The notes under the pieces: generated by a model | Told to the model about the DNA's origin: nothing | The model's input: the letters and a program-made list of their open reading frames with translations, nothing else | Database searches by the model: none | Made by a program: the position numbers and the translations under genes | Assembly: GCA_009692265.1 (NCBI GenBank) | Contig: SHZM01000006.1 | Span: 3,080-67,079, forward strand | Origin: Gammaproteobacteria bacterium | GTDB taxonomy: Bacteria; Pseudomonadota; Gammaproteobacteria; Ga0077536 | Reading direction: 5' to 3' | Length of the DNA stretch: 64,000 bases | Part shown: piece by piece, positions 1 to 64,000 of the stretch | Layout of the letters: each line of letters begins with the position of its first letter | Position numbering within the stretch: position 1 is the stretch's first letter

Positions 1-12
1 CTATACAATGCC

Positions 13-870
13 GTGGTCAGCTACACAAGGACAGCGCCCATGAGTTTTATCGACGTCGTCGACAAGGTTGAAGTACCCAAGCCCGCGCGGTTCTACACCG
101 CCCCGGCGTTCGAACAGGTCTTTGGTATTCCGGTCGCGTACCGCCGCCAAGGCAAAGGCGAGGCGGTGGTATTGATGCACGGCGCGGGGTTCACGCGAAT
201 GTGGCTCCCGCTGTATGGGATGCTGTCCGAAGCGGTCGATTTCATTGCGCCGGAAGCGCCGGGCTTTGGTGAGACGCCGATCCCGAAGTGGTTTAGAAAC
301 TTCGACGACCTGACCCTGCTCTATGATCAATTGTTCAATCAGCTCGGGCTCGAGCAAATCCATCTCATCGGCTTTTCGATGGGCGGCTGGGCGGCTGCCG
401 AATTCGCTTCGTTCTACCCGCGGCGGCTGAAATCACTTGCGCTCATCACCCCGGTTGGCTTGCGACTGCCGGATAATCCGGGGGTCGACATCTTCCAGCT
501 CGCAGCCCCGGAGCTCATGGATCGCCTGTTCAAAGACAAACATGTCATGCAGGAATTCATGATTGACCCGGAGGACTTCGATGAAGGCATCCATTTGTAT
601 TCGGAGTTCGCCGCCGCCGCGCGCCTGATGTGGGCACCGCGCTATAACCTCGCGCTCGAACGGCGCCTGCAACGCCTGACCTGCCCGACCCTGGTACTCG
701 GCGGCGAGGATGACCGACTGGTCCCGAACGAAATGTCCGATCGCTATGCCACCGTGCTGCCGAATGCGCGCCTGATCCGCGTTGCCGGCACCGGGCATGA
801 GCCTTGTCTCGAACGTCCGCGCGAAGTTGCCGATGCCCTGTTAGGCCTGATTAAGGAGACCACGTCATGA
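13..870 (+). CDS. alpha/beta-fold hydrolase (MhpC-like)
   Basis: GFSMGG nucleophile-elbow (GxSxG) motif, HGAG oxyanion motif, ~285 aa. Stop overlaps the next start (ATGA at 867-870). Confidence 0.8.
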   Translation: MVSYTRTAPMSFIDVVDKVEVPKPARFYTAPAFEQVFGIPVAYRRQGKGEAVVLMHGAGFTRMWLPLYGMLSEAVDFIAPEAPGFGETPIPKWFRNFDDLTLLYDQLFNQLGLEQIHLIGFSMGGWAAAEFASFYPRRLKSLALITPVGLRLPDNPGVDIFQLAAPELMDRLFKDKHVMQEFMIDPEDFDEGIHLYSEFAAAARLMWAPRYNLALERRLQRLTCPTLVLGGEDDRLVPNEMSDRYATVLPNARLIRVAGTGHEPCLERPREVADALLGLIKETTS

Positions 871-2237
871 ACAAGCTACGCTTTTACTTCTTTCACCTGA
901 TGCCTTACCCGTTCATTCCGCCGACCGCGGAATTCCCTTCGTCGTGGGTCTCGCTGTCGAACAAGCATTACGACCCGCAACGGGGCCGCATCCTCTACCA
1001 GGAGTACATCGAGCAACTGGTGGCGGCGGAGCGCCATGGTTTCGACGGCGTCGCCATCAACGAACATCACGCCAATTTCTACGGCACCATGCCCTCGCCG
1101 AACATCATCGCGGCGATGCTCGTACAACGCACCACGCACATTCCGATCGGCGTCATCGGCAATGCCATTCCGCTGCATGGCAATCCGTTGCGGGTCGCCG
1201 AAGAAATCGCCATGCTCGATGTGATCTCGGGCGGACGCATCATTTCCGGCTTCGTGCGCGGCATCGGCTGTGAGTACTTCAACAACGGCGTGACGCCGGC
1301 CGACTCGGTCGAACGCTTCGACGAAGCCCATGACTTGATCGTGAAAGCCTGGACCGACGACGGCCCCTTTACCTGGCAGGGCGATCATTTCTACGTGCCC
1401 AACGTCAATATTATCCCCAAGCCTTTGCAGCAACCGCATCCGCCGATTTGGATCCCGGGTCAGGGCTCGCTGGAGACTCTGCAGTTCATCGCACGCCACC
1501 ATTACACCTACATGATGGTGTTCGCGCCGCTGTGGTTCACCAAGCTCGCCTTCGACGGTCTGCGCGAGGAATGCCGCCGCCTCGGTTACGACGCGCCGAA
1601 GAGCATGTTCAACGCCTGCGTGCCGACCTATGTCGCCGAGACCGACGAACAGGCCCATCGCGAAGCGAAGGCGCATCTGTCGTGGGTGTTCAACACCGGC
1701 CTCAAGATCCCGGACCAGTTGTTCTTCCCGCCCGGCTATATGACGACCAAGTCGTTCCGCAATTTCATTGGTCTGCTGAAGAAGGGCAAGGTCAAGCCGC
1801 AACAACAGTTGACCTATGACGAGTTGCTCAAAGATCGCTACATCATCGTCGGCTCAGCGGAGACCGTGAAGAACCAGCTCGGCGAGTACTGCGACGAGGT
1901 CGGCGCCGGTGGCATCCTCGCGGCCGGCTCGTCCTACGGCCCGATGCCGAACTGGATGGTGATGAAGAACATGCAGATCTTCTCGGAAGAAGTGATGCCG
2001 GCCTTCCGCGAGGCCGACGGCAAGCCCGATCATCTGCGCCTCGAACCGCCGGCGCCACGCACGCGCTCCGAGTTCGCCGCACGGAGCGGCCGGCCGGAGG
2101 AGCCGGCGCGATCGCGGGTGACCGGTTCGACCGAGCTGATTGACCACCGCTTAGCGCATCTGCCTGAGTTGATCGACAGCACGATGACGCGAGCGACAAC
2201 CGCGCGCGCGAAAGAGCGGCCAGCCTCGGCGGGATGA
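867..2237 (+). CDS. LLM-class flavin-dependent oxidoreductase (luciferase-like monooxygenase); C-terminal ~60 aa is an aberrant Arg/Pro-rich tail
   Basis: N-terminus 'LRFYFFHLMPYPF…YDPQRGRILYQEYIEQLVAAERHGFDGVAINEHH' is typical of the LLM family. The 3' end runs directly into repeat copy 1. Confidence 0.8.
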   Translation: MNKLRFYFFHLMPYPFIPPTAEFPSSWVSLSNKHYDPQRGRILYQEYIEQLVAAERHGFDGVAINEHHANFYGTMPSPNIIAAMLVQRTTHIPIGVIGNAIPLHGNPLRVAEEIAMLDVISGGRIISGFVRGIGCEYFNNGVTPADSVERFDEAHDLIVKAWTDDGPFTWQGDHFYVPNVNIIPKPLQQPHPPIWIPGQGSLETLQFIARHHYTYMMVFAPLWFTKLAFDGLREECRRLGYDAPKSMFNACVPTYVAETDEQAHREAKAHLSWVFNTGLKIPDQLFFPPGYMTTKSFRNFIGLLKKGKVKPQQQLTYDELLKDRYIIVGSAETVKNQLGEYCDEVGAGGILAAGSSYGPMPNWMVMKNMQIFSEEVMPAFREADGKPDHLRLEPPAPRTRSEFAARSGRPEEPARSRVTGSTELIDHRLAHLPELIDSTMTRATTARAKERPASAG

Positions 2238-2426
2238 GCGCCCAGCGGCCTAAAAGGTCGACATTTCGCGGCAGAAAACGCTCTCGGCGAGGCCCCGGTG
2301 TCGCGGCTCAGTGGAATTCCGGGATAGTCGGTTCTCTAAGGTGCGGACGTGCCTCTCCACGGCGCTCGACTTCAACCTCGGTGGTGCTCGATCGCGCCGA
2401 AAAGGGCGGTTGTATTTCCCTTCCGC
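2238..2426. repeat. Copy 1 (5'-truncated) of a ~200-240 bp dispersed repeat
   Basis: Near-identical to 13936-14172 and 15583-15820 ('gcgcccagcggcctaaaaggtcgacatttcgcggcag…gggcggttgtatttcc'). Confidence 0.85.
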
Positions 2427-2465
2427 ATCGCGTGTAGCTTCGAGGGCGTTCAGTAGACGCTCCGC

Positions 2466-2690
2466 CATGGGCTAACTCGCACCGGGGTCCAGCGCGGCGG
2501 CCATCGTCTGCACCGGCTGGGCACCTTGGCAGAAATTACCGATTGCAATCGATCCGTTGCCGATGATGTGGCTCTTGTGATCGTAGGCATTGTCACCGGT
2601 GTAGCCATAGACCTCGCCACTTGCCGTCACCACCCCAATCTGGCGCCACGAGAAGTAGCTGTCGCTACGGCGTAGCTCATCTTCATATTT
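2466..2690 (-). pseudogene. C-terminal remnant of an unidentified gene (N-terminus missing or frameshifted)
   Basis: Minus-strand translation '…SYFSWRQIGVVTASGEVYGYTGDNAYDHKSHIIGNGSIAIGNFCQGAQPVQTMAAALD*' is protein-like, but no intact start or upstream domain is present. Confidence 0.25.
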
Positions 2691-3005
2691 GCGGAGAACT
2701 TTTTCCTTGCTGGCGCAGTTCGTTCATTCGATAAGCATTGAGTGGATTTGCCGTAGCCTGTGCCGTGACGATGAATCAGTTCGGATCCCAGTGTGGCAGG
2801 AGTCTAAAATGCAAAGGGGTAATGCGCTCGGCGTTCAGGGTGATCGTGCACAAAGCAATGTCGATTTCCTGGCGTTCGGGATTGGTGGCGAGTACGGCAT
2901 CCATCATGGTGCTGACGTCGTAACGTTATCGGGGATACTCTAACCAATGTCCATGTCACTAGCGCGTCAGAGTTTTCTTAAACCTCTTCCGGAGCGTGCA
3001 TTGCA

Positions 3006-3887
3006 ATGAATCCATCCATCGCCCATCGTCGCGCCGCGTTTGCGGAACGGATCCGCGCGCGCGAGTTCACGCTCGCGCCCGGCATCTTCGATTTTATTTC
3101 GCTGCGGATTGCCGATCAGGTGGGTTTCGATGCTCTGTATCTCAGCGGCTATGCCTCGATCGCCTCGAATCTTGGCTTGCCCGATGCAGGGCTCGCGTCC
3201 TATGCCGAGATGGTGGCGATGGCTACCAAGTTTGCGCAGTCCACGACCACGCCGATTGTGGCGGACGCGGATACCGGGTTTGGTGACCTACTGAATATTC
3301 ATCACACTGTTCGCGGGTACGAACGGGCCGGCGTCTGTGCGATTCAACTGGAAGACCAAGAGTTTCCCAAAAAATGCGGCCATACCACCGGCCGGCGCGT
3401 GGTCGCCCGTGCCCAAATGGTGCGTCGTATCGAGATCGCCGTCGCCGCGCGTGAGGATCCCAACCTACTGATCGTCGCGCGTACCGATGCGCGTACTGCG
3501 TTAGGGCTGGAGGAGGCGATCGCACGCGCCATCGCTTATCGCGCCGCGGGCGCCGATGTCATTTTCGTCGAGTCACCCGAAACACGCGGAGAATTCGCGG
3601 CGATTGGTGCGCGGGTTGATGCGCCGCTCGTGGCCAATATGGTAGAAAGCGGCCGTTCACCCGTGTTACCCAAAGATGAACTCGTCGCGCTCGGGTTTAC
3701 CCTCGCAATCTATCCGGGCACCGGCATGTGCGCCATGGCAGCAGCGCTGAATTTCGCTTTCGCAGCGCTAAAAGAAGTTGGTCATAGCGACGGCACGCGG
3801 GTGCCGCTCGCGAGTTTACAGACCATGCACGACATCACCGGATTCCCCGCCGTGTGGGCCCTCGAAGAAAAGTGGCAAGGAGACTGA
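3006..3887 (+). CDS. Isocitrate lyase/PEP mutase family protein (methylisocitrate lyase / carboxyvinyl-carboxyphosphonate phosphorylmutase-like)
   Basis: 293 aa with 'LYLSGYA…PIVADADTGFG' and other ICL/PEPM-superfamily signature regions. Confidence 0.85.
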   Translation: MNPSIAHRRAAFAERIRAREFTLAPGIFDFISLRIADQVGFDALYLSGYASIASNLGLPDAGLASYAEMVAMATKFAQSTTTPIVADADTGFGDLLNIHHTVRGYERAGVCAIQLEDQEFPKKCGHTTGRRVVARAQMVRRIEIAVAAREDPNLLIVARTDARTALGLEEAIARAIAYRAAGADVIFVESPETRGEFAAIGARVDAPLVANMVESGRSPVLPKDELVALGFTLAIYPGTGMCAMAAALNFAFAALKEVGHSDGTRVPLASLQTMHDITGFPAVWALEEKWQGD

Positions 3888-3890
3888 ACA

Positions 3891-4964
3891 ATGCCAACAC
3901 CCCGCGCACCCTTGTCCTTGGGCTTATTCATGCCCAATTGCAGCTACGCGTATTCGATTAGCACCTACAAACCCGAGGTGGATGACTGGACCTATGCGTC
4001 CAACCTCAAGATCGCACAAGCCGCGGAACGCGCCGGTTTTGATTTTCTATTTCCAGTCGCCAAGTGGAAAGGCTACGGCGGCAAGACGAATTACTTAGGA
4101 ACCTCGCTGGAGACGATGACCTGGGCGAGCGCGTTGTTAGCAAACACGCAACGCATTCAAGTGTTCTCCACCGTACATGTGCCAATCTTTCATCCTTTGG
4201 TGGCCGCCAAAATGGGTGCGACGCTCGATCATATTAGCAATGGTCGATGGGGCCTTAATGTCGTGAGTGGCTGGAGCGAACGCGAGTTCGGGCAAATGCA
4301 TATAGACGTGATTCCGCACGCGGAACGCTATGCACGAACATCGGATTACATTGAAATCATCAAAGCGTTGTGGACCGGTGAACCAGGCACGATTAACCAC
4401 CATTCGCAGTGGTACCAGATTACCGATGGCTGGGTGATGCCGCAGCCGACGCGCCGTCCCCATCCACCAATTGCGAACGCCGGGGTGTCCGACGATGCCA
4501 AGGAGATGGCGGCGCGTTGGTGCGATTGGGCGTTTATCTCACTACCGTCGGCGGCCGCGACTGCCGAGGTTACGAGTGACATCAAGGCCCGTGCACGACG
4601 CCACGGCCGGGAGATCAAATGCGCGGGTTATCCCTTTGTGCTGTGGCGAGATACCGAACGCGAAGTCGCTGATGAGCGTAGACGCATCATTGAACACTGT
4701 GATCGCGAAGCCGTAGAAAATTGGGCACGCGGGTTAGCGCCGCATAGCGGGTCTTTCGATAACTTCAGTGTGGAGATGTTCACGCTGGGTGGCGGCGCAC
4801 TACCGATATTTGGCACGCGTGAGCAGGTCGCGGAACAGATAGATCAGCTATACCGCGCGGGACTCGATGGCATGCTGATGGTGTTTCTTTCATATTACGA
4901 CGACACCTTACGCTTTGAGCAAGAGATAATGCCGTTGTTGCGGCAGCTCGGTACCGTCGGTTAG
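3891..4964 (+). CDS. LLM-class flavin-dependent oxidoreductase
   Basis: 357 aa with the LLM-family N-terminal pattern 'LSLGLFMPN…AERAGFDFLF'. Starts 4 nt after the preceding gene. Confidence 0.85.
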   Translation: MPTPRAPLSLGLFMPNCSYAYSISTYKPEVDDWTYASNLKIAQAAERAGFDFLFPVAKWKGYGGKTNYLGTSLETMTWASALLANTQRIQVFSTVHVPIFHPLVAAKMGATLDHISNGRWGLNVVSGWSEREFGQMHIDVIPHAERYARTSDYIEIIKALWTGEPGTINHHSQWYQITDGWVMPQPTRRPHPPIANAGVSDDAKEMAARWCDWAFISLPSAAATAEVTSDIKARARRHGREIKCAGYPFVLWRDTEREVADERRRIIEHCDREAVENWARGLAPHSGSFDNFSVEMFTLGGGALPIFGTREQVAEQIDQLYRAGLDGMLMVFLSYYDDTLRFEQEIMPLLRQLGTVG

Positions 4965-5132
4965 CAGCCTAATCGGTAAAACCTGCTGGCATAGGAACAA
5001 TTGAAGGCTGCTAAGTTGCATCGCCTGCTACACATCCTCGATGCGAGACTGCTCGAATTGCCTGGTACTGTTGAAAGTCAGTCGAGGAAGCGGTGGCTAA
5101 ATACTAGATGATGTGATTCGAGGAGAGGACAT

Positions 5133-7151
5133 ATGGGGCGTGTACGCGTAGCAGTGGATATCGGTGGCACCTTCACCGACATTTGCATACTCGACGAGGA
5201 CACCCATGCGCTGCGGGTCTTGAAATTACCCTCCTCTCAAGACCCGATCGACGCGGCACTCGATGGCCTTACCAAAGCGGGGTTGCACCTTGCGGACGTT
5301 TCTCTCTTCGCACACGGCACCACCGTCGCCACCAATGCGTTAATTCAACGCAATCTACCGCCTACGGCAATGGTGGTGACAGCGGGTTTCCGAGATGTTA
5401 TCGAAATCGGCAACTCGACCAAGGAAGATTTGTGGGACGCCTACCGCGATAACCCGCCACCTTATATACGACGACGGGACCGCTTACCGATCGCGGAACG
5501 AACCGATGCTTCCGGCAAAGTAGAACAGGCGATTGACCCGCTCGAAGCGCGGACCCTCGCGAGCAAACTTCGCAAACGTGGTTATCAATCCGTTGCGATC
5601 TGCTTTATGAACTCATTTGCAAACGCGGCCAATGAGAAAGCCATGAAGACGCTCTTGCAACAGGAACTTCCGGGGGTGGCGATCTGCACATCCGCCGAAG
5701 TGCTGCCCGAGATTTTTGAACATGATCGTTTCTCGACCACTGTCATTAATGCCGTACTGCGACCTGTCGTCGGCGAATACGCACTGCGCTTGCAAGAGCG
5801 ATTGAAGCAGGGCGGTTACCGCAGCGATGTGTTGCTCCTCCATAGCGGCGGCGGGGTGATGACACCCAAAAGTGTCGATACTCATGCTGCTCGTTTGGCG
5901 AGTTCGGGAATTGCCGCCGGGGCGATCGCGAATCGTTACATTGGCCAATTGTGTGGCTTTCCGAATTCGATTGGGTTTGACATGGGAGGTACCAGCACCG
6001 ATGTGTCGTTGGCGTGGCAAGGGCAACTGACTACCACACGCGATTGGCACATCGAATACGGACATCCAGTGTGTTTTCCAAGTATCGATATTAAAACCAT
6101 CGGCGCCGGTGGTGGCTCGATTGCGTGGATCGATGAAGCGGGGTCACTCCGCAACGGCCCGCAGTCAGCTGGCGCGTCCCCGGGACCGGCGTGTTACGGC
6201 CGCGGCGGCGAGAACCCGACGAATACTGACGCCAATTTAGTGCTGGGACGTCTTGATGGAAGCTTGGTGGGAGGAGATCTCAAATTAGACGTAAAGCGCG
6301 CTATAACGGCAATCGAGTCAAAGATCGCCCGCCCGCTCGGCATGGATTTAATCAGCGCGGCGAGGGCTATTATCAAAGTAGCGAACGGCAACATGTCCGA
6401 CGCGATAAGGTTAGTGTCAATCATGCGCGGGTATGATCCACGCGACTTCGCATTAGTCGCGTTCGGGGGCGCCGGTGCGCTGCACGGGGCGGCGTTGGCT
6501 CGGGATCTTTCGATCCCCTCGGTTATTGTGCCGCCACACCCTGGTGTTACGTCAGCGCTGGGGTGCCTGCTCGTGGATATTCGCCACGATCTGTTGACGA
6601 CTTTTGTGCGTGATGCCTCGAGTGTCGATCCGCATGAAATCGATCTCGAGTTTCAAAAACTCGAAGCGGAAGCGCGGGAGCGGCTGCACCATGAAGGCGT
6701 TGGTGATCAAAACGTCGTGCTCCAACGAACCATCGACATGCGCTATCAAGGCCAATGGCGATCGCTGTCAGTACCTGCCAGTACCCCATTCATCGATATG
6801 CACGAAGCCATTCAAAGCTTCAGTACAGCTCATCAACGTGAATATCACTATCAACGGGTGGGCGCCGGTATTGAAGTTTTTCGCCTGAGCTTAACGGCCA
6901 TTGGTTTAACCCCCAAAGCTGAACTAGCAAAGCATGTACCGCGCCATGACATACCAGTGCCGTATACCAAGCGACCGGTTATTTTCGACGAAGACACTTG
7001 TGAGTCTTCGATTTATCAGCGCGATGACTTACACAGCGGCGCTAGATTCAGTGGGCCAGCGGTGGTGCAACAACTCGACGCGACGACCGTGGTGCCGCCC
7101 GGTGTTAGCGTCACCGTGGACCCGTGGCTTAACCTAATCATGACAGTGTGA
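5133..7151 (+). CDS. hyuA: Hydantoinase/oxoprolinase family protein, A subunit
   Basis: N-terminus 'VRVAVDIGGTFTDICILD' is diagnostic of hydantoinase A / acetone-carboxylase beta. 672 aa. Immediately followed by the B subunit. Confidence 0.9.
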   Translation: MGRVRVAVDIGGTFTDICILDEDTHALRVLKLPSSQDPIDAALDGLTKAGLHLADVSLFAHGTTVATNALIQRNLPPTAMVVTAGFRDVIEIGNSTKEDLWDAYRDNPPPYIRRRDRLPIAERTDASGKVEQAIDPLEARTLASKLRKRGYQSVAICFMNSFANAANEKAMKTLLQQELPGVAICTSAEVLPEIFEHDRFSTTVINAVLRPVVGEYALRLQERLKQGGYRSDVLLLHSGGGVMTPKSVDTHAARLASSGIAAGAIANRYIGQLCGFPNSIGFDMGGTSTDVSLAWQGQLTTTRDWHIEYGHPVCFPSIDIKTIGAGGGSIAWIDEAGSLRNGPQSAGASPGPACYGRGGENPTNTDANLVLGRLDGSLVGGDLKLDVKRAITAIESKIARPLGMDLISAARAIIKVANGNMSDAIRLVSIMRGYDPRDFALVAFGGAGALHGAALARDLSIPSVIVPPHPGVTSALGCLLVDIRHDLLTTFVRDASSVDPHEIDLEFQKLEAEARERLHHEGVGDQNVVLQRTIDMRYQGQWRSLSVPASTPFIDMHEAIQSFSTAHQREYHYQRVGAGIEVFRLSLTAIGLTPKAELAKHVPRHDIPVPYTKRPVIFDEDTCESSIYQRDDLHSGARFSGPAVVQQLDATTVVPPGVSVTVDPWLNLIMTV

Positions 7152-7161
7152 AGGTTCTAAT

Positions 7162-9126
7162 ATGGATACGCCCGTGCGGGCCGGAACGACGCTCGATCCG
7201 GTCACTTTCGAAGTCTTACGCAATGCACTCGTCAACATTGTTGACCAAATGGCCGAACAGGTGCGTCGCACTTGTTTTTCATTCGTCGTCTACAACCGTG
7301 ATTTCTCTAACGCCTTATGTGATGCGGATGGAAATACCGTCGCCCAAGGGAATCAAGATTTAGCCGCGCACGTTGGTACCTTGCATTACACCTGCAAGGC
7401 AGTGTTGGAGGAATTCCGCGGTGAGATTCACCCGGGCGATGTGTTTCTTATCAATGATCCTTATGTCGGGGGCACACATTTCAGTGACACCCGCGTTTTG
7501 TTGCCGATTTTCGTTCAGGATGAACTGATTGCCTGGGCGCAAGCGAATGGTCATTGGGCTGATATGGGCGGTAGCGTACCGGGTTCTTTCGATGTCACGG
7601 CGCGCGATATGTTTAAAGAAGGGATTCGCATACCACCCGTTAAGATCTGGAGGCGCGGCGAATTCTGCGCGGACGTGGCAAAACTGATCGCGAAAAACAC
7701 CCGCGATCCCGCCGCGATTCTCGGTGACATGGAAGCACAGACGCAAGCGACACGCATTGCCGAGCGCGAACTACTTAGGTTATGCACCAAGTACGGGGTC
7801 GCAACCGTCAAAACCGCGTTTGCAGAAGTGCAAGACTATGTAGAGCGCGCGGTTCGCTTACGCCTGAGTGAGTTACCAGATGGTAGTTGGGAGACGGTCG
7901 ATTTTATTGATCAGGACCCAAGTGAAAGCGAGGGGCTTATCCCGATCCGGGTCAAAATGACGATCCGCGGGGATAGCATAGAATTTGACTTAAGCGGTTC
8001 ACATCCAACCATCGGGACTATCTATAACTGTGCATTCGGTGCCACGTTCGCGGCAATCGTGTCCGGCATGAAAACCTTCTTTCCGGATGTCCCTTTGAAT
8101 GCGGGGCTTTACCGTACGATCAAAGTCATTGCACCCGACGACACCGTTATCAGTGCACGGTGGCCAGTGGCGGTTTCCGGTTTTGTCATGGGGTTTGAAA
8201 AGATCATGAATGCGATCTTCGAACTCTTCTCGCAAGTGATGCCGGAAAGAGCGATGGCCTGTGCGTTCAATATTGAATACTTACAAACGGGGGGCTTCGA
8301 TGCACGCGGTGAGAAGCGAACCTTTTTTATGCTTTACGACTGGCTATCCGGCGGATGGGGTGGACGCAACGGCAAAGACGGTCTAGGGGTTACTGCCTCA
8401 TGCTTTGGTGTAGGCCTCATGACCCAACCGGTAGAAGGTCAAGAAAGAATGTGTCCGGTGCGTACGGATCGCATGGAGATCGTCATCGACAGTGGCGGTC
8501 CGGGCGAATTTCGCGGTGGTGTTGGACTAGATAAGGGCGGCACGTTGCTGGAAGTTGAGCGTTGCGTGTTCTCTTATTTTTGCGATCGCGAACGCTCAAT
8601 TGTATGGGGAATTAACGGCGGTTTGCCCGCTCGCCCCCATGGCTTGTGGTTAGAGCGGCCAGGCGAAGAGGCGCGCTTTTTGGGTGCCATGTTTTCCGAT
8701 GTACCCGTCACTAGTGGCACGAAATTTTGGCGAGGGACCTCGGGCGGCGGCGGTTACGGAGACCCGCTCAAGCGCGATCCGCGTCGTGTACTGGAAGACG
8801 TGGTCGATGACTATGTGTCCCTCGAGCGTGCGCGCCAAGACTACGGTGTCGTACTCGAACTAGTAGACGAAGACCTTGCGGAGTACACCATTAACGCGCA
8901 GGCGACGCGCGAAACACGCGCCTACATCGCCACTAATCGTAAACGTTGGCTCGACGAGGATCCGGCAACGGTCTCCGCACGCTTTCGCGCCCGTGAACTG
9001 GACCTTTACGACGTCATCCGCCGCTATGGTGTAATCTGTGATTGGGGAACAGGCCACCTACTGCCCGCGACTACTCGCGATTTCCGAGCGATGATGCAGA
9101 AGCGGTGCGTCCCTTATTGGACTTAG
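7162..9126 (+). CDS. hyuB: Hydantoinase B/oxoprolinase family protein
   Basis: N-terminus 'LDPVTFEVLRNALVNIVDQMAEQVRRTCFSFVVYNRDFSNALCDADGN' is characteristic of hydantoinase B. 654 aa. Confidence 0.9.
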   Translation: MDTPVRAGTTLDPVTFEVLRNALVNIVDQMAEQVRRTCFSFVVYNRDFSNALCDADGNTVAQGNQDLAAHVGTLHYTCKAVLEEFRGEIHPGDVFLINDPYVGGTHFSDTRVLLPIFVQDELIAWAQANGHWADMGGSVPGSFDVTARDMFKEGIRIPPVKIWRRGEFCADVAKLIAKNTRDPAAILGDMEAQTQATRIAERELLRLCTKYGVATVKTAFAEVQDYVERAVRLRLSELPDGSWETVDFIDQDPSESEGLIPIRVKMTIRGDSIEFDLSGSHPTIGTIYNCAFGATFAAIVSGMKTFFPDVPLNAGLYRTIKVIAPDDTVISARWPVAVSGFVMGFEKIMNAIFELFSQVMPERAMACAFNIEYLQTGGFDARGEKRTFFMLYDWLSGGWGGRNGKDGLGVTASCFGVGLMTQPVEGQERMCPVRTDRMEIVIDSGGPGEFRGGVGLDKGGTLLEVERCVFSYFCDRERSIVWGINGGLPARPHGLWLERPGEEARFLGAMFSDVPVTSGTKFWRGTSGGGGYGDPLKRDPRRVLEDVVDDYVSLERARQDYGVVLELVDEDLAEYTINAQATRETRAYIATNRKRWLDEDPATVSARFRARELDLYDVIRRYGVICDWGTGHLLPATTRDFRAMMQKRCVPYWT

Positions 9127-9269
9127 ATCGAGGACGTTGGCTAGACATTAGACGCTATTCAAATTCGCGTACCGCGACGATACTGGGGCCTGGTTGGTCA
9201 CGCGCGAGTTACACGATGTTTATTCAAAGCTTATCTGGCAGCACGCTTCGCGAGGTACGTAGGCGAACG

Positions 9270-10232
9270 ATGGAGTGCTTGGCTGCCATGCTGGCGCTGA
9301 ACCTCGCAACGAGTGCATGTGCTGAGGATAAGGTCGGCGCGAGCGCCTACGGCCCCGCGGATGAGGTCGGCGCATTAAATGTCCTGACCGACTCCACACG
9401 GCTCGCCGTGCTACAGCGAATTGCCAGCGGCAAGATTTACGACCTCAGCGTGGAGAGTTTTCCTGGAATGCCCGGGTTGGTGCACCTCGGCATGGGCGAC
9501 CCCGAATACCATCACTGGATGACGCACACGCCGGAAGGACTCGCGATCGAGGGTTTGAATCCCGGCGACCCGCAGCATCCCATCGGGTTGTACGACGATG
9601 CGATAATTATGTCTGTCCACACCGGTACCCATATCGATGCGCTGAATCATGCGGGCTACGGTGATCAGATCTATAACGGCTTCAAGCGCTCCGAACATCT
9701 TGGTAACAAGGGCTGGAAGGTCGCCGGCGCGGATCGCATTCCCGCCATCATCACGCGTGGCGTGCTGATCGACGTTGCAGGTTGGAAGAAGCTCAACGTG
9801 CTACCACCGTCCTACGAAATTACGCCGTCCGATCTCGAAGCAGCACTCGCCGCACAAGGCACCTCACTGCAAAAAGGCGACGCGGTGTTCATTCGCACTG
9901 GCCGGATGACGTTATGGCCAGACCCCACGACGTACGTGCCTCACGAACCGGGTATCGCACAACCGGGCGCCGCTTGGCTGATTGAGCATGGGGCCGTCAC
10001 GATGGGCGCCGATACGATCGCGTTCGAACGTCTGCCCATCAAGGGCAAAGCCGTCCACAGCTTTGTATTTGCAGAACGCGGCGTCACGATCATGGAGAAC
10101 GTCTGGTTGGAGGATCTCGCGAGCGACAGATGCTATGAGTTCGTGTTGTTTGCAGCACCAATCAAACTGCGGGGTGCGACAGGTGCGCCGATCCGACCCT
10201 TCGCTTTACCGATAAAAATAACATCGAAGTAG
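9270..10232 (+). CDS. Cyclase family protein (kynurenine formamidase-like, PF04199)
   Basis: 'HTGTHIDALNH' matches the HxGTHxDxxxH cyclase motif. The ORF-track start at 9042 overlaps hyuB. The internal ATG at 9270 (MECLAAMLALNLATSACA, signal-peptide-like) is the more plausible start. Confidence 0.75.
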   Translation: MECLAAMLALNLATSACAEDKVGASAYGPADEVGALNVLTDSTRLAVLQRIASGKIYDLSVESFPGMPGLVHLGMGDPEYHHWMTHTPEGLAIEGLNPGDPQHPIGLYDDAIIMSVHTGTHIDALNHAGYGDQIYNGFKRSEHLGNKGWKVAGADRIPAIITRGVLIDVAGWKKLNVLPPSYEITPSDLEAALAAQGTSLQKGDAVFIRTGRMTLWPDPTTYVPHEPGIAQPGAAWLIEHGAVTMGADTIAFERLPIKGKAVHSFVFAERGVTIMENVWLEDLASDRCYEFVLFAAPIKLRGATGAPIRPFALPIKITSK

Positions 10233-10357
10233 CGATCGGATGCCTAGGTACCGAACTTGCAGCTATCGCGGATATCGCGGCGAATCCCTCAGCTGCAGCA
10301 GTCAAGCTGCTCTAGCTTGATTGATTTTTCCGCGCGAAAAAACTCGATTACCACCGA

Positions 10358-11008
10358 TTAATCGCGGCGCTGCCCCCAGCGTCCCCAGTGCATGACACCA
10401 TCGACCGCAGCGCGCGTGGTCGGCCCAAATCGACCGACCGGATAGCCAAGCGGGATTAGCGCGGCGATCTCCTTGTCGGTCGGTATATTTAACCGGACTT
10501 TGAGTTCATCTTCGAAGAAATAGTGCAGCGTGGTCAACGTGGCGCCGAGCCCGAATGCGCGGCAGGCTAAAAGAATGTTTTGCACCGCCGGATAAATTGA
10601 AGCGTGCAGTGTCGCTGTAATCGAACGCGGGTTACCGAGTTCAGCGTAGGTCGGGAAATCCGTGCCGGTGCAGGCCAGCAGAATCACCGGCGCTTCGTCC
10701 ATATGCTCGGCGAGATGAATCGCAGAATCGAACATGCGACGCCGTTCCGGCGGAATGTTCGCCATCGATGGGATCGTGCCCTCACGTTCGAGTCGGCGGT
10801 AGTTCGCGAGATAGTGATCGCGGATAAAGCGCTTATCGTCGACACCGTCGACGAGCACGAACCCCCAATTCTGGAAGTTGCTGCCGCTTGGCGCATGGAT
10901 GCCCGCCTCAATGACTCGCTTCAAGATCTCCGGCGAAATCGGGTCCGGTTTCAGTCGACGCATCGAGCGCGTCGAATAAATCGTTTCGAATAATCCGATA
11001 TCGGACAT
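10358..11008 (-). CDS. Nitroreductase family protein
   Basis: 216 aa with the nitroreductase N-terminus 'ETIYSTRSMRRLKPDPISPEILKRVIEAGIHAPSGSNFQNWGFVLV'. Confidence 0.85.
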   Translation of the reverse strand: MSDIGLFETIYSTRSMRRLKPDPISPEILKRVIEAGIHAPSGSNFQNWGFVLVDGVDDKRFIRDHYLANYRRLEREGTIPSMANIPPERRRMFDSAIHLAEHMDEAPVILLACTGTDFPTYAELGNPRSITATLHASIYPAVQNILLACRAFGLGATLTTLHYFFEDELKVRLNIPTDKEIAALIPLGYPVGRFGPTTRAAVDGVMHWGRWGQRRD

Positions 11009-11109
11009 GTCACGCTCCAGTGTTGGTTAGATTCGCGCTAAGGCCACTGCCAAGCGACGGCCCAGTTAGCCCTCTAGCAGCAGCTAATTAATCTCGGTAA
11101 GAACATCCA

Positions 11110-11613
11110 TCACGCCGGTTGCGCCGCTCTGAGTTGCGCCTCGCAATAGGCGGCCAGCCGTTCCAATTCGTGGGCACAATCGCCGGCGAAACATGTGCCG
11201 TGCATGACCGCGAGACGCGTGGGGTGCAATGCTTTGAGCGCCCGTATGGTCGGCGCGGTGGCGGCATCGACGATACTCTGTTCGCTGAGCGCGGGCCCAT
11301 CGCCTAACTGCGTAAAGAGATCGCCGGTGAAAAGCGTTTGCGTCGTTTCCTCGAAGATCAAGCCGGATTCCCACGCATGGGGTACATGCGGTGTGTCGAT
11401 ATAGCGTACCCGTTTGTCACCCAAATCGAGCACCTCGCCATTCGCGAGCGGACGCGGCGGTCGGTCCGCGAGATCGTTGAGCGATACCATGCACGCAATT
11501 GCACCGTGCACGACCTGTGCCTGTGGCGCGGTCGCGAGCCATTGGTTCATCGATGCGCGTCTGCATGTGCAAACTCCCTTGCGGCTGGACCCACTAAAAA
11601 AATATGGCTGCAC
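11110..11613 (-). pseudogene. MBL-fold metallo-hydrolase, C-terminal fragment
   Basis: The C-terminal region is protein-like ('…IDTPHVPHAWESGLIFEETTQTLFTGDLFTQ…') but the HxHxDH N-terminal half is absent. It lies in the decayed region. Confidence 0.4.
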
Positions 11614-11907
11614 TGGCAGTATACCGACAGCTAAGGGCGGGCAGGCGGGTCTGCGATCCTGAAGTCGGCGCCAGAATCAGTTGAACGGCCAACCTGTCAC
11701 ACGCCACGGACTGCACGGCGTTTTGATGCGGGTTTGAGGTCGTATAACACGGGCACCATGGACCGTGGTCGTTGGCGCTTTGCGAGCGGCTGCCGACATG
11801 CCAGTTGGTTCGGCGGTCTGTGCGCAGTGTACGCCGGCAACATACCGCGGTTGCGCGACAATGGGGCACCCCTGATGCGCCTGGCTTTCGTTCCCGCCAG
11901 TTAAGTC

Positions 11908-12528
11908 GTGTTGCTCGACACCTGGCATACCAGCGGCTTACAGGGGACCGCTAGCGATGACTTTCAGTGCAGCAATGTCTTCGTGCCATACGCGCGCACA
12001 ATCGACTTGTTCGGTCCACCGCGCGACTCTTCTCCGGTGTGGCGATTACCTATCAGTCTGCGCTTCGCGATGAGCAAGGCCGCCGCGACCTGTGGCATCG
12101 CGCGCAGCGCAATGGATGCGCTGCTGCCGCTGCTGGAACGTGTATCGTTCGCTGGTGCGCGGCCCGCGCGCGAGGAACCGAGAGTGCACGTGATGCTGGC
12201 CGAAGCCGAAGCCGCCATCGAAGGCGGGCGCGCGTACCTTTATCAAAATGTGGAGGAGGCGTGGGCGGCGGTTCAGGCCGGGAACATGCTCGATACGGCG
12301 GCCGTCGCGAAAGTACGACTAGCAATCGTGTCCGCTGCGCGCCGCGCGTCCGATGCCGTGCAAAATTGTCAGGAACTCGGCGGGACTGCGGCGATTTTTG
12401 ACCCAGCGCTCGATCGCGCCGAGCGCGATCTAAACGTGGCCGGACAGCACCTGCAGTTGCAAGCGCATGTCATGGAAGATGTCGGGCGTGTCCTCCTCGG
12501 CATGACGCCACGGAGTCCGATGTTTTGA
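11908..12528 (+). pseudogene. Acyl-CoA dehydrogenase-like flavoenzyme, C-terminal fragment
   Basis: Only a ~200 aa C-terminal helical-domain-like segment is present ('…AKVRLAIVSAARRASDAVQNCQELGGTAAIFD…'). There is no N-terminal or beta-domain. Confidence 0.45.
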
Positions 12529-12697
12529 CGCCCGCGATCGGCAACCCGGCGCGACGACTGCTGCGTCACGCGTCGATCGTCATCGCCTTCCAAATCACAC
12601 CGGCCTGAACACGGGCACCGGTTGCTCATCGCACGTTTCAAAACCCAGCCTAACCTGCTGGCCGATCGCGAGTGCGTCCAGATCGCCTGATCCGGCC

Positions 12698-13920
12698 GTG
12701 ATGAGTCAGGTGCTAGGCATCGTCACTCGAGCCATCGCGAGTCATCTGATCAAAGCCGCCGGCTATCAACATGAGACGGCGCAGACTGGCGCGGTGACGT
12801 TGATTCAACGTTTCGGCAGCGCTTTGAACATGAACATCCACTTCCACATGCTGTTCCTCGACGGCGTGTATGTGACGAGCGGCGAGCGGTTGAGCTTTCG
12901 GCGGTTGCCGCCGCCAACCGTGGCCGCGCTTGAGAAGTTGGTTCGCGGGATCAGCGAGCGGGTCGGCCGCGCACTCGAACGCCAAGGGCTGCTGGTGCGG
13001 GACCTGGAAAACAGCTTTCTGACGCTGGGCTCCGCTGAAGGCTCGGGCTTCGATGACCTTTTGGGTCATTCCATCACCTACCGGATTGCGCTCGGTCCCC
13101 ACCAAGGCCGCAAGGCGTTTACGTTGCAGCCGGTGCCAGTAGTCACCGCAGCAGACGGCAACAGTTCCGTCGCGAAAGCAGCCGGGTTCTCGTTGCACGC
13201 CGGGGTGGCGTGCGAAGCACGAAGCACACGAGCGGGAGAAGCTGGAACGCCTGTGCCGCACTATCACGCGCCCGGCGGTCTCGACTGAGCGCCTGTCGCT
13301 CACAACCCAGGGGAATATTCGCTACCGTCTGAAAACGCCGTACCGGGATGGCACGACGGACGTGGTGTTTGAGCCGCTGGATTTGATGGCGCACCTCCCT
13401 GTGCGCCACCCTTCGGGCGACCTGCGGTCGTCCAAATCGGCAGTCCTGCCGATTTGTCATGGCCCGGCTGACCGCCTTAGGTAGCCGACGCCACGGGTCA
13501 ATCTCACGCGCTACCACGGCGTGTCGCGCCGAACCATCGACTGCGTGAACAAGTGACGCTGGCCCGGCGCGACCGGCGCAAGGCTGAGACTGCCGAAGAA
13601 CCTACTCCCGCGCGCCACGTCTCGATGACGTGGGCGCAACGGTTGAAGCGGATATTACTCCGGGCATCCTGCCCTTCGCCCTACGGGCCGGCCTGCGGCT
13701 GTTCCAATTCGCTCCAGGCGATTGGGTCAAGATCGACATCTTGACCTGCGAGCATTGTGGTGGTGCGGTCAAAGTGATCGCGAGCATCGAAGATCCTGCC
13801 GTGATCAAGAAAATCCTCGATCATCTCGAGCGGCGGGCCGAGCCCGCGACACCCGTATTCAGACCCTTCGCCCGCGCGCCGCCGCAGATGGCATTACCGG
13901 GACTGAAGGAACCGGGCTGA
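12698..13920 (+). mobile_element. tnpA: IS91-family (rolling-circle HUH) transposase remnant, frameshifted
   Basis: 'LIQRFGSALNMNIHFHMLFLDGVY' is the HUH motif region. 'NIRYRLKTPYRDGTTDVVFEPLDLMAHL' appears in a second frame. The C-terminus is 'CEHCGGAVKVIASIEDPAVIKKILDHL' in a third frame. Multiple frame changes indicate a pseudogene. Confidence 0.75.
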
Positions 13921-13935
13921 CGGTACTGCACCCTT

Positions 13936-14172
13936 CCCTACCCACGGACGCGAGGCTGGCCCGACACCCGGCTTAGCCTCACTCGCGCCCAGCGGCCTAA
14001 AAGGTCGACATTTCGCGGCAGGAAACGCTCTCAGCGAGGCCCCGGTGTCGCGGCTCAGTGGAATTCCGGGATAGTCGGCCCCGTAAAGTACGGACGTGCC
14101 TCTCCACGGCGCTCGACTTCCACCTCGGCGGTGCTCGATCGCGCCGACAAGGGCGGTTGTATTTTCTATCCG
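13936..14172. repeat. Copy 2 of the ~240 bp dispersed repeat, abutting the 3' end of the IS91 tnpA remnant
   Basis: Aligns over ~237 bp with 15583-15820 and over ~190 bp with 2238-2426. Begins 16 bp after the tnpA remnant ends. Confidence 0.85.
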
Positions 14173-14335
14173 CCCCTACCTCAATTTTTCCATTGGTTCG
14201 AAATGGCGCGCGCTCATCCACAGGGCCTGGCCTAGTGCCGATCCACTCGTAGGTTTCTGGGGTAACGAAAGGGTAACTGCCTCGTTCAGCAGAATCGAGC
14301 ACTGCTGAAGGTGGCGCGCGACGGCGAGCGTGTTA

Positions 14336-15367
14336 CTACGGCGTATCGCGGTCTCCGCAGGCGAGCAGCGTCCGGAGCGCGCACCGGATCGCTGTCTCAT
14401 CGTCCGGACATTGCCACGGATTACCCGCGCGATGGCCCCAGATCGACGCTATGACGCGCAATTCGGCATGCGGCATCAGGGCAGATTCGCGGCGACTGTC
14501 TTCGACCGTGAAGTAAAGATCGGTCGACGCCGGCATCACCAAGGTACGGGCTGTGATCGCGCCAAGTGCACGGGTGAGATCGCCGTGGTAGCGATCGTTA
14601 TCCGAAATATCGGAAGCCAGCCACGTGTCGAGCATCGACAGGAGGTCACGCGGGTCCCGTCTGAGAAAGCGCTGCTCCCAACCGCGCACGAGAAAGTCCT
14701 CCAGCGATTCATATCCATGTTGAGCCCATACAAGCTCGCGATAAAAAGCCTGACTGAGTGCCCAGCCGGCGTAGACACGCGCAAACGCTTTAACCGCGCG
14801 TGTCGGATGCGCATCGAAGGTGCCGTCGCGCCATGCCCCATCGGCATGCAACGTCGCTCGCAGTCCTTCCAGGAAGACGCGATTGTGCGGCGAGGTCTTC
14901 GCCGAAGTGCATAGGGCGCAAATTCGCGCGACGCATTCCGGATGCAAGGCGCCCCAGTGCAACGCCTGCTGACCACCCATCGACCAGCCGTAGACAAGCG
15001 CGAGTCGCGTTATACCAAAGACGTCCGCGAGCAGCTGTCGTTGGGCCTCGACATTGTCCACATGCGTGAATACGGGAGGCGAGCGACTTCGGAAAGCTTC
15101 ACCAAGCGTGCTGGGGGAACTTGAAAGACCATTGCCGAACTGATTAACCACCACGATGAAATAGCGGGTCGGATCGAGTATCCGATTCTCGCCGATCGCC
15201 CATTCAAGATCAGGATGCTGCGCGCCGTACCAGCTCGGATACAGGATCACGTTATCGCGAGTCGCGCTAAGCGCGCCGTAGGTTTTGTACGCCACGACCG
15301 CTTGCGGCAGGATGGCGCCTCGCTGGAGGCGAAAATTCGGAATGACAAATTGCTGATACTCCATCAC
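14336..15367 (-). CDS. Homoserine O-acetyltransferase-like alpha/beta hydrolase (MetX family)
   Basis: 343 aa with 'VYGWSMGGQQALHWGALHPE' (GxSxG) and MetX-like N-terminal beta-strand region. Intact, and flanked by direct repeat copies 2 and 3. Confidence 0.8.
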   Translation of the reverse strand: MMEYQQFVIPNFRLQRGAILPQAVVAYKTYGALSATRDNVILYPSWYGAQHPDLEWAIGENRILDPTRYFIVVVNQFGNGLSSSPSTLGEAFRSRSPPVFTHVDNVEAQRQLLADVFGITRLALVYGWSMGGQQALHWGALHPECVARICALCTSAKTSPHNRVFLEGLRATLHADGAWRDGTFDAHPTRAVKAFARVYAGWALSQAFYRELVWAQHGYESLEDFLVRGWEQRFLRRDPRDLLSMLDTWLASDISDNDRYHGDLTRALGAITARTLVMPASTDLYFTVEDSRRESALMPHAELRVIASIWGHRAGNPWQCPDDETAIRCALRTLLACGDRDTP

Positions 15368-15582
15368 GAGACGGTGACAGATTTATTTCCGCGCCTCAAC
15401 CGGCGACTGCCGCGGTGGCAATTTATTTTTGAGCTAGCCAGGATCTCGCACGCAATAGCGCGCGAGCACCCGAGCCCGGACAGGTTGACCCCGATGATCC
15501 ACCCACGAATCCGCGCCCACTTCGAACGGGCGAGGGGTCTGCCACGTGACTCGCGAGGTCTCGGTCGGAGTATTCGCACCCA

Positions 15583-15820
15583 CCCTACGCACGGACGCGA
15601 GGCTGGCCCGACACCCGGCTTAGCCTCACTCGCGCCCAGCGGCCTAAACGCTCGACATTTCGCGGCAGGAAACGCGCTCAGCGAGGCCCCGGTGTCGCGG
15701 CTCAGTGGAATTCCGGGGTAGTCGGCCCCGTAAGGTGCGGACGTGCCTCTCCACAGCGCTCGACTTCAACCTCGGCGGTGCTCGATCGCGCCGAAAAGGG
15801 CGGTTGTATTTCCTATCCGC
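15583..15820. repeat. Copy 3 of the ~240 bp dispersed repeat
   Basis: Near-identical to copy 2, including the 5' extension 'ccta…cacggacgcgaggctggcccgacacccggcttagcctcactcg'. Confidence 0.85.
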
Positions 15821-15822
15821 GT

Positions 15823-16521
15823 CGTGTGTTCCCTCTGCTTCTCGGGATCGTTGAACAAAATAAATTCGTTCAATTCCTTGTAAATCTGCGCTCGGGATTG
15901 ATGAATGGCATTGGCGTCGCGGGTGAAATGCGCAAGCTGCTCGGCCGTGTATGGCGTGTCTTCCTTCGGCGCGAACCAGTTCGCGGTGCGCTGGAACAGA
16001 TGGAGCGCGCTGGTATTGTGCGCGATCTCGGGGACGAACTGGACGGCGCTCGCGGCACTACCGCTCACCACGATCGGCGCACGGAATTCCTGACCATCGG
16101 TAGTCGTGACCTGCCACCGCGAAGTCGTATCCTTCCAACGCGCGGCAGTAACCGGATGCTGAAAGCGCACGTAAGGCAGGATGCCGTAGTTCTCGGCAAC
16201 CTGCTGCAGATATTCAAGGATTTCAGCCTGGCCGGAGAATGGCCGCGACCAGTCAGTTTTTAATTCAAACGAAAACGAATAGAGATGCGATTTGACATCG
16301 CACTCGGTGCCCGGATAGCGGTTGTGCCATCAGGTGCCGCCAACGCCCCCAGCTTTTTCCAGGACAACAATGTCCTTGATGCCCGCTTCGAGCAACTTGG
16401 CTGCGGTGCATATCCCGCCAGGGCCGGCCCCGATAACGATCACTCTAAAGTCGTGTTTCTCGGCGGCAGCCATAGGATGTTTCGCTCGCAAACTCGATGA
16501 TAAAATTGATGAGTCGTCCAT
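15823..16521 (-). pseudogene. Flavin-containing (Baeyer-Villiger-type) monooxygenase, frameshifted and 3'-truncated by repeat copy 3
   Basis: The N-terminus 'HDFRVIVIGAGPGGICTAAKLLEAGIKDIVVLEKAGGVGGT' carries a GxGxxG FAD motif. It continues in another frame as '…RFQHPVTAARWKDTTSRWQVTTTDGQEF…', and the reading frame runs into repeat sequence at ~15830. Confidence 0.6.
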
Positions 16522-16871
16522 ATCGGCCGGCGACGTTCATCGGCGTGATGACGCCGATTTTACTGAAAACACCTCGGGTGAGTAGCGGGGTCGGGAAACG
16601 AGTCGCCCCGGGAACATCGAAGTGAACTCGATACGACGAATAGGTCGCGAATCAGCCAAGCGTCTTGGCCAATTGACCACACCGAATCCCTGGTGCAGAT
16701 TAACAGCCGATATCCGCCTACCCCTATTGATAGGCACTGCGATCCATCAGTAAATCGCTTCTGAGAAAGTTTACAATGCCGCGTAATTCAGGTTTGACCT
16801 ATTCGACCAGCATGCTCTGGTGGTTCGGGACATGCACGCTTCGCGCGTGGACGAACACGTCAGCATAGCCC

Positions 16872-17468
16872 GTGGAAATCCTAGTCCCCGGTTACGCAGG
16901 GCGCGCGGTCATGGTGCCGGTTGGCAGCACACTCAAGGTCGTTGATGTGGAAGGTTGCCAAATTGGTGATCTCTTCGTGCTCGCAGCATCCGATCTCGAT
17001 GAACGTCTGAGTCCTGGCGTGACGCGCTTGATCAATTTCACACCGTTCCCACACCTGGGAGAATCTTTCTACAGCAACCGTCGCCGATCCCTGTTAACTT
17101 TGCTGGAAGATACGTCGCCTGGTCTGCATGACATGACCTTTGCGCCGTGCGATGCCGAGCTCTATCGAACATTCAACGCCGGAGACGAGCATCCGAATTG
17201 CCGCGATAACTACTTTCGCGCAATGGCTGCCTTAGGTGTCGCTGCACACTCACACCCCGATCCGATCAATGTGTTTCAGAACACGCCCGTCAATCTCAAC
17301 GGCAGCTATACGATCGGCGCAGCCTTGTCGCGCCCCGGCGATTACATCGCGCTGCGCGCAAACATTGATTTGATCATTGCGTTAACCGCATGTTCGGTCG
17401 ATATCCCGTTTGAGGGTATACAACCAAACGGTGGTCGCTCGACATCGCTGCGTCTAGAAATCTCTTGA
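16872..17468 (+). CDS. DUF1989 / urea-carboxylase-associated family protein
   Basis: 198 aa. The pattern 'GCQIGDLF…FAPCDAELY…CRDNYFRAMAALG…IGAALSRPGDYIALRA' resembles DUF1989. Confidence 0.7.
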   Translation: MEILVPGYAGRAVMVPVGSTLKVVDVEGCQIGDLFVLAASDLDERLSPGVTRLINFTPFPHLGESFYSNRRRSLLTLLEDTSPGLHDMTFAPCDAELYRTFNAGDEHPNCRDNYFRAMAALGVAAHSHPDPINVFQNTPVNLNGSYTIGAALSRPGDYIALRANIDLIIALTACSVDIPFEGIQPNGGRSTSLRLEIS

Positions 17469-17486
17469 GGCTTTAATGTCACGCCT

Positions 17487-18602
17487 GTGTTCGTAGCCAA
17501 CCGCTACCAACAAATTGCTCTCTGCGCGGGCAACACCTGCGCCTACGCCGTAGTGAACACAACGCCACTCGTACTCGGCGCCTTAATGCAAAGCTTTGTG
17601 CTCGACGAAGCCCAGGCTGGTGCGTGGATCACGCTCGAATTACTGGTGATGGGCGTCGTTGCGCTGCTCATTGCACCTTGGATGGGTGGCACCCGCAAGC
17701 GACAAATCGCATGGCTCGCAGCTGGCGTCATCGTGGTCAGCGAGCTCGCGGCCGCCGGTACTTCTTCCGCGTCATGGATGTTGGTATGGCTAACGGGTCT
17801 GGGCCTTGGTGCCGGCCTCATGCTGGCCGCTAACAACGCCATCATCGCGGCAACCTCCACCCCCGATAAGCTTTTTGGCTACGCGTTCATGGTGGCTTAC
17901 GGGATCACGGCGTTGCTGGTTTTCGCAATGGCGCCGGCGATTGCGCGGACAGAACATGCTGGCGCTTATGTCGTGCTTGCAGCATTTACCGCGCTACTAG
18001 TGCCTTGGTTACGCGTGTTGCCGAACCCAGGTGGCACGATCACCGCCGACCCCGTGCGCGTTGTCGCGACTTCTCGCGGGGTGATTTTGTTGGTCGGCAT
18101 CGCGCTGATCGGGGTCGGGATGATGGGGTTCTACGCCTATATCGAGCGCCTAGGTGTACGCCTCGGATTGTCACCGAATACGATTGCCCTCGTCTTCGCA
18201 TTCCAACAGATAGCGTCGGTTTTTGGTGCGGCGCTGGCGGCATCGCACGGCACAAAAGTGGGATTGCTGCGATCACTCCTCATCAGCACCTTGCTGCACA
18301 CGAGCGCTATTCTCACTGCAGTGTTCGGCGATTCCCTGGCGTGGTTCGCCACCGGCGTGATCGCAGAAGGCTTCACCTTCCTGTTTCTACTACCCCTGCA
18401 ATTTACCTTGGCCGCGCAAATCGATCCGAGCGGGCGCTGGGCGGCAGCTGCCAACGGCGTATTGATGATCAGCACCGGCGCCGCGCCATTTCTCGTGGGT
18501 GTCTTGATTAGTGCCTTTGACTATCGGGCCATCGGTTGGTTGATGTTAGCCGTCTCCCCATTGGGGATGTGGGCTTTCGTGACCGCGAGCAAGACCAAGT
18601 AA
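17487..18602 (+). CDS. Polytopic membrane protein, MFS-transporter-like (YbfB/YjiJ-like)
   Basis: 371 aa, very hydrophobic, with ~10-12 predicted TM helices. There is no soluble domain. Confidence 0.55.
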   Translation: MFVANRYQQIALCAGNTCAYAVVNTTPLVLGALMQSFVLDEAQAGAWITLELLVMGVVALLIAPWMGGTRKRQIAWLAAGVIVVSELAAAGTSSASWMLVWLTGLGLGAGLMLAANNAIIAATSTPDKLFGYAFMVAYGITALLVFAMAPAIARTEHAGAYVVLAAFTALLVPWLRVLPNPGGTITADPVRVVATSRGVILLVGIALIGVGMMGFYAYIERLGVRLGLSPNTIALVFAFQQIASVFGAALAASHGTKVGLLRSLLISTLLHTSAILTAVFGDSLAWFATGVIAEGFTFLFLLPLQFTLAAQIDPSGRWAAAANGVLMISTGAAPFLVGVLISAFDYRAIGWLMLAVSPLGMWAFVTASKTK

Positions 18603-18803
18603 GGCACGTGTTGCCCTCGTATCACGATGCAAAAACGCCATGCCGATCTTACCCATCCCCTCATAAAATTCGGTGCTCATAGATGTGCGAAGACCCCGGT
18701 GAATGCACGATGCTGTACCAACAGGTCACTGAAGCGCTGAAGTAACGGCCGTAAGCGTGGCTCGGGCATCGTCGGGATTGCGTCGTAGAGCATCATGCCT
18801 TGA

Positions 18804-20132
18804 CGGGTCCTGTCAGGAATTATGTGTTTGTGAGCCATACTTTGATCCGGGGAGGATAGAGCATGGCAACGAAGAAAGCGTCGGCGTTCAGCGCCGAATC
18901 ATTGGATGAGCTGTTGGCTGATCAGGACCCTGGTACGGTCTTGAACTCGGATGGCTTTCTGGGAGATTTAAAGAAGGCCCTGGCAGAGCGGATGTTAAAT
19001 GCCGAGATGGATGTCCATCTTGGCCGTGAGTCTGAACGAGAGTCGGGTAACCATCGCAACGGGAGTAGTACCAAGACCGTACTGAGTGGTGACGGCGAAG
19101 TCGTATTGTCGATACCTCGCGACCGTCATGGTCGCTTTGATCCGGCGCTGATAGGCAAATATCAACGGCGGTTTCCAGGCTTCGACGAGAAGATTATCGC
19201 GTTGTATGGGCGGGGGATGAGCACGAGGGATATTCAGGCCCACGTGGGCGAACTATACGGCGTGACGATGTCACCGGATTTGGTGTGTGCGGTAACAGAA
19301 TCGGTGATGGAGGAAGTGCGCGCGTGGCAATCGAGACCCTTGGAAGCGACCTATGCGGTGGTCTTTTTTGACGCCTTGCGGGTGAAGATTCGGGACGAGG
19401 GAATGGTACGTAATAAAGCGGTGTATCTGGCGATTGGGATGCGCTGCTCGGGGCACAAGGAAGTCCTGGGGCTGTGGATTGAGCAGACGGAAGGCGCGAA
19501 ATTTTGGTTGCGCGTGATGAACGAGCTACGCGCACGCGGCCTGCAGGACATTTTGATTTCAGTGGTGGATGGGCTGAAGGGATTCCCGGAGGCGATCACC
19601 TCCGTGTACCCGGAGACCGTGGTCCAGACGTGCATCGTGCATCTCCTGCGTAATTCGCCCTATCTAGCTTCCTGGAAAGACCGCAAGGCGCTGACTGCGG
19701 CGCTGAAACCGATATACCAGGCCGATAGCCTGGAAGCCGCTGAGCGCGCGCTGACGGCCTTTGAAGCCGGTCCCTGGGGACAGCAGTTTCCGACGATTGC
19801 CGAAAGCTGGCGTCGTCACTGGGCGCACATCATTTCGTTTTTCGCGTTTGCGGCGCCGGTCCGCACCACCTTGTACACGACCAACGCGATTGAGAGTTTG
19901 CACAGCGGGGTGCGCAAAACGATTCGCAACAAAGGCCATTTCCCAAACGATGATTCCGCCACCAAACTCATCTGGTTGGCACTACGAAACATTACCGCGA
20001 AATGGGTCAATCCGCCTATCGCCTGGGCTCAAGCCAAGGCACAATTCGCGATACAATTCGGAGACCGATTCAGTGTCGCCGATTAATCAACAACGGCTCA
20101 CACACAAAATTTCTGACAAGCTCTCAGGCCCG
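18804..20132 (+). mobile_element. IS256-family insertion sequence (intact transposase CDS 18863..20086)
   Basis: 407 aa transposase with 'LDELLADQDP…DGFLGDLKKALAERMLNAEMDVHLG…VVDGLKGFPEAI…CIVHLLRNS', an IS256/mutator signature. Imperfect terminal inverted repeats at 18804-18836 ('cgggtcctgtcagg…gtgtttgtgagcc') and 20095-20132 ('ggctcacacacaaa…ctctcaggcccg'). Confidence 0.9.
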
Positions 20133-20139
20133 GCAATCC

Positions 20140-20650
20140 GAATGACAGCGGCGCCCGAGCAAACGGTCTGAAGGCGGGGGTTGCGGGCTCAGTCCACCGA
20201 TCGAGGTGTTCCAGGATCTGTTTGATCACTGCCGGATCTTCAATGCTCACGATCACCGTGACAGCGCCCCGTAGTGGTCACAGACCTCGATATCGAGCTT
20301 AAACACCCGCTTCAATCGTTGCGCCCATGTCATCGACATGTGGCGTTGGTACCAGTGGGGCAAGCCGGGCGATAAAATACTCCGGGCATCCTGCCCTTCG
20401 CCCTGCGGGCCAGCCAGCGGCACCCGACGAAAGGTTAAGCGCTCGCCCGCCGTCACCTACACGCCGTCGAGAAACAGCATATGGGCCGCTCCTGCGCATC
20501 CCTGCGCCCGTGGCATTCGTGCATCCATCCCCAGCAAAGTGGATGCTTAGCGCGCTGCCGAAACGCTGGATCAACCTCACCGCCAGTCTGTGCTGTGGCG
20601 TGGTGACAGCCGGCACCGGCATCGGTGCGCAGTGCAGTATTTGGGGGTAG
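20140..20650 (-). mobile_element. Second IS91-family transposase remnant (3' portion, frameshifted)
   Basis: Minus-strand frames give 'HRLAVRLIQRFGSALSIHF…', 'MSMTWAQRLKRVFKLDIEVCDHYGALSR' and 'IVSIEDPAVIKQILEHL', matching the IS91 TnpA C-terminus. IS256 sits immediately next to its 3' end. Confidence 0.6.
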
Positions 20651-20830
20651 GTTGCGCTGAGAGCGTACGCTGGACTTCGTTGGCCCGCGATTCGACCCGG
20701 TTGATCACGACTGAGAACGGTGAGGGTTCCCCGGTAGTCACTATTTCCGCACTTCTATAAAGACTCGATTCAAGTGCGAAGCGCGGTTATCCTTGCCCCG
20801 ACTGCAGGTTCAATTCAAAGGAAACTAAAC

Positions 20831-21232
20831 ATGAGCGAACTCCGCCACATCCGTCCGGCTGGCCTGGCCAATACCCCCACTTACACTCATGTCGTTGCAG
20901 CGCGTGGCGCCGAGACGCTGTACATCGCTGGACAGGTCGCCATGGACACAGCCGGCAAGACAGTCGGTATCGGCGATCTCGCCGCTCAGACCGAACAGGT
21001 GATGCAGAATCTGCGGACCGCATTGCACGCCGCAGGCGCGACATTTCATGATGTAGTCAAGATCACAACTTTCGTCGTGGGTTACGCGCCGGAACAACGC
21101 GCAATCATCGCAGCAGTACGCGGCAAATATCTGCCCGAGGGCACGCCACCGGCCAGTACCTTGGTCGGCGTCGCCGCGCTGGCAGCGCCCGAGTGGTTGA
21201 TTGAAATCGAAGCGGTAGCCGTCATCGGTTGA
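20831..21232 (+). CDS. ridA: RidA family protein (YjgF/TdcF, reactive-intermediate deaminase)
   Basis: 'YTHVVAARGAETLYIAGQVAMDTAGKTVGIGDLAAQTEQVMQNLRTALHAAGATFHDVVKITTFV' is the RidA signature. ATG at 20831 with 'aagga' SD. Confidence 0.85.
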   Translation: MSELRHIRPAGLANTPTYTHVVAARGAETLYIAGQVAMDTAGKTVGIGDLAAQTEQVMQNLRTALHAAGATFHDVVKITTFVVGYAPEQRAIIAAVRGKYLPEGTPPASTLVGVAALAAPEWLIEIEAVAVIG

Positions 21233-21633
21233 GGTATCGCCCCACAGCACGTTATCGCGAAGCCCGTTTTCCACACTTACCCGACCGGCGTCGGTCGTCA
21301 ACAGCGGACGCCTTCATTCTTAGGCGGTGAGTCGTAGCACCTGGCGCGCTCGTAGCCAAGATCCTCGGCAATCTGGGCGTATTCCGGGGTCTTGAGTGGC
21401 GTCGCGAGAGCACGCGCAAGTTTGAGCGCCATAGGTCAAATCCCGAATAGGGTCAACGTAGAACAACTGTCGCGTGCAGGGACTCCAACAGCGCCCGTCA
21501 GGTCGGACATCGCTGCGTGATCGTCTCTGGGGCCCACAGCCCAGGGCCGATGCGCCGATTTCGCGTGCAGATCCGTGCGCAGCCCGAATTCAGTAAACTG
21601 TTCTTCGAATTCATCTCCGCGGGTGGTTGTTTC

Positions 21634-22869
21634 ATGTCGAGCATCGCTTTTGACTTCCCGGCCGAAATAGTCGCAATGCGCGACGCTATTCAAGTGTTCG
21701 TCAAGCGCGAGGTACTCGCACGGCACCGACGCCACGCGACACTCCTTGACGATCCGCGACGCCGCTATGCAGCGGATGGTCGCTATAGCGATGAGGTGCA
21801 CGCCATCATCCGCGACGTGCGAATGGCATCGTCGAATGCGGGTTTCTTCAATATGTGTGTGCCCACCGCGATCGGTGGGAGCGGATTAGGACACCTGGCC
21901 TACTTTGTGGCCTGGCAAGCGATTTACCACACGTGCGGCGCCCAACACTTTTTAGCACCCTATACCATCGGGCACTGGGCGTTTGCGGCGAGTCCGGTCC
22001 TGGAACATGTAACCGACGCAGTGCGTCAACGGATTTTGCCGGGCCTTCTGAGCGGTGAGAAATCGATGTGCTTCGGTTTGTCCGAGCCTAGCGCGGGCTC
22101 CGATGCCAGCATGATCAAAACCCGCGCCGTCGCCGACGGCGCGGGCTTTAGGATCACCGGCCGGAAACTGTGGACGAGCAATTCACCGCACGCAGACTAC
22201 TGCGTGGTATTTGCAGTTACGGATGCGGAGGCCGCGGCTGCGCATCGCGGTGGAATTTCCGCGTTCCTGGTACCGACGAACGCGCCGGGCTTTACGCTCG
22301 AGAGCGTGGTACGTTTATTCGGGCACGTGGGCGGTGATGAAGGCGCATTGGTATTGGACAATGTCCGCGTCGAGCGCGAACAACTGATCGGAAGTTTGCA
22401 TCAAGGCTTCGCTACCGCTCTCCTTGGGGTGTCGCTCGGTCGGGTCTACAACGCGGCGCGCGCAGTCGGACTCGGCCGCTGGGCGATCGAACTCGCGCTG
22501 ACTTATGCCCAGCAACGCGAAGCGTTTGGTCACGCCATTGCCGACTATCAAGGCATCACCTTTCCGCTGGCCGAATCGGCGACCCAGCTCCACGCTGCGC
22601 ACTTAATGGGCATTAACGCCGCGCTGCTGCTCGACCGCGGCGAGCGGGCGATAAAGGAGCTCTCAATGGCGAAAAGTTATGCGGTGGAAGTGGGCCTGCA
22701 AGCCGTGGATCGCGCCATCCAAACCCACGGTGGCATGGGGCTCACCAACGAAGTGGGATTGGCCGAAATCTGGCAAATTTTACGGATTATCAATATCGCA
22801 GATGGCACTAACGAAATTTTGCGCCGAACCATCTTGCAACGGCTGTTGAAGGGCGATACGGATCTTTAG
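21634..22869 (+). CDS. Acyl-CoA dehydrogenase family protein
   Basis: ACAD-like layout ('…KLWTSNSPHADYCVVFAVT…', C-terminal 'QTHGGMGLTNEVGLAEIWQ'). Likely start is the internal ATG at 21634 (MSSIAFDFPAEIVAM…). Confidence 0.85.
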   Translation: MSSIAFDFPAEIVAMRDAIQVFVKREVLARHRRHATLLDDPRRRYAADGRYSDEVHAIIRDVRMASSNAGFFNMCVPTAIGGSGLGHLAYFVAWQAIYHTCGAQHFLAPYTIGHWAFAASPVLEHVTDAVRQRILPGLLSGEKSMCFGLSEPSAGSDASMIKTRAVADGAGFRITGRKLWTSNSPHADYCVVFAVTDAEAAAAHRGGISAFLVPTNAPGFTLESVVRLFGHVGGDEGALVLDNVRVEREQLIGSLHQGFATALLGVSLGRVYNAARAVGLGRWAIELALTYAQQREAFGHAIADYQGITFPLAESATQLHAAHLMGINAALLLDRGERAIKELSMAKSYAVEVGLQAVDRAIQTHGGMGLTNEVGLAEIWQILRIINIADGTNEILRRTILQRLLKGDTDL

Positions 22870-23282
22870 CCCGAGCGTGCCGGTACGCGATCGAGAACAA
22901 CACTGCAAAGCTTAGGAAATTTAACGGCCCTTCGCCGACCCTGTCCCGCGGAATCGAACGTCGAGTGCAGGAAAATGGAAGGCTCGTGAAGGACCGGTCG
23001 GCGGTGGGAAGTAGCTGTTTCGCTCAGAATGGCGCGAGCCCGTTCCCCCAGGGGAGTGCTTGACCTCGAGATATCGCGCGTTTGGATCGACTGGCGCGCA
23101 CGACCCCTTGCCGGGGTCAGGCCAGCTTCGCGTCCCTGCGTGAGAAAGGGGCAGTGCCTTCAGCGCGATGTTCGCGATCCAGCACCGAAAATATTCACTC
23201 GTGGTGCCGGTAAAGGGAAACGGACAGACCGTCGTCGGCGCGGTGTCAGGGGCAGCGGCGATATCATCCACAGTCGAATCCG

Positions 23283-23804
23283 CTAGCGATTATCGGCGCG
23301 GACCCTCTGCCATACCACGTGAGGTGTGACCTGCGTGCCGTGCGCCGGAAAGGCCTTGCTCGTTAATGTCAGCGTATCGCCCGCGAGTTCGTAGAACCGT
23401 ACCTGATCGCCGCCGAGCCAGTTCGGGAACAGGCTCGCGGTGACATGGTGGGTCAGCGTATGTGCGGCCGTATCGATTGCGAAGCTGCCGTAGTACGCGA
23501 TGTAACTATTGTAGGCAGCGATTTTCTCCTCGGGAGTGCCGCTATAGAGTTCCGCGGTTTTAAACTTCGCGCGTTCGCCGTGCATGATCTGGGCGGACAT
23601 CAAGCCATCCGCGGTATAGGTGAGGCGCCCCACCGGATGTTCACCGAAGGGTTGCTGGACACTGCCATCCGCACCGAGATTCTCCAGACTAACCAAATCC
23701 CAGCTGCCGATCACGGTCGTTGCGCCCACGGTCTCGACGTCAGCCGCGATTGCGAGTGACCAAATCAAGAAGAGTACTAATATGGAGCTTAGTCGGTATG
23801 TCAT
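23283..23804 (-). CDS. Lipocalin-like domain protein with N-terminal signal peptide
   Basis: The signal peptide is 'MTYRLSSILVLFLIWSLAIAA'. The body 'TVIGSWDLVSLENLGADGS…GRLTYTADGLMSAQI' resembles Lipocalin_5/DUF lipocalin-like. Confidence 0.55.
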   Translation of the reverse strand: MTYRLSSILVLFLIWSLAIAADVETVGATTVIGSWDLVSLENLGADGSVQQPFGEHPVGRLTYTADGLMSAQIMHGERAKFKTAELYSGTPEEKIAAYNSYIAYYGSFAIDTAAHTLTHHVTASLFPNWLGGDQVRFYELAGDTLTLTSKAFPAHGTQVTPHVVWQRVRADNR

Positions 23805-23897
23805 GTGAACTCCCTTAGGGTTGAAGTGACGATAATCCATAAAATTCATCGTGTCGTGACTCATCGGCAATTCCGCTGCTAGTTGATCCTTTGCGGA

Positions 23898-24671
23898 TTA
23901 TCGCTCGAGCAATATGGCCACCTGCTGCGTACTGTACCCAAGGTACCGGTAACGAAGGCCCTCGCGCTCGATGAATTCTTGAAAAGCCCGATACTCGTGA
24001 GCGCGCCAATTCGTGTAGTTAAAGTATTCGTCGAACACCAATACGGCGCCTGGCGCAAGCCGTTGGCCCAGATGGTCAAAAATCACTTTGGTTGACGAGT
24101 AGAGATCACAATCGATGTGGATGAACGCAATTTTCTCATGGTGATTACCGCTCCAAACGGGCAGCGACTCGGCGTAGAGCCCCACGACCAACGACACATT
24201 GTCCGGCATGGTCGGTTGCTGACCATCGCGATCGAAGACCCCTTTGGGCGCGTTCCAGCCCGCCCAATCCTCAGGATTCCCGCGAAAACTGTCGAAGCCG
24301 TAAAACTGACGCTGCGGCAAACGGGTCGCGAAATAGGACAGTGATTTACCTCGGTCGACGCCAAACTCAAGCAGAATTCCCTGGTCCGGAACATAACGCA
24401 GGGCCAAGTCCCAGAGCTTTTGACGGGTACGCAAACCTAAGGCGTCGATGGCATTGGCTTGGATGTAATTGACGGTATCGTCCAACGCACGGAGCCGCAG
24501 CGCCTGCCCCGGATCGCAGTACAGGTCGAATAAACGGCGGCCCACACTAGTGATGGCGCGGTTGATCATCGCCTTAAACATCCCAGCTCCTACTGCTCGG
24601 CAATAAGCCGTGATTCTCGCTGCCAAGGCAAAGGCGACACAAGCGCTCATCGGGCTGCTACGGCGAATCAT
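23898..24671 (-). CDS. TylF/MycF-family class I SAM-dependent O-methyltransferase (macrocin-O-methyltransferase-like)
   Basis: 'LLEFGVDRGKSLSYFA…FYGFDSFRGNPE…IAFIHIDCDLYSSTKVIFDHL…GAVLVFDEY' is characteristic of TylF/MycF. Confidence 0.8.
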   Translation of the reverse strand: MIRRSSPMSACVAFALAARITAYCRAVGAGMFKAMINRAITSVGRRLFDLYCDPGQALRLRALDDTVNYIQANAIDALGLRTRQKLWDLALRYVPDQGILLEFGVDRGKSLSYFATRLPQRQFYGFDSFRGNPEDWAGWNAPKGVFDRDGQQPTMPDNVSLVVGLYAESLPVWSGNHHEKIAFIHIDCDLYSSTKVIFDHLGQRLAPGAVLVFDEYFNYTNWRAHEYRAFQEFIEREGLRYRYLGYSTQQVAILLER

Positions 24672-24699
24672 TTTTCTTCTTCATGGCGCCCTTCGGGGA

Positions 24700-25110
24700 C
24701 GGAAGTCCACCGTGATTACCCCTTCGCGCTCGCCGAGGTCCCGGGTTTCGATCCGTATTGAATTGTCAGCCGATACGCCGACGTCGCGGTCTTCAGTACC
24801 GGGCGAGAGAATTTCGATAACACGATCGGGCGGCCCTTCAATGCTGTGAAGTTTGATGATGTCGTAGTTTCTTTAGGCGATAAGCACGAGATCAGGTTGG
24901 ACTACTTCTCGCATATCACCCTGCCCGAAGATGACATCTACCGGCGAATCCAGGATTTTCCCGAGCCGGTGGGCCTTGACGAGTGCCATGCGCGAGATGA
25001 TGGGGTGGGGTTCGCTCTGCTGTCCCCGACCTTGTGCTACGCGCGCTGGTTGATTCGACAAATATTCCTGGAACCCTACTGCACAGGTAGACTTGCGGCT
25101 ACGCTTTGGT
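24700..25110 (-). pseudogene. Uma2-family (DUF820, PD-(D/E)xK) endonuclease with in-frame TAA
   Basis: The minus strand reads '…AHRLGKILDSPVDVIFGQGDMREVVQPDLVLIA*RNYDIIKLHSIEGPPDRVIEILSPGTEDRD…'. The conserved PDxxIEIxSP motif continues in frame after a TAA at ~24870-24872. Start is uncertain. Confidence 0.5.
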
Positions 25111-25229
25111 GCATCCAGACTATTAGACGCGACGCCACCCGCCACGGTCGTGGCGTCACGTTGCGGGAAGCAAGCGTGTTTTTCACCGGCGCGTAAGATC
25201 CACATGCCGCGCACAACGAGGGGGCCATT

Positions 25230-26087
25230 ATGTCTGCCGTCGTATCGATACCCGAGTCGCGCCGATTGATCGTCGGCAGCCGCAACTACAACCCAATCCA
25301 ATGGACACCCTTCGGTTGGGATGATCCGCTGCACGGTGCACAGACCAAGGGCGAAGTAGCAGTGATTCGGCCGCAGGGCACCTCCGGCAACTTGGCCGCC
25401 GGGCTGTGGCGCACCGGGCATCACATCGCCGGCTGCGAGGCCGACGGATCGTGTCACATCGATTACTCCGCTCCGCTCGGCGACGAGACGATGGTGATAC
25501 TCGAAGGCAATGTGTGCATCACCGAGACCGCCAGTGGCCGCACGCATCGCGTCGGTGCCGGCACTATCTTGAGCCACCCCAAGCATGTTGACTTGCACTG
25601 GGACATCGAGGGACCGTTCCTCAAAAAATTCTGGGTGATCTGGGACAGCCCGCAGCCGGCGACGGCCGAGGATCGCCTGTATGTCGCTAATATCAGCGAC
25701 GAGCCCGCGGTGTGGGCACCCTTTGAATGGCGCGAACCCGGGCGCGGCGCTCAAGTGTGCGGCGAGATCCACACCATCCGGCGCACTGGTTCCACCGGCA
25801 CCTATATGTGCGGTCTGTGGCGCACCGGCATCGGCATCGCTGGTTGCGCAGCTGATGGTTCCGCCACCACGCGCTATAGCGCGCCGCTCGGCGACGAAAC
25901 CAGTTTGATACTCGAAGGCCGCGCCCACGTCGTAAACGAGGAAAGCGGCGAAGCCTTTGACGTGCAGGCCGGCGACGTCGTGTGCTTTCCGTCAGGGGTG
26001 CCGGTGCGCTGGACGTCGAAATCGCGTTATCTAAAAAAATTCTGGGTAATCACTCGTGAGGCCGCACCCGGCTCGAAGATCGCGTAA
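25230..26087 (+). CDS. Tandem-cupin (bicupin) domain protein
   Basis: There is an internal duplication of ~140 aa: 'W.PF.W..P..GAQ..GE…IRR.G…GLWRTG..IAGC.ADGS…YSAPLGDET..ILEG' occurs twice. Beta-barrel cupin-like. Confidence 0.7.
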   Translation: MSAVVSIPESRRLIVGSRNYNPIQWTPFGWDDPLHGAQTKGEVAVIRPQGTSGNLAAGLWRTGHHIAGCEADGSCHIDYSAPLGDETMVILEGNVCITETASGRTHRVGAGTILSHPKHVDLHWDIEGPFLKKFWVIWDSPQPATAEDRLYVANISDEPAVWAPFEWREPGRGAQVCGEIHTIRRTGSTGTYMCGLWRTGIGIAGCAADGSATTRYSAPLGDETSLILEGRAHVVNEESGEAFDVQAGDVVCFPSGVPVRWTSKSRYLKKFWVITREAAPGSKIA

Positions 26088-26430
26088 CGGTTCTTTCCGC
26101 CACCAATTTCTTATCTCTCCCTTCGGACTCAAATCGGACACGCTTTTGTCGCGTCATTGTCATCCGTTTGAAATGTGCCCACGTTAGTCACGCAACGTCA
26201 CGTAGATTCGGGGGAATACCGTGCTTAAGTGCACATCCAGAAAACTTCGGTAATATTTCACGAAACGCTGTTCACAGCCTTTCACATTGGAGCGGACTCC
26301 CGTCACAATTCGACACAAGGTACGCGGAGGCCTATTACCCGACCCGCAGGAAAGCGGCCGGCACAAACTACCACCACGCGAAAGCGTGATGGCAGAGCGA
26401 TCCAAAGAGCTCTCAGAAAGGATTCAGACT

Positions 26431-26973
26431 ATGAAAAAGGCAACCAAACTCATCGGAATGGCAGTTGGTGCGACGATGCTTGGCACTAGCGGGCTCGCAA
26501 ACGCAACAACGGTTGATCTCGGAGCGGCCGGATTGGGTGTACCGCTAGCGTTTAGCGGCTTCGCACCAATTGGCGCTTTCATCGACACTTTCAAGTTTTT
26601 ACTTCCTCCGAATGGTGGCTCTGGTTACAGCGTAGTTAATTTTCCGCTGACCATTCCACTCGGCACATTCAATGCAATTTTCTCCACGTTATCGCTGTTC
26701 TCCAATCCGGACGGCATTGAGTTTAACGGCGACGACGCGCTTCTTGTATCCAACTCAACGGGCGGCTCGTCAATGTTCCTGACGTTACCGGCGGCTGCAG
26801 GAGGCAACATGTATCTCACTGTAGCTGGCATCACCAACGGGACTGCCGGAGGTTTGTACTCTGGAGCGATCAGCACGACAGCAGCGTTGGTGCCGCTACC
26901 GCCAGCCGCGTGGATGCTGGGTTCGGCGCTAGTAGGCTTGGTGACGGTCGGTCGCCGCAAACTGGGCGTCTAA
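26431..26973 (+). CDS. Secreted protein with C-terminal VPLPA-CTERM/PEP-CTERM-type sorting signal
   Basis: The signal peptide is 'MKKATKLIGMAVGATMLGTSGLANA'. The C-terminus 'VPLPPAAWMLGSALVGLVTVGRRKLGV' has the motif-TM-RRK architecture of exosortase substrates. Confidence 0.7.
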   Translation: MKKATKLIGMAVGATMLGTSGLANATTVDLGAAGLGVPLAFSGFAPIGAFIDTFKFLLPPNGGSGYSVVNFPLTIPLGTFNAIFSTLSLFSNPDGIEFNGDDALLVSNSTGGSSMFLTLPAAAGGNMYLTVAGITNGTAGGLYSGAISTTAALVPLPPAAWMLGSALVGLVTVGRRKLGV

Positions 26974-27227
26974 AGAAACCTGGTCTTCATTTCTGCCGTA
27001 ATGCCAGGGCTAGTCCCCGGCGTCCCCACTCATTGATCGTGAAGATCGGCCTGGCTGATCATTCGCGTTGGTGCCCAACCCTATGTCCGTCATCCGGGGC
27101 TAAGGCCGCGGATTTTTTCAAGCACTTTCCTTCGACGTCCACGCTGGCGAGACCTTTGCCATCGTGGACCGTAGTGGTTGCGTGCTAAATGGGGACGTAG
27201 GGATCAATTTTTCGCCAATGATCTGTT

Positions 27228-27545
27228 CCGCGTGCAGCAGCGATAATTCGTCAGCTTCGAAGTTTTGTGGTAAGCGCGGAAAGTCGTTCGCGCAGCGTTG
27301 TCCATCCTGTGGAGCCTAGATCCTTGCAGGCAGTAAATTCTGTAACCACAGCGGGAATCGAACCGCCGCAGGGACAGCTGTAGTCGCGCCATCAATCGAA
27401 CACACGGCCACGCGTGCGCCCCGTGCCTACACCCCCAAACACCTCGTCGACAAAATCCTGCAATCCAAATCCGCGCTCGAAGGCGAACACAAGCAAGTCA
27501 CCGTGCTGTTTGCTGACGTGAAGGGCACGTTAGAATTCGCGGAAT
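27228..27545 (+). pseudogene. N-terminal fragments of a zinc-ribbon adenylate/guanylate-cyclase-type signalling protein
   Basis: 'MICSACSSDNSSASKFCGKRGKSFAQRCPSCGA*' is a zinc ribbon. A later fragment in another frame is '…YTPKHLVDKILQSKSALEGEHKQVTVLFADVKGTLEFAE*'. Only ~100 aa remain. Confidence 0.45.
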
Positions 27546-27582
27546 AACTCGATCCCGAAGCCTGGCATCACAAATCCCCGAA

Positions 27583-27825
27583 ATGTCAAAAAGCGATTTC
27601 GCCTCGCGTCTCACTCGCGATGGTTACGGAGAATTTTCTACAGGCCAATACGAACCGCATCACGCGCAAGCGGACCACACTCATGATTTTGATCTTCAGG
27701 TACTGATCACGGCAGGCGAGATTACCGTTACTTCTCTGGGCGTGGAGAAAACTTATCGCACCGGAGACGCCGTTGAGGTCCGCACCGGCCAAGTCCACCG
27801 CGAGGCGGTGGGGCCACACGGGTAA
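27583..27825 (+). CDS. Small cupin-domain protein
   Basis: 80 aa. 'HTHDFDLQVLITAGEITVT…GDAVEV…GQVHRE' resembles a single cupin barrel. Confidence 0.45.
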   Translation: MSKSDFASRLTRDGYGEFSTGQYEPHHAQADHTHDFDLQVLITAGEITVTSLGVEKTYRTGDAVEVRTGQVHREAVGPHG

Positions 27826-28382
27826 GTTATGCGTTGGGGATAAGACGCACGGCATAGACACCGTGAGTGCGCACGATGCGTCGCGCAATTAATGCCGTGC
27901 CGCCCGCCGCGCGGGCTCAGTCATAAACCCTCATACCCTTTATCAGCCGACTCCCGAATCCGCGCAAAATACGCCGGTCCGCCTAAATGCGCCGCGAACG
28001 GGCGATGCTTGCCGGGAATATTACTGCCGGTGTGCCAAGATTCGGTTTGCGGAAAGAGCGATTGCGCAGCGGCCGCTTCTTGAGACCAGATGCGATCAAC
28101 ACTCGGTGCCGGTTCAATCGCGCCGATACCGTGCTTGCCTAGAGTATAGGGAGAATAGCCGGCCTCTGCGGCAGAATCGAGTCTGCGATTGGCGCCGCCG
28201 AAGTGTAGGCAGCACGCCCGGTTTCCAGTTTACTTGCAGACCAAAACTACCTAGCGAATTCAGGAGAACAGCATGGCTAAAGTCGCGGCGTGTCACGACA
28301 GCGCAGGCTATCAGGCGGCGCTCAAGGCGTTGGGGAACGGTGTAACCCGCGATCTCCCGATCGTTGAAGGTGCGTAGGCCAC

Positions 28383-28949
28383 GTGCGAACCACTATTCGT
28401 CCCTATCGCGAACACTGGCCGCAACTTGGCGAGCGGGTCTATGTCGATGCGGCCGCCGTCGTGATCGGCGATGTAGTACTCGGTGCGGATAGCTCGGTTT
28501 GGCCTTGTGCGGTCATTCGGGGTGACGTCGCCTCCATCCGAATCGGCGCGCGCTCCAGCGTGCAAGATGGCGCGGTCTTGCACGTAACACACGACGGACC
28601 TTTCACGCCGGGCGGGCGGGGACTCGTGATTGGCGACGACGTGACGATCGGCCACGGCGCAGTACTGCACGCCTGCATAGTGGGTACGGCGTGCTTGATC
28701 GGTATGAACGCCACGATCCTCGATGGCGTTGTGATCGAAGACGAAGTGATGGTAGCCGCCGGCGCGCTGGTGCCACCAGGCAAGCGTCTACCCACCGGTA
28801 CGCTGTGGGCGGGTAACCCGGCACGCCTGGTTCGGGCGCTGGCCGCCGAGCAGTGCGCCTACCTGCATTACAGCGCGAAGCACTATGTGAAGATCAAGGA
28901 CGAATACCTCACCGCTGCAGCGCCCACGCAGGAACAGGGTCGTGGTTGA
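28383..28949 (+). CDS. Gamma carbonic anhydrase family protein (left-handed beta-helix, YrdA/PaaY-like)
   Basis: Hexapeptide-repeat protein with 'VYVDAAAVVIGDVVLGADSSVWPCAVIRGDVASIRIGARSSVQDGAVLHV'. GTG start. Confidence 0.85.
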   Translation: MRTTIRPYREHWPQLGERVYVDAAAVVIGDVVLGADSSVWPCAVIRGDVASIRIGARSSVQDGAVLHVTHDGPFTPGGRGLVIGDDVTIGHGAVLHACIVGTACLIGMNATILDGVVIEDEVMVAAGALVPPGKRLPTGTLWAGNPARLVRALAAEQCAYLHYSAKHYVKIKDEYLTAAAPTQEQGRG

Positions 28950-29024
28950 GGCCAGCGCTGATCTCATGGTCACGGACCATCGCCGATCGAATTTTCACCG
29001 AGCAAGGTTGCGGAGGAGGACACA

Positions 29025-29975
29025 ATGACCATGCGCAGTATGCGCTGCTTACTCGCGGTGCCGGCAGTGCGGGAGGAATTTTTTCAGAAAGCGGCGGATA
29101 GCAGCACCGATGCGCTCTTTCTCGATCTCGAAGACAGTGTCGCGCCCGATCGCAAGATTGCAGCACGCGCGAATGCCGCACGAGCATTGCACGAAATTGC
29201 ATGGAAACGGAAACGGGTGTTGGTACGCACCAATGCGCTGGATACTGAATGGGCGTTTCGCGACATAGAACATCTCGGGGCGAACTGTCCGCGCTTGGAC
29301 GGTTTTCTCATCCCCAAGGTGGGATCGGTAGAAGAACTGCATTACGTCGAAGCGCTGCTCGGTGCGCTTAATCGCGAACGCCCACCGGATCGCGCGCTTG
29401 AGCTACACATTCTGATCGAGACGGCGCTCGGCATGGCGCGCGTCGAGGCGATTATAGAGGCTGCTAAGCGGATTGTATCGGTGTCGTTTGGGGTCGGCGA
29501 TTATTCGCTGAGCCTTGGCGGTCAAGATCGACTCGTCGGTGGTGCGAATAAGCACTACGCCATGTTGACGGATGAAAATCCCGACACCTCGCGCGAAGCC
29601 CATTGGAACGACCAGTGGCATTACGCGCTCGCGCGTGTCGTGAACGCCTGCCATGCGTTCAATGTGATGCCCCTCGATGGACCCTTCGGGAATTTTGCCG
29701 ACACCCGCGGTTTTCTCGCCGCCGCGGCGCGCGGGCGAGTCCTCGGCTACCAGGGGAAGTGGGCCATCCATCCCACCCAGATCGCGCTCGCCAATCAAGC
29801 CTACACACCGAGTGACGAAGAAGTGAGTTGGGCCCAAGCGGCGCTCAGCGCACTTGATGAGGCCGAGCGCGCAGGCAAGGGTGCGGTGGCATTGAACGGT
29901 CAATTGCTCGATGTCGCTCATCGCAAAATCGCGAATCAGATCCTCGCGCGCGCCGCATCCGTGCATGACCCCTGA
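29025..29975 (+). CDS. HpcH/HpaI aldolase / citrate-lyase beta (CitE)-like acyl-CoA lyase
   Basis: 'LLAVPAVREEFFQKAADSSTDALFLDLEDSVAPDRK…' and the overall 316 aa layout match the CitE/malyl-CoA lyase family. Confidence 0.85.
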   Translation: MTMRSMRCLLAVPAVREEFFQKAADSSTDALFLDLEDSVAPDRKIAARANAARALHEIAWKRKRVLVRTNALDTEWAFRDIEHLGANCPRLDGFLIPKVGSVEELHYVEALLGALNRERPPDRALELHILIETALGMARVEAIIEAAKRIVSVSFGVGDYSLSLGGQDRLVGGANKHYAMLTDENPDTSREAHWNDQWHYALARVVNACHAFNVMPLDGPFGNFADTRGFLAAAARGRVLGYQGKWAIHPTQIALANQAYTPSDEEVSWAQAALSALDEAERAGKGAVALNGQLLDVAHRKIANQILARAASVHDP

Positions 29976-30650
29976 CACCCGGCAGCCGCTGCAAGGCGTC
30001 TGCGCACTGGATGTCGCGACCATGCTGGCCGCGCCGTTCTGCGCCTGCGTGCTTGGTGATTTTGGCGCCGAGATGATCAAGGTCGAAATGCCTGGTACGG
30101 GCGATCCATTCCGCAAGTTCGGCACGATGACCGCGACAGGCTCAAGTTTGAATTGGTTGAACGATGATCGAAATAAAAAAATCGATCACGCCGGATTTAA
30201 GAAAACCGGATAGCGCGAAAATTTTGAAACGCTTGGTTGCCGACTGCGACATCCTGGTTGAGAACTTTCGACCAGGCACGTTGGAGCGCTGGGGCTTGGC
30301 TACGACAGCCTGAAGGCAATCAATCCCGATCTGATCATGGTGCGGATTTCGGCCTACGGCCAAGACGGACCGTATCGTGATCGCCCCGGTTTCGCACGTA
30401 TTGCGCATGCCTTTTCAGGCGTCGCTTATCTCGCCGGGGAAGCCGGTGGACCGCTGGTGGTACCTGGCTCGACGTCGCTCGCCGACTGTATTTCAGGACT
30501 GTAGGGCGCGCTCGGTTCGTTGCTTGCGTAAACGTTGCGACAACGCTTTGGGATCGGGCAGACGATCGACATCGCGCTCTACGGGTGTGATTTGAGGTAG
30601 GTTGGGGTGAGCACCCGAACCACAATATGAGCGCTAGGGGCGGAGTTAAA
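29963..30650 (+). pseudogene. CaiB/BaiF-family (class III) CoA-transferase, disrupted by multiple stops and frameshifts
   Basis: The N-terminus 'PLQGVCALDVATMLAAPFCACVLGDFGAEMIKVE.PGTGDPFR' is typical. It then reads '…[60 protein letters not shown]…' in other frames with in-frame stops. Confidence 0.65.
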
Positions 30651-30699
30651 TCCGTCCGCATAAATCAAGAAAGTTCGGGTTCGGGTACTCACCCCAACC
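30600..30699. repeat. Imperfect 22-bp inverted repeat (arms 30600-30621 and 30678-30699, 56-nt spacer) just upstream of the NtaA-like gene
   Basis: Arm 1 is 'ggttggggtgagcacccgaacc' and arm 2 is 'ggttcgggtactcaccccaacc'. They are reverse complements with 1 mismatch. Confidence 0.6.
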
Positions 30700-30719
30700 T
30701 TCGCTAAAAAGGATACTGC

Positions 30720-32066
30720 ATGCGGCACGTTGAATCTCCCCAACAGATGACCTTAGTGGCTTTTCTGCAGGCGCAGAACTGCTCCAACTACACGGCATCG
30801 TGGCGGCATCCCGAGACAGCGCTCGATTTCATGACGCCGGAGTATTACCAACGGATCGCACGTATCCTCGAAGCCGGAAAATTCGATCTGGCGTTTTTCG
30901 ACGATCGGTTGGCGATGCCAGACATCTACCATCACGACTACGCCGAAACCGTTCGGCACGGGATCCGCGCCGTAAAAATGGATTTGCCGACGATCCTGAT
31001 GGCCATGGGGCTCAGCACGAAACACCTCGGCCTAGGCGCGACGTACTCGACCACCTACTACGAGCCGTTCCATGTCGCACGGGTGTTCGCAACGCTGGAT
31101 CTGATGACCGGCGGTCGCGCGGCCTGGAATGTCGTGACGTCATTGAACGATACCGAAGCCGCTAATTTTGGCCGCGAGCACTTGCTCGATCACGATCTGC
31201 GCTACGACCGCGCTGACGAGTTTATGGAAATTGTGCTGGGTCATTGGGCGAGCTGGGAAGACGGCGCGATCCTTCAAGACCGGGCCACTGGCTTGTTCGC
31301 GGATCCCGACAAGGTACGGCGCTTGGACTATCAGGGTCGCTGGCTGCGATCCCGCGGGCCGTTCACCGTGCCACGTTCGCCGCAGGGACATCCAGTCATC
31401 ATTCAAGCGGGGCAAAGCGGTCGCGGTCGTGAATTCGCGGCACGTTGGTCGGAACTCGTGTTTGTGATTCATCCCAATATTGAATTCGCGAAACGCAGCT
31501 ACCGAGAATTCAAGCAGGCGGTCGCAAGCAAGGATCGGGATCCCGCCAATGTCAGGATCTCGCCGGCCATATATGCGGTTATCGGCGCGACCCAGACGAT
31601 GGTGGAGGACAAGCTCGCGTTGATTGATGGACTCGCGAAACCGATCGATGCGCTGACCTTGCTCTCCGAAGTATTGAACTTCGATTTCGGAGCGAAGGGG
31701 ATGGATGATCCGTTCACGGCGGAAGAATTGGCCTCTGCGACTGGCCTGCAGGGGATCCTCGATCGCGTCATGCGCTTAAGCGGCTTGGCAAATCCCACGG
31801 TGCGGGATTTTTTACACTTCAGTGGTCGCGGTACGCTACGCGAGCTGCCGCTGTTCGCTGGTACTCCAACTCAGGTTGCCGATCAATTGGAAGAATGGTT
31901 TGTCGGGGAGGCCTGCGACGGCTTTGTGTTGGCGGCGACCCATATGCCAGGGTCTTACGAAGATTTTGCGCGCCTGGTGATCCCGGAACTTCAGCGACGC
32001 GGCCTGTTTCGCATGGAGTACCCGGGGATGACTTTGCGCGACACCCTCGGTTTCGCGAAACCATAA
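30720..32066 (+). CDS. LLM-class FMN-dependent monooxygenase, NtaA/SnaA/DszA subfamily
   Basis: 448 aa. 'WRHPETALDFMTPEYYQRIARILEAGKFDLAFFDDRLAMPD…' is typical of nitrilotriacetate-monooxygenase-A-like enzymes. Confidence 0.85.
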   Translation: MRHVESPQQMTLVAFLQAQNCSNYTASWRHPETALDFMTPEYYQRIARILEAGKFDLAFFDDRLAMPDIYHHDYAETVRHGIRAVKMDLPTILMAMGLSTKHLGLGATYSTTYYEPFHVARVFATLDLMTGGRAAWNVVTSLNDTEAANFGREHLLDHDLRYDRADEFMEIVLGHWASWEDGAILQDRATGLFADPDKVRRLDYQGRWLRSRGPFTVPRSPQGHPVIIQAGQSGRGREFAARWSELVFVIHPNIEFAKRSYREFKQAVASKDRDPANVRISPAIYAVIGATQTMVEDKLALIDGLAKPIDALTLLSEVLNFDFGAKGMDDPFTAEELASATGLQGILDRVMRLSGLANPTVRDFLHFSGRGTLRELPLFAGTPTQVADQLEEWFVGEACDGFVLAATHMPGSYEDFARLVIPELQRRGLFRMEYPGMTLRDTLGFAKP

Positions 32067-32084
32067 AGGAGTCCACCACGCGCG

Positions 32085-32263
32085 GCGTTGTTTTTCTCGG
32101 TAGTCGAAAAATCGATTTGAAGGAGTTCCGGGATCCAACGCCAGGTCCGGGCGAAGTTGTGCTTGCGATCAATGCCTCCGGCGTGTGTGGCAGCGACCTT
32201 AAATTTTACCGGGGACGTAGACTCGGGATACTCACCCAATCGTCACTTAGAAATTATGGGTAA
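32085..32263 (+). pseudogene. Zinc-dependent alcohol dehydrogenase (MDR) N-terminal fragment
   Basis: 'VVFLGSRKIDLKEFRDPTPGPGEVVLAINASGVCGSDLKFYRG' is the GroES-like N-terminus with the Zn Cys. It stops after ~60 aa. Confidence 0.4.
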
Positions 32264-32804
32264 TCCGGAACACCGCGATTTCCCGAGGCATTCTTGGGTG
32301 TCCCGGAATAATTCTGTCGTCGGCGACATTGGCTTGAATGGGTCGATTCGATGGGTGTCCCCGATTCGGCTCCGCGATCGAGCATCATCGGCACTGAAAC
32401 CACCGAGATGCCGAAGACCAGCGTTGCGAAGAAAGCGCCCACCGTGCAATAAGCGAACAGAAATTGTGGATGGTCGACCGAGAACAGGTGCGTCAGGAAA
32501 TATTTCATCGTCGGCATCGGCATGCCGGCGAATTGGTGGGGGGCGGGCGTCGGCGGATCGCGGTGTTCGGATTCTTCCATCGAGCGGATTCCCGTGACCG
32601 GTTCGCGTGGCGGTCGCAGGCGTAAGGCACAAGTACAGGTTTAGGTACAGGTCACTCAAGGCCTGCAATCAATCTTAATCCTAGCAGCGTGTCAGGCTTC
32701 GCGGGCAGGCACATCGCAGGCGCTTGGTCGATGTCAACAATTCGCACTACGCAGGCAATCCCGGCGGCGCATAGGCGCCGCTGGGATTAATTTTGGTGGG
32801 GGGA

Positions 32805-33020
32805 TCAGCCTTCCCGCTCAAGCGCCTTACGCAGAGTATCCTTGCTGCGCAGGCGCGCGAGGTCTTCCTCGAATTCCCGGCTCTCGGCCCGCAGCTGCAG
32901 GATGTGCCAAACTATCCAGAAGGCACCGACCACGATGACCATCAGCATTTCGGTGCCGACGAACGGGTACATGGGGCCGATATCCGTCATCGCCCCGGCA
33001 AAGGATTCGATTGTCGCCAT
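32805..33020 (-). CDS. Small (71 aa) single-TM membrane protein immediately downstream of amt
   Basis: ATG is 23 nt after the amt stop. The sequence is 'MATIESFAGAMTDIGPMYPFVGTEMLMVIVVGAFWIVWHILQLRAE…'. Confidence 0.4.
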   Translation of the reverse strand: MATIESFAGAMTDIGPMYPFVGTEMLMVIVVGAFWIVWHILQLRAESREFEEDLARLRSKDTLRKALEREG

Positions 33021-33042
33021 GTCTGTTGTCTCCTGTATGAGT

Positions 33043-34452
33043 TTAACCGCGAGCCGCCAGCAGATCGCCAGCTTCTGCGTGTACCGATTGCGTGACTTCC
33101 GCAGCGTCGAGTTCGCGCTGAATCTCGATCGAGACATCGAGTCCAGCGAGTTCGATTTCGCGCGGGATGCGAAGCAGACCGAAGGCATTCAACACCTTGG
33201 CTGCCACATAGCCGGGGAACACGCCCAGCACTGCAAACATGATCACGGCACCGATGAAATTGCCCCAGGGGGTGATCGCGGCGAAGCCCGCGGTCGGCGA
33301 TGAGGGATAGCCCCACAGCACAAACCCGGCGACCACCACCCCCAGGAAGCCTGTATAACCATGCACGGCGACCGCGCCAACGGCGCTGTCGAGCTTGAAG
33401 CGCCGTTCCATGTAATAGTGCAGCTTGTAGGAAATAACCGGCACGGTCGCGCCGATCAGGAAGGCCTGCAGCGGGTGATACAGATCATTACCTGCGGACG
33501 CGGCGATCACCCCGGCGAGACCACCCGAGTAGGTCCAGAAAGCATCGCCCTTCGCCACCGCGTGCATCGAAAGCATGCCGCCGCATAAGGCCGTGATGAA
33601 ATTGAACGTGATAGCTGACAGTGTGGTCGGTGCCAGATAGATATTGGTCGCCGAGAAAAACACGCCATCGCCGGCCTGTACATCAAACATTGGGATGTTG
33701 CACGCGGCGTAGAAACCCCAGAAGCCGGTGTAGATCAGGAAAAGCCCGATCGTCACCAACCATGGATTGTGCGGATTGATGTTGCGGGCTGTCCCGTCCG
33801 GCTTGAATTTGCCGAGGCGCGGTCCGAGCACCAGCAGCACGCCCAAGGTAAAGCCGCCGGCGATGGCATGCACCACCCCGGATGCGTACGCATCGTGGTA
33901 GCCAAGCTTGGCCACCATCCAGCCCGCCGGATGCCAACCCCAGGCCGCATCGATTATCCACAGCACCGAACCAATCAGCACGGCCAGGATCCAGAAGGCA
34001 CCCGAGCGGATCCGTTCGATGCAGTCGCCAGAGACGATGGAGGCGGTGGTCCAGGAGAACAGCAGGAACGCCGCGAAAAACACCCCGTTGAGGCGGGCCC
34101 ACAGCGCAGTATCGGCAGCCGTCACCGCGGCTGTCGCTGGCGCGCCGCCCATGTGAGTGCCCATCAATTCGCTCCACGGGACCGCGAAGGATGCCGGGAT
34201 GAGTCCACCTGTGATCCCGGGTCCGTTCGGGAGCGCCGAATAGATCCACCAGCCGAACAGATAGAACGTGATCCCCACCGTCGGGATCACCATGGTGTTC
34301 TTCATCAACGTATGCATGTGATTCTTGCGCCGCGAGGCGCCGACTTCATACATGCAAAAGCCAACGTGGATCAGAAACATGAAAACCACTGTCACCCAGT
34401 AGTAAAACTCGGTGAACAGTACGGTCAGTGCTGTGATGTCTTTATCCATCAT
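33043..34452 (-). CDS. amt: Ammonium transporter (Amt/MEP family)
   Basis: ~470 aa polytopic protein with Amt family features. Start 'ggagga-N5-ATGATGGAT' at 34452. It lies co-directionally downstream of DMFase-like cassette A. Confidence 0.9.
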   Translation of the reverse strand: MMDKDITALTVLFTEFYYWVTVVFMFLIHVGFCMYEVGASRRKNHMHTLMKNTMVIPTVGITFYLFGWWIYSALPNGPGITGGLIPASFAVPWSELMGTHMGGAPATAAVTAADTALWARLNGVFFAAFLLFSWTTASIVSGDCIERIRSGAFWILAVLIGSVLWIIDAAWGWHPAGWMVAKLGYHDAYASGVVHAIAGGFTLGVLLVLGPRLGKFKPDGTARNINPHNPWLVTIGLFLIYTGFWGFYAACNIPMFDVQAGDGVFFSATNIYLAPTTLSAITFNFITALCGGMLSMHAVAKGDAFWTYSGGLAGVIAASAGNDLYHPLQAFLIGATVPVISYKLHYYMERRFKLDSAVGAVAVHGYTGFLGVVVAGFVLWGYPSSPTAGFAAITPWGNFIGAVIMFAVLGVFPGYVAAKVLNAFGLLRIPREIELAGLDVSIEIQRELDAAEVTQSVHAEAGDLLAARG

Positions 34453-34624
34453 ATCCTCCTCGGTTGTTTTACTCAGGCACGCGCCTGTCCCCCATACGCC
34501 GGCGACACCTTGGGTCGCCGACACCTGTTTAGACCAGCGATCCTGCGACTCCATTCCAGCCGGCGCGCTGCGCGTGACCGACCCCGGGTTTTCCCTGGGT
34601 GGCGGCTGCGGTCAGGTGCGCCGC

Positions 34625-35020
34625 TCAGAGACTGCGGACAGGCATCCTTTCCCCCCGCGTGCGCCGCAAGCGCGTGGCGGCGCGGCTGGCGGCGGCTGGC
34701 GTGTCGAACGTCAGTGCTTCAAATATGATCAACGGGCGCGCGCGATCCGCGCTTAATTGGCCGACGCACCAGCGCCGCTCCGTTTCGGTACAGACCACCA
34801 CATACGCGCCTGGTAGCGGGCCGAAGTGCCGGTTATTGAGCGTAAAAAGACACTCCGCGAGTTGATTGAGTTTGTCCGGATCGAGCGTGCCGAGTAATGC
34901 AGACTCGAGTTTATTCGGGGTGCCCGCGAGCGCGGGCATCACATGTTTGCCGCGCGGTGGCGCGAGAGGCCGCCCCGGGTTCTGCTGCGGCGCCGGTTTT
35001 CGCGCGCGACGCGGACTCAC
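34625..35020 (-). CDS. Protein of unknown function (~131 aa), DMFase-cassette-associated, copy A
   Basis: GTG start overlaps the large-subunit stop (GTGA at 35017-35020). It is a paralog of 42499..42927 (shared 'GP.PG.YVvV…R..VGQL.AD.A.P…FE.L.F'). Confidence 0.6.
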   Translation of the reverse strand: MSPRRARKPAPQQNPGRPLAPPRGKHVMPALAGTPNKLESALLGTLDPDKLNQLAECLFTLNNRHFGPLPGAYVVVCTETERRWCVGQLSADRARPLIIFEALTFDTPAAASRAATRLRRTRGERMPVRSL

Positions 35021-37401
35021 GGCAATGGTCCTTTCTTGAGAAAGCCCTTGATCACGTTCTTCATCAGGCGCGACACGTTGTTGTCGTAATTGTGGTGGGA
35101 CAGTGCGCCACACCAGGCCAGCGAGCCGGGCGCGAAGACCGCCCCGTCATTCGGCGTCTTGTAGTAGATCATGTCCGCCCGAATCATCGGATTCTCATCG
35201 CCGCCGCCGTAAAAACCGCGCACCGAGAAGTGGACTTCCTCGTTGACCTGCAGCATGAGATCCGTATGGCCTTCGGAGCGCGCGAGAAGGAACGCGTGGT
35301 GCGGCGTGCCGAATTCCAGATCGTAGCGGTCGATCTCCAGGCCCGCGGCGCCGCCGCCGACGAGGCCGAAGTCACCGATCACCTCGTCCTGACCGATCCC
35401 TTGAAACATCCACGCGCATTCGGGCCGCAGGCTATCCGCTTCGCGCCGATAGTAAGTGGAAACATCGAAACCATAACCGGTGAACGTGAGTCCGCAGACT
35501 TTGCTCGGGATGCGACCGCGCGCCCGCCACATTCCGCCGTACTTGCCGTCAAATGCATTGTTGTATTCGCCCGGATTCGCGGTCCACGCGCGGGTACCGG
35601 CCTCGCCTTTGCGTACTTCGATGATATTGCTGTTGTCCGGATGGTACTGGCTGCACCAGTAAAAGCCGTTGGCACCGAGGTACATCCAGCGCCCGCCGCT
35701 GGCCTGGTAAGCCTCGTAGGCATTGAGCATGCGTTCGGAAGAGTACTCCGGATGGCTGCCCGTCAAGACCACCTGATAACGGGACAACAGCCCGAGTCCC
35801 TCGCGATCGAGATCCTCATCGGTATGCACATCGAACTCGAAATTCATCTGTTCGAGCCAATCGGTCAAATGCAGATCCGCGTTAAACTGCCATAACGACG
35901 GCGACAACCAGTGCCGATACTTCGGGCGCATGTTCAAGATCGGTCGCAGGCGCGAGCTGTAGCACACCCCACTGCCGTCCGAATGGCAGGAATAAGTGGA
36001 CAGACCGTATTCGCGATGCTCATTCAGATAGAGATCCGAAGCGTTCATGATCGGCACGCGCCCGGCCAGTAGCTGCGCGACGACGGAATTGGTGGCAAGG
36101 TTGTCGTTCGAATAGGCCATGTAGCTGTTGGTCGGCACGATGAACGCAATCTTCGCGGTCGCCGTCCCGCGCGGCGGCCGCACGAAGAACGGAATGTAGT
36201 CTTCGGTTTCCGGCGAATCCTTGCCACCGATCCGCAGGCGAGCCGCATAGGCCCCACTCTTCAAGGTGGTGGGCAAGGTATAGGTAAAATCCACTGCCCA
36301 CCGCGCATCGTCGAGGTCATCGTCATGGAAATGGATCGCGCCATACTCATGCGGAATGTGGTGATAGACGATATCGTCGCCGCTCCAGTTATAGCCGGTC
36401 ATGCCGCGGACCGGGAGATTGATGGCGAACCCATGCAACTGATTCGGTGAGATATCCACGATCTGGCACGAGGCGATATTAGTCGTGATGTTGGCGTGAA
36501 AATCCCAGGCACCCACCACGGCAATGCGCAGCTCCGCAGCGGCTCCCGCGAAGCCGCGCGCGAGCGCATCGATTTCTGCTTTCGAAAGTGCTCTATTCGA
36601 AATCCTGGGACGGTCGATTTTCCCGTTATAACACCAGACCTGTTCCGGCAGGGACACCGCGGAGATGGCCTCCTTGTAGTGACCCCCTTGAATGCTGCGT
36701 CCCGAGTCCGTCTCCGCGGTCGCCGCGGCGAACAGGACCGGCGCGTCATTCTTGGCCGGACCATGGGCGCTCTTGGTCTTTACCACTGCGCTAGTCTCGT
36801 GCGCAGGGTGCAGCAGCGCCATGCCGAGTCCGCCATTCGTCGATGACACGATCGGTTCCTGATACAGCACCACCTGCCCGGTGTCCGCGTCGTAGCTGGC
36901 CGCCACCAGGTACCATACCTTACGACGCAATGGTTTCCCGCTCGTGAGCGTGGTGAGCTTGCCGCGCGTCCCGCCGATCATCACAGTAAGACAACCCGCT
37001 TCATCAACAAACAGACCATAGCCGGACTTCCGGCCGACATCCCACTTGGTCACTACGCCCTGCATGCCTTTGTCATGGCAGTAGCCATGCGGTCCGGGGC
37101 CTGGGGTGGTGGGGAAAATAAAGGCCTGCACGGTGAAGCTTGCACAGTCCAGGCGTGAGTCGGCCGGTATCACTACATACGAGCCACCGTGAATCTTCTG
37201 CGGTCGCCCTTGGTAGCGTTGATTGCAGGGCGCTTTGATTTCTTTTTCCTTGAAACCAGGTCCTTCGGGATTCGTATCCCCATGGATTACACGCACGATC
37301 TGGACGTCGTAGCGCTCTCCCTTCTCGGCATTCACATAGAATTTGATCGTCTCGCCAGGACATGCGGAATACTTATCGCTGTAGCCGGTGATCCGAAGCA
37401 T
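35017..37401 (-). CDS. N,N-dimethylformamidase large (beta) subunit family protein, copy A
   Basis: 794 aa. It has the LamG-like central region and the conserved C-terminal catalytic region '…GGRWMYLGANGFYWCSQYHPD…YGGMWRARGR…' typical of DmfA2-family proteins. Preceded by a 'gagga' SD. Confidence 0.85.
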   Translation of the reverse strand: MLRITGYSDKYSACPGETIKFYVNAEKGERYDVQIVRVIHGDTNPEGPGFKEKEIKAPCNQRYQGRPQKIHGGSYVVIPADSRLDCASFTVQAFIFPTTPGPGPHGYCHDKGMQGVVTKWDVGRKSGYGLFVDEAGCLTVMIGGTRGKLTTLTSGKPLRRKVWYLVAASYDADTGQVVLYQEPIVSSTNGGLGMALLHPAHETSAVVKTKSAHGPAKNDAPVLFAAATAETDSGRSIQGGHYKEAISAVSLPEQVWCYNGKIDRPRISNRALSKAEIDALARGFAGAAAELRIAVVGAWDFHANITTNIASCQIVDISPNQLHGFAINLPVRGMTGYNWSGDDIVYHHIPHEYGAIHFHDDDLDDARWAVDFTYTLPTTLKSGAYAARLRIGGKDSPETEDYIPFFVRPPRGTATAKIAFIVPTNSYMAYSNDNLATNSVVAQLLAGRVPIMNASDLYLNEHREYGLSTYSCHSDGSGVCYSSRLRPILNMRPKYRHWLSPSLWQFNADLHLTDWLEQMNFEFDVHTDEDLDREGLGLLSRYQVVLTGSHPEYSSERMLNAYEAYQASGGRWMYLGANGFYWCSQYHPDNSNIIEVRKGEAGTRAWTANPGEYNNAFDGKYGGMWRARGRIPSKVCGLTFTGYGFDVSTYYRREADSLRPECAWMFQGIGQDEVIGDFGLVGGGAAGLEIDRYDLEFGTPHHAFLLARSEGHTDLMLQVNEEVHFSVRGFYGGGDENPMIRADMIYYKTPNDGAVFAPGSLAWCGALSHHNYDNNVSRLMKNVIKGFLKKGPLP

Positions 37402-37472
37402 GGGGTTGTCCTCATTTATGTACCGTCGACGCCGCGCGCCAGAAATGTTCGGTTCGGTGCCAACGCGGCCGT

Positions 37473-37922
37473 TCAGCGCACTTTATGCCCGTAACTGGCC
37501 AGGAGTTCGTGCACCCGTTTGACGAAAATCGCGTGCTCACAGGAATCTTCGGATGGATAGGAGTCGGCGAAGATCTTGACCGGCTTGCCGCGCACGCCAG
37601 TACACATGCCAATGCGGTAATCGCGATGCGCGGCGACACAGATTCGCACGTACTTGCCGGCCATCGGCGCACGCCGGAGTTTGTCGATCACATGCGCAAG
37701 TTCTTCACTGTGCTGCACACCGGCCTTGCCACCTTTGCCCGGCAAGCCGATCGGGTTCTCGCAATGTTCAGCGAGCAGGCGCTCGCGCGTCGTGCGGTCG
37801 GTCAGCAGCGGGAGGACATGGGTGCGGGTAATGAAGTCATCCGTACTGGTATAACCCTGGTTGGTTTGGACGCCGGTCGGTTTGGTCGCCATCGTTCCTC
37901 CCAGGCTTTTTGACTCGTGCAA
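37473..37922 (-). CDS. Putative DMFase small (alpha) subunit-like protein, copy A
   Basis: ~140-149 aa gene directly upstream of the large subunit. It is a paralog of 45352..45783 (shared 'IDKLR…', 'EHAIFVKR'). The size matches the ~15 kDa DMFase alpha subunit. The assignment is by context. Confidence 0.55.
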   Translation of the reverse strand: MHESKSLGGTMATKPTGVQTNQGYTSTDDFITRTHVLPLLTDRTTRERLLAEHCENPIGLPGKGGKAGVQHSEELAHVIDKLRRAPMAGKYVRICVAAHRDYRIGMCTGVRGKPVKIFADSYPSEDSCEHAIFVKRVHELLASYGHKVR

Positions 37923-37993
37923 TACTTATAACACTGGCGTCCGGCAAAATGAAGGTTAGTTCTTTCAATGCGCAGAAACTTTCTCTACTCTCA
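37893..37993. promoter_or_regulatory. Divergent intergenic/promoter region between DMFase-like cassette A (minus) and the GS-like operon (plus)
   Basis: ~100 bp, locally AT-richer ('cttataacactggcgtccggcaaaatgaaggttagttctttcaatgcgcagaaactttctctactctcaatgcaacgt'). It is flanked by divergent start codons. Confidence 0.45.
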
Positions 37994-39364
37994 ATGCAAC
38001 GTATGAATACGACCCCGCTAAACTGGTCTGCCGCTTCGGGTACCGCGCTTAGCGACATTTTGGAGCGCGAGCGCATCGAGTTTGTGCACGCGGGGATCTT
38101 CGATACTGAAGGAGTGTTCCGCGAAAAGCGGTTGCCGGTGGCGCTGGCGCGCCGGTACCTGGCGGAGGGTTGGTCTTTCATCGACGCGCTGCCGTACTGG
38201 GGGCCCAACGACACGGTACGCGCGGACCGCGCTTATCGCAGCGAAGCCTGCCAGCTTGATGTCGCGAGTCTGCGCCCTTACCCGTTCGAACCTCACGCCG
38301 CGTTGCTGGTGGCGGACTACACCGGCGACAGCGCCGCGTTGTCGCCGCGGGCACTGCTCGCGGCCCAGATCGCGCGCGCGCACCAACTTGGCTTCGAACC
38401 CCTTGGCGCAAGCGAGTTCGAGTTCATCATTCTCGACGAAACGCCCGCTACGCTGAGCGCCAAGAATTTCGATCAGCTGCAGACGCTGGCACAGGAGAAT
38501 TGTTGCTGGTCGGGGCTATATCCGGCCGCGGGCGCAGAATTCCTGCGCGATTACGATCACTGTCTGCGGGCCGGGGATATTCCCCTGCATCATCTGTGCT
38601 CGGAACTGGGCCCGGGGTGCCTGGAAGCCGCGCTGCCCGTGCGCCAACTGGCGACGGCGGCGGACGATGCCGCACTTTTCAAGCTGTTCACCAAGGCGTT
38701 CTGCATTCAACGCAGTCTCACCGCTTCTTTCATGGCCCAGCTCTCGGATACGCATCCCGGACTGGGCGGGCATCCCAGCTTGTCGCTGCGCACGCGCACG
38801 ACTGACGTCGCCGCGTTCCATGCGGCCGACGATCCGCGCGGAATCTCGATCGTGTGCCGGCAATTTATCGCGGGCATCCTGCAAGCCTTGCCCGAACTCA
38901 TGCCGATGTTCGCCAGTACGGTGAATGCTTATCGCCGGTATGTGCCGGGCAATTGGGCGCCACGCACCGCGACCTGGGGGCTCGGGAATTACACCTGTGG
39001 TTTACGGGTGGTGGCTGGCGCGCCGGACGACTGTCGGATTGAATTTCGCTTGCCCGGCGCGGATACCAATCCGCACCTGGCCTTCGCGCTGATGCTCGGC
39101 GCCGGGTTGCGGGGAATCGAGCAAAATCTGCAACCCCCGCCTGAAACGACCGACATCGGCCGCGAGTTCGTGCATCCGGCGATCGGTCCGTTACCGCGCT
39201 CGCTGCTCGAAGCCGCCGAACGCATGCAGCGTAGTACGCTGGCGGCTGATTTGTTTGGGGCCGAGTTCGTGACCCATTTCACCCAGAGCTGTATTCAGGA
39301 AGACATCACAATGCGCCGGCACGTCGCGGCATTTGAACGCAAGCGTTACCTTCATCACGTATGA
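37994..39364 (+). CDS. Glutamine synthetase-like protein 1 (divergent GlnA-family paralog)
   Basis: It has the GS catalytic-domain layout ('GASEFEFII', 'NAYRRYVPGNWAPRTATWGLGNYTCGLRV'). The canonical HHE.APGQ.E region is replaced by 'HHLCSELGPGCLE'. Confidence 0.75.
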   Translation: MQRMNTTPLNWSAASGTALSDILERERIEFVHAGIFDTEGVFREKRLPVALARRYLAEGWSFIDALPYWGPNDTVRADRAYRSEACQLDVASLRPYPFEPHAALLVADYTGDSAALSPRALLAAQIARAHQLGFEPLGASEFEFIILDETPATLSAKNFDQLQTLAQENCCWSGLYPAAGAEFLRDYDHCLRAGDIPLHHLCSELGPGCLEAALPVRQLATAADDAALFKLFTKAFCIQRSLTASFMAQLSDTHPGLGGHPSLSLRTRTTDVAAFHAADDPRGISIVCRQFIAGILQALPELMPMFASTVNAYRRYVPGNWAPRTATWGLGNYTCGLRVVAGAPDDCRIEFRLPGADTNPHLAFALMLGAGLRGIEQNLQPPPETTDIGREFVHPAIGPLPRSLLEAAERMQRSTLAADLFGAEFVTHFTQSCIQEDITMRRHVAAFERKRYLHHV

Positions 39365-39405
39365 GCGTGGCGCTTTAAACCATCAGCACCCGGAGGAGCC
39401 TTGCT

Positions 39406-40872
39406 ATGACCGCATTGGAGAATTACGTCAAAGACACTGCGCGCGCGGAAGGCGTCAAGAAAGTCCGCGCGATGATCAAAGCGCTGGGCGTCGAGTACAT
39501 CTACTTCCAGTTCGTGTCGGTCACCGGGCGAATCGTCGGTAAGGGTGCGCCTGCCGATCACTGGGAGCGAATCGCCACTAAGGGCTTCCAGCTGGTCTAT
39601 GGTTCGACCGCCAATCTGTTCATCAGTCGCAAAGGGCGTTACCTCGGCTACGGGCCGGAGGCCCATGAGCTGGTCGGCATCGCAGATCCGGAAACGTTTG
39701 TGCAGTTGCCGTGGGAACCGCGCGTGGCGCGGGTGTTCTGCACCTTATTCCGCAATCGCGAAGAGCTGGTCGACCCCGGCGGCTATCTGAGCTCGGATTG
39801 CCGCGGCAATCTCACACGCGCCCATACCGCGTTCGAAAAAAAGCACGGCCTGCGGCTGCGGCTCGGCACCGAACCCGAAATGATGTGGTTGAAAAAGGGT
39901 GCCGACGGCAAACCCGCTGGCGGCGTCACCAAGCCTTATTGTTACCACATCGATCAGTTCGAAGAACTGCGACCGATCACGCTCAAGGTGACCGAGTACT
40001 GTCGCAAGATGGGTATTGACTGCATTCAGGGTGATCACGAAGACGCCCCCGGACAGCTCGAACTGAACTGGACGTACGACGATGTCGAGCGGACGTCCGA
40101 TCGGCTGACCACCTACCGTCAGATCTGCACGCAGGTGGCTCGCGAGTTCAACGTCATCGCGTGCTTCATGACCAAGCCTTTCATGAAAGTCTCGGCGAAC
40201 GGCTGTCACCATAATTTCTCGCTGTGGAAAGGCGGCAAGGACCAGGTGACTACCTTCGATGGCCTGTCGAAGTTCGGCATGTCCGAGGTGTTCACCTACG
40301 TCACGGGTGGCCAGAACAAATTCGATCCCGAAGGCAAGGATCTCCGCATGCCCGGGCCGATCGGCCAATGGGCCGCCGGCGGCATCGTTAAACACCTGCC
40401 AGCGCTGACTGCGCTCGGGGCGTCCACGGTGAACTCCTACCGGCGCCTGCTCGACCAGGGCTACTGGGCGCCCGTCTACAACAATTGGGGCTATCAGAAT
40501 CGGACCTGTGCGCTGCGCGTGTCCGCACCAGGGCGTTTCGAGTATCGTGCCGTCGATTCGATGGTCAATCCCTATTTGTTGAATGCAGCGTTGCTGGCGG
40601 TCATGGATGAAGGCATCAGCCAAAAGCTGGATCCCGGTCCGCTGGAGCAGCGCAATATCTACGAACTCGAACTCGCCGGGAAAAAAGTGGTGAAGCTGCC
40701 CACGAACCTCGGCATGGCGCTGGATGCGATGGAGGCCGATCCCTTGGTGCGCTCGGCGCTTCCGGGCGAGATGTGGGATGTGTTCATCGACTACAAACGT
40801 GATGAATGGGACAAATTTCTGGCGACGGTCACAGCCTGGGACCACGACACTTACATGGACTATCTGCCCTAG
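39406..40872 (+). CDS. Glutamine synthetase-like protein 2 (gamma-glutamyl-amine ligase type, GmaS/PuuA/IpuC-like)
   Basis: 'GDHEDAPGQLELNW', 'NSYRRLLDQGYWAPVYNNWGYQNRTCALRV' and 'EPEMMW' are canonical GS catalytic motifs. 488 aa. Confidence 0.85.
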   Translation: MTALENYVKDTARAEGVKKVRAMIKALGVEYIYFQFVSVTGRIVGKGAPADHWERIATKGFQLVYGSTANLFISRKGRYLGYGPEAHELVGIADPETFVQLPWEPRVARVFCTLFRNREELVDPGGYLSSDCRGNLTRAHTAFEKKHGLRLRLGTEPEMMWLKKGADGKPAGGVTKPYCYHIDQFEELRPITLKVTEYCRKMGIDCIQGDHEDAPGQLELNWTYDDVERTSDRLTTYRQICTQVAREFNVIACFMTKPFMKVSANGCHHNFSLWKGGKDQVTTFDGLSKFGMSEVFTYVTGGQNKFDPEGKDLRMPGPIGQWAAGGIVKHLPALTALGASTVNSYRRLLDQGYWAPVYNNWGYQNRTCALRVSAPGRFEYRAVDSMVNPYLLNAALLAVMDEGISQKLDPGPLEQRNIYELELAGKKVVKLPTNLGMALDAMEADPLVRSALPGEMWDVFIDYKRDEWDKFLATVTAWDHDTYMDYLP

Positions 40873-40887
40873 CCCGGAGCAAACATC

Positions 40888-41772
40888 ATGCGGGACTTCA
40901 GCCTTAGCGACGGACAGGTTACTGACTTCGAACGGGATGGCTTCATCACCGTCGATCGCATCATCGATGACGACGAAGTGGCACTCCTGCGTGCGCGCTA
41001 TGACGAGTTGTTCAAAGGTCACTGGGAAACCGGCCTGGTGCCCGACGAAGTAAACTGGCTGGAAGGACGCGATCCCCCCGATCACACCCGTCAAATCTGC
41101 AATGGCTGGAAATCCGATCGGTTTGTGGCGAGCGTCATCCTGCAGGAATCGATCGGCCGGGCCTGCGCTACGCTCGGCCGTTGGCCCGGGACCCGCATCA
41201 GCCAGGACAACATTCTGTGGAAGCCGCCAGGCGGCAAACCGTTAGGGTTCCATCAAGATTCTGCCTACGAACAATGGACGAACCTGCCGGACTGGGTGAG
41301 CTGCTGGATTGCGCTCGATGACACCAGCGCCGAAGGTGGCACGGTTGAGTATGTGCGGGGATCGCACCGCTGGGGCCAGTCCGGCATGATCGAGCAGTTT
41401 CATGCGCCGCAGAACCCGGTCAAAGACCTCGAAAAAGCCGCCGCTGCGGCGGGGGTTACGCAGATCGAGCGGGTGCCGATCGTCGTCAAAGCCGGCGGCG
41501 GCGCGTTTCATGGCGGCTGGACCTGGCACGGCTCGGACGTCAACCGCTGCGAGGTCCCGCGCCGTTCGATCGTGGCCCATTGCATGTCCTCCGAAACCCG
41601 CTTTCATCCGACCTATGTCGGCTATATCTACAGCCGGTACAAACGTTTCGGCGATGACACCATGGATGAAGCCTTTTTCCCAATTCTGTGGCGCCAGGAT
41701 GGCTACCGCTCACCGTTCATTGCACCCTACGCCGCACGGCACATTACCTGGGGCGAAGCGCTGCCGGCGTGA
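40888..41772 (+). CDS. Phytanoyl-CoA dioxygenase (PhyH) family Fe(II)/2-oxoglutarate dioxygenase
   Basis: 'WKPPGGKPLGFHQDSAYEQW' (HxD) and 'GGAFHGGWTWHGS' (distal His) form the PhyH fold. The stop overlaps the next gene's GTG. Confidence 0.85.
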   Translation: MRDFSLSDGQVTDFERDGFITVDRIIDDDEVALLRARYDELFKGHWETGLVPDEVNWLEGRDPPDHTRQICNGWKSDRFVASVILQESIGRACATLGRWPGTRISQDNILWKPPGGKPLGFHQDSAYEQWTNLPDWVSCWIALDDTSAEGGTVEYVRGSHRWGQSGMIEQFHAPQNPVKDLEKAAAAAGVTQIERVPIVVKAGGGAFHGGWTWHGSDVNRCEVPRRSIVAHCMSSETRFHPTYVGYIYSRYKRFGDDTMDEAFFPILWRQDGYRSPFIAPYAARHITWGEALPA

Positions 41773-42482
41773 GGCGCCGGCTCGGCCTGCTGGCCTGCGA
41801 CAGCATCTGGGAACCCCTGCGTTCCCGTTTTGGCGATTACGCCGAGATGTACACCGCGCTGCTCCAGGCGGCCGGTGCCGACTTCGAACTCAAGGTTTTT
41901 GCGGTTCATCGAGGCGTGCTGCCGGCGCATCCGAGGGACTGCGATGCGTGGCTGATCTCCGGCTCGCGCGCCGGGGTGTATGACGCCCAACCCTGGATCG
42001 CGACCTTGCAGAATTTCGCACGTGCGGCGCATGCGATCGAGGTCCCCCAGGTCGGGATCTGTTTCGGTCATCAGTTGCTGGCACAGGCTCTCGGTGGCCG
42101 CGTCGAACGCGCGGCCACCGGCTGGGGTCTCGGCAATCTTGAGGTCGAACTGCGCGGCGAGTCGGCGTACCCGGCACCGACGTCCGGTCCGCTCCGGTTG
42201 TTCATGGCGCATCAAGATCAGGTTGTGACCCTGCCACCCGACGCGCAGTGGCTGGCCGCGGCGGCGCATTGCCGCCACGCTGCGTTCGCGCTGGGTGAGC
42301 AGGTGCTGGGCGTCCAGGCGCATCCCGAGTTCACGGCTGACTTCATGCGGGAGATGACCCTCGAAGCGACGTTCGAAATCCCGCCCGCCGTGCGCGCCGC
42401 GGCGCTCAGCAGTTTTGCTAAGCCGGTCGACAGCGCCGTTATCGGGCGCTGGATCGCCACTTTTCTGGGGCTGCTCAGCTGA
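41769..42482 (+). CDS. Class I glutamine amidotransferase-like protein (gamma-glutamyl-amide hydrolase type, PuuD/IpuF-like)
   Basis: 'VGICFGHQLLAQALGG' holds the catalytic Cys and 'VQAHPEF' the His. GTG start gives a GTGA overlap with PhyH. Confidence 0.75.
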   Translation: MRRRLGLLACDSIWEPLRSRFGDYAEMYTALLQAAGADFELKVFAVHRGVLPAHPRDCDAWLISGSRAGVYDAQPWIATLQNFARAAHAIEVPQVGICFGHQLLAQALGGRVERAATGWGLGNLEVELRGESAYPAPTSGPLRLFMAHQDQVVTLPPDAQWLAAAAHCRHAAFALGEQVLGVQAHPEFTADFMREMTLEATFEIPPAVRAAALSSFAKPVDSAVIGRWIATFLGLLS

Positions 42483-42498
42483 GTTCGGGCACCGGCGG

Positions 42499-42927
42499 TT
42501 AGCGGCAGCTGAGCTGCGCCGCCGCGCGGAGTTCTGTCGCCTTGGCGCGCGCCTTCGCTTCGCTCGCGAACACCAGATCCTCGAACAACTGCACCGGCGC
42601 GGCCGGATCCGCACACAGTTGCCCGACCGCATAACGCCCGGATGCCACTGCGACAATCACATAAAAGCCGCGCACCGGGCCGGGTCGCGCACCGTTGAGG
42701 CGATACAGCACTTTGGCAAGATCGGCGAAGTGGCTGTCATCTTCGACCACCGCCTCGACGCGTGTCGGCGGCGCATCGGAGCGCACCCAGCGATGCGGCA
42801 TTTCTCCGGCGTCGCTGGTGAGCGGTAGTGCTTGCTCGCCGCGATAGGCCGGATGCAGCCACCAGGTCTCATCGCGTTTCAGCGGGACTTCGGCGGCCGC
42901 TTTGACTTTCGAGCGGCGGGGGTTCAC
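42499..42927 (-). CDS. Protein of unknown function (142 aa), DMFase-cassette-associated, copy B
   Basis: ATG overlaps the large-subunit stop (ATGA). Paralog of 34625..35020. Confidence 0.6.
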   Translation of the reverse strand: MNPRRSKVKAAAEVPLKRDETWWLHPAYRGEQALPLTSDAGEMPHRWVRSDAPPTRVEAVVEDDSHFADLAKVLYRLNGARPGPVRGFYVIVAVASGRYAVGQLCADPAAPVQLFEDLVFASEAKARAKATELRAAAQLSCR

Positions 42928-45368
42928 GGCAGAGGACCGTTCTTCAGGAAGCCATCAAGCGTATTGCGCATCAACCGCGACACGTTGTTGTCGTAGCGAT
43001 TGTGCGACAGCGAGCCGCACCAGGCCATCGAGCCGACCGAAAACACCGCGCCGTCATTCGGGGTCTTGTAGTAGACGATGTCCGCACGGGTGCGCGGATT
43101 GTTGTCCCCCGTGCCGCCGGCGATATACCCGCGCGCGTTAAAAGTTGACTCTTCGGTGACCGAGACGAACATGTCGGAATGACCTTCTGAATTTGCGAGC
43201 AAATAGGCGCGATGCGGCGTGCCCAGTTCCAGATCGTAGCGATCGAGTTCGAGCCCGGCCGCGCCATCCCCGACCAGGCCGAAGTTCCCGATCGGCTCGT
43301 CACGCGCAATGCCTTTGAACATCCACTTGCATTCGGGCAGTTCGCTGTCCGGCGCCCGGCGGTAGTACGAGGAGTAAGTCAAGCCGAACGACGTGAACGT
43401 GACGCCGAGAATCTTGCTCATGACCCTGCCGCGTACCCGCCACAGGCCACCATGCTTGCCGTCGAACGCATTGCAGTATTCGCCGGGCGCGATGGTCCAG
43501 GCACGGGTCCCGTTGTCGCCTTTGCGCACTTCGACAATGTTCGGGTTCTCCGGGTGGGGCTGACAGATCCAGTAAAAGCCGTTCGCGGCGAGATACATGA
43601 AGCGGCCGCCGGCCTGCTGGTAATCGTGATACGCCTGCATCTGCTGCTCGGACACATACTCCGGATGATGGCCGGTCAGCACGATGCGGTACTGGTTCAA
43701 CAGCGCTACGCCTTCACGCTGCACGTCTTCGTCGGTCAGGATGTCCAAGTCGTAATTCATCTCGTGCAGCCAGTCGACCAGATGCAGATCCGCATTGAAC
43801 TGCCAGAGCGACGGCGACAACACATGCACGTATTTGGGACGCATATTCAGAATCGGGCGCAGCCTGGACGAAATATTCACGCCCCAGCCGTCGCGGTAGG
43901 ACGTATAAGTGCCAAGCCCGTAACCGCGCTCTTGGTTCAGCAGCAGATCACCCGGCTGCAGCAGCGGCACCTGGCCCGTCAGCAGTTGCGCGATCACGGA
44001 ATTCACGCTCAAGTTATCGTTCGCATAGGCGAGGTAGCTGTGCATCGCCATCACGAGCGCGATTTTCGCGGTCGGGCCGCTGGCCGGCGGGCGCACGAAG
44101 AACGGGACATAATCCTCGTACTCAGCGCTGGTGGAGCCATTCACACGCAAGCGCGCGGCATACACCCCGCTTTTGAGATTGGCCGGAACTTTGAACGTGA
44201 ACGACGGCGCCCAGCGCGCGTCGTCGACCGACTCATCGTGAAAATGAATCGCGCCATATTCTTGCGGGGCGTGACGGAAGCTCATGTAGTCGGAAGACCA
44301 GTTGCAGCCGGTGACCCCGCGCACCGGCAGATTGACGCCGACGCCGTGCAGATGGTTCGGGCCCGTATCCACGATGTGCGTCGAGGCCGCGTTATCCGCG
44401 ATGTTCGCGCTGAAATCCCAGGCCCCGACCACTGCGCCGCGCAGTTCGCCGGGGATGTTTTCACAACCGGCTGACGCCAGCAGCATTTCCACCTCGGCCG
44501 CGCTGAGCGCGCGATTCGCGAGCTTAGGGCGTTCGATCTTGCCGTTGTATTTCTGGGTGTGGACCGGGATCTCCCACGGCATCGGGAGATGCTTGAAGTG
44601 GCCACCATGCAGCGTGCGCCCGGAGTGGGTCTCCAGCGTGCTGGCTGCAACCAACAGCGGACAATCGCTCGTACGCGGGCCGGCGCTGCGGGTGCGATAA
44701 CACGCGCTCCCGGCGGTGTCGTCGAGCGGGTGCAGCATGCTGAGGCCATGGCCACCATTCGTGATCGTCACGAACGGGGTCTGCCACACGCGAATCTCGC
44801 CGCTTGCCGCATCAAACGTGGCCGCCACCTTGTACCAGACCTTGCGAAACAGCGGTTTGCGGGTCGCGTATTCTTCAACCTTGCCGCGGCCGCGCCCGAT
44901 GCGGAGCGCCAGTTCACCACTTTCGTTGATGAACAGGCCATAGCCGACGCCCGTGGACGTGTTGAATTTAGAGATAATCGCCTGCGCGCCCACCGCCACA
45001 CCCTCGGTATCGACCAGCGGCGTGGTGGGATAGACGTAGGCGCACAAAGTGAAACTCTGCACGTCGAGCCGTGCATCGTGCGGCACCATGACATAGCTGC
45101 CGGCATACACCGCCTGATGCTGACCGCGATAGCGGCGATTAGTAGCGCTGCGGACCAGTTTTTCCTTGAATCCCGGCCCCTCCGGGTTCGTATCTCCGTG
45201 AATCAACCGCACGATGTCGGCCTGATACGGTTCGTCGAACTCGCTGTGCACGTGGAAAGTGACTTCTTCGCCCGGGCGGACCGAACACCGATCGGTGTAG
45301 CCGGTCACGCGCAGCATCATTGGTTGGGTGTTTGCCATGCGGATCAGCCTTTCAGGATTCGATGCCAT
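42924..45368 (-). CDS. N,N-dimethylformamidase large (beta) subunit family protein, copy B
   Basis: ~800 aa and collinear with copy A throughout ('MLRVTGYTDRCSVRPGEE…', '…GGRFMYLAANGFYWICQPHPEN…'). The start is likely the internal ATG at 45338 or 45320. Confidence 0.85.
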   Translation of the reverse strand: MASNPERLIRMANTQPMMLRVTGYTDRCSVRPGEEVTFHVHSEFDEPYQADIVRLIHGDTNPEGPGFKEKLVRSATNRRYRGQHQAVYAGSYVMVPHDARLDVQSFTLCAYVYPTTPLVDTEGVAVGAQAIISKFNTSTGVGYGLFINESGELALRIGRGRGKVEEYATRKPLFRKVWYKVAATFDAASGEIRVWQTPFVTITNGGHGLSMLHPLDDTAGSACYRTRSAGPRTSDCPLLVAASTLETHSGRTLHGGHFKHLPMPWEIPVHTQKYNGKIERPKLANRALSAAEVEMLLASAGCENIPGELRGAVVGAWDFSANIADNAASTHIVDTGPNHLHGVGVNLPVRGVTGCNWSSDYMSFRHAPQEYGAIHFHDESVDDARWAPSFTFKVPANLKSGVYAARLRVNGSTSAEYEDYVPFFVRPPASGPTAKIALVMAMHSYLAYANDNLSVNSVIAQLLTGQVPLLQPGDLLLNQERGYGLGTYTSYRDGWGVNISSRLRPILNMRPKYVHVLSPSLWQFNADLHLVDWLHEMNYDLDILTDEDVQREGVALLNQYRIVLTGHHPEYVSEQQMQAYHDYQQAGGRFMYLAANGFYWICQPHPENPNIVEVRKGDNGTRAWTIAPGEYCNAFDGKHGGLWRVRGRVMSKILGVTFTSFGLTYSSYYRRAPDSELPECKWMFKGIARDEPIGNFGLVGDGAAGLELDRYDLELGTPHRAYLLANSEGHSDMFVSVTEESTFNARGYIAGGTGDNNPRTRADIVYYKTPNDGAVFSVGSMAWCGSLSHNRYDNNVSRLMRNTLDGFLKNGPLP

Positions 45369-45783
45369 ATTGGTCGAGCAACGCCTTGAGGCGTTTCAAA
45401 AAAATCGCGTGTTCGGCGTCCTCCCGCGAGCGATAGCGTTCCTTGGTGATCTTCACCACGCCGCCACGTCGCCCCGGCAGGATCCCGATCGCGTATTCCT
45501 GCCATGGCACGGTTTCGACAATGGTGTGCTTGCCGGCCTGGGGCGTCATCCGCAACTTGTCGATCAGATGTTTCAGTTCCGGGCTGTGATTGGGGGGTTT
45601 AACGCCCGGCTGTGCCGCCGCGCCGCGTGGATGCGTCCGATGTTCGGCGATGATGCGCGCGCGACTCGCCGGATCCCGCAGGTGCGGCAGGATGTACATT
45701 CGGTTGTCGTAGTCGTCGACTGCGGTGAATCCGTAGTCACGGGCCAACGCAGTGGTCGGACCTGGATGACGTCTGGTGGCCAT
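45352..45783 (-). CDS. Putative DMFase small (alpha) subunit-like protein, copy B
   Basis: 143 aa. Paralog of 37473..37922. It lies directly upstream of large subunit B. Confidence 0.55.
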   Translation of the reverse strand: MATRRHPGPTTALARDYGFTAVDDYDNRMYILPHLRDPASRARIIAEHRTHPRGAAAQPGVKPPNHSPELKHLIDKLRMTPQAGKHTIVETVPWQEYAIGILPGRRGGVVKITKERYRSREDAEHAIFLKRLKALLDQYGIES

Positions 45784-46178
45784 AGTTTACCTCTGAGATG
45801 CGTGACGCAAAGGCGCGCGACGGATGCGTGATGAGCTACTGATCGTGTCACAGTCCTGCGGACTTCGACAAGGTTGGTGCCGTTCGCGACGGACCCCGCG
45901 CGCCGCGCCATAGGGCCATGCGGCCAAGTTTTCTGAAAGAGACTCGGCCCCTGCTAAGCTCACACGCTTTGTCAGCGAACCGTGCTGAATCATCTAGCAA
46001 TACTGGGCATGTCAGAAATTTTGTGTGAGCCGTTGTTAATAATTAATCAGTTAAAGTGAATCGTTCGCCGAACTGGATCGCGACTTGGATTCACGCCCTT
46101 TGTTCAGACTCATACCCCATTGGACAAGGCTCCCTATCGACGCTCGCTTAATTTTGAGACCGGCTCTAATCTTCCGTC

Positions 46179-47153
46179 ATGCCCCGACCGCCCGCCGCCC
46201 GCAAAGCCAGCACTCGCAAAACAGCCAAGCCAAAGGACAAATCAAACTCGCGCCCGGCACCAGCGACGCCCAGCGCACCACGCAAACCCAAAGTCACCAA
46301 GAAGGCCAAGCGCGCAGCCGATAGATCCGCGAGCACGCAATCGACACCGCCCATCAAGCGGGTAAAGCTAGTTGCTGCGCCATCAGCATTCACCGAACGG
46401 TGGTCCAAACGAATCGCATTTCTGAGCCGTGTTCCCGCCTTCGTCTATCTGTTCGTCGGAGTGCTTCTGCTGATCGTACTGGTACCCAGCGCCAACTGGG
46501 TTTATCAAGTGGTGCGCAAGCCGTCCGAATTGTTCTTCCCGGTCAGCGACGATTTATACAAGACGCCCGCCGAGACCTGGCGCAGCTATGCACCGCTGTT
46601 TGTCGCCCATGCCACCCCCATCATGACCGCCGAACTGCTGGCTGCCCTGGCGCAGAAGGAAGCGTCGGGCAATCCGGTCGCGCGAACCTACTGGCGCTGG
46701 TCCATCACCCTCAATCTATTTGAAATCTATCGCCCGGCATCGAGCGCTGTCGGCATGTACCAGTTCACCGATGGCACCTTCGAGGAAGCGAAACGCTACT
46801 GCATACACGATCATCGTGTAGTCGCCGACGGCCCGTGGCATGACATGCACAGTTGCTGGTTCAACAATCTCTACGCGCGGGTGATCCCCTCCCATGCAGT
46901 GGAACTGGCGGCCTCGAATCTCGACCGCCGAGTGCGGGAAATCCTCGCGCGCAAAGGCATCAAGCGCGCCACGCTGCGTCAGCAGCAGGTACTCGCCATC
47001 ATCACCCACCTTTGCGGCGCCGGCGCTGGGGCTAGATACGCATCCCATGGCCTGCAATTGCTGCCCGGCCAGCGCTGTGGCGATCACGATCCGCGTGACC
47101 ATGTTGAACGGGTGATGGGCTTGAGCAGGACCTTCGCGCGGATGCGCAAGTGA
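46179..47153 (+). CDS. Lytic transglycosylase (SLT) domain protein with basic, Lys/Pro-rich N-terminus and one TM segment
   Basis: 'LAQKEASGNPVA…GMYQFTDGTF' matches the E-S-G-NP…G-MQ SLT-domain signature. The N-terminal 80 aa are K/P/A-rich and histone-like. Confidence 0.55.
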   Translation: MPRPPAARKASTRKTAKPKDKSNSRPAPATPSAPRKPKVTKKAKRAADRSASTQSTPPIKRVKLVAAPSAFTERWSKRIAFLSRVPAFVYLFVGVLLLIVLVPSANWVYQVVRKPSELFFPVSDDLYKTPAETWRSYAPLFVAHATPIMTAELLAALAQKEASGNPVARTYWRWSITLNLFEIYRPASSAVGMYQFTDGTFEEAKRYCIHDHRVVADGPWHDMHSCWFNNLYARVIPSHAVELAASNLDRRVREILARKGIKRATLRQQQVLAIITHLCGAGAGARYASHGLQLLPGQRCGDHDPRDHVERVMGLSRTFARMRK

Positions 47154-47225
47154 CGGGCATATCAAGAGTACGCGCTTTATCATGTCCGCCGCACTCACAG
47201 ATCCCGTAACGATGGAGACAAACCC

Positions 47226-48011
47226 ATGATCACAGTAGCGCAGATAGGCAAGGTTTACGTCAAAGCCACCCAGTTTCTGCATCCCGAGCGCGTTGATGTA
47301 TTGAGCACCGGCATCCGCTATGACCGTGAGTTCGCGCTGGTTGAGGACGATGGAAAATTCGTATCGTCCGACAAACATGGCGACTTCTTTCCGCTGAAAT
47401 TCAGTTTTGATGGCGACCACATGCGTCTCGATTTCTCCGATGGGCAGACCGTCAGCGGGCCAGCGGTCAGCAACGGGCGGAAATGGACTATCAATCACGC
47501 GGGCCTGCGCGACATAGCGATGGCCCTGGTCGAAGGGCCGTGGACCGAGGTGCTATCGAAATTTGCCGGTCGGCCCATGCATCTCGCGCGCTGCGCGGTG
47601 ACCAATGGTGCCGTCGACGTCTTCCCCATTACCTTTGTCACGACTGGTTCGCTGCAGCGACTAGCGCGTGAAGTGGGCGCGCCGGTCGACGCCGCGCGCT
47701 TTCGTGCCGGCTTTGTGTTTAACAATAGCATCGAGCATGAAGAAGACGCGTGGGCCGGGCGTTTATTGCGAGTCGGTGCGGTAACGCTCAAGGTGCGCAC
47801 CGCGGTGCCGCGCTGTGGCATTACCGGTTTCAATCCGGCGAGCGGGGTGCGCGATCAGGAAGTGATGAAGGGGCTGATTCGTTATCGCGAGAAGACTTCA
47901 CTGCCGGACGGCCTGTTGCCGGGCTTCAGCACGCCGGGCTTTGCCACCTATGCCGAAGTGGTGACGCCAGGTCTGGTGCAGCTCGGTGACCGCGTAGAGT
48001 TGCTGGCTTAA
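47226..48011 (+). CDS. MOSC domain-containing protein
   Basis: 261 aa. It has the MOSC beta-barrel pattern, including the conserved Cys in '…VRTAVPRCGITGFNP…'. Confidence 0.75.
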   Translation: MITVAQIGKVYVKATQFLHPERVDVLSTGIRYDREFALVEDDGKFVSSDKHGDFFPLKFSFDGDHMRLDFSDGQTVSGPAVSNGRKWTINHAGLRDIAMALVEGPWTEVLSKFAGRPMHLARCAVTNGAVDVFPITFVTTGSLQRLAREVGAPVDAARFRAGFVFNNSIEHEEDAWAGRLLRVGAVTLKVRTAVPRCGITGFNPASGVRDQEVMKGLIRYREKTSLPDGLLPGFSTPGFATYAEVVTPGLVQLGDRVELLA

Positions 48012-48283
48012 AGCGCCGACTTATATCGGACAATCGCACTGAAATTTGCCGCCACAAAGAAGGCTTGCGGGTCGGTACTCCCAGCGATGAGACCAAGAAT
48101 TTGCGTGGTCGCCGAGAAGTCGCGCGCAAGCGCACGATAAAGCGCGATTACACTTGAATCTGCTGTCGAAATTTTGCCGTCTGGATAATCATGTCGTAAA
48201 ACGGAATAAAACTCTTATCGCGTGCGACATGCCCTTCCTCTATCTGCTGTAACAGCGGACGTTCCCCTCGTAATATCTTCGCT

Positions 48284-49102
48284 ATGACATCGTTAACGAC
48301 TACCTTGCTCAGCCACGAGACGGCGATCCGCTTCGGCGTATTTATGGGTCTATTTTTTGCTATCGCGCTGTGGGAAGTCCTCGCACCATGGCGCAGGACG
48401 GCGCTTTCACGGTGGCGACGCTGGCCAAATAATCTCGGCATTGCCGCGCTAAATGCGGCGGTAGTGCGGATTACCCTGCCGGTTACGGCGATTAGCACCG
48501 CCGCCATCGTTGAACAGCATGGATGGGGAATGATGACGACACTGGAGCTTCCGGTATGGCTGGCGGTAATTACGTCCATCCTGCTGCTGGATTTCGTGAT
48601 CTATTTTCAGCATCGACTCTTCCATGCGGTGCCGAGTTTGTGGCGGCTTCATCGTATGCATCACGCGGATTTGGAGTTTGACGTGACCACCGGGGCACGT
48701 TTTCATCCCATCGAAATTTTGATTTCGATGGTAATCAAGCTCGCAAGTGTGACGGTGCTCGGCGCGCCAGCGCTCGCGGTATTGATTTTTGAAGTGCTTT
48801 TGAATGCCACCTCGATGTTCAATCACGGCAATATCGTTTTGCCGCCGAAGGCCGAAGGAGTGTTGCGCTGGTGGGTTGTGACCCCGGAGATACACCGGAT
48901 CCACCATTCGATCGCGCACGCGGAGACCAATAGTAATTTCGGGTTCAATTTGCCGTGGTGGGATCGGCTTTTTGCGACTTATCGTGCGGAGCCCGCCGCT
49001 GGACGTGGCGGGGTGGCGATCGGCATCCCAATGTTTCGTGAACCGGGCGAACTGCGTCTCGATCGCATGTTGCTGCAACCCTTTCGGTATGATTTGCCCT
49101 GA
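48284..49102 (+). CDS. Sterol desaturase / fatty-acid hydroxylase family membrane protein
   Basis: His-box motifs 'HRLFH', 'HRMHH' and 'HRIHHS' within a TM context. Confidence 0.8.
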   Translation: MTSLTTTLLSHETAIRFGVFMGLFFAIALWEVLAPWRRTALSRWRRWPNNLGIAALNAAVVRITLPVTAISTAAIVEQHGWGMMTTLELPVWLAVITSILLLDFVIYFQHRLFHAVPSLWRLHRMHHADLEFDVTTGARFHPIEILISMVIKLASVTVLGAPALAVLIFEVLLNATSMFNHGNIVLPPKAEGVLRWWVVTPEIHRIHHSIAHAETNSNFGFNLPWWDRLFATYRAEPAAGRGGVAIGIPMFREPGELRLDRMLLQPFRYDLP

Positions 49103-49153
49103 GATACCTCACGGACAATGCGATGAATTAATCTCGGTTGGAGCCGTCTCCAT

Positions 49154-51109
49154 TTAATGCCCCCAACGCTCACGCCATGACTCGAACATCAACACTCCCC
49201 ACAACATATATTGGAGGTTTTGCGCGCCTGCCAGGTGCGCGCGCCACGCGGATCGGATCGGCCCCGGATTGAAATACCCTGCTTGGCTAAGCCGCGATTC
49301 GGCGAGGAGATCTTCGGCCCATTCGCGCAGCGGGCCGCGCAGCCAGCTATCAATCGGGATCCCGAATCCTATCTTTGGGCGTTCGAACATGGCGCGGGGG
49401 ACATGCCGCGCGAGCACCTCGCGCAATACCCACTTTCCCTTATTCTCACGAACCTTCCAGGCATGCGGCATTCGCCACGCGAGCTCCACGACTTCGTGAT
49501 CCAAGAACGGCACTCGGGCCTCTAGACTTACTGCCATGCTTGCGCGGTCAACTTTAGTAAGAATGTCTCCCGGCAGGTAATGCAATGAATCCAATAGCAT
49601 CATCTTCTCCACAAAGTCGATGCCATTTGGCAGGGTCGCGGCAAGCGCCTGAATACTTGCCGGCTCGCGGGCGTCCAAAACGATTTCGTCCGGGCTCTGC
49701 CACAAAGAGATCAGGCTTTGATACATCGTCAGTGGAGCGTCGATCGCCAACAAGCGCGCAAGCTTATGCAGCTTGTCACCAGGTGTCGGCTGCCGTAAAC
49801 GCGCGGGCAGTACCGGCTGTAGTTTCGTAAACACGCGATCCCAGGTCAGTGGAGAAACAGCGCTTATCGCGCGCGCTCCGGCTTGCCGGACAATCTGCGG
49901 CAGGCACTGTTGATGTCGCCATAACGCCGTCGCGAGCGAATATCGCGAGTAGCCCGCGAATAATTCATCCCCGGCATCACCGGACATCGCCACCGTGACG
50001 TGGCGGCGCGCGAGGGCACACACCAGGTAAGTTGGGATCTGCGAGGAGTCGGCAAACGGCTCGTCGAACATCGTCGCTAATTGTGGGATGACCGCCTGGG
50101 TTTCCTCCGGGCTGACGTAAAGTTCGGTGTGATCGGTGCCAAGATGCTTGGCGACTGCTCGCGCATACGGTGCCTCGTCATAGTCTGGCACCGTAAACCC
50201 AATGCTGAACGTGCGTACAGGACGCGAACTCTGCGCCTGCATCAGAGCAACAATGGTGGAGGAATCAATTCCGCCAGATAGAAACGCGCCTAACGGCACA
50301 TCCGCAACCATCCGCAGTCCGACCGATTTTTTCAGCGCCTGTTCCAGGAGTTCAACACCTTCTTCCGCGCTACAGGACAACAGATCACGTTTGGCGTGAG
50401 CCACGGCATCCGTCATAGACCAATAGGCGCGAGGTGGGGCAAGTTGAGAGCCATCGGCTTTTAGAGTGAGAAAAGTCCCCGGGACTAGTTTGCGAAATCC
50501 TCGATAGACGCAGTGAGGCTCCGGGATGTAGTTATGGCGCAGATAAAGCGACAGCACATCGCGATCGATCTCGGGCCGAAATCCTGGCCAGGCGTGGAGC
50601 GCTTTCAATTCAGAGGTGAACAGGAAGGTGCCGCCGGACCAACCGTAATAGAGCGGCTTTTCGCCTATTCGATCGCGCGCGAGATGCAGCACGCGCTCGC
50701 GTCGATCCCATAACGCGATCGCGAACATGCCATTGCTGCGCCTGAGGGTTTCCTCAACGCCCCAGGCGGAAAATCCTTCAAGGAGAACTTCGGTATCCGA
50801 GTAACCCACGAACTGCGCGCCACCTTGGGCAAGTTCGCCGCGGAGTGCGGCGAAATTATAAATTTCGCCATTGAACACCGTGACGTAGCGTTCGCACTTG
50901 GAATGCATGGGTTGTGCGCCGGCTGGCGAAAGATCAAGGATCGAGAGGCGACGATGGCCCAGTGCAATGCCTGCGGGGGCATCGACCCAAATGTCACCGG
51001 CGTCGGGACCTCGATGGAGTAAGGCGTCCGACATGCGTCGAACCTTGGTGGCGATATCGTGGTCCCTACCACGCGCCGCATTGTTCAATATTCCAGTAAT
51101 TCCACACAC
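49154..51109 (-). CDS. asnB: Asparagine synthase (glutamine-hydrolysing)
   Basis: N-terminal 'MCGITGILNN' holds the Ntn Cys. 'SGGIDSS' is the PP-loop motif. 651 aa. Confidence 0.9.
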   Translation of the reverse strand: MCGITGILNNAARGRDHDIATKVRRMSDALLHRGPDAGDIWVDAPAGIALGHRRLSILDLSPAGAQPMHSKCERYVTVFNGEIYNFAALRGELAQGGAQFVGYSDTEVLLEGFSAWGVEETLRRSNGMFAIALWDRRERVLHLARDRIGEKPLYYGWSGGTFLFTSELKALHAWPGFRPEIDRDVLSLYLRHNYIPEPHCVYRGFRKLVPGTFLTLKADGSQLAPPRAYWSMTDAVAHAKRDLLSCSAEEGVELLEQALKKSVGLRMVADVPLGAFLSGGIDSSTIVALMQAQSSRPVRTFSIGFTVPDYDEAPYARAVAKHLGTDHTELYVSPEETQAVIPQLATMFDEPFADSSQIPTYLVCALARRHVTVAMSGDAGDELFAGYSRYSLATALWRHQQCLPQIVRQAGARAISAVSPLTWDRVFTKLQPVLPARLRQPTPGDKLHKLARLLAIDAPLTMYQSLISLWQSPDEIVLDAREPASIQALAATLPNGIDFVEKMMLLDSLHYLPGDILTKVDRASMAVSLEARVPFLDHEVVELAWRMPHAWKVRENKGKWVLREVLARHVPRAMFERPKIGFGIPIDSWLRGPLREWAEDLLAESRLSQAGYFNPGPIRSAWRAHLAGAQNLQYMLWGVLMFESWRERWGH

Positions 51110-51478
51110 GGTGTTCTGCTACTTCCGTTTTCATAAAAGGCGCACAGAGTATTTCAGAACTTAGGTCTAGCACACGCCTTCAAGACCAGGCTCAGGGCGC
51201 GACCTGCGTTACCCGCGGGTGGTTGAGCTTAAAACAGGACATAAGCTTCGTGCGAATATCGATTTTTATTTTTATATCTTTGTTTATTATGATTAATATC
51301 TTCGCAAGTTTTAAAATTCAAAAGTGGGAGTGACCCTTCTCATCCCTGCGCGTGGGGTTTAACCGCGCAGAGATGCGTCTGCTTTGTGCTCGACTACCCC
51401 GCGCCAAAAGTTAAGTTGAACCGACCTTCGACATATGCGAACTTAGGCGCACGCTGGTGCTATACAGCATCGAACCCG

Positions 51479-53731
51479 ATGACTAAAAAAATAATCCTTG
51501 CCTCCATTCTGGCACTGTATGCGCTCGCTGCGCAGGCTAGGCCTAAAGAACGTTCACTAGACGAATACTGGTGGCTTTGCCCGATTGATCGGAGCGTCCC
51601 CGTGCGCCCTGAGTTTTCGAGTGAAGGTATCGCGCCCGGGAGCACCGAGGTGCGCTCGGATACCGCCCGCATCGTTGATCAAGAATCCACCTACTTCGCC
51701 GGCGACGCCGAACTCCTTCAGGGGAAGACAGCGATCAAAGCCAATGAAATTACCTACGATCAGCAGACCGAATCAGGTTCCGCGGAAGGGGACACCTCTA
51801 TCTGGAGTGATTCCTTCCTGTGGCGCGGTGAGCGGGCTCTGTTCGACCTCAACTTAAGCCGTTCCCGCCTTGAGCATGGCAGGTACTGGTTGATAGATCG
51901 GCAAGGCCGAGGTGTCGCGGACTTCATCAAGCGAGATGGGAAGGACAATATCACTCGCCTTACGGGAGTGGATTACACAACCTGTCCGCGAAACGCGGAA
52001 AGTTGGAAATTTTCAGCGTCAAAAATCAAACTTGATCACGATTTGGACCGTGGTTACGCGACTAACGCTATTCTGAAAGTTCGCGGCGTTCCCGTTTTCT
52101 ATATTCCGTATATCAATTTCCCGTTAAGCGGGAAACGAAAATCCGGATTCCTGACGCCCTCCATTAGGTCCTCAAATGAATCAGGTCTGGATCTCCAAAT
52201 CCCGTACTATCTCAACCTCGCACCGAACCAGGATGCGACAGTTGCGCCCCGTATTATTGCCGATCGAGGAGAAATGCTGACGGGCGAATATCGCTACATG
52301 GGCCGTACGTTTGGCAGCCAACTTACGTTCGAAGTACTACCGAGTGACGATCTTGCCGGCGGCGAGAACCGGTCGTCAGTCTCCTTTGCGCACCAGCAAA
52401 GGTATGCCGACGATCGCGGCTATCTCAATGCGCTTATCCAGAATGTGTCCGACGCGCAGTATTTTGAGGACTTTGGACATAGCCTAAGCGTTACCAGTCA
52501 GCGCTATCTGGATCGCCGAATCGAAACGACTTATCACGGCCAGCAAATTTCCGTCTACGGGATCATGCAGAGCTATCAGGATATTGATGACTCTGCTGAT
52601 GGTTCGCGTGGACCTTATCGGCGCATCCCGAAAATTCTGGCGCAAACTCGCTTTCCACGACGTCATCTGACGCCGCATTTCTACGCATTGTCTGAATTAA
52701 CCTATTTCGATCGCGATGCCAGTGTTACGGGTGCCCGGCTAGATATTGAACCGACTGTTTCACTCCCCATTATCAAACCATGGGCCGACGTCAATCCTGC
52801 GCTTGGTGTCCGCTACACCGACTATCAATTGACGAACTCACTGAATTTTGACGACCACGAAAACCGCACCGTCCCGGTTTTAAGTATGGATGGACAGTTG
52901 TTTTTTGAACGTCGCTTTGAATTTTGGGACTCTCGCATGTTGCAGACCTTAGAGCCGCGAGCGTTTTACTTATTGATCCCTAAAGTGGGGCAAAGCGAAT
53001 TCCCGGTATTCGATTCCGGCTTATTTGATTTTTCGTTCATTAATTTGTTTAGAAATAACCGCTTTTCCGGCCGTGATCGAATTGGCGACGCGAATCAACT
53101 CGCGCTCGCGGTCACTTCCCGCAATTTCAGTTTGGAATCAGGCCATGAATTGTTTCGCACCAGCCTTGGTCAAATCTATTATTTTCGCGACCGCGAAATT
53201 GCAGTCCCTGGACTAACCATCAGCGATAGCAGCTCCTCGGAATTAATTGGCGAATTTGCGACCTATCTGAGCGACGCCTGGTCCGGGAGGGTAACCATGC
53301 AATGGGATCCTGACTCGAGTCGAACGAATAAATCGGCATTCTCCGTGCGCTACGCGCCGGCGGACGGCACAATCATGAACGTCGCGTACCGGCAACGGAA
53401 TCTTACCCCCGACACCCGGCGCCGCGCGCTTAGCGACATAGAGCAAGCCGATGTGTCGTTTCGGCTCCCGCTAACCGAAAATCTGAGTGTGGTTGGGCGC
53501 TGGGCGTATTCGCTGCAAAATCAGCAGGCGCTAGAAGTGGTCGGTGGTCTTGAGTATGAAAGCTGTTGTTGGGGGATTCGCTTGTTCAGCCGCCGCTTTA
53601 TCCGCAACGTCGAAGGCGAATTCGACAACGCCATTTTTATTCAAGCCGAATTCAAGGGCCTGGGTGGGCTCGGTCGTAGCGCATCGTCCTTCTTGAGGAA
53701 AAGCATCCCTGGTTACGACCCCTTGTTTTGA
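51479..53731 (+). CDS. lptD: LPS-assembly outer-membrane protein LptD
   Basis: The signal peptide is 'MTKKIILASILALYALAAQA'. It has an OstA-like N-terminal domain and a large C-terminal beta-barrel. ~750 aa. Confidence 0.85.
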   Translation: MTKKIILASILALYALAAQARPKERSLDEYWWLCPIDRSVPVRPEFSSEGIAPGSTEVRSDTARIVDQESTYFAGDAELLQGKTAIKANEITYDQQTESGSAEGDTSIWSDSFLWRGERALFDLNLSRSRLEHGRYWLIDRQGRGVADFIKRDGKDNITRLTGVDYTTCPRNAESWKFSASKIKLDHDLDRGYATNAILKVRGVPVFYIPYINFPLSGKRKSGFLTPSIRSSNESGLDLQIPYYLNLAPNQDATVAPRIIADRGEMLTGEYRYMGRTFGSQLTFEVLPSDDLAGGENRSSVSFAHQQRYADDRGYLNALIQNVSDAQYFEDFGHSLSVTSQRYLDRRIETTYHGQQISVYGIMQSYQDIDDSADGSRGPYRRIPKILAQTRFPRRHLTPHFYALSELTYFDRDASVTGARLDIEPTVSLPIIKPWADVNPALGVRYTDYQLTNSLNFDDHENRTVPVLSMDGQLFFERRFEFWDSRMLQTLEPRAFYLLIPKVGQSEFPVFDSGLFDFSFINLFRNNRFSGRDRIGDANQLALAVTSRNFSLESGHELFRTSLGQIYYFRDREIAVPGLTISDSSSSELIGEFATYLSDAWSGRVTMQWDPDSSRTNKSAFSVRYAPADGTIMNVAYRQRNLTPDTRRRALSDIEQADVSFRLPLTENLSVVGRWAYSLQNQQALEVVGGLEYESCCWGIRLFSRRFIRNVEGEFDNAIFIQAEFKGLGGLGRSASSFLRKSIPGYDPLF

Positions 53732-53776
53732 GGGGGTTTTGAGAGCGCTGCGTTACCGACACCGCCTCGAAGGACG

Positions 53777-54301
53777 CTACGGCACCTGAGTGCAGACTAG
53801 ACCGAGTACCTTTTCAAACGCCTGGTCGGCAAGGGCTCGCATCTCCTCATCGGTCCGATCTTGAATCGGATGCGCCACAAACAAATTATCCGGATGAAAG
53901 CCGACCGCTTCGCCCTGCGTTATCGCCGCCGTCTTGAATACTTCGGAGGCGATAAAACCGCCGGGGATACCACGACTGTCGAGCTCTCTGATGTCATGCA
54001 AACTGCACGACGTACAGGAACCTCAGTCTGCCAATCCTTCGACCACGACATCACATTGACTGGCAATTTCTTGCACCAGACTGATCGGCGCAGGCCGCGT
54101 AAACGTGGGTTTTTTATAGCGCTTCGTACTCACGCCGCGGAGATTAAACAGTTGCTCGATTCGATCGAGAAATACGTTACCGCGCGCTTTAGAGATATCG
54201 AGCAGGCCGACGGTCAAACCGGTCAGCGAAGCGGGCTTTGTCAGCGGCGCACGCTGTATCGGATCGAGTTCGCCCGTAGGGTCCAGCAATATTGCCTTCA
54301 T
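53777..54301 (-). CDS. Candidate UGSC-family selenoprotein (in-frame TGA at 54023-54025)
   Basis: The minus strand reads 'MKAILLD…VVEGLAD-TGA-GSCTSCSLHDIRELD…LGLV'. The TGA sits inside a U-G-S-C-T-S-C (UxxCxxC) motif. A 7-8 bp hairpin begins 11 nt 3' of the TGA. The ATG overlaps the upstream gene's stop (ATGA). If TGA is a true stop, this is instead a 92-codon ORF. Confidence 0.5.
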
Positions 54302-55746
54302 GGTGTAATCTCCTTGGTAACGGGATCCGTGCCTAACGATCCCTTCATCAGCCACCCGGGGATGATAGCGGAAAAAAGTCCGGCCGCACCGCCAGCGCGC
54401 ACCAGACTCAAACCGCCGTGACGAAACTTGGGCATTGTGGGCGGAACATCGGCGACACTAACCAGCGCCTTATCGGTGCCCATGCCGAGATCTTGCGCCG
54501 GAATCTGTAAGTGCTCGTGTAGCGCCGCGACTACCTCAGCCTTACTCCAACCAGCTTCATCAAACACCCGCCCATGCTCAGGACCGATAACAATCACCAC
54601 GTCCGCCGCATTAGCGATGTCGATATGATTAATGCCGCGCAGACTGCCAGCCAGCGAATAAATTAGCCCGGCGGGTGCGCGTGATTTCTGATCAAGGCAA
54701 CCGAGCGGGCCGTCAGCGCTAAACAGCGTCACGCTCGATCGCTCGCGGCTGATGCCATGATCTTCAGCCAGGGTCGTCCACGGCGTGTTTTCGTCTTCAG
54801 CAAAGCAAAACGTGTATTTAGCCGGTGTACCGAAAGTCGATTGATCGGCCTCCAGCGGTTTACCGCCACCAACGTTGCGCACCACCAATTGCAGCGCTCG
54901 GCCAATCGTTGCGTTGGCGCGATTACCCTGTCCCAGGACGTTGCCTTGCCAGTTCATTCCGATGGCTTCCCGCACGGGGCCATTCACGATGATCATCGGC
55001 GCTGAAAACCAGGTCGTTGCCAATAGGCCGTGCAGACAGAACACCGGATCTAACGCGGCCTCGACCGCCGCGAGCACGACCGGTAAGTACTCAGGTTTGC
55101 AGCCCGCCATGACCGCATTAATGGCGACTTTCTCCACGCTACAAGGAGAAAGATTAGGCGGCATCGCGCCGAGAATTTCGTTGGGATCGCGCGTGGTCCC
55201 TGTGAGCATCCGATAAACTCTTTCTTCAGTGGGAGGAACAAGCGGTAGCCCGTCGCTCCAACCGCGTTCGAAACACCATTCAAACTCATCTTCGAGTGGG
55301 GGCACTTCAATCCGTCGCGCCTGCATTGTGCGGGTGCCATAACGCACCGCCAAACGCTCGGCAATCCCAGGTTCAACGGAGACCGATCCACAGCCGGGTC
55401 GGTATGCCGGCAATTCGGGGGCCAGCGCGGCTAGTCCCGTAAGTGCCTCCCACTCCGCTCGCTGCCACCCGACGGCGCGCGCTGCTTCGCGGCCGTCGGT
55501 GATTCGAATCAAGGTCGGTACGGTTTCGATCCCGAGCCGAAAGGAATATTCCAGTCCGCGATCGTCAATGACGTGCGAGTTCGACGAGAAAGTCGGATCG
55601 TCTTGGACGTAGACAGTGACCGATAGCCCACGGCTCTCGATACTTTTCAGGATAGGGTCGACCAATAGGCAGGTGGGGCAGTCGCGCTTGACGACCGCGA
55701 TGAGGCCTTCGGGGAATTGCATTATCAGCGCTCTACTTGGGCTCAC
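54298..55746 (-). CDS. Thioredoxin-fold (CPTC) N-terminal domain protein with large C-terminal domain of unknown function
   Basis: 'VVKRDCPTCLLVDPIL' is a CxxC thioredoxin/glutaredoxin-like motif. 482 aa. It is translationally coupled to the UGSC gene. Confidence 0.6.
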   Translation of the reverse strand: MSPSRALIMQFPEGLIAVVKRDCPTCLLVDPILKSIESRGLSVTVYVQDDPTFSSNSHVIDDRGLEYSFRLGIETVPTLIRITDGREAARAVGWQRAEWEALTGLAALAPELPAYRPGCGSVSVEPGIAERLAVRYGTRTMQARRIEVPPLEDEFEWCFERGWSDGLPLVPPTEERVYRMLTGTTRDPNEILGAMPPNLSPCSVEKVAINAVMAGCKPEYLPVVLAAVEAALDPVFCLHGLLATTWFSAPMIIVNGPVREAIGMNWQGNVLGQGNRANATIGRALQLVVRNVGGGKPLEADQSTFGTPAKYTFCFAEDENTPWTTLAEDHGISRERSSVTLFSADGPLGCLDQKSRAPAGLIYSLAGSLRGINHIDIANAADVVIVIGPEHGRVFDEAGWSKAEVVAALHEHLQIPAQDLGMGTDKALVSVADVPPTMPKFRHGGLSLVRAGGAAGLFSAIIPGWLMKGSLGTDPVTKEITP

Positions 55747-55799
55747 CCGGAGTATAGCCCAGCCCCTGGCTGCTTTGGCCAGGGGGGCTGCGGTCGCTC

Positions 55800-56951
55800 T
55801 TAGAAACCCCTCAATTTCGCGTACCGATCGCGGTGAAAGCTCGCATCGCCAAACAGCTGCTGAGCGACTCGCGCGCGCTTGAGGAAAAAGCCGATCTCTT
55901 CCGCATCGGTCATCCCGATCCCGCCATGCAGTTGGACCGCCTCGTTCGAAACCAATTCCAGGGTTTCGCTGGCCTTCGCTTTAGCCAGGCTCGCCAATAA
56001 CGCGAGGTCACTCGTCCGCTCATCGAGTGCGCTTAGTGCTGCGATAACAGCGGACTTCGTTAATTCAATCTCACAAAACATCAACGCCGCGCGATGCTTT
56101 AGCGCCTGGAAAGATCCGATCGGTACCCCGAACTGAGTCCGCAGGTTTAGGTAGGCGCGCGTGCGATCAAAGGCTTCCAGCGCGCTTCCCAACATCTCGG
56201 CGGCGAGACCGCTGCGCGCGCCGTCGAGCACCGGCTCGAGCAGGTTATACCCCGCATTGCACTCGCCCAACACGGCCTGCGCGCTGACTTCGACATTGGA
56301 GAATTGGAGGTTTGCGGCATTCCGAGAATCGACCATCGTCGTCCGTTGACAGGTGATTCCTTCGCACCGCGTATCAACGAGGAATAGCGTTAAGCCGCGC
56401 GGATCGTCGTCCGCGGCACCGGTACGCGCGACGACGATCAACTGATCCGCAACGTGACCGTCGAGCACACAGGTTTTGTTCCCGCTCAGACGATAGCCGG
56501 CGCCGGTGCGCTCGGCGCGCGTCGTAATCCGACACGGCTGATGTCGCGAGCCTTCTTCAAAGGCGAGCGCGACAATTCGCTCGCCAGTCGCAATCGCCGT
56601 CAGCGCATCGTCCTTTTGCGCGGCACTCCCACCGACCGCGATCAGCGGCGCCGCCGTCAGGGCTGTGGAGACTAGCGGCGATGCCGCCAGTTGGCGACCG
56701 GATTCTTCGAAGATCTGCCCAATTCCACGATAGCCGAAAGCGGTACCGCCGTATTCTTCCGGAATCAGGATTCCAGCCCAACCGAGTGCGGCCATCTCTC
56801 GCCAACGTTCACGATCGAATCCGACCGGATCGTTATCGTCCCGTAATTTTCGTAACGTATTGATTGGCATTTTCTGAGTGAAGAAATCGTGTGCTGATTG
56901 TTTCAGCATCGTCTCTTCTTCCGTTAGTACCAGTGCGGCCTGGGCGATCAT
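55800..56951 (-). CDS. Acyl-CoA dehydrogenase family protein
   Basis: ACAD-like C-terminus '…QLHGGIGMTDAEEIGFFLKRA'. The start at 56951 forms an ATGA overlap with the upstream ACAD. Confidence 0.8.
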   Translation of the reverse strand: MIAQAALVLTEEETMLKQSAHDFFTQKMPINTLRKLRDDNDPVGFDRERWREMAALGWAGILIPEEYGGTAFGYRGIGQIFEESGRQLAASPLVSTALTAAPLIAVGGSAAQKDDALTAIATGERIVALAFEEGSRHQPCRITTRAERTGAGYRLSGNKTCVLDGHVADQLIVVARTGAADDDPRGLTLFLVDTRCEGITCQRTTMVDSRNAANLQFSNVEVSAQAVLGECNAGYNLLEPVLDGARSGLAAEMLGSALEAFDRTRAYLNLRTQFGVPIGSFQALKHRAALMFCEIELTKSAVIAALSALDERTSDLALLASLAKAKASETLELVSNEAVQLHGGIGMTDAEEIGFFLKRARVAQQLFGDASFHRDRYAKLRGF

Positions 56952-58153
56952 TCGGGCAGGCCCAAGACATTTTTCGCGATCACGTTCAGCTGGATCTCCG
57001 AAGTACCACCTTCGATCGAATTCCCCTTCGAGCGCAGCCATTGCCGACACACGGTCAGCTCCTCGGGCTCGAACCCTTCGCCTTCCCAACCGAGTGCGTT
57101 CATGCCCACGCATTTAAGGATCAATTCGAACTTTCGCTTGTTCTGTTCGGTGCCGTAATACTTGAACATGGAAGACGTGCCGCCATTCGCCGCACCGACC
57201 GCACTTTCTTGCCCGGCACGACGTAGCGAGAGTTCAAAGGCGTGATCATTCATTACGTGTTGAGCGACCGCATCGCGTAGCACGGGATCCGCGATCCTGC
57301 CGTCTGCATCGCCGAGGTATTTCCTAGCAACAATCTCAACCGATGGCACTGTGCCTCCGATAGCGCGACCAATCCGCGAGATCATCCCGCGTTCGTGCTG
57401 TAACAGCTGTTTCGCGATCTCCCAGCCACCGTTGACCTTGCCAATCAAATTCCGTTTTGGGACTTGGACATTGTCGAAAAACGTTTCGCAAAACACCGAG
57501 CCGCCACTGATCAATTTAATTGGACGGGTCTCGACCCCCGGGCTTTGCATATCAAACAGCAGAAAACTGATACCACCTTGCTTGGTGGTGGTATCTGTGC
57601 GCACGAGACAAAAAATCCAATCGGCGTAATTCGCGTAGGAAGTCCAAATCTTCTGTCCATTGACAAGGTAATGATCACCGCAGTCCTCGGCGCGCGTCTG
57701 TAGACTCGCTAAATCCGAGCCGGCGCCCGGCTCGCTATAACCCTGACACCATCGAATTTCGCCACGTGCGATCGGCGGCAAGTGTTCGGCCTTCTGCGCG
57801 ATGGTGCCGTATTGTAGAAGGACCGGACCGAGCATGCTGATCCCGAAACCAAAGAGCGGCGTGCGACAGTTCAAACTCTGCATTTCTTCCGTGAGGATCA
57901 GCGCCTCCTCGGGTGTAAGTCCACCACCACCATATTCCCTGGGCCATCTCGGCACGGTCCAGCCGCGCTCGACCATACAGTCGAACCACAGCTTGCTATC
58001 AGGCTGCGCAAAACTAGGATTTCGTCCACCCCAGACTCGTTCCTCGTCGGGAAGAGGGGTGCGCATTGAGTGCGGGCAATTCGCCTCCAACCAGGCGCGG
58101 GTGTCTGTTCGGAAGCTATCGAGCATAGTCATCGAGGTTCCTTTGTCGCACAC
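56948..58153 (-). CDS. Acyl-CoA dehydrogenase family protein
   Basis: 'GYSEPGAGSDLASLQTRAE…YLVNGQKIWTSYANYADW' is an ACAD signature. It pairs with the downstream ACAD, like a heteromeric FadE alpha/beta pair. Confidence 0.8.
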   Translation of the reverse strand: MCDKGTSMTMLDSFRTDTRAWLEANCPHSMRTPLPDEERVWGGRNPSFAQPDSKLWFDCMVERGWTVPRWPREYGGGGLTPEEALILTEEMQSLNCRTPLFGFGISMLGPVLLQYGTIAQKAEHLPPIARGEIRWCQGYSEPGAGSDLASLQTRAEDCGDHYLVNGQKIWTSYANYADWIFCLVRTDTTTKQGGISFLLFDMQSPGVETRPIKLISGGSVFCETFFDNVQVPKRNLIGKVNGGWEIAKQLLQHERGMISRIGRAIGGTVPSVEIVARKYLGDADGRIADPVLRDAVAQHVMNDHAFELSLRRAGQESAVGAANGGTSSMFKYYGTEQNKRKFELILKCVGMNALGWEGEGFEPEELTVCRQWLRSKGNSIEGGTSEIQLNVIAKNVLGLPE

Positions 58154-58249
58154 TGTAAAGGGATTTCGGTGCAGTCGATGGTGCCAAGACTAGCCCCGGG
58201 GCGCAACGGTATTGGATAAACTGTTAGTGGTGCGACTTCATACGGAATT

Positions 58250-59443
58250 GTGATTTTTATGAACAACGTTCCTGCGTCCGATAATCCGGACTCCGCGGAG
58301 AAAGAGCGGCGCGCGCTGGACCGTTTGTGTTTCGGCGATCAACTGGAATCAGAATTTCGTGCCCACTACGAAAAGTCCGCGGTGCAGACTCGGATTGCAC
58401 TGTGTTGGCTCGGTATCGTGTTAATTGGTCTCACCCCTGTTTACGACTCGCTGCTGTTGCATCCGTCAGCCGACTTGGTGCCAACGCTGCGCTGGATTCA
58501 ATTCGGATTGGAAATTCCGATGCTCGCCCTCGCTTTGGTAGTCGTCGTCACGCCAAGCTTGCAGTCCTGGTCAACCGCGATGATCGTTCTATCGGCCGTC
58601 GCCGCGGGTTTCGGGATCATTGTGCAACGCGTGCTTGGCGCTGAGTACAATTTTGAAGTCCCCCAGGATTTCGCGGCGGTGGTAAGCGCCGCGGTGTTTT
58701 TGCTTGGCCGCATTCGCTTCCGGATATTTCTGCCGTGGGCGTTGCTCATGGTGTCGGTCTCAACGGCCGTCGATCTTCTGATTTTCGGCACCACGAGCCG
58801 AATCCTGTATGCCTTGATTTCATCGTGGATGCTGCTCTGTATTGTCGCAATCGGCGGCTATTTTTTGGAACGCGGGGCGCGACTTAATTGGCTCCAGAGT
58901 ACACGTCTCCTGCAGCAAGCTCAGCACGATGGATTAACCGGTCTCCTTAACCGGCGCTACTTCGACGACGCAATGAGCCGCTTGCTACGAGGCTCTGCCC
59001 GCGAACATAAAAGCGTCAATTTACTTATTCTCGATGTCGACGATTTCAAAGCGTATAACGATTCCTACGGCCATCAAGCCGGTGACGAGTGCCTGCGAAA
59101 AATCAGTCGTTGGTTGGAATCGAACATGCGACGTCCGCGTGACTTTTGCGCGCGTATCGGCGGCGAGGAATTCGCCGCGGTGTGGTACGACACTGACTCG
59201 ACTAACGCTGTGCGTCTCGCCGAAAAATTGCGTACCGGAGTCGCCGACCTCGCGATCGAACATCGCCTCGCGAGCACCGGCTCGGTGGTCACCGCGTCCG
59301 CAGGTCTAGTCCAAATCAGGACTGTCCCCATGACGGAAAACATCGGGAACGTCGCTTCGGATCTGATCGCGCAGGCCGATGCTGCCCTGTACTTGGCGAA
59401 ACGCGAGGGTCGAAACCGGCTGGTGGCTGCAAGCGAGAACTAG
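58250..59443 (+). CDS. Membrane-anchored GGDEF-domain diguanylate cyclase
   Basis: The N-terminus has ~6 TM helices. The C-terminus has 'GLLNRRYF…LLILDVDDFKAYNDSYGHQAGDECL…RIGGEEFA' (GGEEF). Confidence 0.85.
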   Translation: MIFMNNVPASDNPDSAEKERRALDRLCFGDQLESEFRAHYEKSAVQTRIALCWLGIVLIGLTPVYDSLLLHPSADLVPTLRWIQFGLEIPMLALALVVVVTPSLQSWSTAMIVLSAVAAGFGIIVQRVLGAEYNFEVPQDFAAVVSAAVFLLGRIRFRIFLPWALLMVSVSTAVDLLIFGTTSRILYALISSWMLLCIVAIGGYFLERGARLNWLQSTRLLQQAQHDGLTGLLNRRYFDDAMSRLLRGSAREHKSVNLLILDVDDFKAYNDSYGHQAGDECLRKISRWLESNMRRPRDFCARIGGEEFAAVWYDTDSTNAVRLAEKLRTGVADLAIEHRLASTGSVVTASAGLVQIRTVPMTENIGNVASDLIAQADAALYLAKREGRNRLVAASEN

Positions 59444-59470
59444 TCCCAGGTAAGGGCAAAGAAAATCGCG

Positions 59471-60856
59471 ATGCCTGCTGATCCGACCGGTGTACTCGCA
59501 CCCGCTTCCCGTCTTCACCAACTATTGCTTTGTGAAGCGATCCGGCGTCAAGAAGAACGCGGCGAAGTGTTGAATGATGGCGCGGCAACGCTAAACGCGC
59601 GGCAGGCCAACACGAGCTTCCCCGCGAAGATTCAAGCCCGTGCGCTAAATCTCGCGCGCGACAGCGGCCAACTTCAATCGCTACAACGATGGCTCCGCAC
59701 CGCGCGTGCGGCGCTGGTGGGTCTCCTCATCCTCGCCGCAGTTAGTGGCGTCGGCTTCGCGGTTGCTGCGCTCGGCGGCGGCCGAGTGAATCTCGCATGG
59801 GCGCTGGGCTGCCTGCTAGGCATGCACTTGGTGAGCCTAACTTTGTGGATCATTTCGTTAAGTTTCGGTCGACACCTGTTCGGCACACTGGTGAGCCAGG
59901 GGTGGTTGTGGCTCAGCAGCCGAGTTGACCGGCAAGGCGCATCGGAACCGTGGACCGCAAGCCTGGTCGGCTTGCGCGAGGGAGCACGCGCGGGGCGTTG
60001 GGGAATCGCGCTTGTCACGCACGGGTGGTGGCTAGTCGCGTTGAGCTTCTCCGCGTTAACCGTCGTGGCGCTATTGGTGATTCGCCGCTATAGCTTTGCT
60101 TGGGAAACGACGCTGTTAAATCCAGATACTTTCGTGGCCGTCACTCACCGCCTCGGTGCGCTACCGGCGCTGCTCGGATTTTCGTTACCGAGTGAGGCCA
60201 TGATCCGCGCCTCCAGCGAGGCCAACATCGACCACTTACGCTTCGCGTGGTCAAGTTGGCTGCTTGGGGTGTTGTTAGTTTACGGCGTCGCGCTGCGCTT
60301 GCTGTTGGCCTTATTCAGTTGGCATCGATGGGTACGGGCAAAAGCCGCCTTGGAACTCGATCTCGATCAGCCCGGCTACGCGTTACTGCGCGACCGTTTA
60401 ATGCCAACGGTGGAGCACTTGGGTATCAATGATCCGGCTTCTGACGTCGACGCGGCCAACGCCATCGTGGCTGCCGGTCGTCCGGTAGAAGGTGCGTTTC
60501 TGGTCGGCATCGAGCTTGATGGAACCCGACCCTGGCCACCAGCCTTACCCGAAGGGGTCATTGACCTAGGCGTGTTGGACTCGCGGGAACAGCGCCGCCA
60601 ACTGCTTACGCAGATCGCGCTACGCCCCGCCGCACGCTTAGTAATCGCCTGCGATCCACAGCGTTCGCCCGATCGCGGGACGGTGGCCTTAATTCGTGAG
60701 TTGGCTGCCGGCGCGGCACAGACTCGCCTGTGGCTTTCGCCGCTTCCGGGACAGGCGGTTGAACCGCGACGGATCGAAACCTGGCACTCCGCTTTACAAG
60801 GTGTCGTCCGCACCACCGAAGCACCTCTGCACTGGCTCGTTAACGGCGATGACTGA
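59471..60856 (+). CDS. DUF2868 domain-containing membrane protein
   Basis: 461 aa with multiple TM helices. It overlaps the following GTPase gene by 8 nt, a typical DUF2868-DUF3482 operon. Confidence 0.65.
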   Translation: MPADPTGVLAPASRLHQLLLCEAIRRQEERGEVLNDGAATLNARQANTSFPAKIQARALNLARDSGQLQSLQRWLRTARAALVGLLILAAVSGVGFAVAALGGGRVNLAWALGCLLGMHLVSLTLWIISLSFGRHLFGTLVSQGWLWLSSRVDRQGASEPWTASLVGLREGARAGRWGIALVTHGWWLVALSFSALTVVALLVIRRYSFAWETTLLNPDTFVAVTHRLGALPALLGFSLPSEAMIRASSEANIDHLRFAWSSWLLGVLLVYGVALRLLLALFSWHRWVRAKAALELDLDQPGYALLRDRLMPTVEHLGINDPASDVDAANAIVAAGRPVEGAFLVGIELDGTRPWPPALPEGVIDLGVLDSREQRRQLLTQIALRPAARLVIACDPQRSPDRGTVALIRELAAGAAQTRLWLSPLPGQAVEPRRIETWHSALQGVVRTTEAPLHWLVNGDD

Positions 60857-62213
60857 GCCACTGAAGCTAGCCGTGGTTGGTCACGCCAATGTAGGTAAGA
60901 CCTCATTGATGCGCACCCTACTTCGCGACCCGGAATTTGGAGTGGTCGCGCACACCCCCGGAACAACGAGACATGTAGAAGGCGCGAGGATGTCGGTCGC
61001 TGGTGATCCCGTCCTTGAACTTTATGACACACCGGGCCTGGAGGACGCGATCGAATTGCTCGCGCGTCTTGATCAACCCCTGCGCCCAAATGAACAACTC
61101 GATGGGCCAGCGCGGCTTGAGCGGTTTCTACAGACCTACGAAGCCCACACTCGCTTCGAACAAGAGTCAAAGGTAATACGCCAATTACTCGGCTCAACCG
61201 CGGGACTCTACGTGATTGATGTGCGCGAACCCGTACTGGCGAAATACCGCGATGAGCTCGCCATCCTCGCCATGTGTGGCCGTCCCCTGTTGCCGGTGCT
61301 GAACTTCGTCAACGCCGAGAACCGTGAAGCTGCATGGCGCACCGCGCTTGCGCGCCTGGGTCTGCACGCGGTGGTGTGCTTCGACACGGTAGCGCCGAGC
61401 GTAGACGGTGAACCCCGCTTATACGAGAGCCTTGCTCTGCTGATCGAAGCGGGACGTCCACAACTGCAGCGTGTGCTGGACGATCACCTTGCGCAGCGTC
61501 GGTTGCGCCGCCAAGCAGGTGCTCGGCTAATCGCTGAATTATTGCTCGACAGCGCGGCCGCCCAGCGGACAGTCGCGGCGGCGGACGTTCTACACGAAAC
61601 AACGCAACTTCAAGTGGCGATTCGCGAGCGCGAACAAGTCTGCGTCAAGGCTCTGCTTCGCTGCTACAACTTTCACCCGAATGACGTCGTCACCCATTCG
61701 CTACCATTGCTGGCTGGCCGTTGGCGTGATGATTTATTTAACCCCGAAACTTTGCGGGTGTTCGGTGTGCGGATCGGCACCGGGATGGTCGCCGGCGCGG
61801 CTGCCGGTGTCGGGATCGATATTTTCACTGGCGGCTTGAGTCTGGGCGCGGCCACTTTACTTGGTGCCCTCATCGGCGGCGCGTGGCAGAGCGTCGGACA
61901 CTACGGCACCCGACTCCGCGGCAAACTCCAAGGTCAACGAACTCTAACCATCGACGACTCGATAGTGTGCCTGCTGGTGCTACGCCAAAGTCAGCTGCTC
62001 GCGATGCTTGAACGTCGCGGCCATGCAGCGCTGGAAGCAATGACCTTGGAAGCTCCAAACGAGGCCGCATGGATCACCGGGAAGCTCCCGGAAACAGTGC
62101 GTAAAGCGCGTGCACATCCGGAATGGTCGACATTAAATTCCACCTGCGACTTAGACACGCCTAGGCGTAGCACCGCGATCGAGAACTTAATGGCCGCGCT
62201 AATAATGAACTGA
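60849..62213 (+). CDS. GTPase/DUF3482 domain-containing protein
   Basis: 'LKLAVVGHANVGKTSLMRTLL' is a P-loop (G1) and 'DTPG' is G3. The C-terminal half resembles DUF3482 with glycine-rich membrane-associating segments. Confidence 0.75.
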   Translation: MTEPLKLAVVGHANVGKTSLMRTLLRDPEFGVVAHTPGTTRHVEGARMSVAGDPVLELYDTPGLEDAIELLARLDQPLRPNEQLDGPARLERFLQTYEAHTRFEQESKVIRQLLGSTAGLYVIDVREPVLAKYRDELAILAMCGRPLLPVLNFVNAENREAAWRTALARLGLHAVVCFDTVAPSVDGEPRLYESLALLIEAGRPQLQRVLDDHLAQRRLRRQAGARLIAELLLDSAAAQRTVAAADVLHETTQLQVAIREREQVCVKALLRCYNFHPNDVVTHSLPLLAGRWRDDLFNPETLRVFGVRIGTGMVAGAAAGVGIDIFTGGLSLGAATLLGALIGGAWQSVGHYGTRLRGKLQGQRTLTIDDSIVCLLVLRQSQLLAMLERRGHAALEAMTLEAPNEAAWITGKLPETVRKARAHPEWSTLNSTCDLDTPRRSTAIENLMAALIMN

Positions 62214-62402
62214 CCTACGCGCAACCGTGCCGCTCGCGGGCAATCAGTGCCTTGACAATAACTGCTTAGGCAGTAATATCGCGGCGTGCCCCCCGCCCCA
62301 CCTCCAACCAGCGCTCCTGTGCGGCGCGCGCGTTCGTCCTCCAACAAGGCGGAGCATTACCGTGGCGACAAATACGCCATCGATGATTCCTATGGTTACT
62401 TG

Positions 62403-62810
62403 ATGCGGCGCTTGCAGGCGTCGCTCCTACGGCATATCGACAAGCGGATCCGACCCTACGATCTCACGGCGTTGCAATGGGGACCGCTGCTGCTGCTCGC
62501 GCAGAACAAGGGCAATACCGCCGCGGCGCTCGCGCGGGCGCTCGAAATCGATACCGGCGCAATGACCCGCATGGTGGATCGCCTGGAGACTAAAAAACTT
62601 GTGCGTCGTACTCGAAGCACCGGTGATCGCCGGGTCGTGCATCTTGAGTTGACGAGCGAAGGTCGACGCGTTGTCGAGCAGGTACCGTTCGTGCTCGCTG
62701 ACGTGCTGAATCTTCATTTAACCGGATTCACGCGCGCCGAAACGGAACAGTTCGTCGATTTTCTACGGCGAATGATTGGCAATGGAAGCGGAACCGATGT
62801 TGCCCGTTAA
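62403..62810 (+). CDS. MarR-family transcriptional regulator
   Basis: 'LTALQWGPLLLLAQN…MVDRLETKKLVRRTRSTGDRRVVHLELTSEGRRVVEQ' is a MarR winged helix. The upstream part of the 62286 ORF (Arg-rich) is probably untranslated. Confidence 0.75.
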   Translation: MRRLQASLLRHIDKRIRPYDLTALQWGPLLLLAQNKGNTAAALARALEIDTGAMTRMVDRLETKKLVRRTRSTGDRRVVHLELTSEGRRVVEQVPFVLADVLNLHLTGFTRAETEQFVDFLRRMIGNGSGTDVAR

Positions 62811-64000
62811 GTTGATGACCCTACGAGCGGCGCTCGTATTGCTTATTGCCGTCGGCCTCGGCTGCGTCCGGTTTGATGGCATCGAGACTGAAGGCAAACA
62901 GCTAGAACCACCTGTGAGTCTACTCGACACAACGTTCGCCGCGTGGCCGGACGCCGCGTGGTGGACCGAGTATCAGGATTCAGCCCTTAGCCGTCTCATC
63001 GAGCACGCGCTGGCGGAGAATCCCACTATTGAGCTGGCCGAAGCACGCCTACGCGCAGCCCAGGCAGCAAGCGAATTCGTCGGCGCCGCTCGCCAACCGC
63101 GGCTCGAAGCGAGCTTCGACAGTACCTGGCAACGGTATAGCGAAAACGGTTTTGCCCCGCCGTTCGCCGGCGGATCTCACGACACCGATAATCGCCTCGC
63201 CTTCGATGCCAGTTACGAACTCGATTTATTTGGCCGCCAGCGCGCCGCGCTGGCCGCGACCGAGGCCCAGGTCACGGCCACGCAAGCGGCAACCCAAACA
63301 GCACGTCTCGGCGTTGCCACCGCGGTCGCCAGAGTCTATTTCCAACTCGCGCAGGCCTGCGCTGAACACTCTGTGGTAGAACAAACGCTAAAACAGCGCC
63401 GTCATATCGTTGATCTCGTCAAATCACGGGTTGCACTCGGAATCGATTCCAATGTCGAGTTACGGCAGGCCGAAGGAGCGATCCCGCGCACCCAAGAGGA
63501 ACTCGCGTTACTGCTGGAACGGATCTCATTGCTGCGGATTTCATTGAGCCGCCTCACGCTTGCACCGCCCGCGACGACAGATACCTTGGTCCCACAGCTG
63601 ACTCGGATCCCAACCCCGATTCTGCCCGGCATCATTCCATCTGATCTGGTGGCGCGCAGGCCCGATGTCGTCGCTGCTCAGTGGCGGATCGCGGCAACCT
63701 TCAAGGGCGTCGAATCAGTCCGCGCCGAGTTTTATCCCAGCGTGAATCTCTCAGCGTTTGCCGGTTTCGGCGCGCTGGGGTTGGGTGCCTTACTCCAGGG
63801 CAGCTCATTGATTTACGGCGTCGCGCCGACGCTTCGCCTCCCGATTTTCGATGCCGATCGGCTGCGCGGAAAACTCAAATTCGTTAACGCACAGACCGAT
63901 ATCGCGATCGCCGAATACAACGACACCCTGCTCCACGCCATGGGCGAGGTAGTGCGTGCGGTCACCTCGATCCGAACCTTGGAACAGCGCACTACGGCCC
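62797..64000 (+). CDS. Efflux transporter outer-membrane factor (TolC/NodT family), 3'-partial
   Basis: A lipoprotein-like N-terminus 'LLIAVGLGC' is followed by OEP-repeat helices ('…ELAEARLRAAQAASEFVGAARQPRLEAS…'). It continues beyond the window and its start overlaps the MarR stop. Confidence 0.8.
   Translation, partial: MLPVKLMTLRAALVLLIAVGLGCVRFDGIETEGKQLEPPVSLLDTTFAAWPDAAWWTEYQDSALSRLIEHALAENPTIELAEARLRAAQAASEFVGAARQPRLEASFDSTWQRYSENGFAPPFAGGSHDTDNRLAFDASYELDLFGRQRAALAATEAQVTATQAATQTARLGVATAVARVYFQLAQACAEHSVVEQTLKQRRHIVDLVKSRVALGIDSNVELRQAEGAIPRTQEELALLLERISLLRISLSRLTLAPPATTDTLVPQLTRIPTPILPGIIPSDLVARRPDVVAAQWRIAATFKGVESVRAEFYPSVNLSAFAGFGALGLGALLQGSSLIYGVAPTLRLPIFDADRLRGKLKFVNAQTDIAIAEYNDTLLHAMGEVVRAVTSIRTLEQRTTA

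Follow-up and report, generated by a model that had tools for sequence, protein, structure and literature searches.

How did a sequence of about 240 bp come to be present in three copies, all in one orientation, within a 64,000-nucleotide stretch of gammaproteobacterial DNA (the window), one copy lying directly behind a damaged transposase gene and two of them on either side of an intact gene? We present evidence, drawn from comparison of sequences, that the repeat is very probably the non-coding tail, with its oriIS terminus, of a decayed rolling-circle element of the ISCR/IS91 type. The element is a new, decayed and unnamed ISCR-type (IS91-related) one, of a kind that is already known, and the window is an ordinary field of scars from that family of mobile elements.

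Results

Copies of the repeat

Searching positions 1-20000 and then the whole window for repeats returned a single family with three direct copies on the plus strand. With 13936-14173 (copy 2) as the reference, the search reported 2189-2426 at 79% over the full length and 15583-15820 (copy 3) at 95%; alignment including the flanks showed that copy 1 has only the 3' 189 nt in common with the others, which confirms the extent it had been given earlier (2238-2426). Copies 2 and 3 are 95.4% identical over 238 nt, and copy 1 is 92.6% identical to each of them over 189 nt in pairwise comparison, so that the three direct copies of about 240 bp claimed in a preliminary description of this DNA hold up, at 93-95% identity. 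This resemblance is far beyond chance. A luciferase-like monooxygenase gene occupies 867-2237, and copy 1 starts at the nucleotide after its stop codon; any flank that copy 1 shares with copy 3 is not significant.

The window comes from a contig of a metagenome-assembled genome, and one short-read assembly (L003) broke inside both repeats, so we considered whether the arrangement might be an artefact of mis-joins at the repeat. We regard this as very improbable: 11 of 238 positions distinguish copies 2 and 3, the DNA flanking each is unique, and the order of genes recurs unchanged in an independent public assembly (ENA ERZ1305449, a 16-kb contig) that covers the array.

The repeat ends at an oriIS terminus

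The repeat is collinear with the approximately 240 nt that lie 3' of the transposase stop codon in intact metagenomic relatives. In five of these (L010, L011, L004, L014 and L018) the post-stop DNA runs parallel to the repeat and ends 233-263 nt downstream in AAGGGCGGTTATnnTTCCTATACTC, and the right edge of the repeat coincides, exact to the nucleotide, with the family-wide terminus GGTTnTnTTTCCTATnCnn that the intact relatives and ISCR1 have in common. Where the same relative occurs in different contexts (L004 versus L007; L014 versus L015/L016 versus L017), the sequences diverge exactly 4 nt after CTAT; ISCR1 in five contexts diverges at the same position, and copies 1, 2 and 3 all end there. 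The proposal that the repeat represents the origin-side (oriIS) end of the element is thus borne out.

We made a profile of the terminus from nothing but the final 60 nt of 29 other elements, ISCR1 among them. Run against both strands of the window (128 kb), it matched five places and no more: copies 3, 2, 4 and 1, plus an additional terminus (E values from 3.8e-7 to 3.3e-3). Copy 3, an orphan oriIS region at 15566-15820 (plus strand; E = 3.8e-7), ends in the consensus TTTCCTATCCGC; its high identity starts at 15583 and weak similarity extends left of this to about the position of the tnpA stop codon, with no transposase remnant upstream. Copy 2 (13921-14173, the repeat proper being 13936-14173; plus strand; E = 5.6e-5) ends in AAGGGCGGTTGTATTTTCTATCCGC and is the native oriIS-containing 3' region of transposase relic 1, the repeat proper beginning 15-16 nt after the stop codon (13918-13920), in agreement with the 16 bp from an IS91-family tnpA first noted. 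Copy 1, an orphan oriIS-end fragment comprising the last 189 nt of the module (2238-2426, plus strand; E = 6.9e-4), has a mutated terminal motif, TTTCCCTTCCGC in place of the consensus. Copy 4, an orphan oriIS region of another subfamily (22909-23166, minus strand; E = 4.7e-4), is 88% identical to the post-stop region of L011; it begins at the tnpA stop-codon position with GCTGAAGG and has a degenerate terminus (TTTCCTAAGCT). The fifth is a candidate orphan terminus (28142-28200, minus strand; E = 0.0033) with homology over the last ~55 nt only, ending in GACTCGATTCTGCCGCAGAGGCCGGCTATTCTCCCTATACTC. Copies 4 and 5, together with transposase relic 2 (below), are ISCR remnants additional to those first noted.

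The closest tails among the relatives are only ~72-79% identical, over conserved blocks, and an intact element carrying the exact tail of the window (D1-type) was not found. The repeat has no blastn match in PLSDB. An exact 20-mer from it matches twice among 185,579 species-representative genomes, both times as a bare 20-mer coincidence inside an ORF, and a degenerate 37-nt terminal pattern has no match in JGI metagenomes. The whole-window repeat search returned no terminal inverted repeats involving the copies; none are expected in the IS91 family (PMC13181058). The conserved GTTC/CTTG tetranucleotides anticipated at the copy boundaries are absent, the flanks being ATCG, CCCT and GTCG, and the DNA next to the terminus is diverse in the relatives too. 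No promoter or terminator consensus was detected in the repeats. A profile of the relatives' 5' regions likewise had no match in the window, and without a terIS a complete element is not reconstructable here. We note that this absence reflects the decay of these particular copies and is not evidence against the ISCR assignment.

The same data bear on whether the repeat is instead a REP/MITE-like or structured-RNA element, unrelated to IS91/ISCR, that lies next to the relic by chance. Nothing positive speaks for this: copies 1-3 do each lie 3' of a plus-strand reading frame or relic, and the repeat has a high GC content and local hairpins, but it is collinear with what follows the stop codon in intact ISCR relatives and ends at the same terminus as they do, it lacks inverted repeats and it has no part of a terIS attached. 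A scan of the whole window with Rfam gave 0 matches at gathering thresholds. Single-stranded folding of the repeat is no better than that of shuffled sequences on either strand (z = -1.06 and -0.92), and a consensus fold of nine homologues contains only weak hairpins and shows no covariation (-9.2 kcal/mol, with a covariation term of -0.47). The stem-loop that the preliminary description singled out is not conserved, being broken in copy 1 and absent in relatives. Membership of an unrelated REP/MITE family, which that description had named as the finding that would speak against its own reading, is excluded by the collinearity and the shared terminus, and a chance neighbour of any of these kinds seems to us scarcely credible.

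Transposase relics and small insertions

Relic 1 (12689-13920, plus strand) is of the ISCR/IS91 type and corresponds to approximately residues 140-498 of intact 498-aa relatives. It is missing the N-terminal zinc-finger part and contains several frameshifts; the HUH motif (HFH) is kept, and the CRYITRP motif has Thr in place of its Tyr. One of its ORFs matches PF04986, and the reconstructed protein is 81-85% identical in amino acids to intact transposases of 492-498 aa that contain both PF14319 and PF04986, 62-68% identical to ISCR1, ISCR2-like and ISVsa3 proteins, and 64% identical to an ISCR2-like protein. Zn_Tnp_IS91 and Y2_Tnp, the pair of domains by which an HUH transposase of this type is recognised, are present in these intact proteins; the window copy itself is a pseudogene. 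The NCBIfam model that fits the intact relative P0002 best is ISCR_clade_Ia, with 611 bits against a cut-off of 925, which makes P0002 a member of the ISCR group outside the curated clade; against the IS91 equivalog NF033538 it scores 106 bits, below the cut-off of 125. Relic 2 (20125-20592, minus strand), to which an inverted repeat from the repeat search also points, consists of fragments of residues 171-213 and 366-494 and abuts an IS256-family transposase gene (18863-20086). The surrounding region is full of pseudogenes and remnants of other insertion sequences.

Relic 1 also contains two mini-insertions on the plus strand, one of 73 nt (13385-13457), which is found as the same element at the same tnpA position in the relative L018, and one of 71 nt that belongs to the same small-element family (13657-13727). 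A truncated copy of this ~72-nt mini-element lies in relic 2 (20378-20422). In the present data the mini-element is confined to ISCR transposase genes, and it has no match in PLSDB or IMG/VR. If this restriction is confirmed, it would matter more than the locus itself.

Proposed origin of the copies

In IS91-type elements replication proceeds from oriIS through tnpA to terIS, and one-ended events carry DNA from the terIS side, that is, upstream DNA (PMC13181058, PMC6218425). The repeat is very probably the 'oriIS-containing region' of such an element, the ~250 nt of non-coding DNA that separate the transposase stop codon from the terminus on the origin side. By analogy with IS91, an HUH transposase would nick the bottom strand at the terminus, after TTTCCTATCCGC, replication would displace the nicked strand leftwards through tnpA to terIS, and the displaced single-stranded circle could then insert elsewhere. 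No ISCR element has yet been seen to undergo rolling-circle transposition in an experiment (PMC6218425, PMC9376610), and we infer the nicking, the rolling-circle transposition and the order of events at this locus. Within the window the system is dead. Copy 2 is the native tail of the 5'-truncated, frameshifted transposase gene, and copies 1 and 3 and the two minus-strand copies are orphan tails, probably left by separate insertions or rearrangements. The array is inactive, since it has no terIS, no intact transposase and no GTTC/CTTG flank.

Orphan tails and the tnpA stop codon

Orphan oriIS ends tend to begin at the tnpA stop codon. Copies 3 and 4, which belong to different subfamilies, and the tail of the metagenome locus L077 start ~0-25 nt from the stop-codon position; none of the orphan tails contains tnpA sequence and none is longer than the non-coding module. 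Under uniform random deletion of an element of ~1.95 kb we estimate p ~2e-4 for five of six ori-containing fragments. Tail lengths of this kind would rarely be produced by random deletion, and simple decay may therefore not be the whole story.

It is conceivable, though in our judgement unlikely, that each orphan tail is itself a small non-autonomous element, replication from oriIS ending early at a terIS-like signal just past the tnpA stop codon and a ~250-nt unit being released to insert elsewhere. Apart from the stop-codon starts and the lack of tnpA in any orphan tail, this would fit with a 16-nt box, CGCAnGGACGCGAnGC, of which the close clade has one copy 16 nt before the ATG and another 16-20 nt past the stop codon (13-14 of 16 matches), and with a GCT(A)GAC that stands 18 nt upstream of both boxes (19 nt in copy 2 of the window). 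In addition, the full-length relatives L012 and L092 lose upstream homology exactly at GCTAGAC, and copy 4 begins at GCTGA. However, the boundaries are accurate only to about +/-10-20 nt, the sample is tiny, copies 1 and 5 are shorter, and simple insertion does not account for copy 3, since the monooxygenase gene that abuts it does not continue on the left. The box match is also barely above that of shuffled controls (maximum 12-13 of 16), and the box is absent in ISCR1. Five relatives (L004, L010, L011, L014 and L093) are moreover homologous well upstream of GCTAGAC, which leaves the true left end unsettled, either at GCTAGAC (-45) or at about -190.

Stated as a property of the clade, the idea is that a second terIS-like signal, GCTGAC-18 nt-CGCAnGGACGCGAnGC (again with 19 nt in copy 2), may lie directly after the tnpA stop codon and mirror the 5' GCTAGAC-N18-box; we hold this to be improbable as well. 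A halt of replication at such a signal would explain why the tails start at the stop codon and lack transposase sequence. If true, tail-only units would form a MITE-like class of offspring, and we know of no such class described for IS91/ISCR elements. If confirmed, the clustering of orphan ends at the stop codon would bear on how termination occurs in ISCR elements.

We also considered two other origins of the orphan copies and rejected both. They are not terIS joined to oriIS with tnpA deleted, as there is no homology to the terIS region anywhere in the window, and tnpA was not lost by recombination between the two 16-nt boxes, as the spacer between the stop codon and the box is still present in copy 4.

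The junction at copy 3

A flavin-monooxygenase-like pseudogene (15823-16473, minus strand) is cut exactly at the terminus of copy 3. It has an internal stop codon and covers residues 1 to ~260 of homologues of 307-382 aa, and a truncation at residue ~260 is the kind of junction expected at the end of a transposon. Like the homology of the tails, their exact terminus and their decay, the cut in this gene can be read directly from the DNA. The window does not contain the missing half of the gene, which is not found to the left of copy 3 either; as the monooxygenase does not resume there, copy 3 is not a simple insertion. The terminus of copy 3 is intact and could in principle be used in trans.

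The bracketed hydrolase

The gene between copies 2 and 3 is intact and encodes a MetX-like alpha/beta hydrolase of 342 aa from its ATG (14336-15364, minus strand; PRK07581 family), separated from copies 2 and 3 by 162 bp and 218 bp, respectively. It scores 469 bits against NCBIfam NF005757/PRK07581 ('hypothetical protein'; cut-off 332) and 134 bits against the MetX equivalog TIGR01392 (cut-off 500); judged by these models the product is MetX-like only, falling below the cut-offs for the homoserine O-acyltransferase MetX. Among homologues from elsewhere the identity is 69% or less, and each exact match comes from the same locus. Its GC content (0.60) and GC3 (0.67) are similar to those of neighbouring genes, and the check for foreign GC or codon usage that had been proposed found neither.

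The preliminary description also took the layout as that expected when an IS91-like element mobilises adjacent DNA. This is only partly right: one-ended transposition carries the terIS side, and so the hydrolase, which lies downstream of the oriIS of copy 2, is on the wrong side for that element, but it is on the right side for the oriIS of copy 3. A fuller version would make the array the product of gene capture, in which a circular rolling-circle intermediate carrying the hydrolase recombined into a resident ISCR element through the shared tail and a second transposase gene was later lost, giving what is called an ISCR 'sandwich' or translocatable unit. The layout resembles the ISCR28 sandwich, in which two sequential oriIS reportedly lie around the captured gene (PMC12772301, citing Yuan et al. 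2024), and IS91-type circles with catabolic genes match it as well (PMC5737581). The hydrolase is, moreover, the only intact gene in the stretch, and the mutual identity of copies 2 and 3 (95.4%) exceeds the identity that each has with copy 1 (92.6%). Nevertheless, the interval from the hydrolase to copy 3 contains no second transposase remnant, the hydrolase has no other context or circular form on record, its composition is ordinary, and the 95% identity of the copies speaks against a recent duplication. We therefore consider gene capture a possible but doubtful origin of the array.

We favor the reading in which the hydrolase is bracketed only because two tails that point the same way came to lie to its left and right. 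Public assemblies have no excised or alternative arrangement of the array on record, and a look-up of the last ORF of relic 1 for an excised arrangement returned the same contig only. Mobilisation or excision of the hydrolase is thus a possible history and no more, given that there is no terIS, no intact transposase and no recorded alternative arrangement. As a pair, copies 2 and 3 could support RecA-dependent excision or amplification of a 1647-bp unit.

Discussion

ISCR elements have mostly been studied as carriers of antibiotic-resistance genes on clinical plasmids. Our findings show that elements of this type also litter catabolic-looking regions of uncultured environmental Gammaproteobacteria, and that a simple profile recognises the oriIS terminus to the nucleotide in such genomes. 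A recognisable terminus is an aid to annotation: short 'repeats' beside pseudogenes can be read as the ends of transposons and past insertions delimited with them. The locus is otherwise inactive and ordinary.

IS91, IS801 and IS1294 are the experimentally active members of the group and the source of the mechanistic model (PMC13181058). The element described here resembles them in its HUH transposase with zinc-finger and Y2_Tnp domains, in an oriIS downstream of tnpA, and in having distinct ori and ter ends without inverted repeats. It differs from IS91 sensu stricto in that no CTTG, GTTC or GTCC target lies beside the oriIS copies in the window (ATCG, CCCT, GTCG), and in the length of the tail, which is ~250 nt here, whereas 82 bp suffice for IS91.

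The likeness to ISCR1 is close in several respects. The ISCR1 transposase is 60-62% identical to the intact relatives, and a non-coding region of ~230-250 nt follows its stop codon and ends in GGTTTATACTTCCTATACCC, compared with GGTTGTATTTCCTATCCGC in the window; the DNA beyond the terminus is variable in both. A 232-bp oriIS region with the same position and boundary has been described for ISCR1 (PMC6218425). In contrast, detectable similarity of the tail in the window to that of ISCR1 is limited to the last ~35 nt, no counterpart of the outward promoters known from ISCR1 was detected in the repeats, and the host is an environmental gammaproteobacterial MAG in which the copies are decayed and have no integron context.

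The closest annotated plasmid relative is ISCR2/ISVsa3, with 68% identity to the intact relative P0002. In the ISCR2 group the usual arrangement is a cargo gene between directly oriented, 5'-truncated copies that keep the oriIS end, and truncated (delta) ISCR2 copies flank tet(X), floR and sul2. A CR2-sul2 unit has been reported (PMC9376610). The window differs in that the cargo is a catabolic-type hydrolase rather than a resistance gene and in that the second copy is without transposase sequence. The reported 'sandwich' of ISCR28-armA and sul4 likewise places a gene between two sequential oriIS in the same orientation, one of them from a remnant (PMC12772301, citing Yuan et al. 2024); the window differs in having no working transposase on either side and no terIS. 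Sites of the attC type have been reported directly behind ISCR28. Lastly, IS91/ISCR8-type elements of Sphingobium and Delftia have a 17-bp oriIS 167 bp after the coding sequence and are, by their description, similar to the element found here in their environmental hosts, their catabolic neighbours and the terminal regions shared by partial copies (PMC5737581).

Results

Repeat searches of positions 1-20000 and of the whole window found one family with three direct copies, and these searches, the pairwise identities and an alignment that included the flanks confirm that the three-copy repeat claimed in the preliminary description is real. Relative to copy 2 (13936-14173, plus strand), which served as the reference, the repeat search gave 95% identity for copy 3 (15583-15820, plus strand) and 79% over the full length for copy 1 (2189-2426), of which only the 3' 189 nt (2238-2426) are held in common. 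The likeness ends at an identical right-hand position in all three, with pairwise identities of 95.4% between copies 2 and 3 and 92.6% between copy 1 and either of the others. The stem-loops noted earlier do not set the repeat apart; neither strand folds better than shuffled sequence, and an Rfam scan of the window returned no family at gathering thresholds.

Copy 2 is native to a transposase relic at 12689-13920 (plus strand; relic 1), from which six-frame reading and tblastn recover, split over at least four frames, the part of an IS91/ISCR-type transposase that spans residues ~140-498. Relic 1 lacks the N-terminal zinc-finger part and retains the HUH motif; at 13230-13260 the conserved CRYITRP motif reads CRTITRP. 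All six of the closest intact relatives keep this Tyr, and its loss fits a long period of inactivity. The reconstructed protein is 81-85% identical to intact metagenomic proteins of 492-498 aa (PF14319 and PF04986) and 64% identical to ISCR2-like proteins. One intact relative, P0002, is 68% identical to ISVsa3/ISCR2, the nearest relative in PLSDB; its best NCBIfam model is 'ISCR element clade Ia' (611 bits, cut-off 925), and it scores below the threshold of the IS91 equivalog (106 versus 125). A second, more fragmentary ISCR-type relic (relic 2, 20125-20592, minus strand) pairs with 12844-12911 as inverted repeat I1 and adjoins a transposase gene of the IS256 family (PF00872; 18863-20086, plus strand) that seems to be intact.

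Both relics contain members of a ~72-nt insertion family with three short hairpins, which occupies five independent sites within ISCR transposase genes. Copies lie at 13385-13457 and 13657-13727 in relic 1, at 20378-20422 in relic 2, and in the related loci L018 (4105-4177) and L019 (347-418 and 671-743). Each one splits a TT from the C that follows it in the undisturbed reading frame, and lengths of 71-73 nt shift that frame. A profile of the six copies found no others in the window or 88 loci, although tnpA makes up only ~30% of the DNA searched, and PLSDB and IMG/VR held no match. This looks like a MITE/REP-like element that prefers ISCR transposase genes.

We retrieved contigs encoding intact relatives and compared the DNA 3' of tnpA. 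The repeat is collinear with post-stop DNA at five loci (L010, L011, L004, L014 and L018), with one conserved block directly 3' of the stop (TGACGGCACTGCCCCTTTCTCACGCAnGGACGCGAGGCTGG...) and another at the terminus (GCTCGATTnCGnnGAAAAGGGCGGTTATnTTTCCTATACTC). A motif of the form RGGnnnnTTnnnnnTTCCTAT[AC]Cnn occurs 170-265 nt 3' of the stop across 80 metagenomic loci. Where the same element is found in differing contexts (L004 versus L007; L014 versus L015/L016 versus L017; five contexts of the L024-L032 element), the flanks part exactly 4 nt after CTAT. The L024-L032 element is ISCR1, matched at ≥99% identity by 2069 PLSDB plasmids annotated as ISCR1 family, and its post-stop region of 232 nt equals the published length of the ISCR1 oriIS region (PMC6218425). 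Copies 1-3 likewise end exactly 4 nt after the CTAT position (...TTTCCCTTCCGC, ...TTTTCTATCCGC and ...TTTCCTATCCGC). A profile of the terminal 60 nt from 29 other elements, the window left out, was searched on both window strands and matched copy 3 (E = 3.8e-7), copy 2 (E = 5.6e-5), copy 1 (E = 6.9e-4) and two further minus-strand termini, at 22908-22967 (copy 4, E = 4.7e-4) and 28142-28192 (copy 5, E = 3.3e-3). Collinearity, the exact shared terminus and the profile matches together show that the repeat is the oriIS-containing (origin-side) tail of an ISCR-type element, present here as one native copy and several orphans in a region rich in IS remnants and decayed. The earlier assignment to the origin side was therefore right, the terminus matching those of the relatives and ISCR1 exactly. 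The GTTC/CTTG-type tetranucleotides sought beside the termini of the window copies are absent, which sets these elements apart from IS91 proper.

Copies 4 and 5 had not been listed before. The former, an orphan oriIS end on the minus strand at 22909-23166, shares 88% identity with the L011 tail and comes from a subfamily other than that of copies 1-3; the latter, also an orphan end (28142-28200, minus strand), is only a ~55-nt terminal fragment. A profile of the relatives' 5' regions, representing the terIS (termination) side, had no match in the window. Two other direct repeat pairs (35003-35460 and 42910-43373; 207 and 224 nt long, with 71-73% identity and ~7.9 kb between them) are unrelated to ISCR tails and are probably paralogous genes.

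None of the orphan tails contains any transposase sequence. Those of copies 3 and 4 and of locus L077 start ~0-25 nt from the stop-codon position, and copies 1 and 5 are shorter. In the close clade a 16-nt box, CGCAnGGACGCGAnGC, lies 16 nt 5' of the ATG and again 16-20 nt 3' of the stop (13-14/16 matches versus a shuffle maximum of 12-13), flanking the transposase ORF at L004, L010-L016, L092 and L093, with its window counterpart at 13921-13985; GCT(A)GAC precedes it in both places, with an 18-nt spacer. Tails that begin near the stop, and a box with GCT(A)GAC on both sides of tnpA, are what early termination after the tnpA stop, at a terIS-like site inside the element, might leave, and in L012 and L092 homology upstream of tnpA stops exactly at GCTAGAC. 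However, homology of other relatives extends farther upstream, the left boundaries of the orphan tails are fuzzy, the box is absent in ISCR1 and copy 3 is not a simple insertion; we regard such termination as improbable.

We also note that L011 and L014 have a perfect 17-bp hairpin (CCGTCCTCGTCCCTACC-N7-GGTAGGGACGAGGACGG) in a shared region about 190-250 nt 5' of tnpA; L004 has only its right arm, and the hairpin may be the real terIS palindrome or a captured flank. Separately, positions 1-20 of the public metagenome contig ORBV01153663 (L019) are the Nextera/Tn5 mosaic-end adapter AGATGTGTATAAGAGACAG, and GCTAGAC from the 5' region of the ISCR element comes immediately after it; the deposited assembly is contaminated with adapter at this point.

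Between copies 2 and 3 lies an intact alpha/beta hydrolase gene (14336-15364, minus strand, 342 aa) that scores above the cut-off of NF005757/PRK07581 but below those of the MetX models. Foreign composition had been raised as a possibility for this MetX-like gene, but its GC (0.60) and GC3 (0.67) are inside the range of neighbouring genes. No homologue outside its own locus exceeds 69% identity, and consequently no ancestral or alternative context was found. Right of copy 3 is a flavin-containing/Baeyer-Villiger-type monooxygenase pseudogene (15823-16473, minus strand) with a stop codon within its GGTW motif; homology runs from residue 1 to ~260 of 307-382-aa proteins and stops at 15823, the terminus of copy 3, and the remaining part was not found in the whole window. 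The NCBI annotation, in which window proteins carry EXR86_ locus tags on a 79,975-nt contig (gammaproteobacterium MAG), has a 134-aa 'hypothetical protein' running from this pseudogene into the repeat.

Discussion

In IS91, transposition starts at oriIS, the right end 3' of tnpA, and ends at terIS; termination failure in 1-14% of events takes along DNA past terIS (one-ended transposition), and a single-stranded circle of the bottom strand serves as the functional intermediate (PMC13181058). Given this direction, DNA 3' of an oriIS is not mobilised by that element. The preliminary description took the bracketing repeats as the arrangement expected of one-ended transposition or excision; the origin side holds, but relative to copy 2 the hydrolase lies on the wrong side, though it is terIS-ward of copy 3, and its mobilisation by an ISCR element is a possible history at best. 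Transposition of ISCR elements has never been demonstrated experimentally (PMC6218425, PMC9376610), and we therefore infer the steps that would be involved, nicking at the oriIS terminus and then rolling-circle transposition. The tnpA-oriIS/hydrolase/oriIS array cannot be active by itself, because it lacks an intact transposase and a terIS, mutations have altered two of the three termini and the copies are only 95% identical.

Catabolic genes carried by IS91-type circles have been observed (PMC5737581). The layout seen here, a remnant ISCR with an oriIS, a gene and a second oriIS, is also that reported for ISCR28 (PMC12772301, citing Yuan et al. 2024), and the window element is an inactive new member of the known ISCR type.

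Follow-up and report, generated by a model that had tools for sequence, protein, structure and literature searches.

A conserved gene pair for a divergent Amt-family channel and a 71-residue membrane protein that follows a dimethylformamidase-like amidase cassette: a probable two-part channel for the uptake of methylated amines

In our study, an Amt-family gene (amt) and the 71-residue open reading frame (ORF) downstream of it were found to form a conserved pair which, judged from its sequence, probably encodes a channel of two parts for the uptake of methylated amines. The pair lies in a stretch of 64,000 nucleotides of a gammaproteobacterial contig (SHZM01000006.1), hereafter called the window, where it follows a cassette of genes for an amidase resembling N,N-dimethylformamidase (DMFase). 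We slightly favour the reading that the two genes constitute a conserved module, composed of an Amt-family methylammonium/dimethylammonium channel and a single-pass subunit, which is co-expressed with the amine-releasing amidase. Co-occurrence and co-diversification link the Amt with the small protein, and the two would be physically associated. The substrate preference is suggested by the gene neighbourhoods together with a few residue changes; transport would be directed inward. The features of the region are listed in Table 1.

Table 1. Features of the pair, the amidase cassettes and their surroundings in the window
Feature	Position	Strand	Remarks
Hairpin	32757..32788	.	GC-rich, 14-bp, 16 nt past the small ORF, z -2.7
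71-aa single-pass membrane protein	32805..33020	-	conserved partner of this Amt subfamily
Divergent Amt-family channel	33043..34452	-	PF00909; probable true start 34449
Third gene-amt gap	34453..34624	-	172 nt
Third protein, cassette A	34625..35020	-	divergent paralog of DMFase alpha subunit
DMFase-like large (beta) subunit, cassette A	35017..37401	-	PF20254 DMFA2_C, E 2.5e-94
DMFase-like small (alpha) subunit, cassette A	37473..37892	-	profile match 6lvb_B
Divergent intergenic region	37893..37993	.	separates small subunit A from the GS-like operon
Divergent operon: GS-like1, GS-like2 (GmaS-like), PhyH-type dioxygenase, class-I amidotransferase	37994..42482	+	Pfam
Cassette B (second small, large, third-protein set)	42499..45783	-	PF20254 in large B
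Third B	42499-42927	-	GTGA-type overlap as in cassette A
Small B	45352-45783	-	cassette B

The small subunit, the large subunit, the third protein, amt and the 71-residue ORF were found in this order on the minus strand, separated successively by a gap of 71 nt, a 4-nt overlap and gaps of 172 and 22 nt. The original prediction of five co-directional genes with short gaps was confirmed, all of them being found at or very near the predicted positions; the small ORF follows amt after 22 nt instead of the predicted 23 nt. The ATG at 34452, predicted as the amt start, is present, but a second ATG at 34449 is probably the true start, since the first ATG is a mere 2 nt away from the GAGGAGG Shine-Dalgarno sequence and the homologous proteins begin with MDKD or MDND. 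The arrangement exceeds chance, because the five-gene order recurs in the related loci L001 and L003, two tandem cassettes precede amt and the small ORF in L004, and the pair is present in 79 of the 80 related loci. Adjacency of a cassette to the pair was found in the window and in three of the 80 loci, all belonging to this lineage. The pair of L002 stands without any cassette and has its own upstream region, so the pair is a module in its own right, with methylated-amine catabolism as its general partner. A plasmid origin was considered and discarded, the single match being a weak one (72%) of a part of the large subunit to a Parasedimentitalea plasmid. An Rfam search of the whole window matched no riboswitch or other known RNA family, and no homologs of clusters c6, c7 and c11 or of the downstream ORFs of L081, which flank the pair elsewhere, were found in the window. 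A comparison of the non-coding parts of L002, L003 and L004 with the window, aimed at dating the cassette insertion, returned nothing usable.

The small ORF had been predicted to encode an Amt-associated peptide, and its conservation in related genomes had been proposed as a check. Strong conservation was found: of 80 genomes, spread over many phyla, 79 have a homolog after their amt homolog (within 55 nt in 76 of them, with a median gap of 25 nt), and a homolog also lies directly downstream of amt in six of six further metagenomic places, including four distant family representatives. On this comparative sequence evidence the ORF is a real gene. It is extremely unlikely to be a chance ORF or a mis-called leader; what speaks for such an origin is its shortness and the lack of a family assignment, as no Pfam or NCBIfam family was matched and DUF4381 remained below threshold (17.1 bits against a cutoff of 27.2). 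The comparative data refute that origin through the conservation across phyla, the invariant residues (Y18, P19, G22, E24 and E46 are 100% conserved in the family), the dominance of the third codon position among the differences from L003 (13/8/36), the AGGAG ribosome-binding site 9 nt upstream and the 248 family representatives at 50% clustering obtained by profile search. Among the 150 matches listed of these 248, all were 39–157 aa long and no fusion proteins were seen. The JGI name 'YajC' carried by one homolog was without Pfam support.

In the 71-residue protein, a YPFVG.E motif was invariant, the single transmembrane helix had a polar face that is conserved, and the tail, about 30 residues long and variable, was charged. 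The residues W35, W38, H39, Q42 and E46 were located on one face of the helix, which AlphaFold2 placed at residues 20–70 with a pLDDT of 94 for residues 31–40. The mean number of lysines and arginines in the family was 0.13 in the N-terminus and 5.6 in the tail, a positive-inside bias. Being shorter than about 100 residues, spanning the membrane with one helix and being encoded beside a transporter gene, the protein resembles AcrZ of AcrB, KdpF of KdpABC and MgtS, MgtR and MgtU of MgtA/B; as in such small modulators, the conservation of one helix face suggests packing against the transporter. Unrelated to them in sequence, it exceeds most of them in size and complexity, having an invariant motif outside the cytoplasm and the charged tail. 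A 2023 review of small transporter modulators lists none for Amt proteins, naming only GlnK (PMC10710835). In the literature that was searched, the small protein was not described, nor was this Amt subfamily described as a methylamine carrier.

The amt product matched PF00909 over profile positions 6–392 of 399 (E 1.3e-49; 169.4 bits against a cutoff of 23.2), and its scores lay below the cutoffs of the NCBIfam amt family TIGR00836 (164.6 against 343.3 bits) and of the marine subtype TIGR03644 (144 against 514). The nearest solved structure was 6eu6 (E 6.6e-24). Motif blocks were inspected visually and with regular expressions, and residues are numbered as in E. coli AmtB. In 77 sequences of the subfamily aligned to AmtB, W148, D160, the Phe gate F107/F215 and the twin histidines H168/H318 were invariant. 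These residues and the fold family (PF00909) are shared with the AmtB-GlnK system of E. coli, as is the pairing of the channel gene with a small second gene. The same sequences contained the invariant changes S219C, N216Y, G218A, F161A, A162Y, W212F and T273S, and the recruitment-site motif reads GFWGFYAAC here against the canonical GWFGFNAGS. Thus, unlike E. coli AmtB, this Amt, about 25% identical to it, has Cys for S219 and Tyr for N216. Its partner is a 71-residue membrane protein encoded downstream, whereas GlnK is a soluble PII protein encoded upstream, and the genomic context is amine catabolism rather than nitrogen-regulation genes. No glnK had been predicted here, and a tblastn search with E. 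coli GlnK indeed found nothing in the 64 kb window; only 2 of the 80 related loci were found to contain it. In L008, a separate canonical glnK-amtB pair adjoins the Amt/small-ORF pair. AmtB itself carries methylammonium, so that a special methylamine channel is not strictly needed.

A sister Amt clade, represented by seven loci and 42–47% identical to this Amt, also contained Cys at the S219 position. Its amt genes are followed, at about 10–18 nt, by a second small single-pass family, which shares an N-terminal ESW.G motif with the 71-residue family. From these sequences we tentatively propose, with somewhat less than even confidence, that the Amt clade with Cys for S219 functions solely in heteromers, together with a single-pass subunit that co-evolves with it, and serves methylamine/dimethylamine uptake in bacteria. 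The partners would belong to two or more families, among them the YPFVG.E type of the window and a SPIESWDGAG type, and selectivity or gating would be determined by the small subunit instead of GlnK. Channels of this two-part kind would fill the place of the dedicated systems, missing so far, by which bacteria of at least six phyla take up methylamine and dimethylamine.

The gene neighbourhoods of the pair point to methylated amines. The divergent operon of the window encodes two GS-like proteins, of which GS-like2 had a glutamate--methylamine ligase as its best solved match (9qur, E 4e-57); the start of GS-like1 at 37994 was taken from a 456-aa ortholog in L081. The operon was a stable neighbour of the pair in L002 and L003 (synteny among L002, L003 and L081). 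A GS-like gene was present within 8 kb of the pair in 41 of 80 loci, or 31 of the 48 with full flanks. MgsABC-like genes were found in about 30 of the 80 related loci, FolD in 17, DmmDABC in L038, and, in a locus of Ruegeria, a Tdm-like gene accompanied by a TmoXVW-like ABC system; about a third of the full-length loci contained no recognisable methylated-amine gene within 8 kb. Most relatives of the pair lie inside methylated-amine islands (gmaS-mgsABC-mgdABCD, dmmDABC or tdm-tmoXVW) of the kind found in Roseobacters, Methylocella and SAR11. Unlike those islands, the 64 kb window has no MgsA/B/C, Dmm, Tdm, FolD or SoxA homolog; in place of the adjacent gmaS and mgsABC of an N-methylglutamate cluster it has a GmaS-like GS only, and its operon comprises just the two GS-like genes, the PhyH dioxygenase and the amidotransferase. 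The cluster maps of Lidbury et al. (2017) draw an 'amtB' gene labelled as an ammonia transporter (PMC5520151). No mention of the small partner ORF was found in the literature that was searched.

The large subunit of cassette A gave a full-length match to Paracoccus DMFase (6lvb_A, E 8e-187), and all of the aligned residues Y399, Y440, E521, H519, N547 and F693, which are named for DMFase in PMC7686228, were conserved. It contains the DMFA2_C domain with the iron ligands Y399, Y440 and E521 (the 2-Tyr-1-Glu site), and its cognate small alpha subunit is encoded upstream. The profile of this small subunit and its orthologs matched the solved DMFase small subunit 6lvb_B (E 6.6e-9), and the ortholog in L081 carries PF26354 (DMF_alpha). 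The GTG start of the third gene overlaps the TGA stop of the large-subunit gene (GTGA overlap), and by this sequence signature the third protein is translationally coupled to the large subunit. The kinship of the third protein with the alpha subunit rests on hhalign, in which the two profiles aligned over 66 columns (92.8% probability, E 4e-7), and on a precomputed Pfam match of the L081 ortholog to PF26354. Pairwise blastp of the two proteins gave E 1e-6; searched with HMMER alone against solved structures, the third-protein profile returned only noise and 6lvb_B was not matched. Cassette B, whose large subunit also contained PF20254 (E 8.4e-88), has its ortholog directly upstream of amt in L004. 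The small and large subunits thus resemble the DmfA1/DmfA2 operon of Paracoccus and Methylobacterium (PDB 6LVB). The described dmf operons consist of two genes and a LuxR-type activator, DmfR (PMC4543880), whereas in the window each cassette has a third gene, which encodes the divergent paralog of the alpha subunit, and amt and the small ORF come after cassette A. Cassette A is expected from its sequence to encode a DMFase-like amidase releasing a methylated amine and formate. Hydrolysis of DMF to dimethylamine and formate is not fixed by the sequence, as the family also includes N-acetyl-beta-phenylalanine acylase and a second locus of P. aminophilus, 34–40% identical, which is not known to be linked to DMF use (PMC4543880).

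No terminator-like site was found between the five genes, a strong hairpin being present only after the last one, and cassette A would be co-transcribed with amt and the small ORF. The hairpin is likely the end of the transcription unit; its T-run lies on the plus-strand side, so the minus-strand transcript has the hairpin and no U tract. The divergent intergenic region, which corresponds to 82 bp in L081, probably holds the promoters of both divergent units. A promoter scan returned nothing there at the scan thresholds, and an extended -10-like sequence, TGTTATAAG, is present about 35 nt upstream of the small-subunit ATG. Scans of the 172-nt gap detected no terminator-like and no sigma-70-like site, and a promoter type outside the scan models could be located in it. 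Control of amt by NtrC and sigma-54 had also been suggested; no site resembling TGGCAC-N5-TTGCW was found in 34453-34624, even with up to three mismatches, and the count of this pattern across the window was below chance. The nearest look-alike (37918-37933) lacks the essential GG. A structured leader in the gap was rejected, since its folding was not above that of shuffled controls (z -0.82).

The absence of terminator- and promoter-like sites in the gap makes the predicted tie of amt to the amidase cassette plausible, as does the expected product, a methylated amine, which matches the links of the Amt subfamily elsewhere; the link to the cassette is, however, specific to this lineage. It is somewhat unlikely, yet deserving of weight, that the adjacency is incidental, with the pair forming its own transcription unit tied only to the GS-like/PhyH operon and the cassettes being mobile insertions. 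In L002, GS-like1, GS-like2 and PhyH diverge from the pair with no cassette present, L004 contains two tandem cassettes instead of one, and the sequence of the 172-nt gap was kept only in the near-identical L001. Against this, the gap is free of terminator-like sites and is reduced to 42 nt in L003 (and L081), every genome with a cassette at the locus has it co-directional and immediately upstream of amt, and the expected cassette product fits the pathway.

The channel could also handle plain ammonium from methylated-amine or formamide catabolism, venting the excess or recapturing leaked NH3, with the small protein as a GlnK-independent regulator. Every conduction residue of AmtB is retained, published maps label the gene as an ammonia transporter (PMC5520151), and a catabolic island that releases nitrogen is a logical site for an ammonium valve. 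We regard this as unlikely, because the NH4+ recruitment site is systematically changed (S219C, N216Y, F161A and A162Y being invariant), because L008 keeps its canonical glnK-amtB beside the pair, which suggests different jobs, and because the gene is in many loci part of a co-directional run with GmaS/MgsABC-like genes, whose substrate must be imported. The closest solved structures, Amts of 405–661 residues, include 6eu6, which we take to be the sensor-type Amt of Kuenenia, and 8qj3/8qpf, whose extra length suggests fused domains; they raise the thought that the Amt is a sensor (transceptor) instead of a transporter, the small protein relaying the signal. These structures are only weakly similar (E 6.6e-24 and about 3e-15), an output domain is lacking in both proteins of the pair, the small protein has only a short and variable tail, and no regulator is consistently adjacent to the pair, so that a sensor appears very unlikely.

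In the favoured reading of a two-part channel for methylated amines, the most likely topology of the small protein is a periplasmic N-terminus and a cytoplasmic C-terminus. The invariant GP.YPFVG.E motif would lie at the periplasmic membrane surface, the polar helix face (W35, W38/H39, Q42 and E46) would pack against the Amt, and the charged helical tail in the cytoplasm may stabilise or gate the channel in the place of GlnK. The channel would have kept the conduction machinery of AmtB with a remodelled substrate-recruitment site, and would most likely move methylammonium or dimethylammonium rather than scavenge ammonium generally. The module would end a DMFase-like amidase operon that releases a methylated amine and formate, opposite a GmaS-like gamma-glutamylation operon, and together these would allow co-expression of amine release, uptake or recapture, and assimilation.

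Amt proteins are among the best-studied channels, and to our knowledge the soluble PII protein GlnK is the only partner established for them in bacteria. A partner embedded in the membrane, and conserved as strictly as the channel itself, would, if true, add a new layer to the biology of Amt proteins. The hypothesis is directly testable, since the pair was found in cultured strains of Roseovarius, Ruegeria, Dongia and Taklimakanibacter, among them Roseovarius faecimaris CP034348 and Dongia deserti. It would also provide a concrete candidate for the bacterial uptake of methylamine and dimethylamine, compounds of importance to the nitrogen cycle in marine and fresh waters and to the formation of aerosols. 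The link with amt suggests that in lake bacteria these DMFase-like enzymes supply a pathway for methylated amines, and hints at natural N-methylated formamides, not the industrial solvent, as the substrates of the amidase.

In the window, five consecutive minus-strand ORFs were found within 32805-37892, with successive genes separated by 71 nt, a 4-nt overlap, 172 nt and 22 nt, respectively. The original prediction had described these genes in this order and without glnK; the order was found as described and no GlnK homolog was detected in the window by tblastn with the E. coli GlnK query, while details such as the amt start were revised. The true amt start is probably the second ATG (34449), because the first ATG has a GAGGAGG sequence just 2 nt away and orthologs start with MDKD or MDND. 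An NtrC/sigma-54 site ahead of amt, also considered in the original prediction, found no support: scans of the window showed no sigma-54-like, sigma-70-like or terminator-like site and no significant fold in the 172-nt gap. Read-through into amt from the cassette promoter would be the simplest reading. The only strong hairpin (z -2.7) was located 3' of the small ORF, with its T-run on the opposite strand. The ~700 nt past the hairpin (32067-32756) contained no convincing gene; the only ORF there, a 108-aa minus-strand ORF (32254-32580), resembles a membrane-protein fragment. In the related locus L003, two unannotated proteins (170 and 208 aa) follow the small ORF, and neither has a homolog in the window. 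A transposase gene of the Mutator family (PF00872, E 2e-120) at 18863-20086, ~13 kb away, points to some mobile DNA in the surroundings.

Coordinates of the amt locus, its neighbours and the loci of the second Amt
Feature	Location	Strand	Remarks
Small protein (small subunit), cassette A	37473-37892	-	ORF
794-aa protein (large subunit), cassette A	35017-37401	-	ORF
131-aa third protein, cassette A	34625-35020	-	GTG start overlapping TGA stop of large-subunit gene
Amt-family protein	33043-34452	-	ORF
71-aa ORF	32805-33020	-	AGGAG ribosome-binding site 9 nt ahead
Hairpin	32757-32788		
Divergent operon	37994-42482		
Cassette B	42499-45783		
Third gene, cassette B	42499-42927		
Sister-clade loci	L018:12302-13790; L025, L026, L059, L060, L068; L089:10515-12089		

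Scanning one genome per species, we found 210 relatives of the window Amt, and the best 80 of the 210 were fetched. A homolog of the 71-aa ORF followed the amt stop on the same strand in 79 of the 80 loci, which bears out, at the level of gene conservation, the earlier suggestion of an Amt-associated peptide; in the single exception the contig stops 60 nt past amt. The gap between the two genes ranged from -1 to 55 nt in 76 loci (median 25 nt), and the record titles covered Gamma-, Beta- and Alphaproteobacteria, Thermodesulfobacteriota, Thermoleophilia, Acidobacteriota, Gemmatimonadota and Latescibacterota. The Y18, P19, G22, E24 and E46 residues of the small protein were conserved at 100%, followed by G15 and Q42 (98%), W35 (96%), W38 (93%) and H39 (89%); W35, W38/H39, Q42 and E46 share one helix face. 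The mean number of Lys+Arg in the family was 0.13 in the first 25 residues versus 5.6 in the tail, and this charge bias argues for an N-out, C-in topology. Differences from the L003 gene numbered 13, 8 and 36 at the three codon positions, respectively, a pattern indicating purifying selection. The AlphaFold2 model was a single long helix (residues 20-70), with the highest confidence in the membrane segment. When 1.84 billion representative proteins were searched with a profile, 248 members emerged, and among the 150 listed the length ranged between 39 and 157 aa with no fusion to Amt. Four distant and two close members were traced to contigs, and all six lay directly after an Amt of the window Amt's subfamily. 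Judged by this conservation, the small ORF is a genuine gene, paired strictly with amt. Its protein matches no Pfam or NCBIfam family, and the homologs are recorded as 'hypothetical'. One homolog (P0013, JGI) bears the name 'preprotein translocase subunit YajC', probably an annotation error in view of its lack of a Pfam or NCBIfam match.

The window Amt passed the Pfam model and failed the NCBIfam amt model (164.6 versus a cutoff of 343.3); its closest solved relative was the Amt 6eu6, at an E-value of only 6.6e-24. The ammonium recruitment site of AmtB is formed by S219, W148 and F107. In all 77 subfamily sequences aligned to E. coli AmtB, F107, W148, D160, H168, F215 and H318 were kept, and S219 was substituted by Cys, N216 by Tyr, G218 by Ala, F161-A162 by Ala-Tyr, W212 by Phe and T273 by Ser. 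The AmtB motif GWFGFNAGS reads GFWGFYAAC in the window Amt. On this alignment the conduction path is retained and the entry site remodelled, given the conserved residues versus the invariant changes at the recruitment-site position S219.

A second Amt, which belongs to a sister clade and shares 42-47% identity with the first, was found in six fetched loci and likewise has Cys at the S219 position; in Roseovarius faecimaris it comes after the pair together with a 56-aa ORF, so that two pairs stand in tandem. A small single-pass ORF was present ~10-18 nt past the second Amt in all seven cases (the six fetched loci and L089), of which L060 yielded only a truncated ORF without the N-terminal motif. 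The full-length ORFs (54-70 aa) start with ...SPIESWDGAG or a variant and end with a ...TLKTENHHE-like sequence, and their N-terminal ESW.G echoes the consensus of the first family. Two related channels with related small partners would look like the pattern expected of co-evolving subunits.

Clustering of all ORFs of the 80 loci ranked the neighbours of the pair. The commonest, mostly in the same direction as amt, were a 489-aa GS-like ligase, MgsA-like (GATase_6/7), MgsB-like (GXGXG) and MgsC-like (Glu_synthase) proteins, FolD and FAD oxidoreductases. A GS-like gene lay within 8 kb in 41 of the 80 loci and in 31 of the 48 with full flanks. A Methylophagaceae locus (L038) contained DmmDABC in addition, and in a Ruegeria locus (L078) the genes directly upstream encoded a TmoXVW-like ABC system and a Tdm-like DUF1989/GCV_T protein. 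Queried with methylated-amine enzymes from related loci, the window gave a sole match, a DUF1989-like segment (16914-17429) that shares 31% identity across 179 aa with the N-terminal domain of the Ruegeria Tdm-like protein. Three conserved proteins of ~129, 165 and 155 aa flank the pair in GmaS/MgsABC-type clusters (L018:7348-7737, 9885-10379 and 11526-11990, and ~12-22 other loci); they have no Pfam match and no homolog in the window. On a gammaproteobacterial chromosome (L064:877-17321), two GS-plus-MgsABC-like sets stand on either side of the pair, one with a 435-aa canonical-size GmaS and the other with the 489-aa type, an arrangement suggesting that different amines are handled by two pathways in parallel. 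The divergent operon of the window contains two GS-like ligases, a PhyH-type Fe/2-oxoglutarate dioxygenase and a class-I amidotransferase, and is kept next to the pair in L002 and L003. Its second ligase was 63-68% identical to the cluster-type ligase, with glutamate--methylamine ligase as the best solved match. Purely speculatively, this operon could provide a route of gamma-glutamylation, with the dioxygenase taking the place of MgsABC/Mgd by demethylating a gamma-glutamyl-(di)methylamide.

The large subunit of cassette A contained the DMFA2_C domain and could be aligned end to end with the large subunit of Paracoccus dimethylformamidase (DMFase; 6LVB, E 8e-187). Conserved in the alignment were the three iron ligands (Y399, Y440 and E521), two essential residues (H519 and N547) and F693 of the pocket, as named in PMC7686228. 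The small-protein profile matched the solved DMFase small subunit (E 6.6e-9). Judged from its relatives, the third protein does not represent a new fold: an ortholog in the complete chromosome OZ257136 belongs to PF26354, the Pfam family of the small subunit, and profile-profile comparison of the two groups gave 92.8% probability (E 4e-7). Cassette B contained the same three genes with the same overlap; the third genes of both cassettes overlap the large-subunit stop via GTGA and are divergent alpha-subunit paralogs, candidates for either an alternative or an extra subunit. DMFase operons in the literature read have two genes, whereas the window cassettes have three. N-acetyl-beta-phenylalanine acylase belongs to the family of the large subunit, whose sequence does not fix the cassette substrate, and in P. 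aminophilus a second dmfA1A2 locus, with 34-40% identity to the active locus, has not been tied to DMF use (PMC4543880).

Across the window and the 80 loci, DMFase-like cassettes adjoin the pair only in the window, L001, L003 and L004. The original prediction had tied amt to cassette A; the tie recurs in L001, in L003, where the third gene ends 42 nt before amt, and in L004, where both cassettes stand in tandem upstream of amt, and it agrees with the site-free gap, but it is absent from L002, which has no cassette and an amt divergent from the first GS-like gene. From these arrangements, the stable core is the GS-like/PhyH operon with the amt pair, the cassettes having been added between or beside them. 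That the adjacency is incidental is a reading we consider unlikely, though less so than its rivals below. L001 shares 97-99% protein identity with the window for most local proteins. The MAG contigs closest to the window, L001 and L002, bear the titles 'Klebsiella pneumoniae' and 'uncultured Klebsiella sp.', labels that look wrong; the genes present are not those of an enterobacterium, and the record for the window's protein (locus tag EXR86_02510) names a Gammaproteobacteria MAG.

Beyond the observed anatomy and associations of these genes, we infer binding, substrate, transport direction and co-transcription. The cytoplasmic amidase would release a methylated amine and formate, the GmaS-like ligases would trap amines as gamma-glutamyl amides, and Amt with its partner would import or recapture methylammonium or dimethylammonium. 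At the periphery of the Amt trimer, the small protein would add a helix whose invariant motif lies close to the periplasmic vestibule and whose tail lies by the cytoplasmic exit, the site normally plugged by GlnK. The Amt could instead be an ammonium valve and not a methylamine channel, which is rather improbable. The cluster-map legend of Lidbury et al. (2017; PMC5520151) reads 'amtB, ammonia transporter'; no study of this island amtB or of the small ORF turned up in the literature searched. L008 keeps a canonical glnK-amtB pair beside the amt/small-ORF pair. A role of the Amt as a sensor is very improbable.

The Amt fold, the DMFase cassette and the methylated-amine islands are all already known, and a 2023 review of transporter modulators gives no small membrane protein for Amt (PMC10710835). 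What seems not to have been described before is that an Amt clade has a single-pass partner under strict conservation, that its sister clade has a second partner family, and that the recruitment site is of a Cys type; the presence of the pair in cultured carriers makes the hypothesis open to testing.

Follow-up and report, generated by a model that had tools for sequence, protein, structure and literature searches.

Paired three-gene cassettes of the N,N-dimethylformamidase family flank a GmaS-like/PhyH/GATase operon in an uncultured aquatic gammaproteobacterium

Introduction

Accounts of N,N-dimethylformamidase (DMFase; EC 3.5.1.56), which hydrolyses DMF to dimethylamine and formate, mostly present it as acting on a man-made solvent and give its fold as "of unknown evolutionary origin". 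To our knowledge, no natural role has been assigned to it. The closest described system, DmfA1A2 of Paracoccus sp. DMF (6LVB) and of P. aminophilus (pAMI2), comprises two genes for two subunits and is accompanied by a LuxR regulator on the plasmid. In this enzyme, Y399, Y440 and E521 are the iron ligands, H519, N547 and E657 are catalytic, and two N-terminal helices of the small (α) subunit wedge between the large (β) subunits (PMC7686228). Two relatives of the same large-subunit family act on xenobiotic or synthetic substrates: AceAB, the acetamiprid amidase of Pigmentiphaga, which is inactive on DMF (PMC11573777), and 8HUY, an N-acetyl-(R)-β-phenylalanine acylase. Thus, members of the family cleave a range of N-substituted amides, and DMF is not a family-wide substrate. 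Family members are also found in the sea. DmfA from Alpha- and Gammaproteobacteria is expressed in the Pacific according to a metaproteome (PMC9477243). For the flotillin-associated rhodopsin (FAR) cluster of SAR11, HIMB59 and Pseudothioglobus, the part of the published article available to us names just "an N,N-dimethylformamidase" and leaves the small flanking genes undiscussed (PMC10308929).

A second point of comparison is γ-glutamylation, in which a GS-like ligase and a class-I GATase-like hydrolase are combined with an oxidising enzyme, as in the GmaS/N-methylglutamate and PuuA-PuuD routes. IpuC-IpuF and AtdA1-AtdA2 are further γ-glutamylation routes of amine catabolism. In the methylamine ligase RhGmaS, the functional residues include the catalytic D177, E186 and R312, the residues of the methylamine pocket, and W300, which replaces the flap glutamate of GS (PMC7948447).

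Results

Organization of the locus

We analysed a 64,000-nucleotide stretch of contig SHZM01000006.1 (hereafter, the window), which comes from a lake bacterium. All eleven genes of a preliminary description were found, with the order, strands and sizes given there, and the arrangement that it reported was confirmed: two minus-strand cassettes bracket a plus-strand operon encoding GS-like 1, GS-like 2, a PhyH dioxygenase and a GATase (Table 1). Three details were revised. The small-subunit gene of cassette A, previously started at TTG 37922, most likely begins at ATG 37892, which has a GGGAGG site ahead of it and yields a protein of 139 residues. The third gene does start inside the large-subunit stop in both cassettes, but the junction reads ccGTGA in A and B alike, not ATGA in B. 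For the large-subunit gene of cassette B, the most likely start is ATG 45338, giving 804 residues.

The genes of the plus-strand operon are densely packed: the first three lie 41 and 15 bp apart, and the GATase start, GTG 41769, overlaps the PhyH stop. As described, an amt-like gene lies downstream of cassette A on the same strand, after a gap of ~170 bp and a GAGGAGG site. No terminator-like hairpin was seen in the gap between the third gene of cassette A and amt. A strong hairpin is located downstream of amt and likely terminates the transcription unit of cassette A. No sigma-54/NtrC promoter signature was found, including in the divergent region that separates small A from GS-like 1. Elsewhere, the window carries further scavenging-type genes, namely hydantoinase A/B, a cyclase and luciferase-like monooxygenases.

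Table 1. Features of the locus, in window coordinates. Cassette A runs 37892→34625 and cassette B 45783→42499, both in the order small, large, α′.
Feature	Coordinates	Strand	Description
Hairpin, terminator-like, beyond amt-like gene	32757..32788		14 bp stem
Divergent Amt-family transporter	33043..34449	-	468 aa; Ammonium_transp
Cassette A third gene (α′)	34625..35020	-	131 aa; GTG start within large-subunit stop
Cassette A large subunit (DMFase β family)	35017..37401	-	794 aa; DMFA2_C + Laminin_G_3
Cassette A small subunit (DMF_alpha)	37473..37892	-	139 aa; PF26354 match
Divergent intergenic region, small A/GS-like 1	37893..37993		101 bp
GS-like 1, variant active site	37994..39364	+	456 aa; Gln-synt_C
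GS-like 2, GmaS-type γ-glutamyl-amine ligase	39406..40872	+	488 aa
PhyH-family Fe(II)/2-oxoglutarate dioxygenase	40888..41772	+	294 aa; PhyH
Class-I GATase-like protein, γ-glutamyl-peptidase type	41769..42482	+	237 aa
Cassette B third gene (α′)	42499..42927	-	142 aa; GTG start within large-subunit stop
Cassette B large subunit (DMFase β family)	42924..45338	-	804 aa; DMFA2_C
Cassette B small subunit (DMF_alpha)	45352..45783	-	143 aa

Membership in the DMFase family

The large proteins were assigned to the DMFase β family, as had been proposed, using Pfam DMFA2_C (2.5e-94 for A and 8.4e-88 for B); a Laminin_G_3 domain was also matched in large A. Large A aligned with PDB 6LVB_A over its full length (query 3-794 against chain 5-760, E = 8e-187), and 8HUY was matched with E = 3.5e-131. 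The two large proteins are indeed collinear yet diverged, sharing 59% identity across 800 aa (E = 0). Equivalents of the two-Tyr-one-Glu iron site (Y399, Y440, E521) and of H519, N547, E657 and F693 are all kept in both. Among the large subunits compared, Y399, Y440, H519, E521 and E657 are invariant (37/37), and D takes the place of N547 in just one subclade, to which the window proteins do not belong.

The small subunits likewise have the DMFase α fold and are encoded directly upstream of the large subunits, giving the small-then-large order of DmfA1A2. The family profile of small A matched 6lvb_B, the small chain of DMFase (E = 5.5e-12), and small A and small B are 42% identical (E = 6e-35). 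None of the six cassette proteins matched an NCBIfam model, equivalogs included. We are highly confident that the cassettes encode α-β amidases of the DMFase family (PF20254 + PF26354).

A third, α-like gene

The cassettes depart from the two-gene, two-subunit composition of DmfA1A2 in having a third gene that overlaps the large-subunit stop and has no counterpart in pAMI2. No such gene is reported for AceAB, which is described as having two subunits, or for 8HUY, whose entry holds the large chain only. The third protein, earlier listed as of unknown function, can now be placed: profile comparison to the small subunit using hhalign gave a probability of 94.6% (E = 7e-8), and a second comparison gave 90% (E = 1.5e-6). 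Precomputed PF26354 matches to these proteins were graded "weak". A predicted core of helix, three strands and long helix is common to the two proteins and in register. The third proteins of A and B are themselves 42% identical across 73 C-terminal residues (E = 2e-14). By these comparisons, the third protein, designated α′, is quite probably a diverged paralog of α.

The gene is tightly associated with its cassette. A-type large genes are followed by an α′ ortholog in 57 of the 57 metagenome cassettes with room downstream, the loci having been chosen via the small gene, and the NTGA overlap junction is kept in ~39 of 46 cassettes. We consider it somewhat probable that α′ is a stoichiometric subunit. 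It is possible, although rather unlikely, that α′ is instead an accessory factor absent from the mature enzyme, such as a chaperone for assembly or iron insertion, or a regulator competing for the site of α. Consistent with such a factor, α′ resembles α in its C-terminal core only and is predicted to have none of the wedging N-terminal helices, one locus (L039) has two α′-like genes in tandem, and the characterised two-subunit enzymes function without it (DMFase of pAMI2 and, by report, AceAB; PMC11573777). Translational coupling and strict co-occurrence, however, suit a stoichiometric partner at least equally, and the fact that α′ has diverged along with the type of its cassette hints at a specific protein-protein interface.

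Distribution and history of the trio

The small-large-α′ trio is kept in about 100 homologous cassettes of aquatic Alpha- and Gammaproteobacteria, and its gene surroundings are of at least four kinds. The proposal that a conserved third cistron lies outside the described dmfA1A2 system therefore stands: α′ is missing from the pAMI2 locus and widespread elsewhere. Most trios elsewhere are found beside an enoyl-CoA hydratase and a methyltransferase, a flotillin and an ABC transporter, or a flotillin, a rhodopsin and an SSF symporter. Distant A-like trios sit in exactly the published FAR cluster (PMC10308929), with rhodopsin, flotillin, an alpha/beta hydrolase, an SSF symporter and an Fe-alcohol dehydrogenase, and have all three genes (small, large and α′) there. 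No flotillin or rhodopsin homolog was found in the window, whereas flotillin occurs in 20 of the related loci and rhodopsin in 16. In Alphaproteobacteria, genes for an ABC transporter of the Urt/Liv type and for an Amt-like protein come after the trio, and an AmiS/UreI channel is encoded close to a pAMI5 homolog.

Large subunits of the A and B types form separate clades: A sequences share 74% identity or more with one another and B sequences 69% or more, but A and B sequences are no more than 62.5% identical. A and B are old paralogs, duplicated as whole cassettes. The hosts are represented by metagenome-assembled genomes (MAGs) of lakes, deep Lake Baikal among them, and of the open ocean, where streamlined SAR11-type clusters are included. 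The B-type trio also occurs in two cultured hosts, Roseobacter weihaiensis H9 and Aminobacter niigataensis DMFA1, being plasmid-borne in the latter. Unlike DmfA1A2, the window cassettes are chromosomal, belong to uncultured aquatic bacteria and are present in two old paralogous copies with GS-like, PhyH, GATase and Amt neighbours.

The flanking operon and the Amt-like gene

The two GS-like proteins differ in their active sites. GS-like 2 has glutamate-methylamine ligases as its top PDB matches (9qur_A, 4.3e-57; 7cql_A) and keeps 13/13 functional residues of RhGmaS. GS-like 1 (Gln-synt_C, 2e-69; nearest PDB entry 5dm3) carries the substitutions Y147W, Q175H, D177C, N188A and R312Y with respect to GmaS. 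These are common to all seven aligned GS1-type sequences (six GS1-family rows and the GS-like gene by PhyH in L047), except that two have S instead of A at 188. GS-like 1 is without the catalytic residues D177 and R312, yet is the GS-like gene tied most closely to PhyH and cassette A (L047, L048). On TIGR03105 (type III GS/GmaS), GS-like 2 scored 302.4 bits and GS-like 1 161.7, both below the cut-off of 469.6.

The PhyH protein (domain E = 4e-22) is part of a large family that spans Proteobacteria (60-86% identity), and a GS-like gene lies near its homologs in four other contexts. The GATase (GATase, 1.7e-15; Peptidase_C26, weak) contains the motifs GICFGHQ and HPE, and its nearest PDB entries are 3m3p and γ-glutamyl peptidase 1 (9k7i). 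The Amt-like protein matched Ammonium_transp with 1.3e-49 and scored 164.8 bits on TIGR00836 against a cut-off of 343. Amt-like genes recur by trios in Gamma- and Alphaproteobacteria.

The operon thus shares with the γ-glutamylation routes a GS-like ligase, a class-I GATase-like hydrolase and an oxidising enzyme. It differs in its oxidiser, a PhyH-type Fe/2OG dioxygenase rather than a FAD oxidase, P450, Rieske dioxygenase or N-methylglutamate synthase/dehydrogenase, and in carrying a further GS-like protein whose active site is altered. In contrast to the GmaS/N-methylglutamate pathway, no mgs or mgd genes (mgsABC, mgdABCD) were found among the window ORFs scanned for domains. In L047, sarcosine-oxidase-like genes lie by the GS-like 2 ortholog. 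Our literature search found no paper connecting gmaS with a PhyH dioxygenase.

Linkage between cassettes and operon

Among loci of at least 10 kb (n = 62), 17 contained any GS, PhyH or GATase gene; these are mainly A-type cassettes of related freshwater Gammaproteobacteria. The co-localised arrangement of the preliminary description therefore recurs beyond this genome, and is not unique to it, but does not characterise the trio in general. Because the loci with the full GS/PhyH/GATase set come from close relatives, they are phylogenetically non-independent. The linkage persists despite rearrangement (L002, L003, L006, L014-16, L048, L049, L054-56, L061, L064, L065). Specifically, the divergent small A/GS layout is repeated in L014-L016, L048, L049, L054-L056, L064 and L065, GS, PhyH and B are co-directional in L006, and B can lie on either side.

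Functional coupling of the cassettes to the GS operon is, in our judgement, evenly balanced. A less probable reading is a nitrogen-scavenging island in which amidases, operon and Amt-like gene use different substrates and adjacency reflects shared regulation or lineage-specific synteny. Such an island would accord with the low and mostly closely related count above, with the unrelated contexts of the trio, with the other scavenging-type genes of the window, and with L045, L046 and L047, where GS-like and PhyH genes are paired but nothing DMFase-like lies within 8 kb. It accounts less well for a linkage that outlasts rearrangement and that, on one contig with A and B 75 kb apart, stays with the A-type cassette. 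Moreover, PhyH recurs beside A-type cassettes of only 72-78% large-subunit identity (L028, L029, L033, L089, L100), and in L089 and L100 both PhyH and Amt lie downstream of these more distant cassettes.

We regard it as very unlikely that the operon is biosynthetic, making a hydroxylated γ-glutamyl compound to which the amidases are unrelated or which they recycle. PhyH homologs of 63-67% identity do occur in biosynthetic-looking clusters of Bradyrhizobium and Paraburkholderia, with carbamoyltransferase, ATP-grasp ligase and glycine-decarboxylase-P-like genes and an EamA-type exporter. The partners in this lineage are nevertheless catabolic (amidases, an Amt-like transporter and a GATase of the hydrolase type), as are those in L047, where GS1-type, GS2-type and PhyH genes adjoin methylamine dehydrogenase and sarcosine-oxidase-like genes.

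Discussion

That the cassettes are ordinary DMFases degrading the industrial solvent DMF, merely duplicated, is the least probable reading: full-length homology, complete catalytic residues and the plasmid-borne B-type trio of A. niigataensis DMFA1, which may be a DMF-related isolate to judge by its strain name alone, would fit it, but identity to the characterised pAMI2 DmfA2 is only 43-44%, equivalog matches are lacking, α′ is an additional conserved gene, the hosts are lake and open-ocean MAGs, and relatives of similar identity act on quite different substrates (8HUY; AceAB).

The best overall explanation, which we hold with modest confidence, is that three-subunit amidases free an alkylamine that is then γ-glutamylated, for nitrogen scavenging. 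Counting against it are the limited linkage, the residues lost from GS-like 1, the PhyH homologs in biosynthetic-looking clusters, and the negative results for a sigma-54/NtrC promoter signature and for mgs or mgd genes. Each cassette would encode a cytoplasmic amide hydrolase of the DMFase family with a mononuclear Fe(III) centre, composed of a catalytic β, a canonical α and α′, the last translationally coupled to the end of the β gene and most likely a third structural subunit. The A and B enzymes probably differ in substrate. The most likely substrates would be small N-substituted amides taken from the water, of the N-alkylformamide or N-alkylacetamide type, yielding an organic acid and a small alkylamine. 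Methylamine is the leading candidate for this intermediate, although a doubtful one.

In the proposed scheme, GS-like 2 would convert the amine to a γ-glutamyl-alkylamide, the PhyH dioxygenase would oxidise the alkyl group, and the GATase-like γ-glutamyl hydrolase would free glutamate and ammonia. GS-like 1, with its altered active site, is assigned no role. The Amt-like transporter would be part of the same nitrogen-scavenging unit. A bolder version, which we put forward as speculation and think improbable, is that the α-β-α′ iron amidase is the main natural aquatic form of the DMFase family, acting on a common compound of the dissolved organic nitrogen pool, for example an N-methylated amide. 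Here, the enzyme would feed a route undescribed so far in which PhyH dealkylates the product of the GmaS-type ligase oxidatively, straight to glutamine and an aldehyde, bypassing N-methylglutamate synthase/dehydrogenase.

The part that is new here is the conserved, α-like third gene of DMFase-type cassettes, previously unremarked as far as the available literature goes. In lakes and oceans, relatives of DMFase are organised as a conserved unit of three genes, also within the SAR11-type flotillin-rhodopsin cluster, and in one lineage this unit adjoins a GmaS-like/PhyH/γ-glutamyl-hydrolase operon and an Amt-like transporter. Genetic tests are feasible because two hosts of the B-type trio are in culture. 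The locus gives concrete clues to what this abundant and expressed environmental amidase acts on in nature, suggests a third subunit in a form that can be tested, and offers a candidate new way of drawing nitrogen from small alkylamines.

Gene organization of the region

All eleven genes of the preliminary description were present in the region as it had stated (Table). Identical proteins occur in an NCBI MAG, 'Gammaproteobacteria bacterium' (EXR86 locus tags), and in an ENA assembly with matching gene order. The plus-strand operon between cassettes A and B encodes GS-like 1 (GS1), GS-like 2 (GS2), a PhyH dioxygenase, and a GATase. It starts 101 bp from the small gene of cassette A, on the opposite strand, and 16 bp separate the GATase stop from the convergent stop of cassette B. 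Within the operon, the PhyH stop is overlapped by the GATase GTG start. In both cassettes, the third gene starts within the stop of the large gene, as previously described; the overlap is GTGA in A as reported, and the 'ATGA' given for B was a small error, as both cassettes read ccGTGA. The gap of approximately 170 bp between cassette A and the Amt-family gene contains no terminator-like hairpin, and a strong hairpin lies beyond the Amt gene. Scans for sigma-70 promoters and terminators yielded nothing else informative. Matches to the sigma-54 pattern (TGGCAC-N5-TTGCW, ≤2 mismatches) were below chance, and the relevant intergenic regions contained none. A Mutator-family transposase gene (E = 2e-120) is located about 15 kb from cassette A.

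Features of the window and of relative loci (L-numbers)
Feature	Sequence	Position	Strand	Length
Cassette A small (alpha)	Window	37892-37473	-	139 aa
Cassette A large (beta)	Window	37401-35017	-	794 aa
Cassette A third (alpha')	Window	35020-34625	-	131 aa
Amt-family gene, after cassette A	Window	34449-33043	-	468 aa
GS-like 1, operon	Window	37994-39364	+	456 aa
GS-like 2, operon	Window	39406-40872	+	488 aa
PhyH dioxygenase, operon	Window	40888-41772	+	294 aa
Class-I GATase, operon	Window	41769-42482	+	237 aa
Cassette B small (alpha)	Window	45783-45352	-	143 aa
Cassette B large (beta)	Window	45338-42924	-	804 aa
Cassette B third (alpha')	Window	42927-42499	-	142 aa
Hairpin beyond Amt gene	Window	32757-32788		
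Mutator-family transposase gene	Window	18863-20086		
Hydantoinase and luciferase-like genes	Window	867-10232 and 30720-32066		
Fourth small gene (P0066)	L039, marine	9621-10001		
Amt-family gene beside trio	L043	16386-17747		
Conserved PhyH cluster	L045, Bradyrhizobium	8001-15202		
Conserved PhyH cluster	L046, Paraburkholderia	5758-14214		
Sarcosine-oxidase-like, GS and PhyH genes	L047, gammaproteobacterial	1-16873		
GS1-type gene	L047	6598-7944		
Genes flanking A-type cassette	L048, Baikal MAG	1-4802		
GS1-type gene	L048	8569-9927		

Large and small subunits

Both large proteins contain the Pfam domain DMFA2_C (2.5e-94 and 8.4e-88) and a LamG-like domain. The large A protein aligned end to end with the large subunit of the Paracoccus N,N-dimethylformamidase (DMFase; 6LVB_A, E = 8e-187), the structural match that had been expected, and more weakly with 8HUY, an N-acetyl-(R)-beta-phenylalanine acylase. 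In DMFase, the iron ligands are Y399, Y440, and E521, residues H519, N547, and E657 are essential, and the pocket is closed by F693 of the neighbouring subunit (PMC7686228). Alignment of 37 large subunits revealed that the two Tyr, one His, and two Glu positions are invariant, and that N547 and F693 are kept in both window proteins as well. Since their catalytic residues are kept, large A and B should be active iron amidohydrolases. Asp replaces the equivalent of Asn547 in one subclade (L017, L021, L025, L028, L029, L033) of the A-type large subunits, those grouping with cassette A, and in L044 (pAMI5). As the N547A variant of the Paracoccus enzyme is inactive, the Asp547 subclade may have a different mechanism or substrate.

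None of the four small cassette proteins was matched in Pfam or NCBIfam scans, PF26354 appearing only in precomputed annotations. Single-sequence PDB searches yielded only E = 0.5 to 6lvb_B for the small subunit and no meaningful match for the third protein, so family profiles were needed. Indeed, the small-subunit family profile matched the DMFase small subunit 6lvb_B with E = 5.5e-12. Judged by sequence comparison, the large gene and the first small gene encode true DMFase subunits.

The third cistron

Homologs of the third gene numbered 67 in the database and share an invariant core, LNGxRPGPVxGxYVxV...AVGQLxAD...PVxLFxDL; a spurious open reading frame was thereby rejected. The family is small, with 61 cluster representatives of 1.84 billion. 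Several members are weak DMF_alpha matches in precomputed Pfam annotation. In profile-profile comparisons, the small-subunit and third-gene families matched with 94.6% probability (E = 7e-8) using our own alignments and 90% (E = 1.5e-6) using tool-built alignments, both matches spanning the C-terminal 57-65 columns. The C-terminal core of the third B AlphaFold model (pLDDT 87) comprises a helix (68-77), three strands (83-95, 98-106, 112-120), and a second helix (123-141). The equivalent elements of small B, predicted from an input alignment of database homologs, are 68-78, 86-92, 96-101, 111-117, and 120-138. Based on the DMF_alpha matches, the profile-profile match, and the common predicted core, we named the third gene alpha'; it is probably homologous to alpha, as a diverged small-subunit copy. 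The two long N-terminal helices of alpha, which in DMFase wedge between large subunits (PMC7686228), are missing from alpha', and B-type alpha' proteins have their own conserved N-terminal motif, RDExWWLHPAxRG...PHRW. An assembly factor is an alternative role for alpha'. In L039, a fourth small gene directly 3' of alpha' is itself an alpha' homolog, giving the order alpha-beta-alpha'-alpha''. A literature search for a third DMFase subunit found nothing relevant.

Conservation of the trio

The trio was surveyed in two scans. The first used an alpha' alignment to query species-representative genomes and yielded 34 loci; as these were picked through alpha', the small gene is the independent result, and it lay upstream of the large gene in 33/33 cassettes with room. 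The second scan queried metagenomes with A-type small subunits, making alpha' presence independent of selection. Among its 80 loci, alpha' followed the large gene in all 57 cassettes with room. The third cistron is thus conserved and outside the described dmfA1A2 system, as previously proposed: the characterised pAMI2 locus is dmfR-dmfA1-dmfA2, without alpha', whereas the window cassettes have it. The second homolog, on pAMI5, also lacks alpha' and has an AmiS/UreI channel nearby. AceAB is reported to have two subunits and to be inactive on DMF (PMC11573777). Large genes end in ...GPLP-stop, the stop being overlapped by the alpha' start, with [A/G/T]TGA at about 39/46 junctions. In these GC-rich genomes the final proline is rarely encoded by CCC, which would fit selection for the overlapping start.

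Between cassettes A and B, identity is 59% for the large proteins, 42% for the small, and 42% over the C-terminal 73 residues for the third. Large subunits of the A-type and the B-type fall into two separate clades (identity ≥74% within A and ≥69% within B, against ≤62.5% between the two). A recent tandem duplication was rejected based on the 59% identity and the separate clades. As the small and third genes sort into the same types as the large ones, the whole cassette was duplicated long ago. The B-type is the widespread form, occurring in Gammaproteobacteria, Rhodospirillales, Rhodobiaceae, Roseobacter weihaiensis H9, and on a plasmid of Aminobacter niigataensis DMFA1, a strain for which a literature search found nothing relevant. 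Four freshwater MAG contigs with cassettes (L002, L010, L011, L013) carry the record titles 'Klebsiella pneumoniae' or 'Klebsiella sp.'; these names appear to be wrong on the basis of gene content and nearest relatives.

The trio recurs in four contexts. In freshwater and marine Gammaproteobacteria, a methyltransferase lies upstream and an enoyl-CoA hydratase downstream (context 1). In Alphaproteobacteria, the order is a binding protein, hybrid kinase, and regulator, then flotillin, the trio, a Urt/Liv-type ABC transporter, and a divergent Amt. The third context, rhodopsin, flotillin, alpha/beta hydrolase, trio, SSF symporter, and Fe-alcohol dehydrogenase, is the published flotillin-associated rhodopsin cluster; the accessible text of that paper mentions only 'an N,N-dimethylformamidase' there (PMC10308929). 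The fourth, with GS-like, PhyH, GATase, and Amt genes, is that of the window and its relatives. Pfam annotation of the trio neighbours in L017, L028, and L033 revealed no coherent theme: they include alpha/beta hydrolases, a glutaredoxin-rhodanese protein, a Na:alanine symporter, and a FAD-binding protein. DmfA of Alpha- and Gammaproteobacteria was expressed in the Pacific in a metaproteome study (PMC9477243). Small-large-alpha' is the standard form of the DMFase-like enzyme in aquatic bacteria.

Proteins of the GS operon

The best solved relatives of GS2 are the glutamate-methylamine ligases 9qur and 7cql. Mapped to the Rhodovulum gamma-glutamylmethylamide synthetase (GmaS; PMC7948447), GS2 keeps 13/13 functional residues, including the catalytic D177, E186, and R312, the amine pocket, and W300, which replaces the GS flap glutamate. 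Its score is below the curated TIGR03105 cut-off. GS2 is treated as a putative GmaS-type gamma-glutamyl-amine ligase of uncertain specificity. GS1 keeps the metal ligands and carries the changes D177C, R312Y, Y147W, Q175H, and N188A, which are common to a 53%-identical ortholog beside PhyH in L047. The GS-like gene of the Baikal A-type locus, L048, is GS1-type (70% identity, by tblastn only). Two of the three GmaS catalytic residues are lost in the GS1 family (D177C, R312Y), and GS1 may catalyse another reaction or be a pseudo-enzyme. In L047 the gene directly beside PhyH is GS1-type, not GS2-type, and in L048 a GS1-type gene is the only GS-like gene adjoining PhyH and the A-type cassette.

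The PhyH family is large and well conserved, with a GS-like gene nearby in every other context examined. One such context, L047, contains sarcosine-oxidase-like alpha, delta, and beta genes with GS2-type, GS1-type, and PhyH genes, and mauA, mauD-like, and mauE methylamine dehydrogenase genes a few kb away; this gene set ties the GS1/GS2/PhyH module to methylamine metabolism. Two other contexts (L045, L046) may be biosynthetic: in a conserved gene cluster, PhyH homologs of 63-67% identity accompany glycine-decarboxylase-P-like genes, a carbamoyltransferase, a GS-like gene with the GmaS signature, and an EamA exporter, joined by an ATP-grasp ligase in L046 only. The GATase carries the Cys and His-Glu motifs, and its closest match is gamma-glutamyl peptidase 1. 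A literature search for gmaS together with a PhyH dioxygenase found no linking paper.

Linkage of the cassettes to the GS operon

Linkage was counted among loci of at least 10 kb, a positive locus having at least one GS, PhyH, or GATase gene: 9/25 were positive in scan 1 and 8/37 in scan 2. Close relatives (L049, L054, L055, L064, L065) carry the full set, and a partial set precedes the sequence end in L002, L006, L014-L016, and L056. The layout differs between loci: cassettes A and B may be in tandem and the operon divergent from A; the operon may run in the same direction as B (L006); or, as the window shows, B may lie on the far side of the operon. The clearest example of linkage is the Baikal contig, where GS1-PhyH-GATase adjoins an A-type cassette divergently and the B-type cassette, 75 kb away, is in context 1; the operon thus accompanies the A-type cassette, which argues against mere co-location without coupling. 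PhyH, sometimes with Amt, also lies just 3' of more distant A-type cassettes (L028, L029, L033, L089, L100). Co-location alone is an alternative reading, supported by the interrelatedness of the positive loci and by the many A-type loci without any GS/PhyH/GATase/Amt gene; functional coupling is therefore moderately, not strongly, supported. The link thus recurs, within related loci, in the neighbourhood survey that the preliminary description had proposed.

Amt-family genes beside trios recur in both Gamma- and Alphaproteobacteria. They are divergent, scoring 165 bits in the window and 94 bits in L043 against a TIGR00836 cut-off of 343 bits, and may be other than ordinary ammonium transporters. 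The window also carries hydantoinase/oxoprolinase A and B subunits, a putative cyclase, three luciferase-like monooxygenases, and a PEP-mutase/isocitrate-lyase-like gene. The genes flanking the Baikal A-type cassette include a cyclase, a luciferase-like gene, a GDPD, and an FMO-like monooxygenase.

Proposed pathway

We propose that each cassette would encode an iron amidase of alpha-beta-alpha' composition with small N-substituted amides as substrates. In the window lineage, the released alkylamine would be gamma-glutamylated by GS2, the gamma-glutamyl-alkylamide oxidised on its alkyl group by PhyH, and the product hydrolysed by the GATase to yield assimilable nitrogen; the Amt-like transporter would belong to the same unit. 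Alternatively, PhyH may act on the amide itself. Methylamine is the leading candidate for the released amine, based on the GmaS signature of GS2, the methylamine context of L047, and the Paracoccus DMFase being most efficient on N-methylformamide (PMC7686228). The arrangement first described is confirmed, and its interpretation is partly supported. Overall, the window system is a variant of a known enzyme system, in which the new elements are the third cistron as a probable alpha paralog, the trio as the standard form, and the A-type-specific link to a GmaS-like/PhyH/gamma-glutamyl-hydrolase operon.

Follow-up and report, generated by a model that had tools for sequence, protein, structure and literature searches.

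Two gene cassettes for DMFase-type iron amidohydrolases lie within the 64,000-nt stretch of gammaproteobacterial DNA analysed here (the window), and both share the same layout on the minus strand, in which a small-subunit gene (alpha) and a large-subunit gene (beta) are followed by a further small cistron, which we call alpha'. DMFase-type amidohydrolases have been described as two-subunit alpha2beta2 enzymes, and a third gene or subunit is not described for them in the openly readable papers that we searched. The locus thus raises the question of what the third cistron encodes and what its product contributes to the enzyme. The coordinates of the cassettes, of the sequence features discussed and of the neighbouring genes are collected in Table 1.

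Table 1. Features of the two amidohydrolase cassettes and their surroundings. Coordinates are those of the window unless given as residues.
Feature	Coordinates	Strand	Description
Hairpin after the 71-aa ORF	32757-32788		GC-rich, 14-bp stem
71-aa ORF	32805..33020	(-)	has one hydrophobic segment; 23 nt downstream of the Amt-like gene
Amt-family transporter gene	33043..34554	(-)	70 nt downstream of alpha'1; neighbourhood kept in related loci L001 and L002
alpha'1 (third cistron, cassette 1)	34625..35020	(-)	131 aa; GTG start in GTGA overlap with beta1 stop; small-subunit paralogue, diverged and shortened at the N-terminus
Conserved core of alpha'1 (residues 48-122)	34655..34879	(-)	homologous to alpha residues about 59-120; signature LN..R.GP..G.YV ... 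VGQL.AD...P..lF
beta1, DMFase-type large subunit	35017..37401	(-)	794 aa; Fe site intact; three alpha'-clade insertions
Insertion 1	beta1 residues about 190-194		GGxGM; domain II
Insertion 2	beta1 residues about 237-251		15-17 aa, well conserved SGR.I.GGHFK....P.ELP.H; domain II
Insertion 3	beta1 residues about 393-396		start of domain III
alpha1, bona fide small subunit	37473..37892	(-)	probably 139 aa from ATG at 37892; mechanical ORF from TTG at 37922
Divergent four-gene block between the cassettes	37910..42482	(+)	the four genes listed next
Glutamine-synthetase-like gene	37910..39364	(+)	
Glutamine-synthetase-like gene	39406..40872	(+)	
PhyH-type Fe/2OG dioxygenase	40888..41772	(+)	
Class-I glutamine amidotransferase	ending at 42482	(+)	
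alpha'2 (third cistron, cassette 2)	42499..42927	(-)	142 aa; GTG start in GTGA overlap with beta2 stop; second alpha' subtype
beta2, second DMFase-type large subunit	42924..45368	(-)	814 aa as listed; true start probably slightly downstream, near MMLRVTGY
alpha2, small subunit of cassette 2	45352..45783	(-)	143 aa; 42% identical to alpha1

We found that both third cistrons are genuine genes. In the raw sequence, alpha'1 starts in the context ccGTGAgt, whose TGA is the stop codon of beta1, and alpha'2 in the context ccGTGAac, whose TGA is that of beta2; the longest mechanical ORF of alpha'1 opens upstream at 35113, and orthologues keep the -4 start instead. The initial annotation had proposed that the two ORFs are paralogs with Arg/Pro/Lys-rich N-termini and a common core motif, and this is borne out, with 39% identity between the proteins over 85 aa (BLASTP, E 2e-14) and with the N-termini (MSPRRARKPAPQQ in alpha'1, MNPRRSKVKAAAE in alpha'2) and the motif correct as they were quoted. 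The N-terminal motif of the alpha'2 subtype is WWLHPAYRG. At least 67 cluster-level homologues are present in the protein collection for alpha'1 and at least 67 for alpha'2, one of the latter (P0068, from a Gammaproteobacteria MAG) being 100% identical. Furthermore, alpha' is under purifying selection, with a median pairwise dN/dS of 0.20 (Nei-Gojobori, codon alignments of 84 non-redundant copies from related loci; 538 pairs, 0.05 < dS < 1.5), compared with 0.23 for alpha, the accepted small subunit. The coding signatures for which a check had been proposed are thus present in both ORFs, and the dN/dS, the conservation and a confident AF2 fold rule out that alpha' is a chance or spurious ORF. 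Across 1.84 billion proteins, the alpha' family has 83 representatives at 50% clustering, a few of them repeat-protein false positives, and no beta-alpha' or alpha-alpha' fusion was found among the 83. Long fusion-like matches (1,079-6,264 aa) were treated as false positives, as they apparently arise from summed sub-threshold repeats; one of them, P0167, is Thr/Val/Ser-rich.

The other two genes of each cassette encode DMFase subunits. Pfam DMFA2_C matches both large subunits (E 2.5e-94 for beta1 and 8.4e-88 for beta2), and beta1 matches the large subunit of the Paracoccus DMFase (PDB 6lvb_A) at E 8e-187, an alignment from which the Fe ligands Y399, Y440 and E521 and the catalytic residues H519 and N547 can be read as kept. 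The large subunit is also homologous over its full length to the solved N-acetyl-(R)-beta-phenylalanine acylase (PDB 8huy / 8i5a; E 3.5e-131). Amidases acting on natural-type substrates much bulkier than DMF thus belong to the family, which bears on the substrate of the marine and freshwater clade. The small ORF upstream encodes a true small subunit of the DMFase type. An alpha profile built without Paracoccus sequences matches pAMI2 DmfA1 at 52 bits, and the AF2 model of alpha (pLDDT 88.6; H12-31, H33-45, H63-73, E81-87, E91-96, E106-112, H115-133), which served as a positive control, matches chain B of the solved enzyme (6lvb_B) in Foldseek with E 2e-5, probability 1.0 and TM 0.68/0.76. The homologues of alpha1 all carry PF26354 (DMF_alpha) and are 135-140 aa long, a length that favours the ATG over the TTG start. 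As for beta2, its relatives open at MLR(I/V)TGY, and a start at that position would abolish the apparent 17-nt overlap between alpha2 and beta2.

Next, we examined the relationship of alpha' to these proteins and found remote paralogy with the alpha encoded in its own cassette. The view of the initial annotation that it has no recognisable domain was wrong, as alpha' falls remotely within the DMFase small-subunit family PF26354. Direct sequence searches of Pfam, NCBIfam and the PDB with either alpha' returned nothing usable; the empty Pfam result is in part due to the absence of PF26354 from the Pfam copy searched, in which even true alpha proteins went unmatched, and the relationship between alpha' and alpha was therefore tested independently. 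A likeness between the alpha' core and the C-terminal half of alpha can be seen by eye. The single proteins alpha'1 and alpha1 are 33% identical over 33 aa (BLASTP, E 2e-6), and the alpha' and alpha HMMs cross-match, with 71 ORF segments matched by both at E <= 1e-3. Comparison of the two profiles with hhalign gave a probability of 97.1% (E 5.5e-11, 58 columns) for alignments harvested from genome loci and of 95.3% (E 2.3e-8, 62 columns) for alignments gathered separately from the protein database. Additionally, precomputed PF26354 matches are found in most homologues of the alpha'1 subtype and in two of the alpha'2 subtype (P0127, P0128), some of them flagged as weak, and the same family is carried by the upstream small ORF in the cassettes of relatives (precomputed annotation, context look-ups). 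The likeness detected by hhalign is limited to about 60 C-terminal columns, and the joint alignment of alpha and alpha' is nearly gap-free over the last ~75 residues. The alpha' profile did not reach 6lvb_B among PDB sequences, and the link of alpha' to the solved small subunit is therefore transitive, running from alpha' to the alpha of the clade and from there to DmfA1.

The predicted structures divide alpha' into a confident core and a disordered N-terminus. Its AF2 model, computed from an 85-sequence alignment, has a mean pLDDT of 83, with blocks 1-30 scoring 53-70, and the confident core of alpha'1 comprises H48-61, E68-79, E83-90, E97-105 and H108-122. This order of a helix, three strands and a helix is the same in the alpha' and alpha models, whereas the two long N-terminal helices of alpha (H12-31, H33-45) are missing from alpha', which has only H37-43 after a low-confidence basic tail. 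A Foldseek search of the PDB with the alpha' model gave no significant match, 6lvb_B standing at rank 18 (E 1.4, probability 0.23, TM 0.31/0.33), and the whole-chain fold is unlike that of 6LVB chain B. The residues L58, G67, Q88, D92, A111 and A115 are invariant in alpha'. The loop motifs LN..R.GP and VGQL.AD are peculiar to it, whereas alpha has DKLR..P..GKY, G.RG.PV and EHAIF.KR; in place of the EHAIF.KR of the C-terminal helix and the G.RG.PV loop of alpha, alpha' has AA.R..A..L and VGQL.AD...P. Our best reading of these sequences is that a duplication of the gene for the small subunit of a DMFase-type iron amidohydrolase gave rise to the third cistron, and the cassette would then be a clean case of a subunit gene that was duplicated and of which one copy was stripped to its core.

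We then investigated how constantly alpha' accompanies the large subunit. A large-subunit alignment scan with one genome per species gave at least 570 relatives, and the best 80 loci (72-97% identical to beta1) were analysed, which derive from freshwater Gammaproteobacteria MAGs, many Pelagibacter (SAR11), Arenicellales, Thioglobus, Pseudothioglobus, Njordibacter and others. Stop-to-stop segments of the loci were translated and scored with three HMMs, for alpha, beta and alpha'. Among 94 large-subunit genes, 4 lie at a contig end, and 88 of the remaining 90 have alpha' directly after them, the two others being those of the Paracoccus plasmids pAMI2 and pAMI5, which had been added as canonical comparators. 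Within the clade, alpha' is therefore directly downstream of beta in 88 of 88 genes with enough downstream DNA, including that on an Aminobacter plasmid, and co-occurrence with DMFase-beta-family genes, which the initial annotation had named as a check, holds everywhere examined. The order alpha-beta-alpha' is seen in ~71 cases and beta-alpha'-alpha in ~17; the position of alpha varies, alpha' stays 3' of beta, and all three genes co-occur in every clade cassette. Contexts fetched from the alpha' side are likewise all alpha-beta-alpha' cassettes, even for the three most divergent homologues, and the genes surrounding them differ. For example, plasmid pcAMD1 of Aminobacter niigataensis has the order LuxR-alpha-beta-alpha' with an ATGA overlap. 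The distant large subunits of Halalkalicoccus, Agrobacterium and Rhodococcus (42-47% identity) are accompanied by alpha and have no alpha'.

Upon classifying the 88 beta/alpha' junctions by the first start codon at or after the -4 position, we observed a 4-nt overlap (NTGA) in 19, typical of the window clade and Aminobacter, a 1-nt overlap in 30, typical of SAR11, and gaps of 4-30 nt in 25, of 31-80 nt in 12 and of over 80 nt in 2, so that 49 of the 88 junctions overlap by 1 or 4 nt. The initial annotation had based the coupling of the third cistron to the large subunit on the 4-nt start-stop overlap. Conservation of both ORFs and their tight or translational coupling to the large subunit stand, and the overlap is present in both window copies, but it is not universal across the family. 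Overall, tight beta-alpha' linkage is general and the exact 4-nt overlap is lineage-specific.

The large subunits themselves differ according to the presence of alpha'. In an alignment of 13 of them, three insertions in beta are found in 8 of 8 alpha'-containing loci and in 0 of 5 alpha'-less loci, the latter including the canonical dmfA1-dmfA2 of Paracoccus; they are placed in domains (Table 1) by the boundaries of the solved enzyme (PMC7686228). The correlation suggests, as a lead, that the insertions are a candidate docking surface for alpha'. It may also mirror one shared ancestral event, not function, and the insertions could serve substrate specificity instead.

The surroundings of the window cassettes hold several genes that recur in related loci. 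No terminator-like site was found between alpha'1 and the Amt gene, which is probably in the same transcript. The 71-aa ORF that comes next is 75% identical to an ORF at the same position in L001 (9881-10096), and L002 also has a 71-aa gene at this place; a hairpin lies after the window copy, and the operon may run alpha-beta-alpha'-Amt-71aa. The pair of glutamine-synthetase-like genes and the PhyH gene adjoin amidase cassettes in L001 (1234-5015) and L002 (553-5061) too, with the amidotransferase in L002 only; cassette 2 lies on the far side of this block in the window, and the two cassettes are adjacent in L002. Together, the block and the Amt-like transporter look like a gamma-glutamylation route for an amine that the amidase sets free. 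The alpha/beta/alpha' cassette of marine relatives stands beside rhodopsin and flotillin genes, a neighbourhood described as the 'FArhodopsin' cluster in PMC10308929, where the DMFase is named without its small partners, and in a 7.8-Mb genome a flotillin gene is directly upstream of alpha (loci L041 577-3274, Pelagibacter; L074 2215-4960, Pseudothioglobus; L092 1349-3079). On an Agrobacterium pAt plasmid (L090 1278-2936), a branched-chain amino-acid ABC permease encoded just upstream of beta carries an alpha domain at its C-terminus (72 bits, alpha HMM). This fusion is a hint that docking on a transporter occurs in some DMFase-like enzymes, and it is probably the reason that several sources give free-standing alpha proteins the names 'inner-membrane translocator' or 'branched-chain amino acid transport system permease'. 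Finally, several cassette-bearing environmental MAGs (L012, L013, L017, L025; beta 76-97% identical) are labelled Klebsiella pneumoniae, 'uncultured Klebsiella sp.' or 'uncultured Enterobacteriaceae'; their gene content and their closeness to the window (about 60% G+C) make these labels look wrong.

What, then, would a second, shortened small subunit do? We put a probability of about 0.5 on the reading that alpha' is an obligatory third subunit and that the protomer is alpha-beta-alpha', where we infer the binding, the stoichiometry and the docking site. Under this reading, alpha' would be synthesised in step with the large subunit and would bind beta as a second, non-equivalent small subunit, in a complex that is probably (alpha-beta-alpha')2. 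It would dock on a surface that the canonical DMFase lacks, for which the three beta1 insertions (Table 1) are the candidates, and would stabilise the large subunit or shape access to the active site, like alpha. In the structure of the Paracoccus enzyme, the small subunit is bound mainly to domain III, forms part of the lining of the substrate entrance and inserts its N-terminal helix as a wedge between the two large subunits. The small subunit is needed for both activity and stability, as the large subunit by itself has no activity and reduced stability, and the enzyme varies in its oligomeric state (PMC7686228). The retention of the core but not of the wedge, the different conserved loops, the production of alpha' together with beta and the fact that it never replaces alpha argue for an obligatory third component at a second site. 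Counting against this reading are the recombinant two-gene Paracoccus DMFase, which is as active as the native enzyme, the mismatch of the modelled whole chain to the solved small subunit (TM 0.31-0.33), and the absence of beta-alpha' or alpha-alpha' fusions among the 83 representatives.

Among the candidate roles that the initial annotation had offered, a third subunit and an assembly factor are both retained as readings, and the metallochaperone is dropped, having no conserved ligand set. The assembly factor is the main rival, though a rather unlikely one. Drawn by analogy, it makes alpha' a transient subunit-mimic maturation chaperone, a degenerate small-subunit copy that would hold new beta at the small-subunit site, open or monomeric, during loading of the 2-Tyr-1-carboxylate Fe(III) site and would then be exchanged for alpha. 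By this analogy alpha' has all four descriptive features of the nitrile hydratase activators compared below (PMC3511329), and the loss of the N-terminal helices, the first of which wedges between beta subunits in the solved alpha, would be expected of a placeholder that blocks final assembly. The canonical two-gene DMFase, however, gains iron and full activity in E. coli without such a factor; a mimic would reuse the site of alpha, whereas the extra beta insertions suggest a new binding surface; the invariant surface motifs of alpha' differ from those of alpha; and equimolar coupled synthesis, though not decisive, is more typical of a stoichiometric subunit. It is improbable that alpha' is an alternative or regulatory small subunit competing with alpha for the same site on beta, in mixed complexes that would differ in activity, substrate access or oligomeric state, for instance through a block of tetramer formation. 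The homologous core common to alpha and alpha' is consistent with such competition, as are the variable oligomeric state of the solved enzyme and its small subunit lining the substrate entry channel (PMC7686228), but the two are always encoded in one cassette and often translationally coupled, which leaves no means of independent regulation, and the loop motifs conserved within each paralogue differ between them.

We regard the two remaining readings as having little chance of being right. Anchoring of the amidase to the membrane, to a transporter or to flotillin microdomains through the basic N-terminus is very unlikely: although flotillin genes adjoin the cassette in SAR11, in Pseudothioglobus and in the 7.8-Mb genome, Agrobacterium has a fusion of an ABC permease with the alpha domain and an Amt transporter gene follows alpha'1 in the window, the N-terminus is poorly conserved, is not basic in every lineage and contains no hydrophobic or amphipathic segment, and no flotillin gene lies beside either window cassette among the ORFs scanned. 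A classical metallochaperone that binds and delivers iron is hardly to be expected at all, as no metal ligands are conserved in alpha'; its sole support is the position beside an iron enzyme gene. The invariant residues (L, G, Q, D, A, A) include no conserved Cys/His/Asp/Glu ligand set, Ala or Val takes the place of both subtype 1 Cys residues in subtype 2, with no Cys or His common to both subtypes, and there is no chaperone-family match in Pfam, NCBIfam or the PDB.

The sole public trace of the alpha' family is an automatic Pfam annotation. We regard the cassette as a variant of the known DMFase-type amidase cassettes in which the small subunit is duplicated and one copy truncated, a duplication that would yield either an asymmetric heterotrimer or a subunit-mimic chaperone. 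The alpha'-containing clade is common in SAR11, Arenicellales, Pseudothioglobus and freshwater Gammaproteobacteria, and DmfA-type proteins have been detected in ocean metaproteomes, where they were assigned to Alpha- and Gammaproteobacteria. Alpha' is not a new kind of system, but it alters the set of proteins to be expected of an enzyme found widely among SAR11 and other oligotrophs. If the third, alpha-like protein is needed, as in the third-subunit reading that we prefer, expressing only the dmfA1 and dmfA2 homologues of these organisms may yield a protein that is inactive or unstable, and pipelines that call alpha' 'hypothetical' miss part of the enzyme. If instead the chaperone reading were true, this would be the first 'subunit-swapping' maturation outside the nitrile hydratase/thiocyanate hydrolase group, and it would occur in many of the SAR11 genomes recovered.

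Finally, we compared the cassette with known systems. The two-gene cassettes of Paracoccus pAMI5, Rhodococcus pUSK13_1 and Halalkalicoccus plasmid 2 and the Agrobacterium fusion belong to the same alpha and large-subunit families as the window cassettes, but these four have no alpha' downstream and a beta without the three insertions; the canonical dmfA1-dmfA2 operon likewise contains no alpha' gene. The 'self-subunit swapping' activators of Co-type nitrile hydratases (NhlE, NhhG, P14K) are small proteins encoded directly downstream of the structural genes, with weak similarity to the structural subunit that does not bind metal and with no metal-binding motif of their own (PMC3511329). In size, downstream gene position, subunit-like character and lack of a metal motif alpha' is like them, a likeness in possible mechanism and not in family; there is no sequence relationship, the enzyme, the metal centre and the fold are all different, and swapping by alpha' would be an analogy alone. 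The small subunit DmfA1 of Paracoccus (6LVB chain B; PF26354) differs from alpha' in being encoded before the large subunit rather than after it, and alpha' is additional to a normal alpha, is without the two long N-terminal helices, has a short, disordered and basic N-terminus and gives no significant whole-chain fold match. DmfA1 and alpha' nevertheless share a homologous C-terminal core, a size of ~14-15 kDa and the lack of a cofactor motif, and the gene of each shares an operon with that of a DMFA2_C large subunit, by binding which alpha' would be expected to act.
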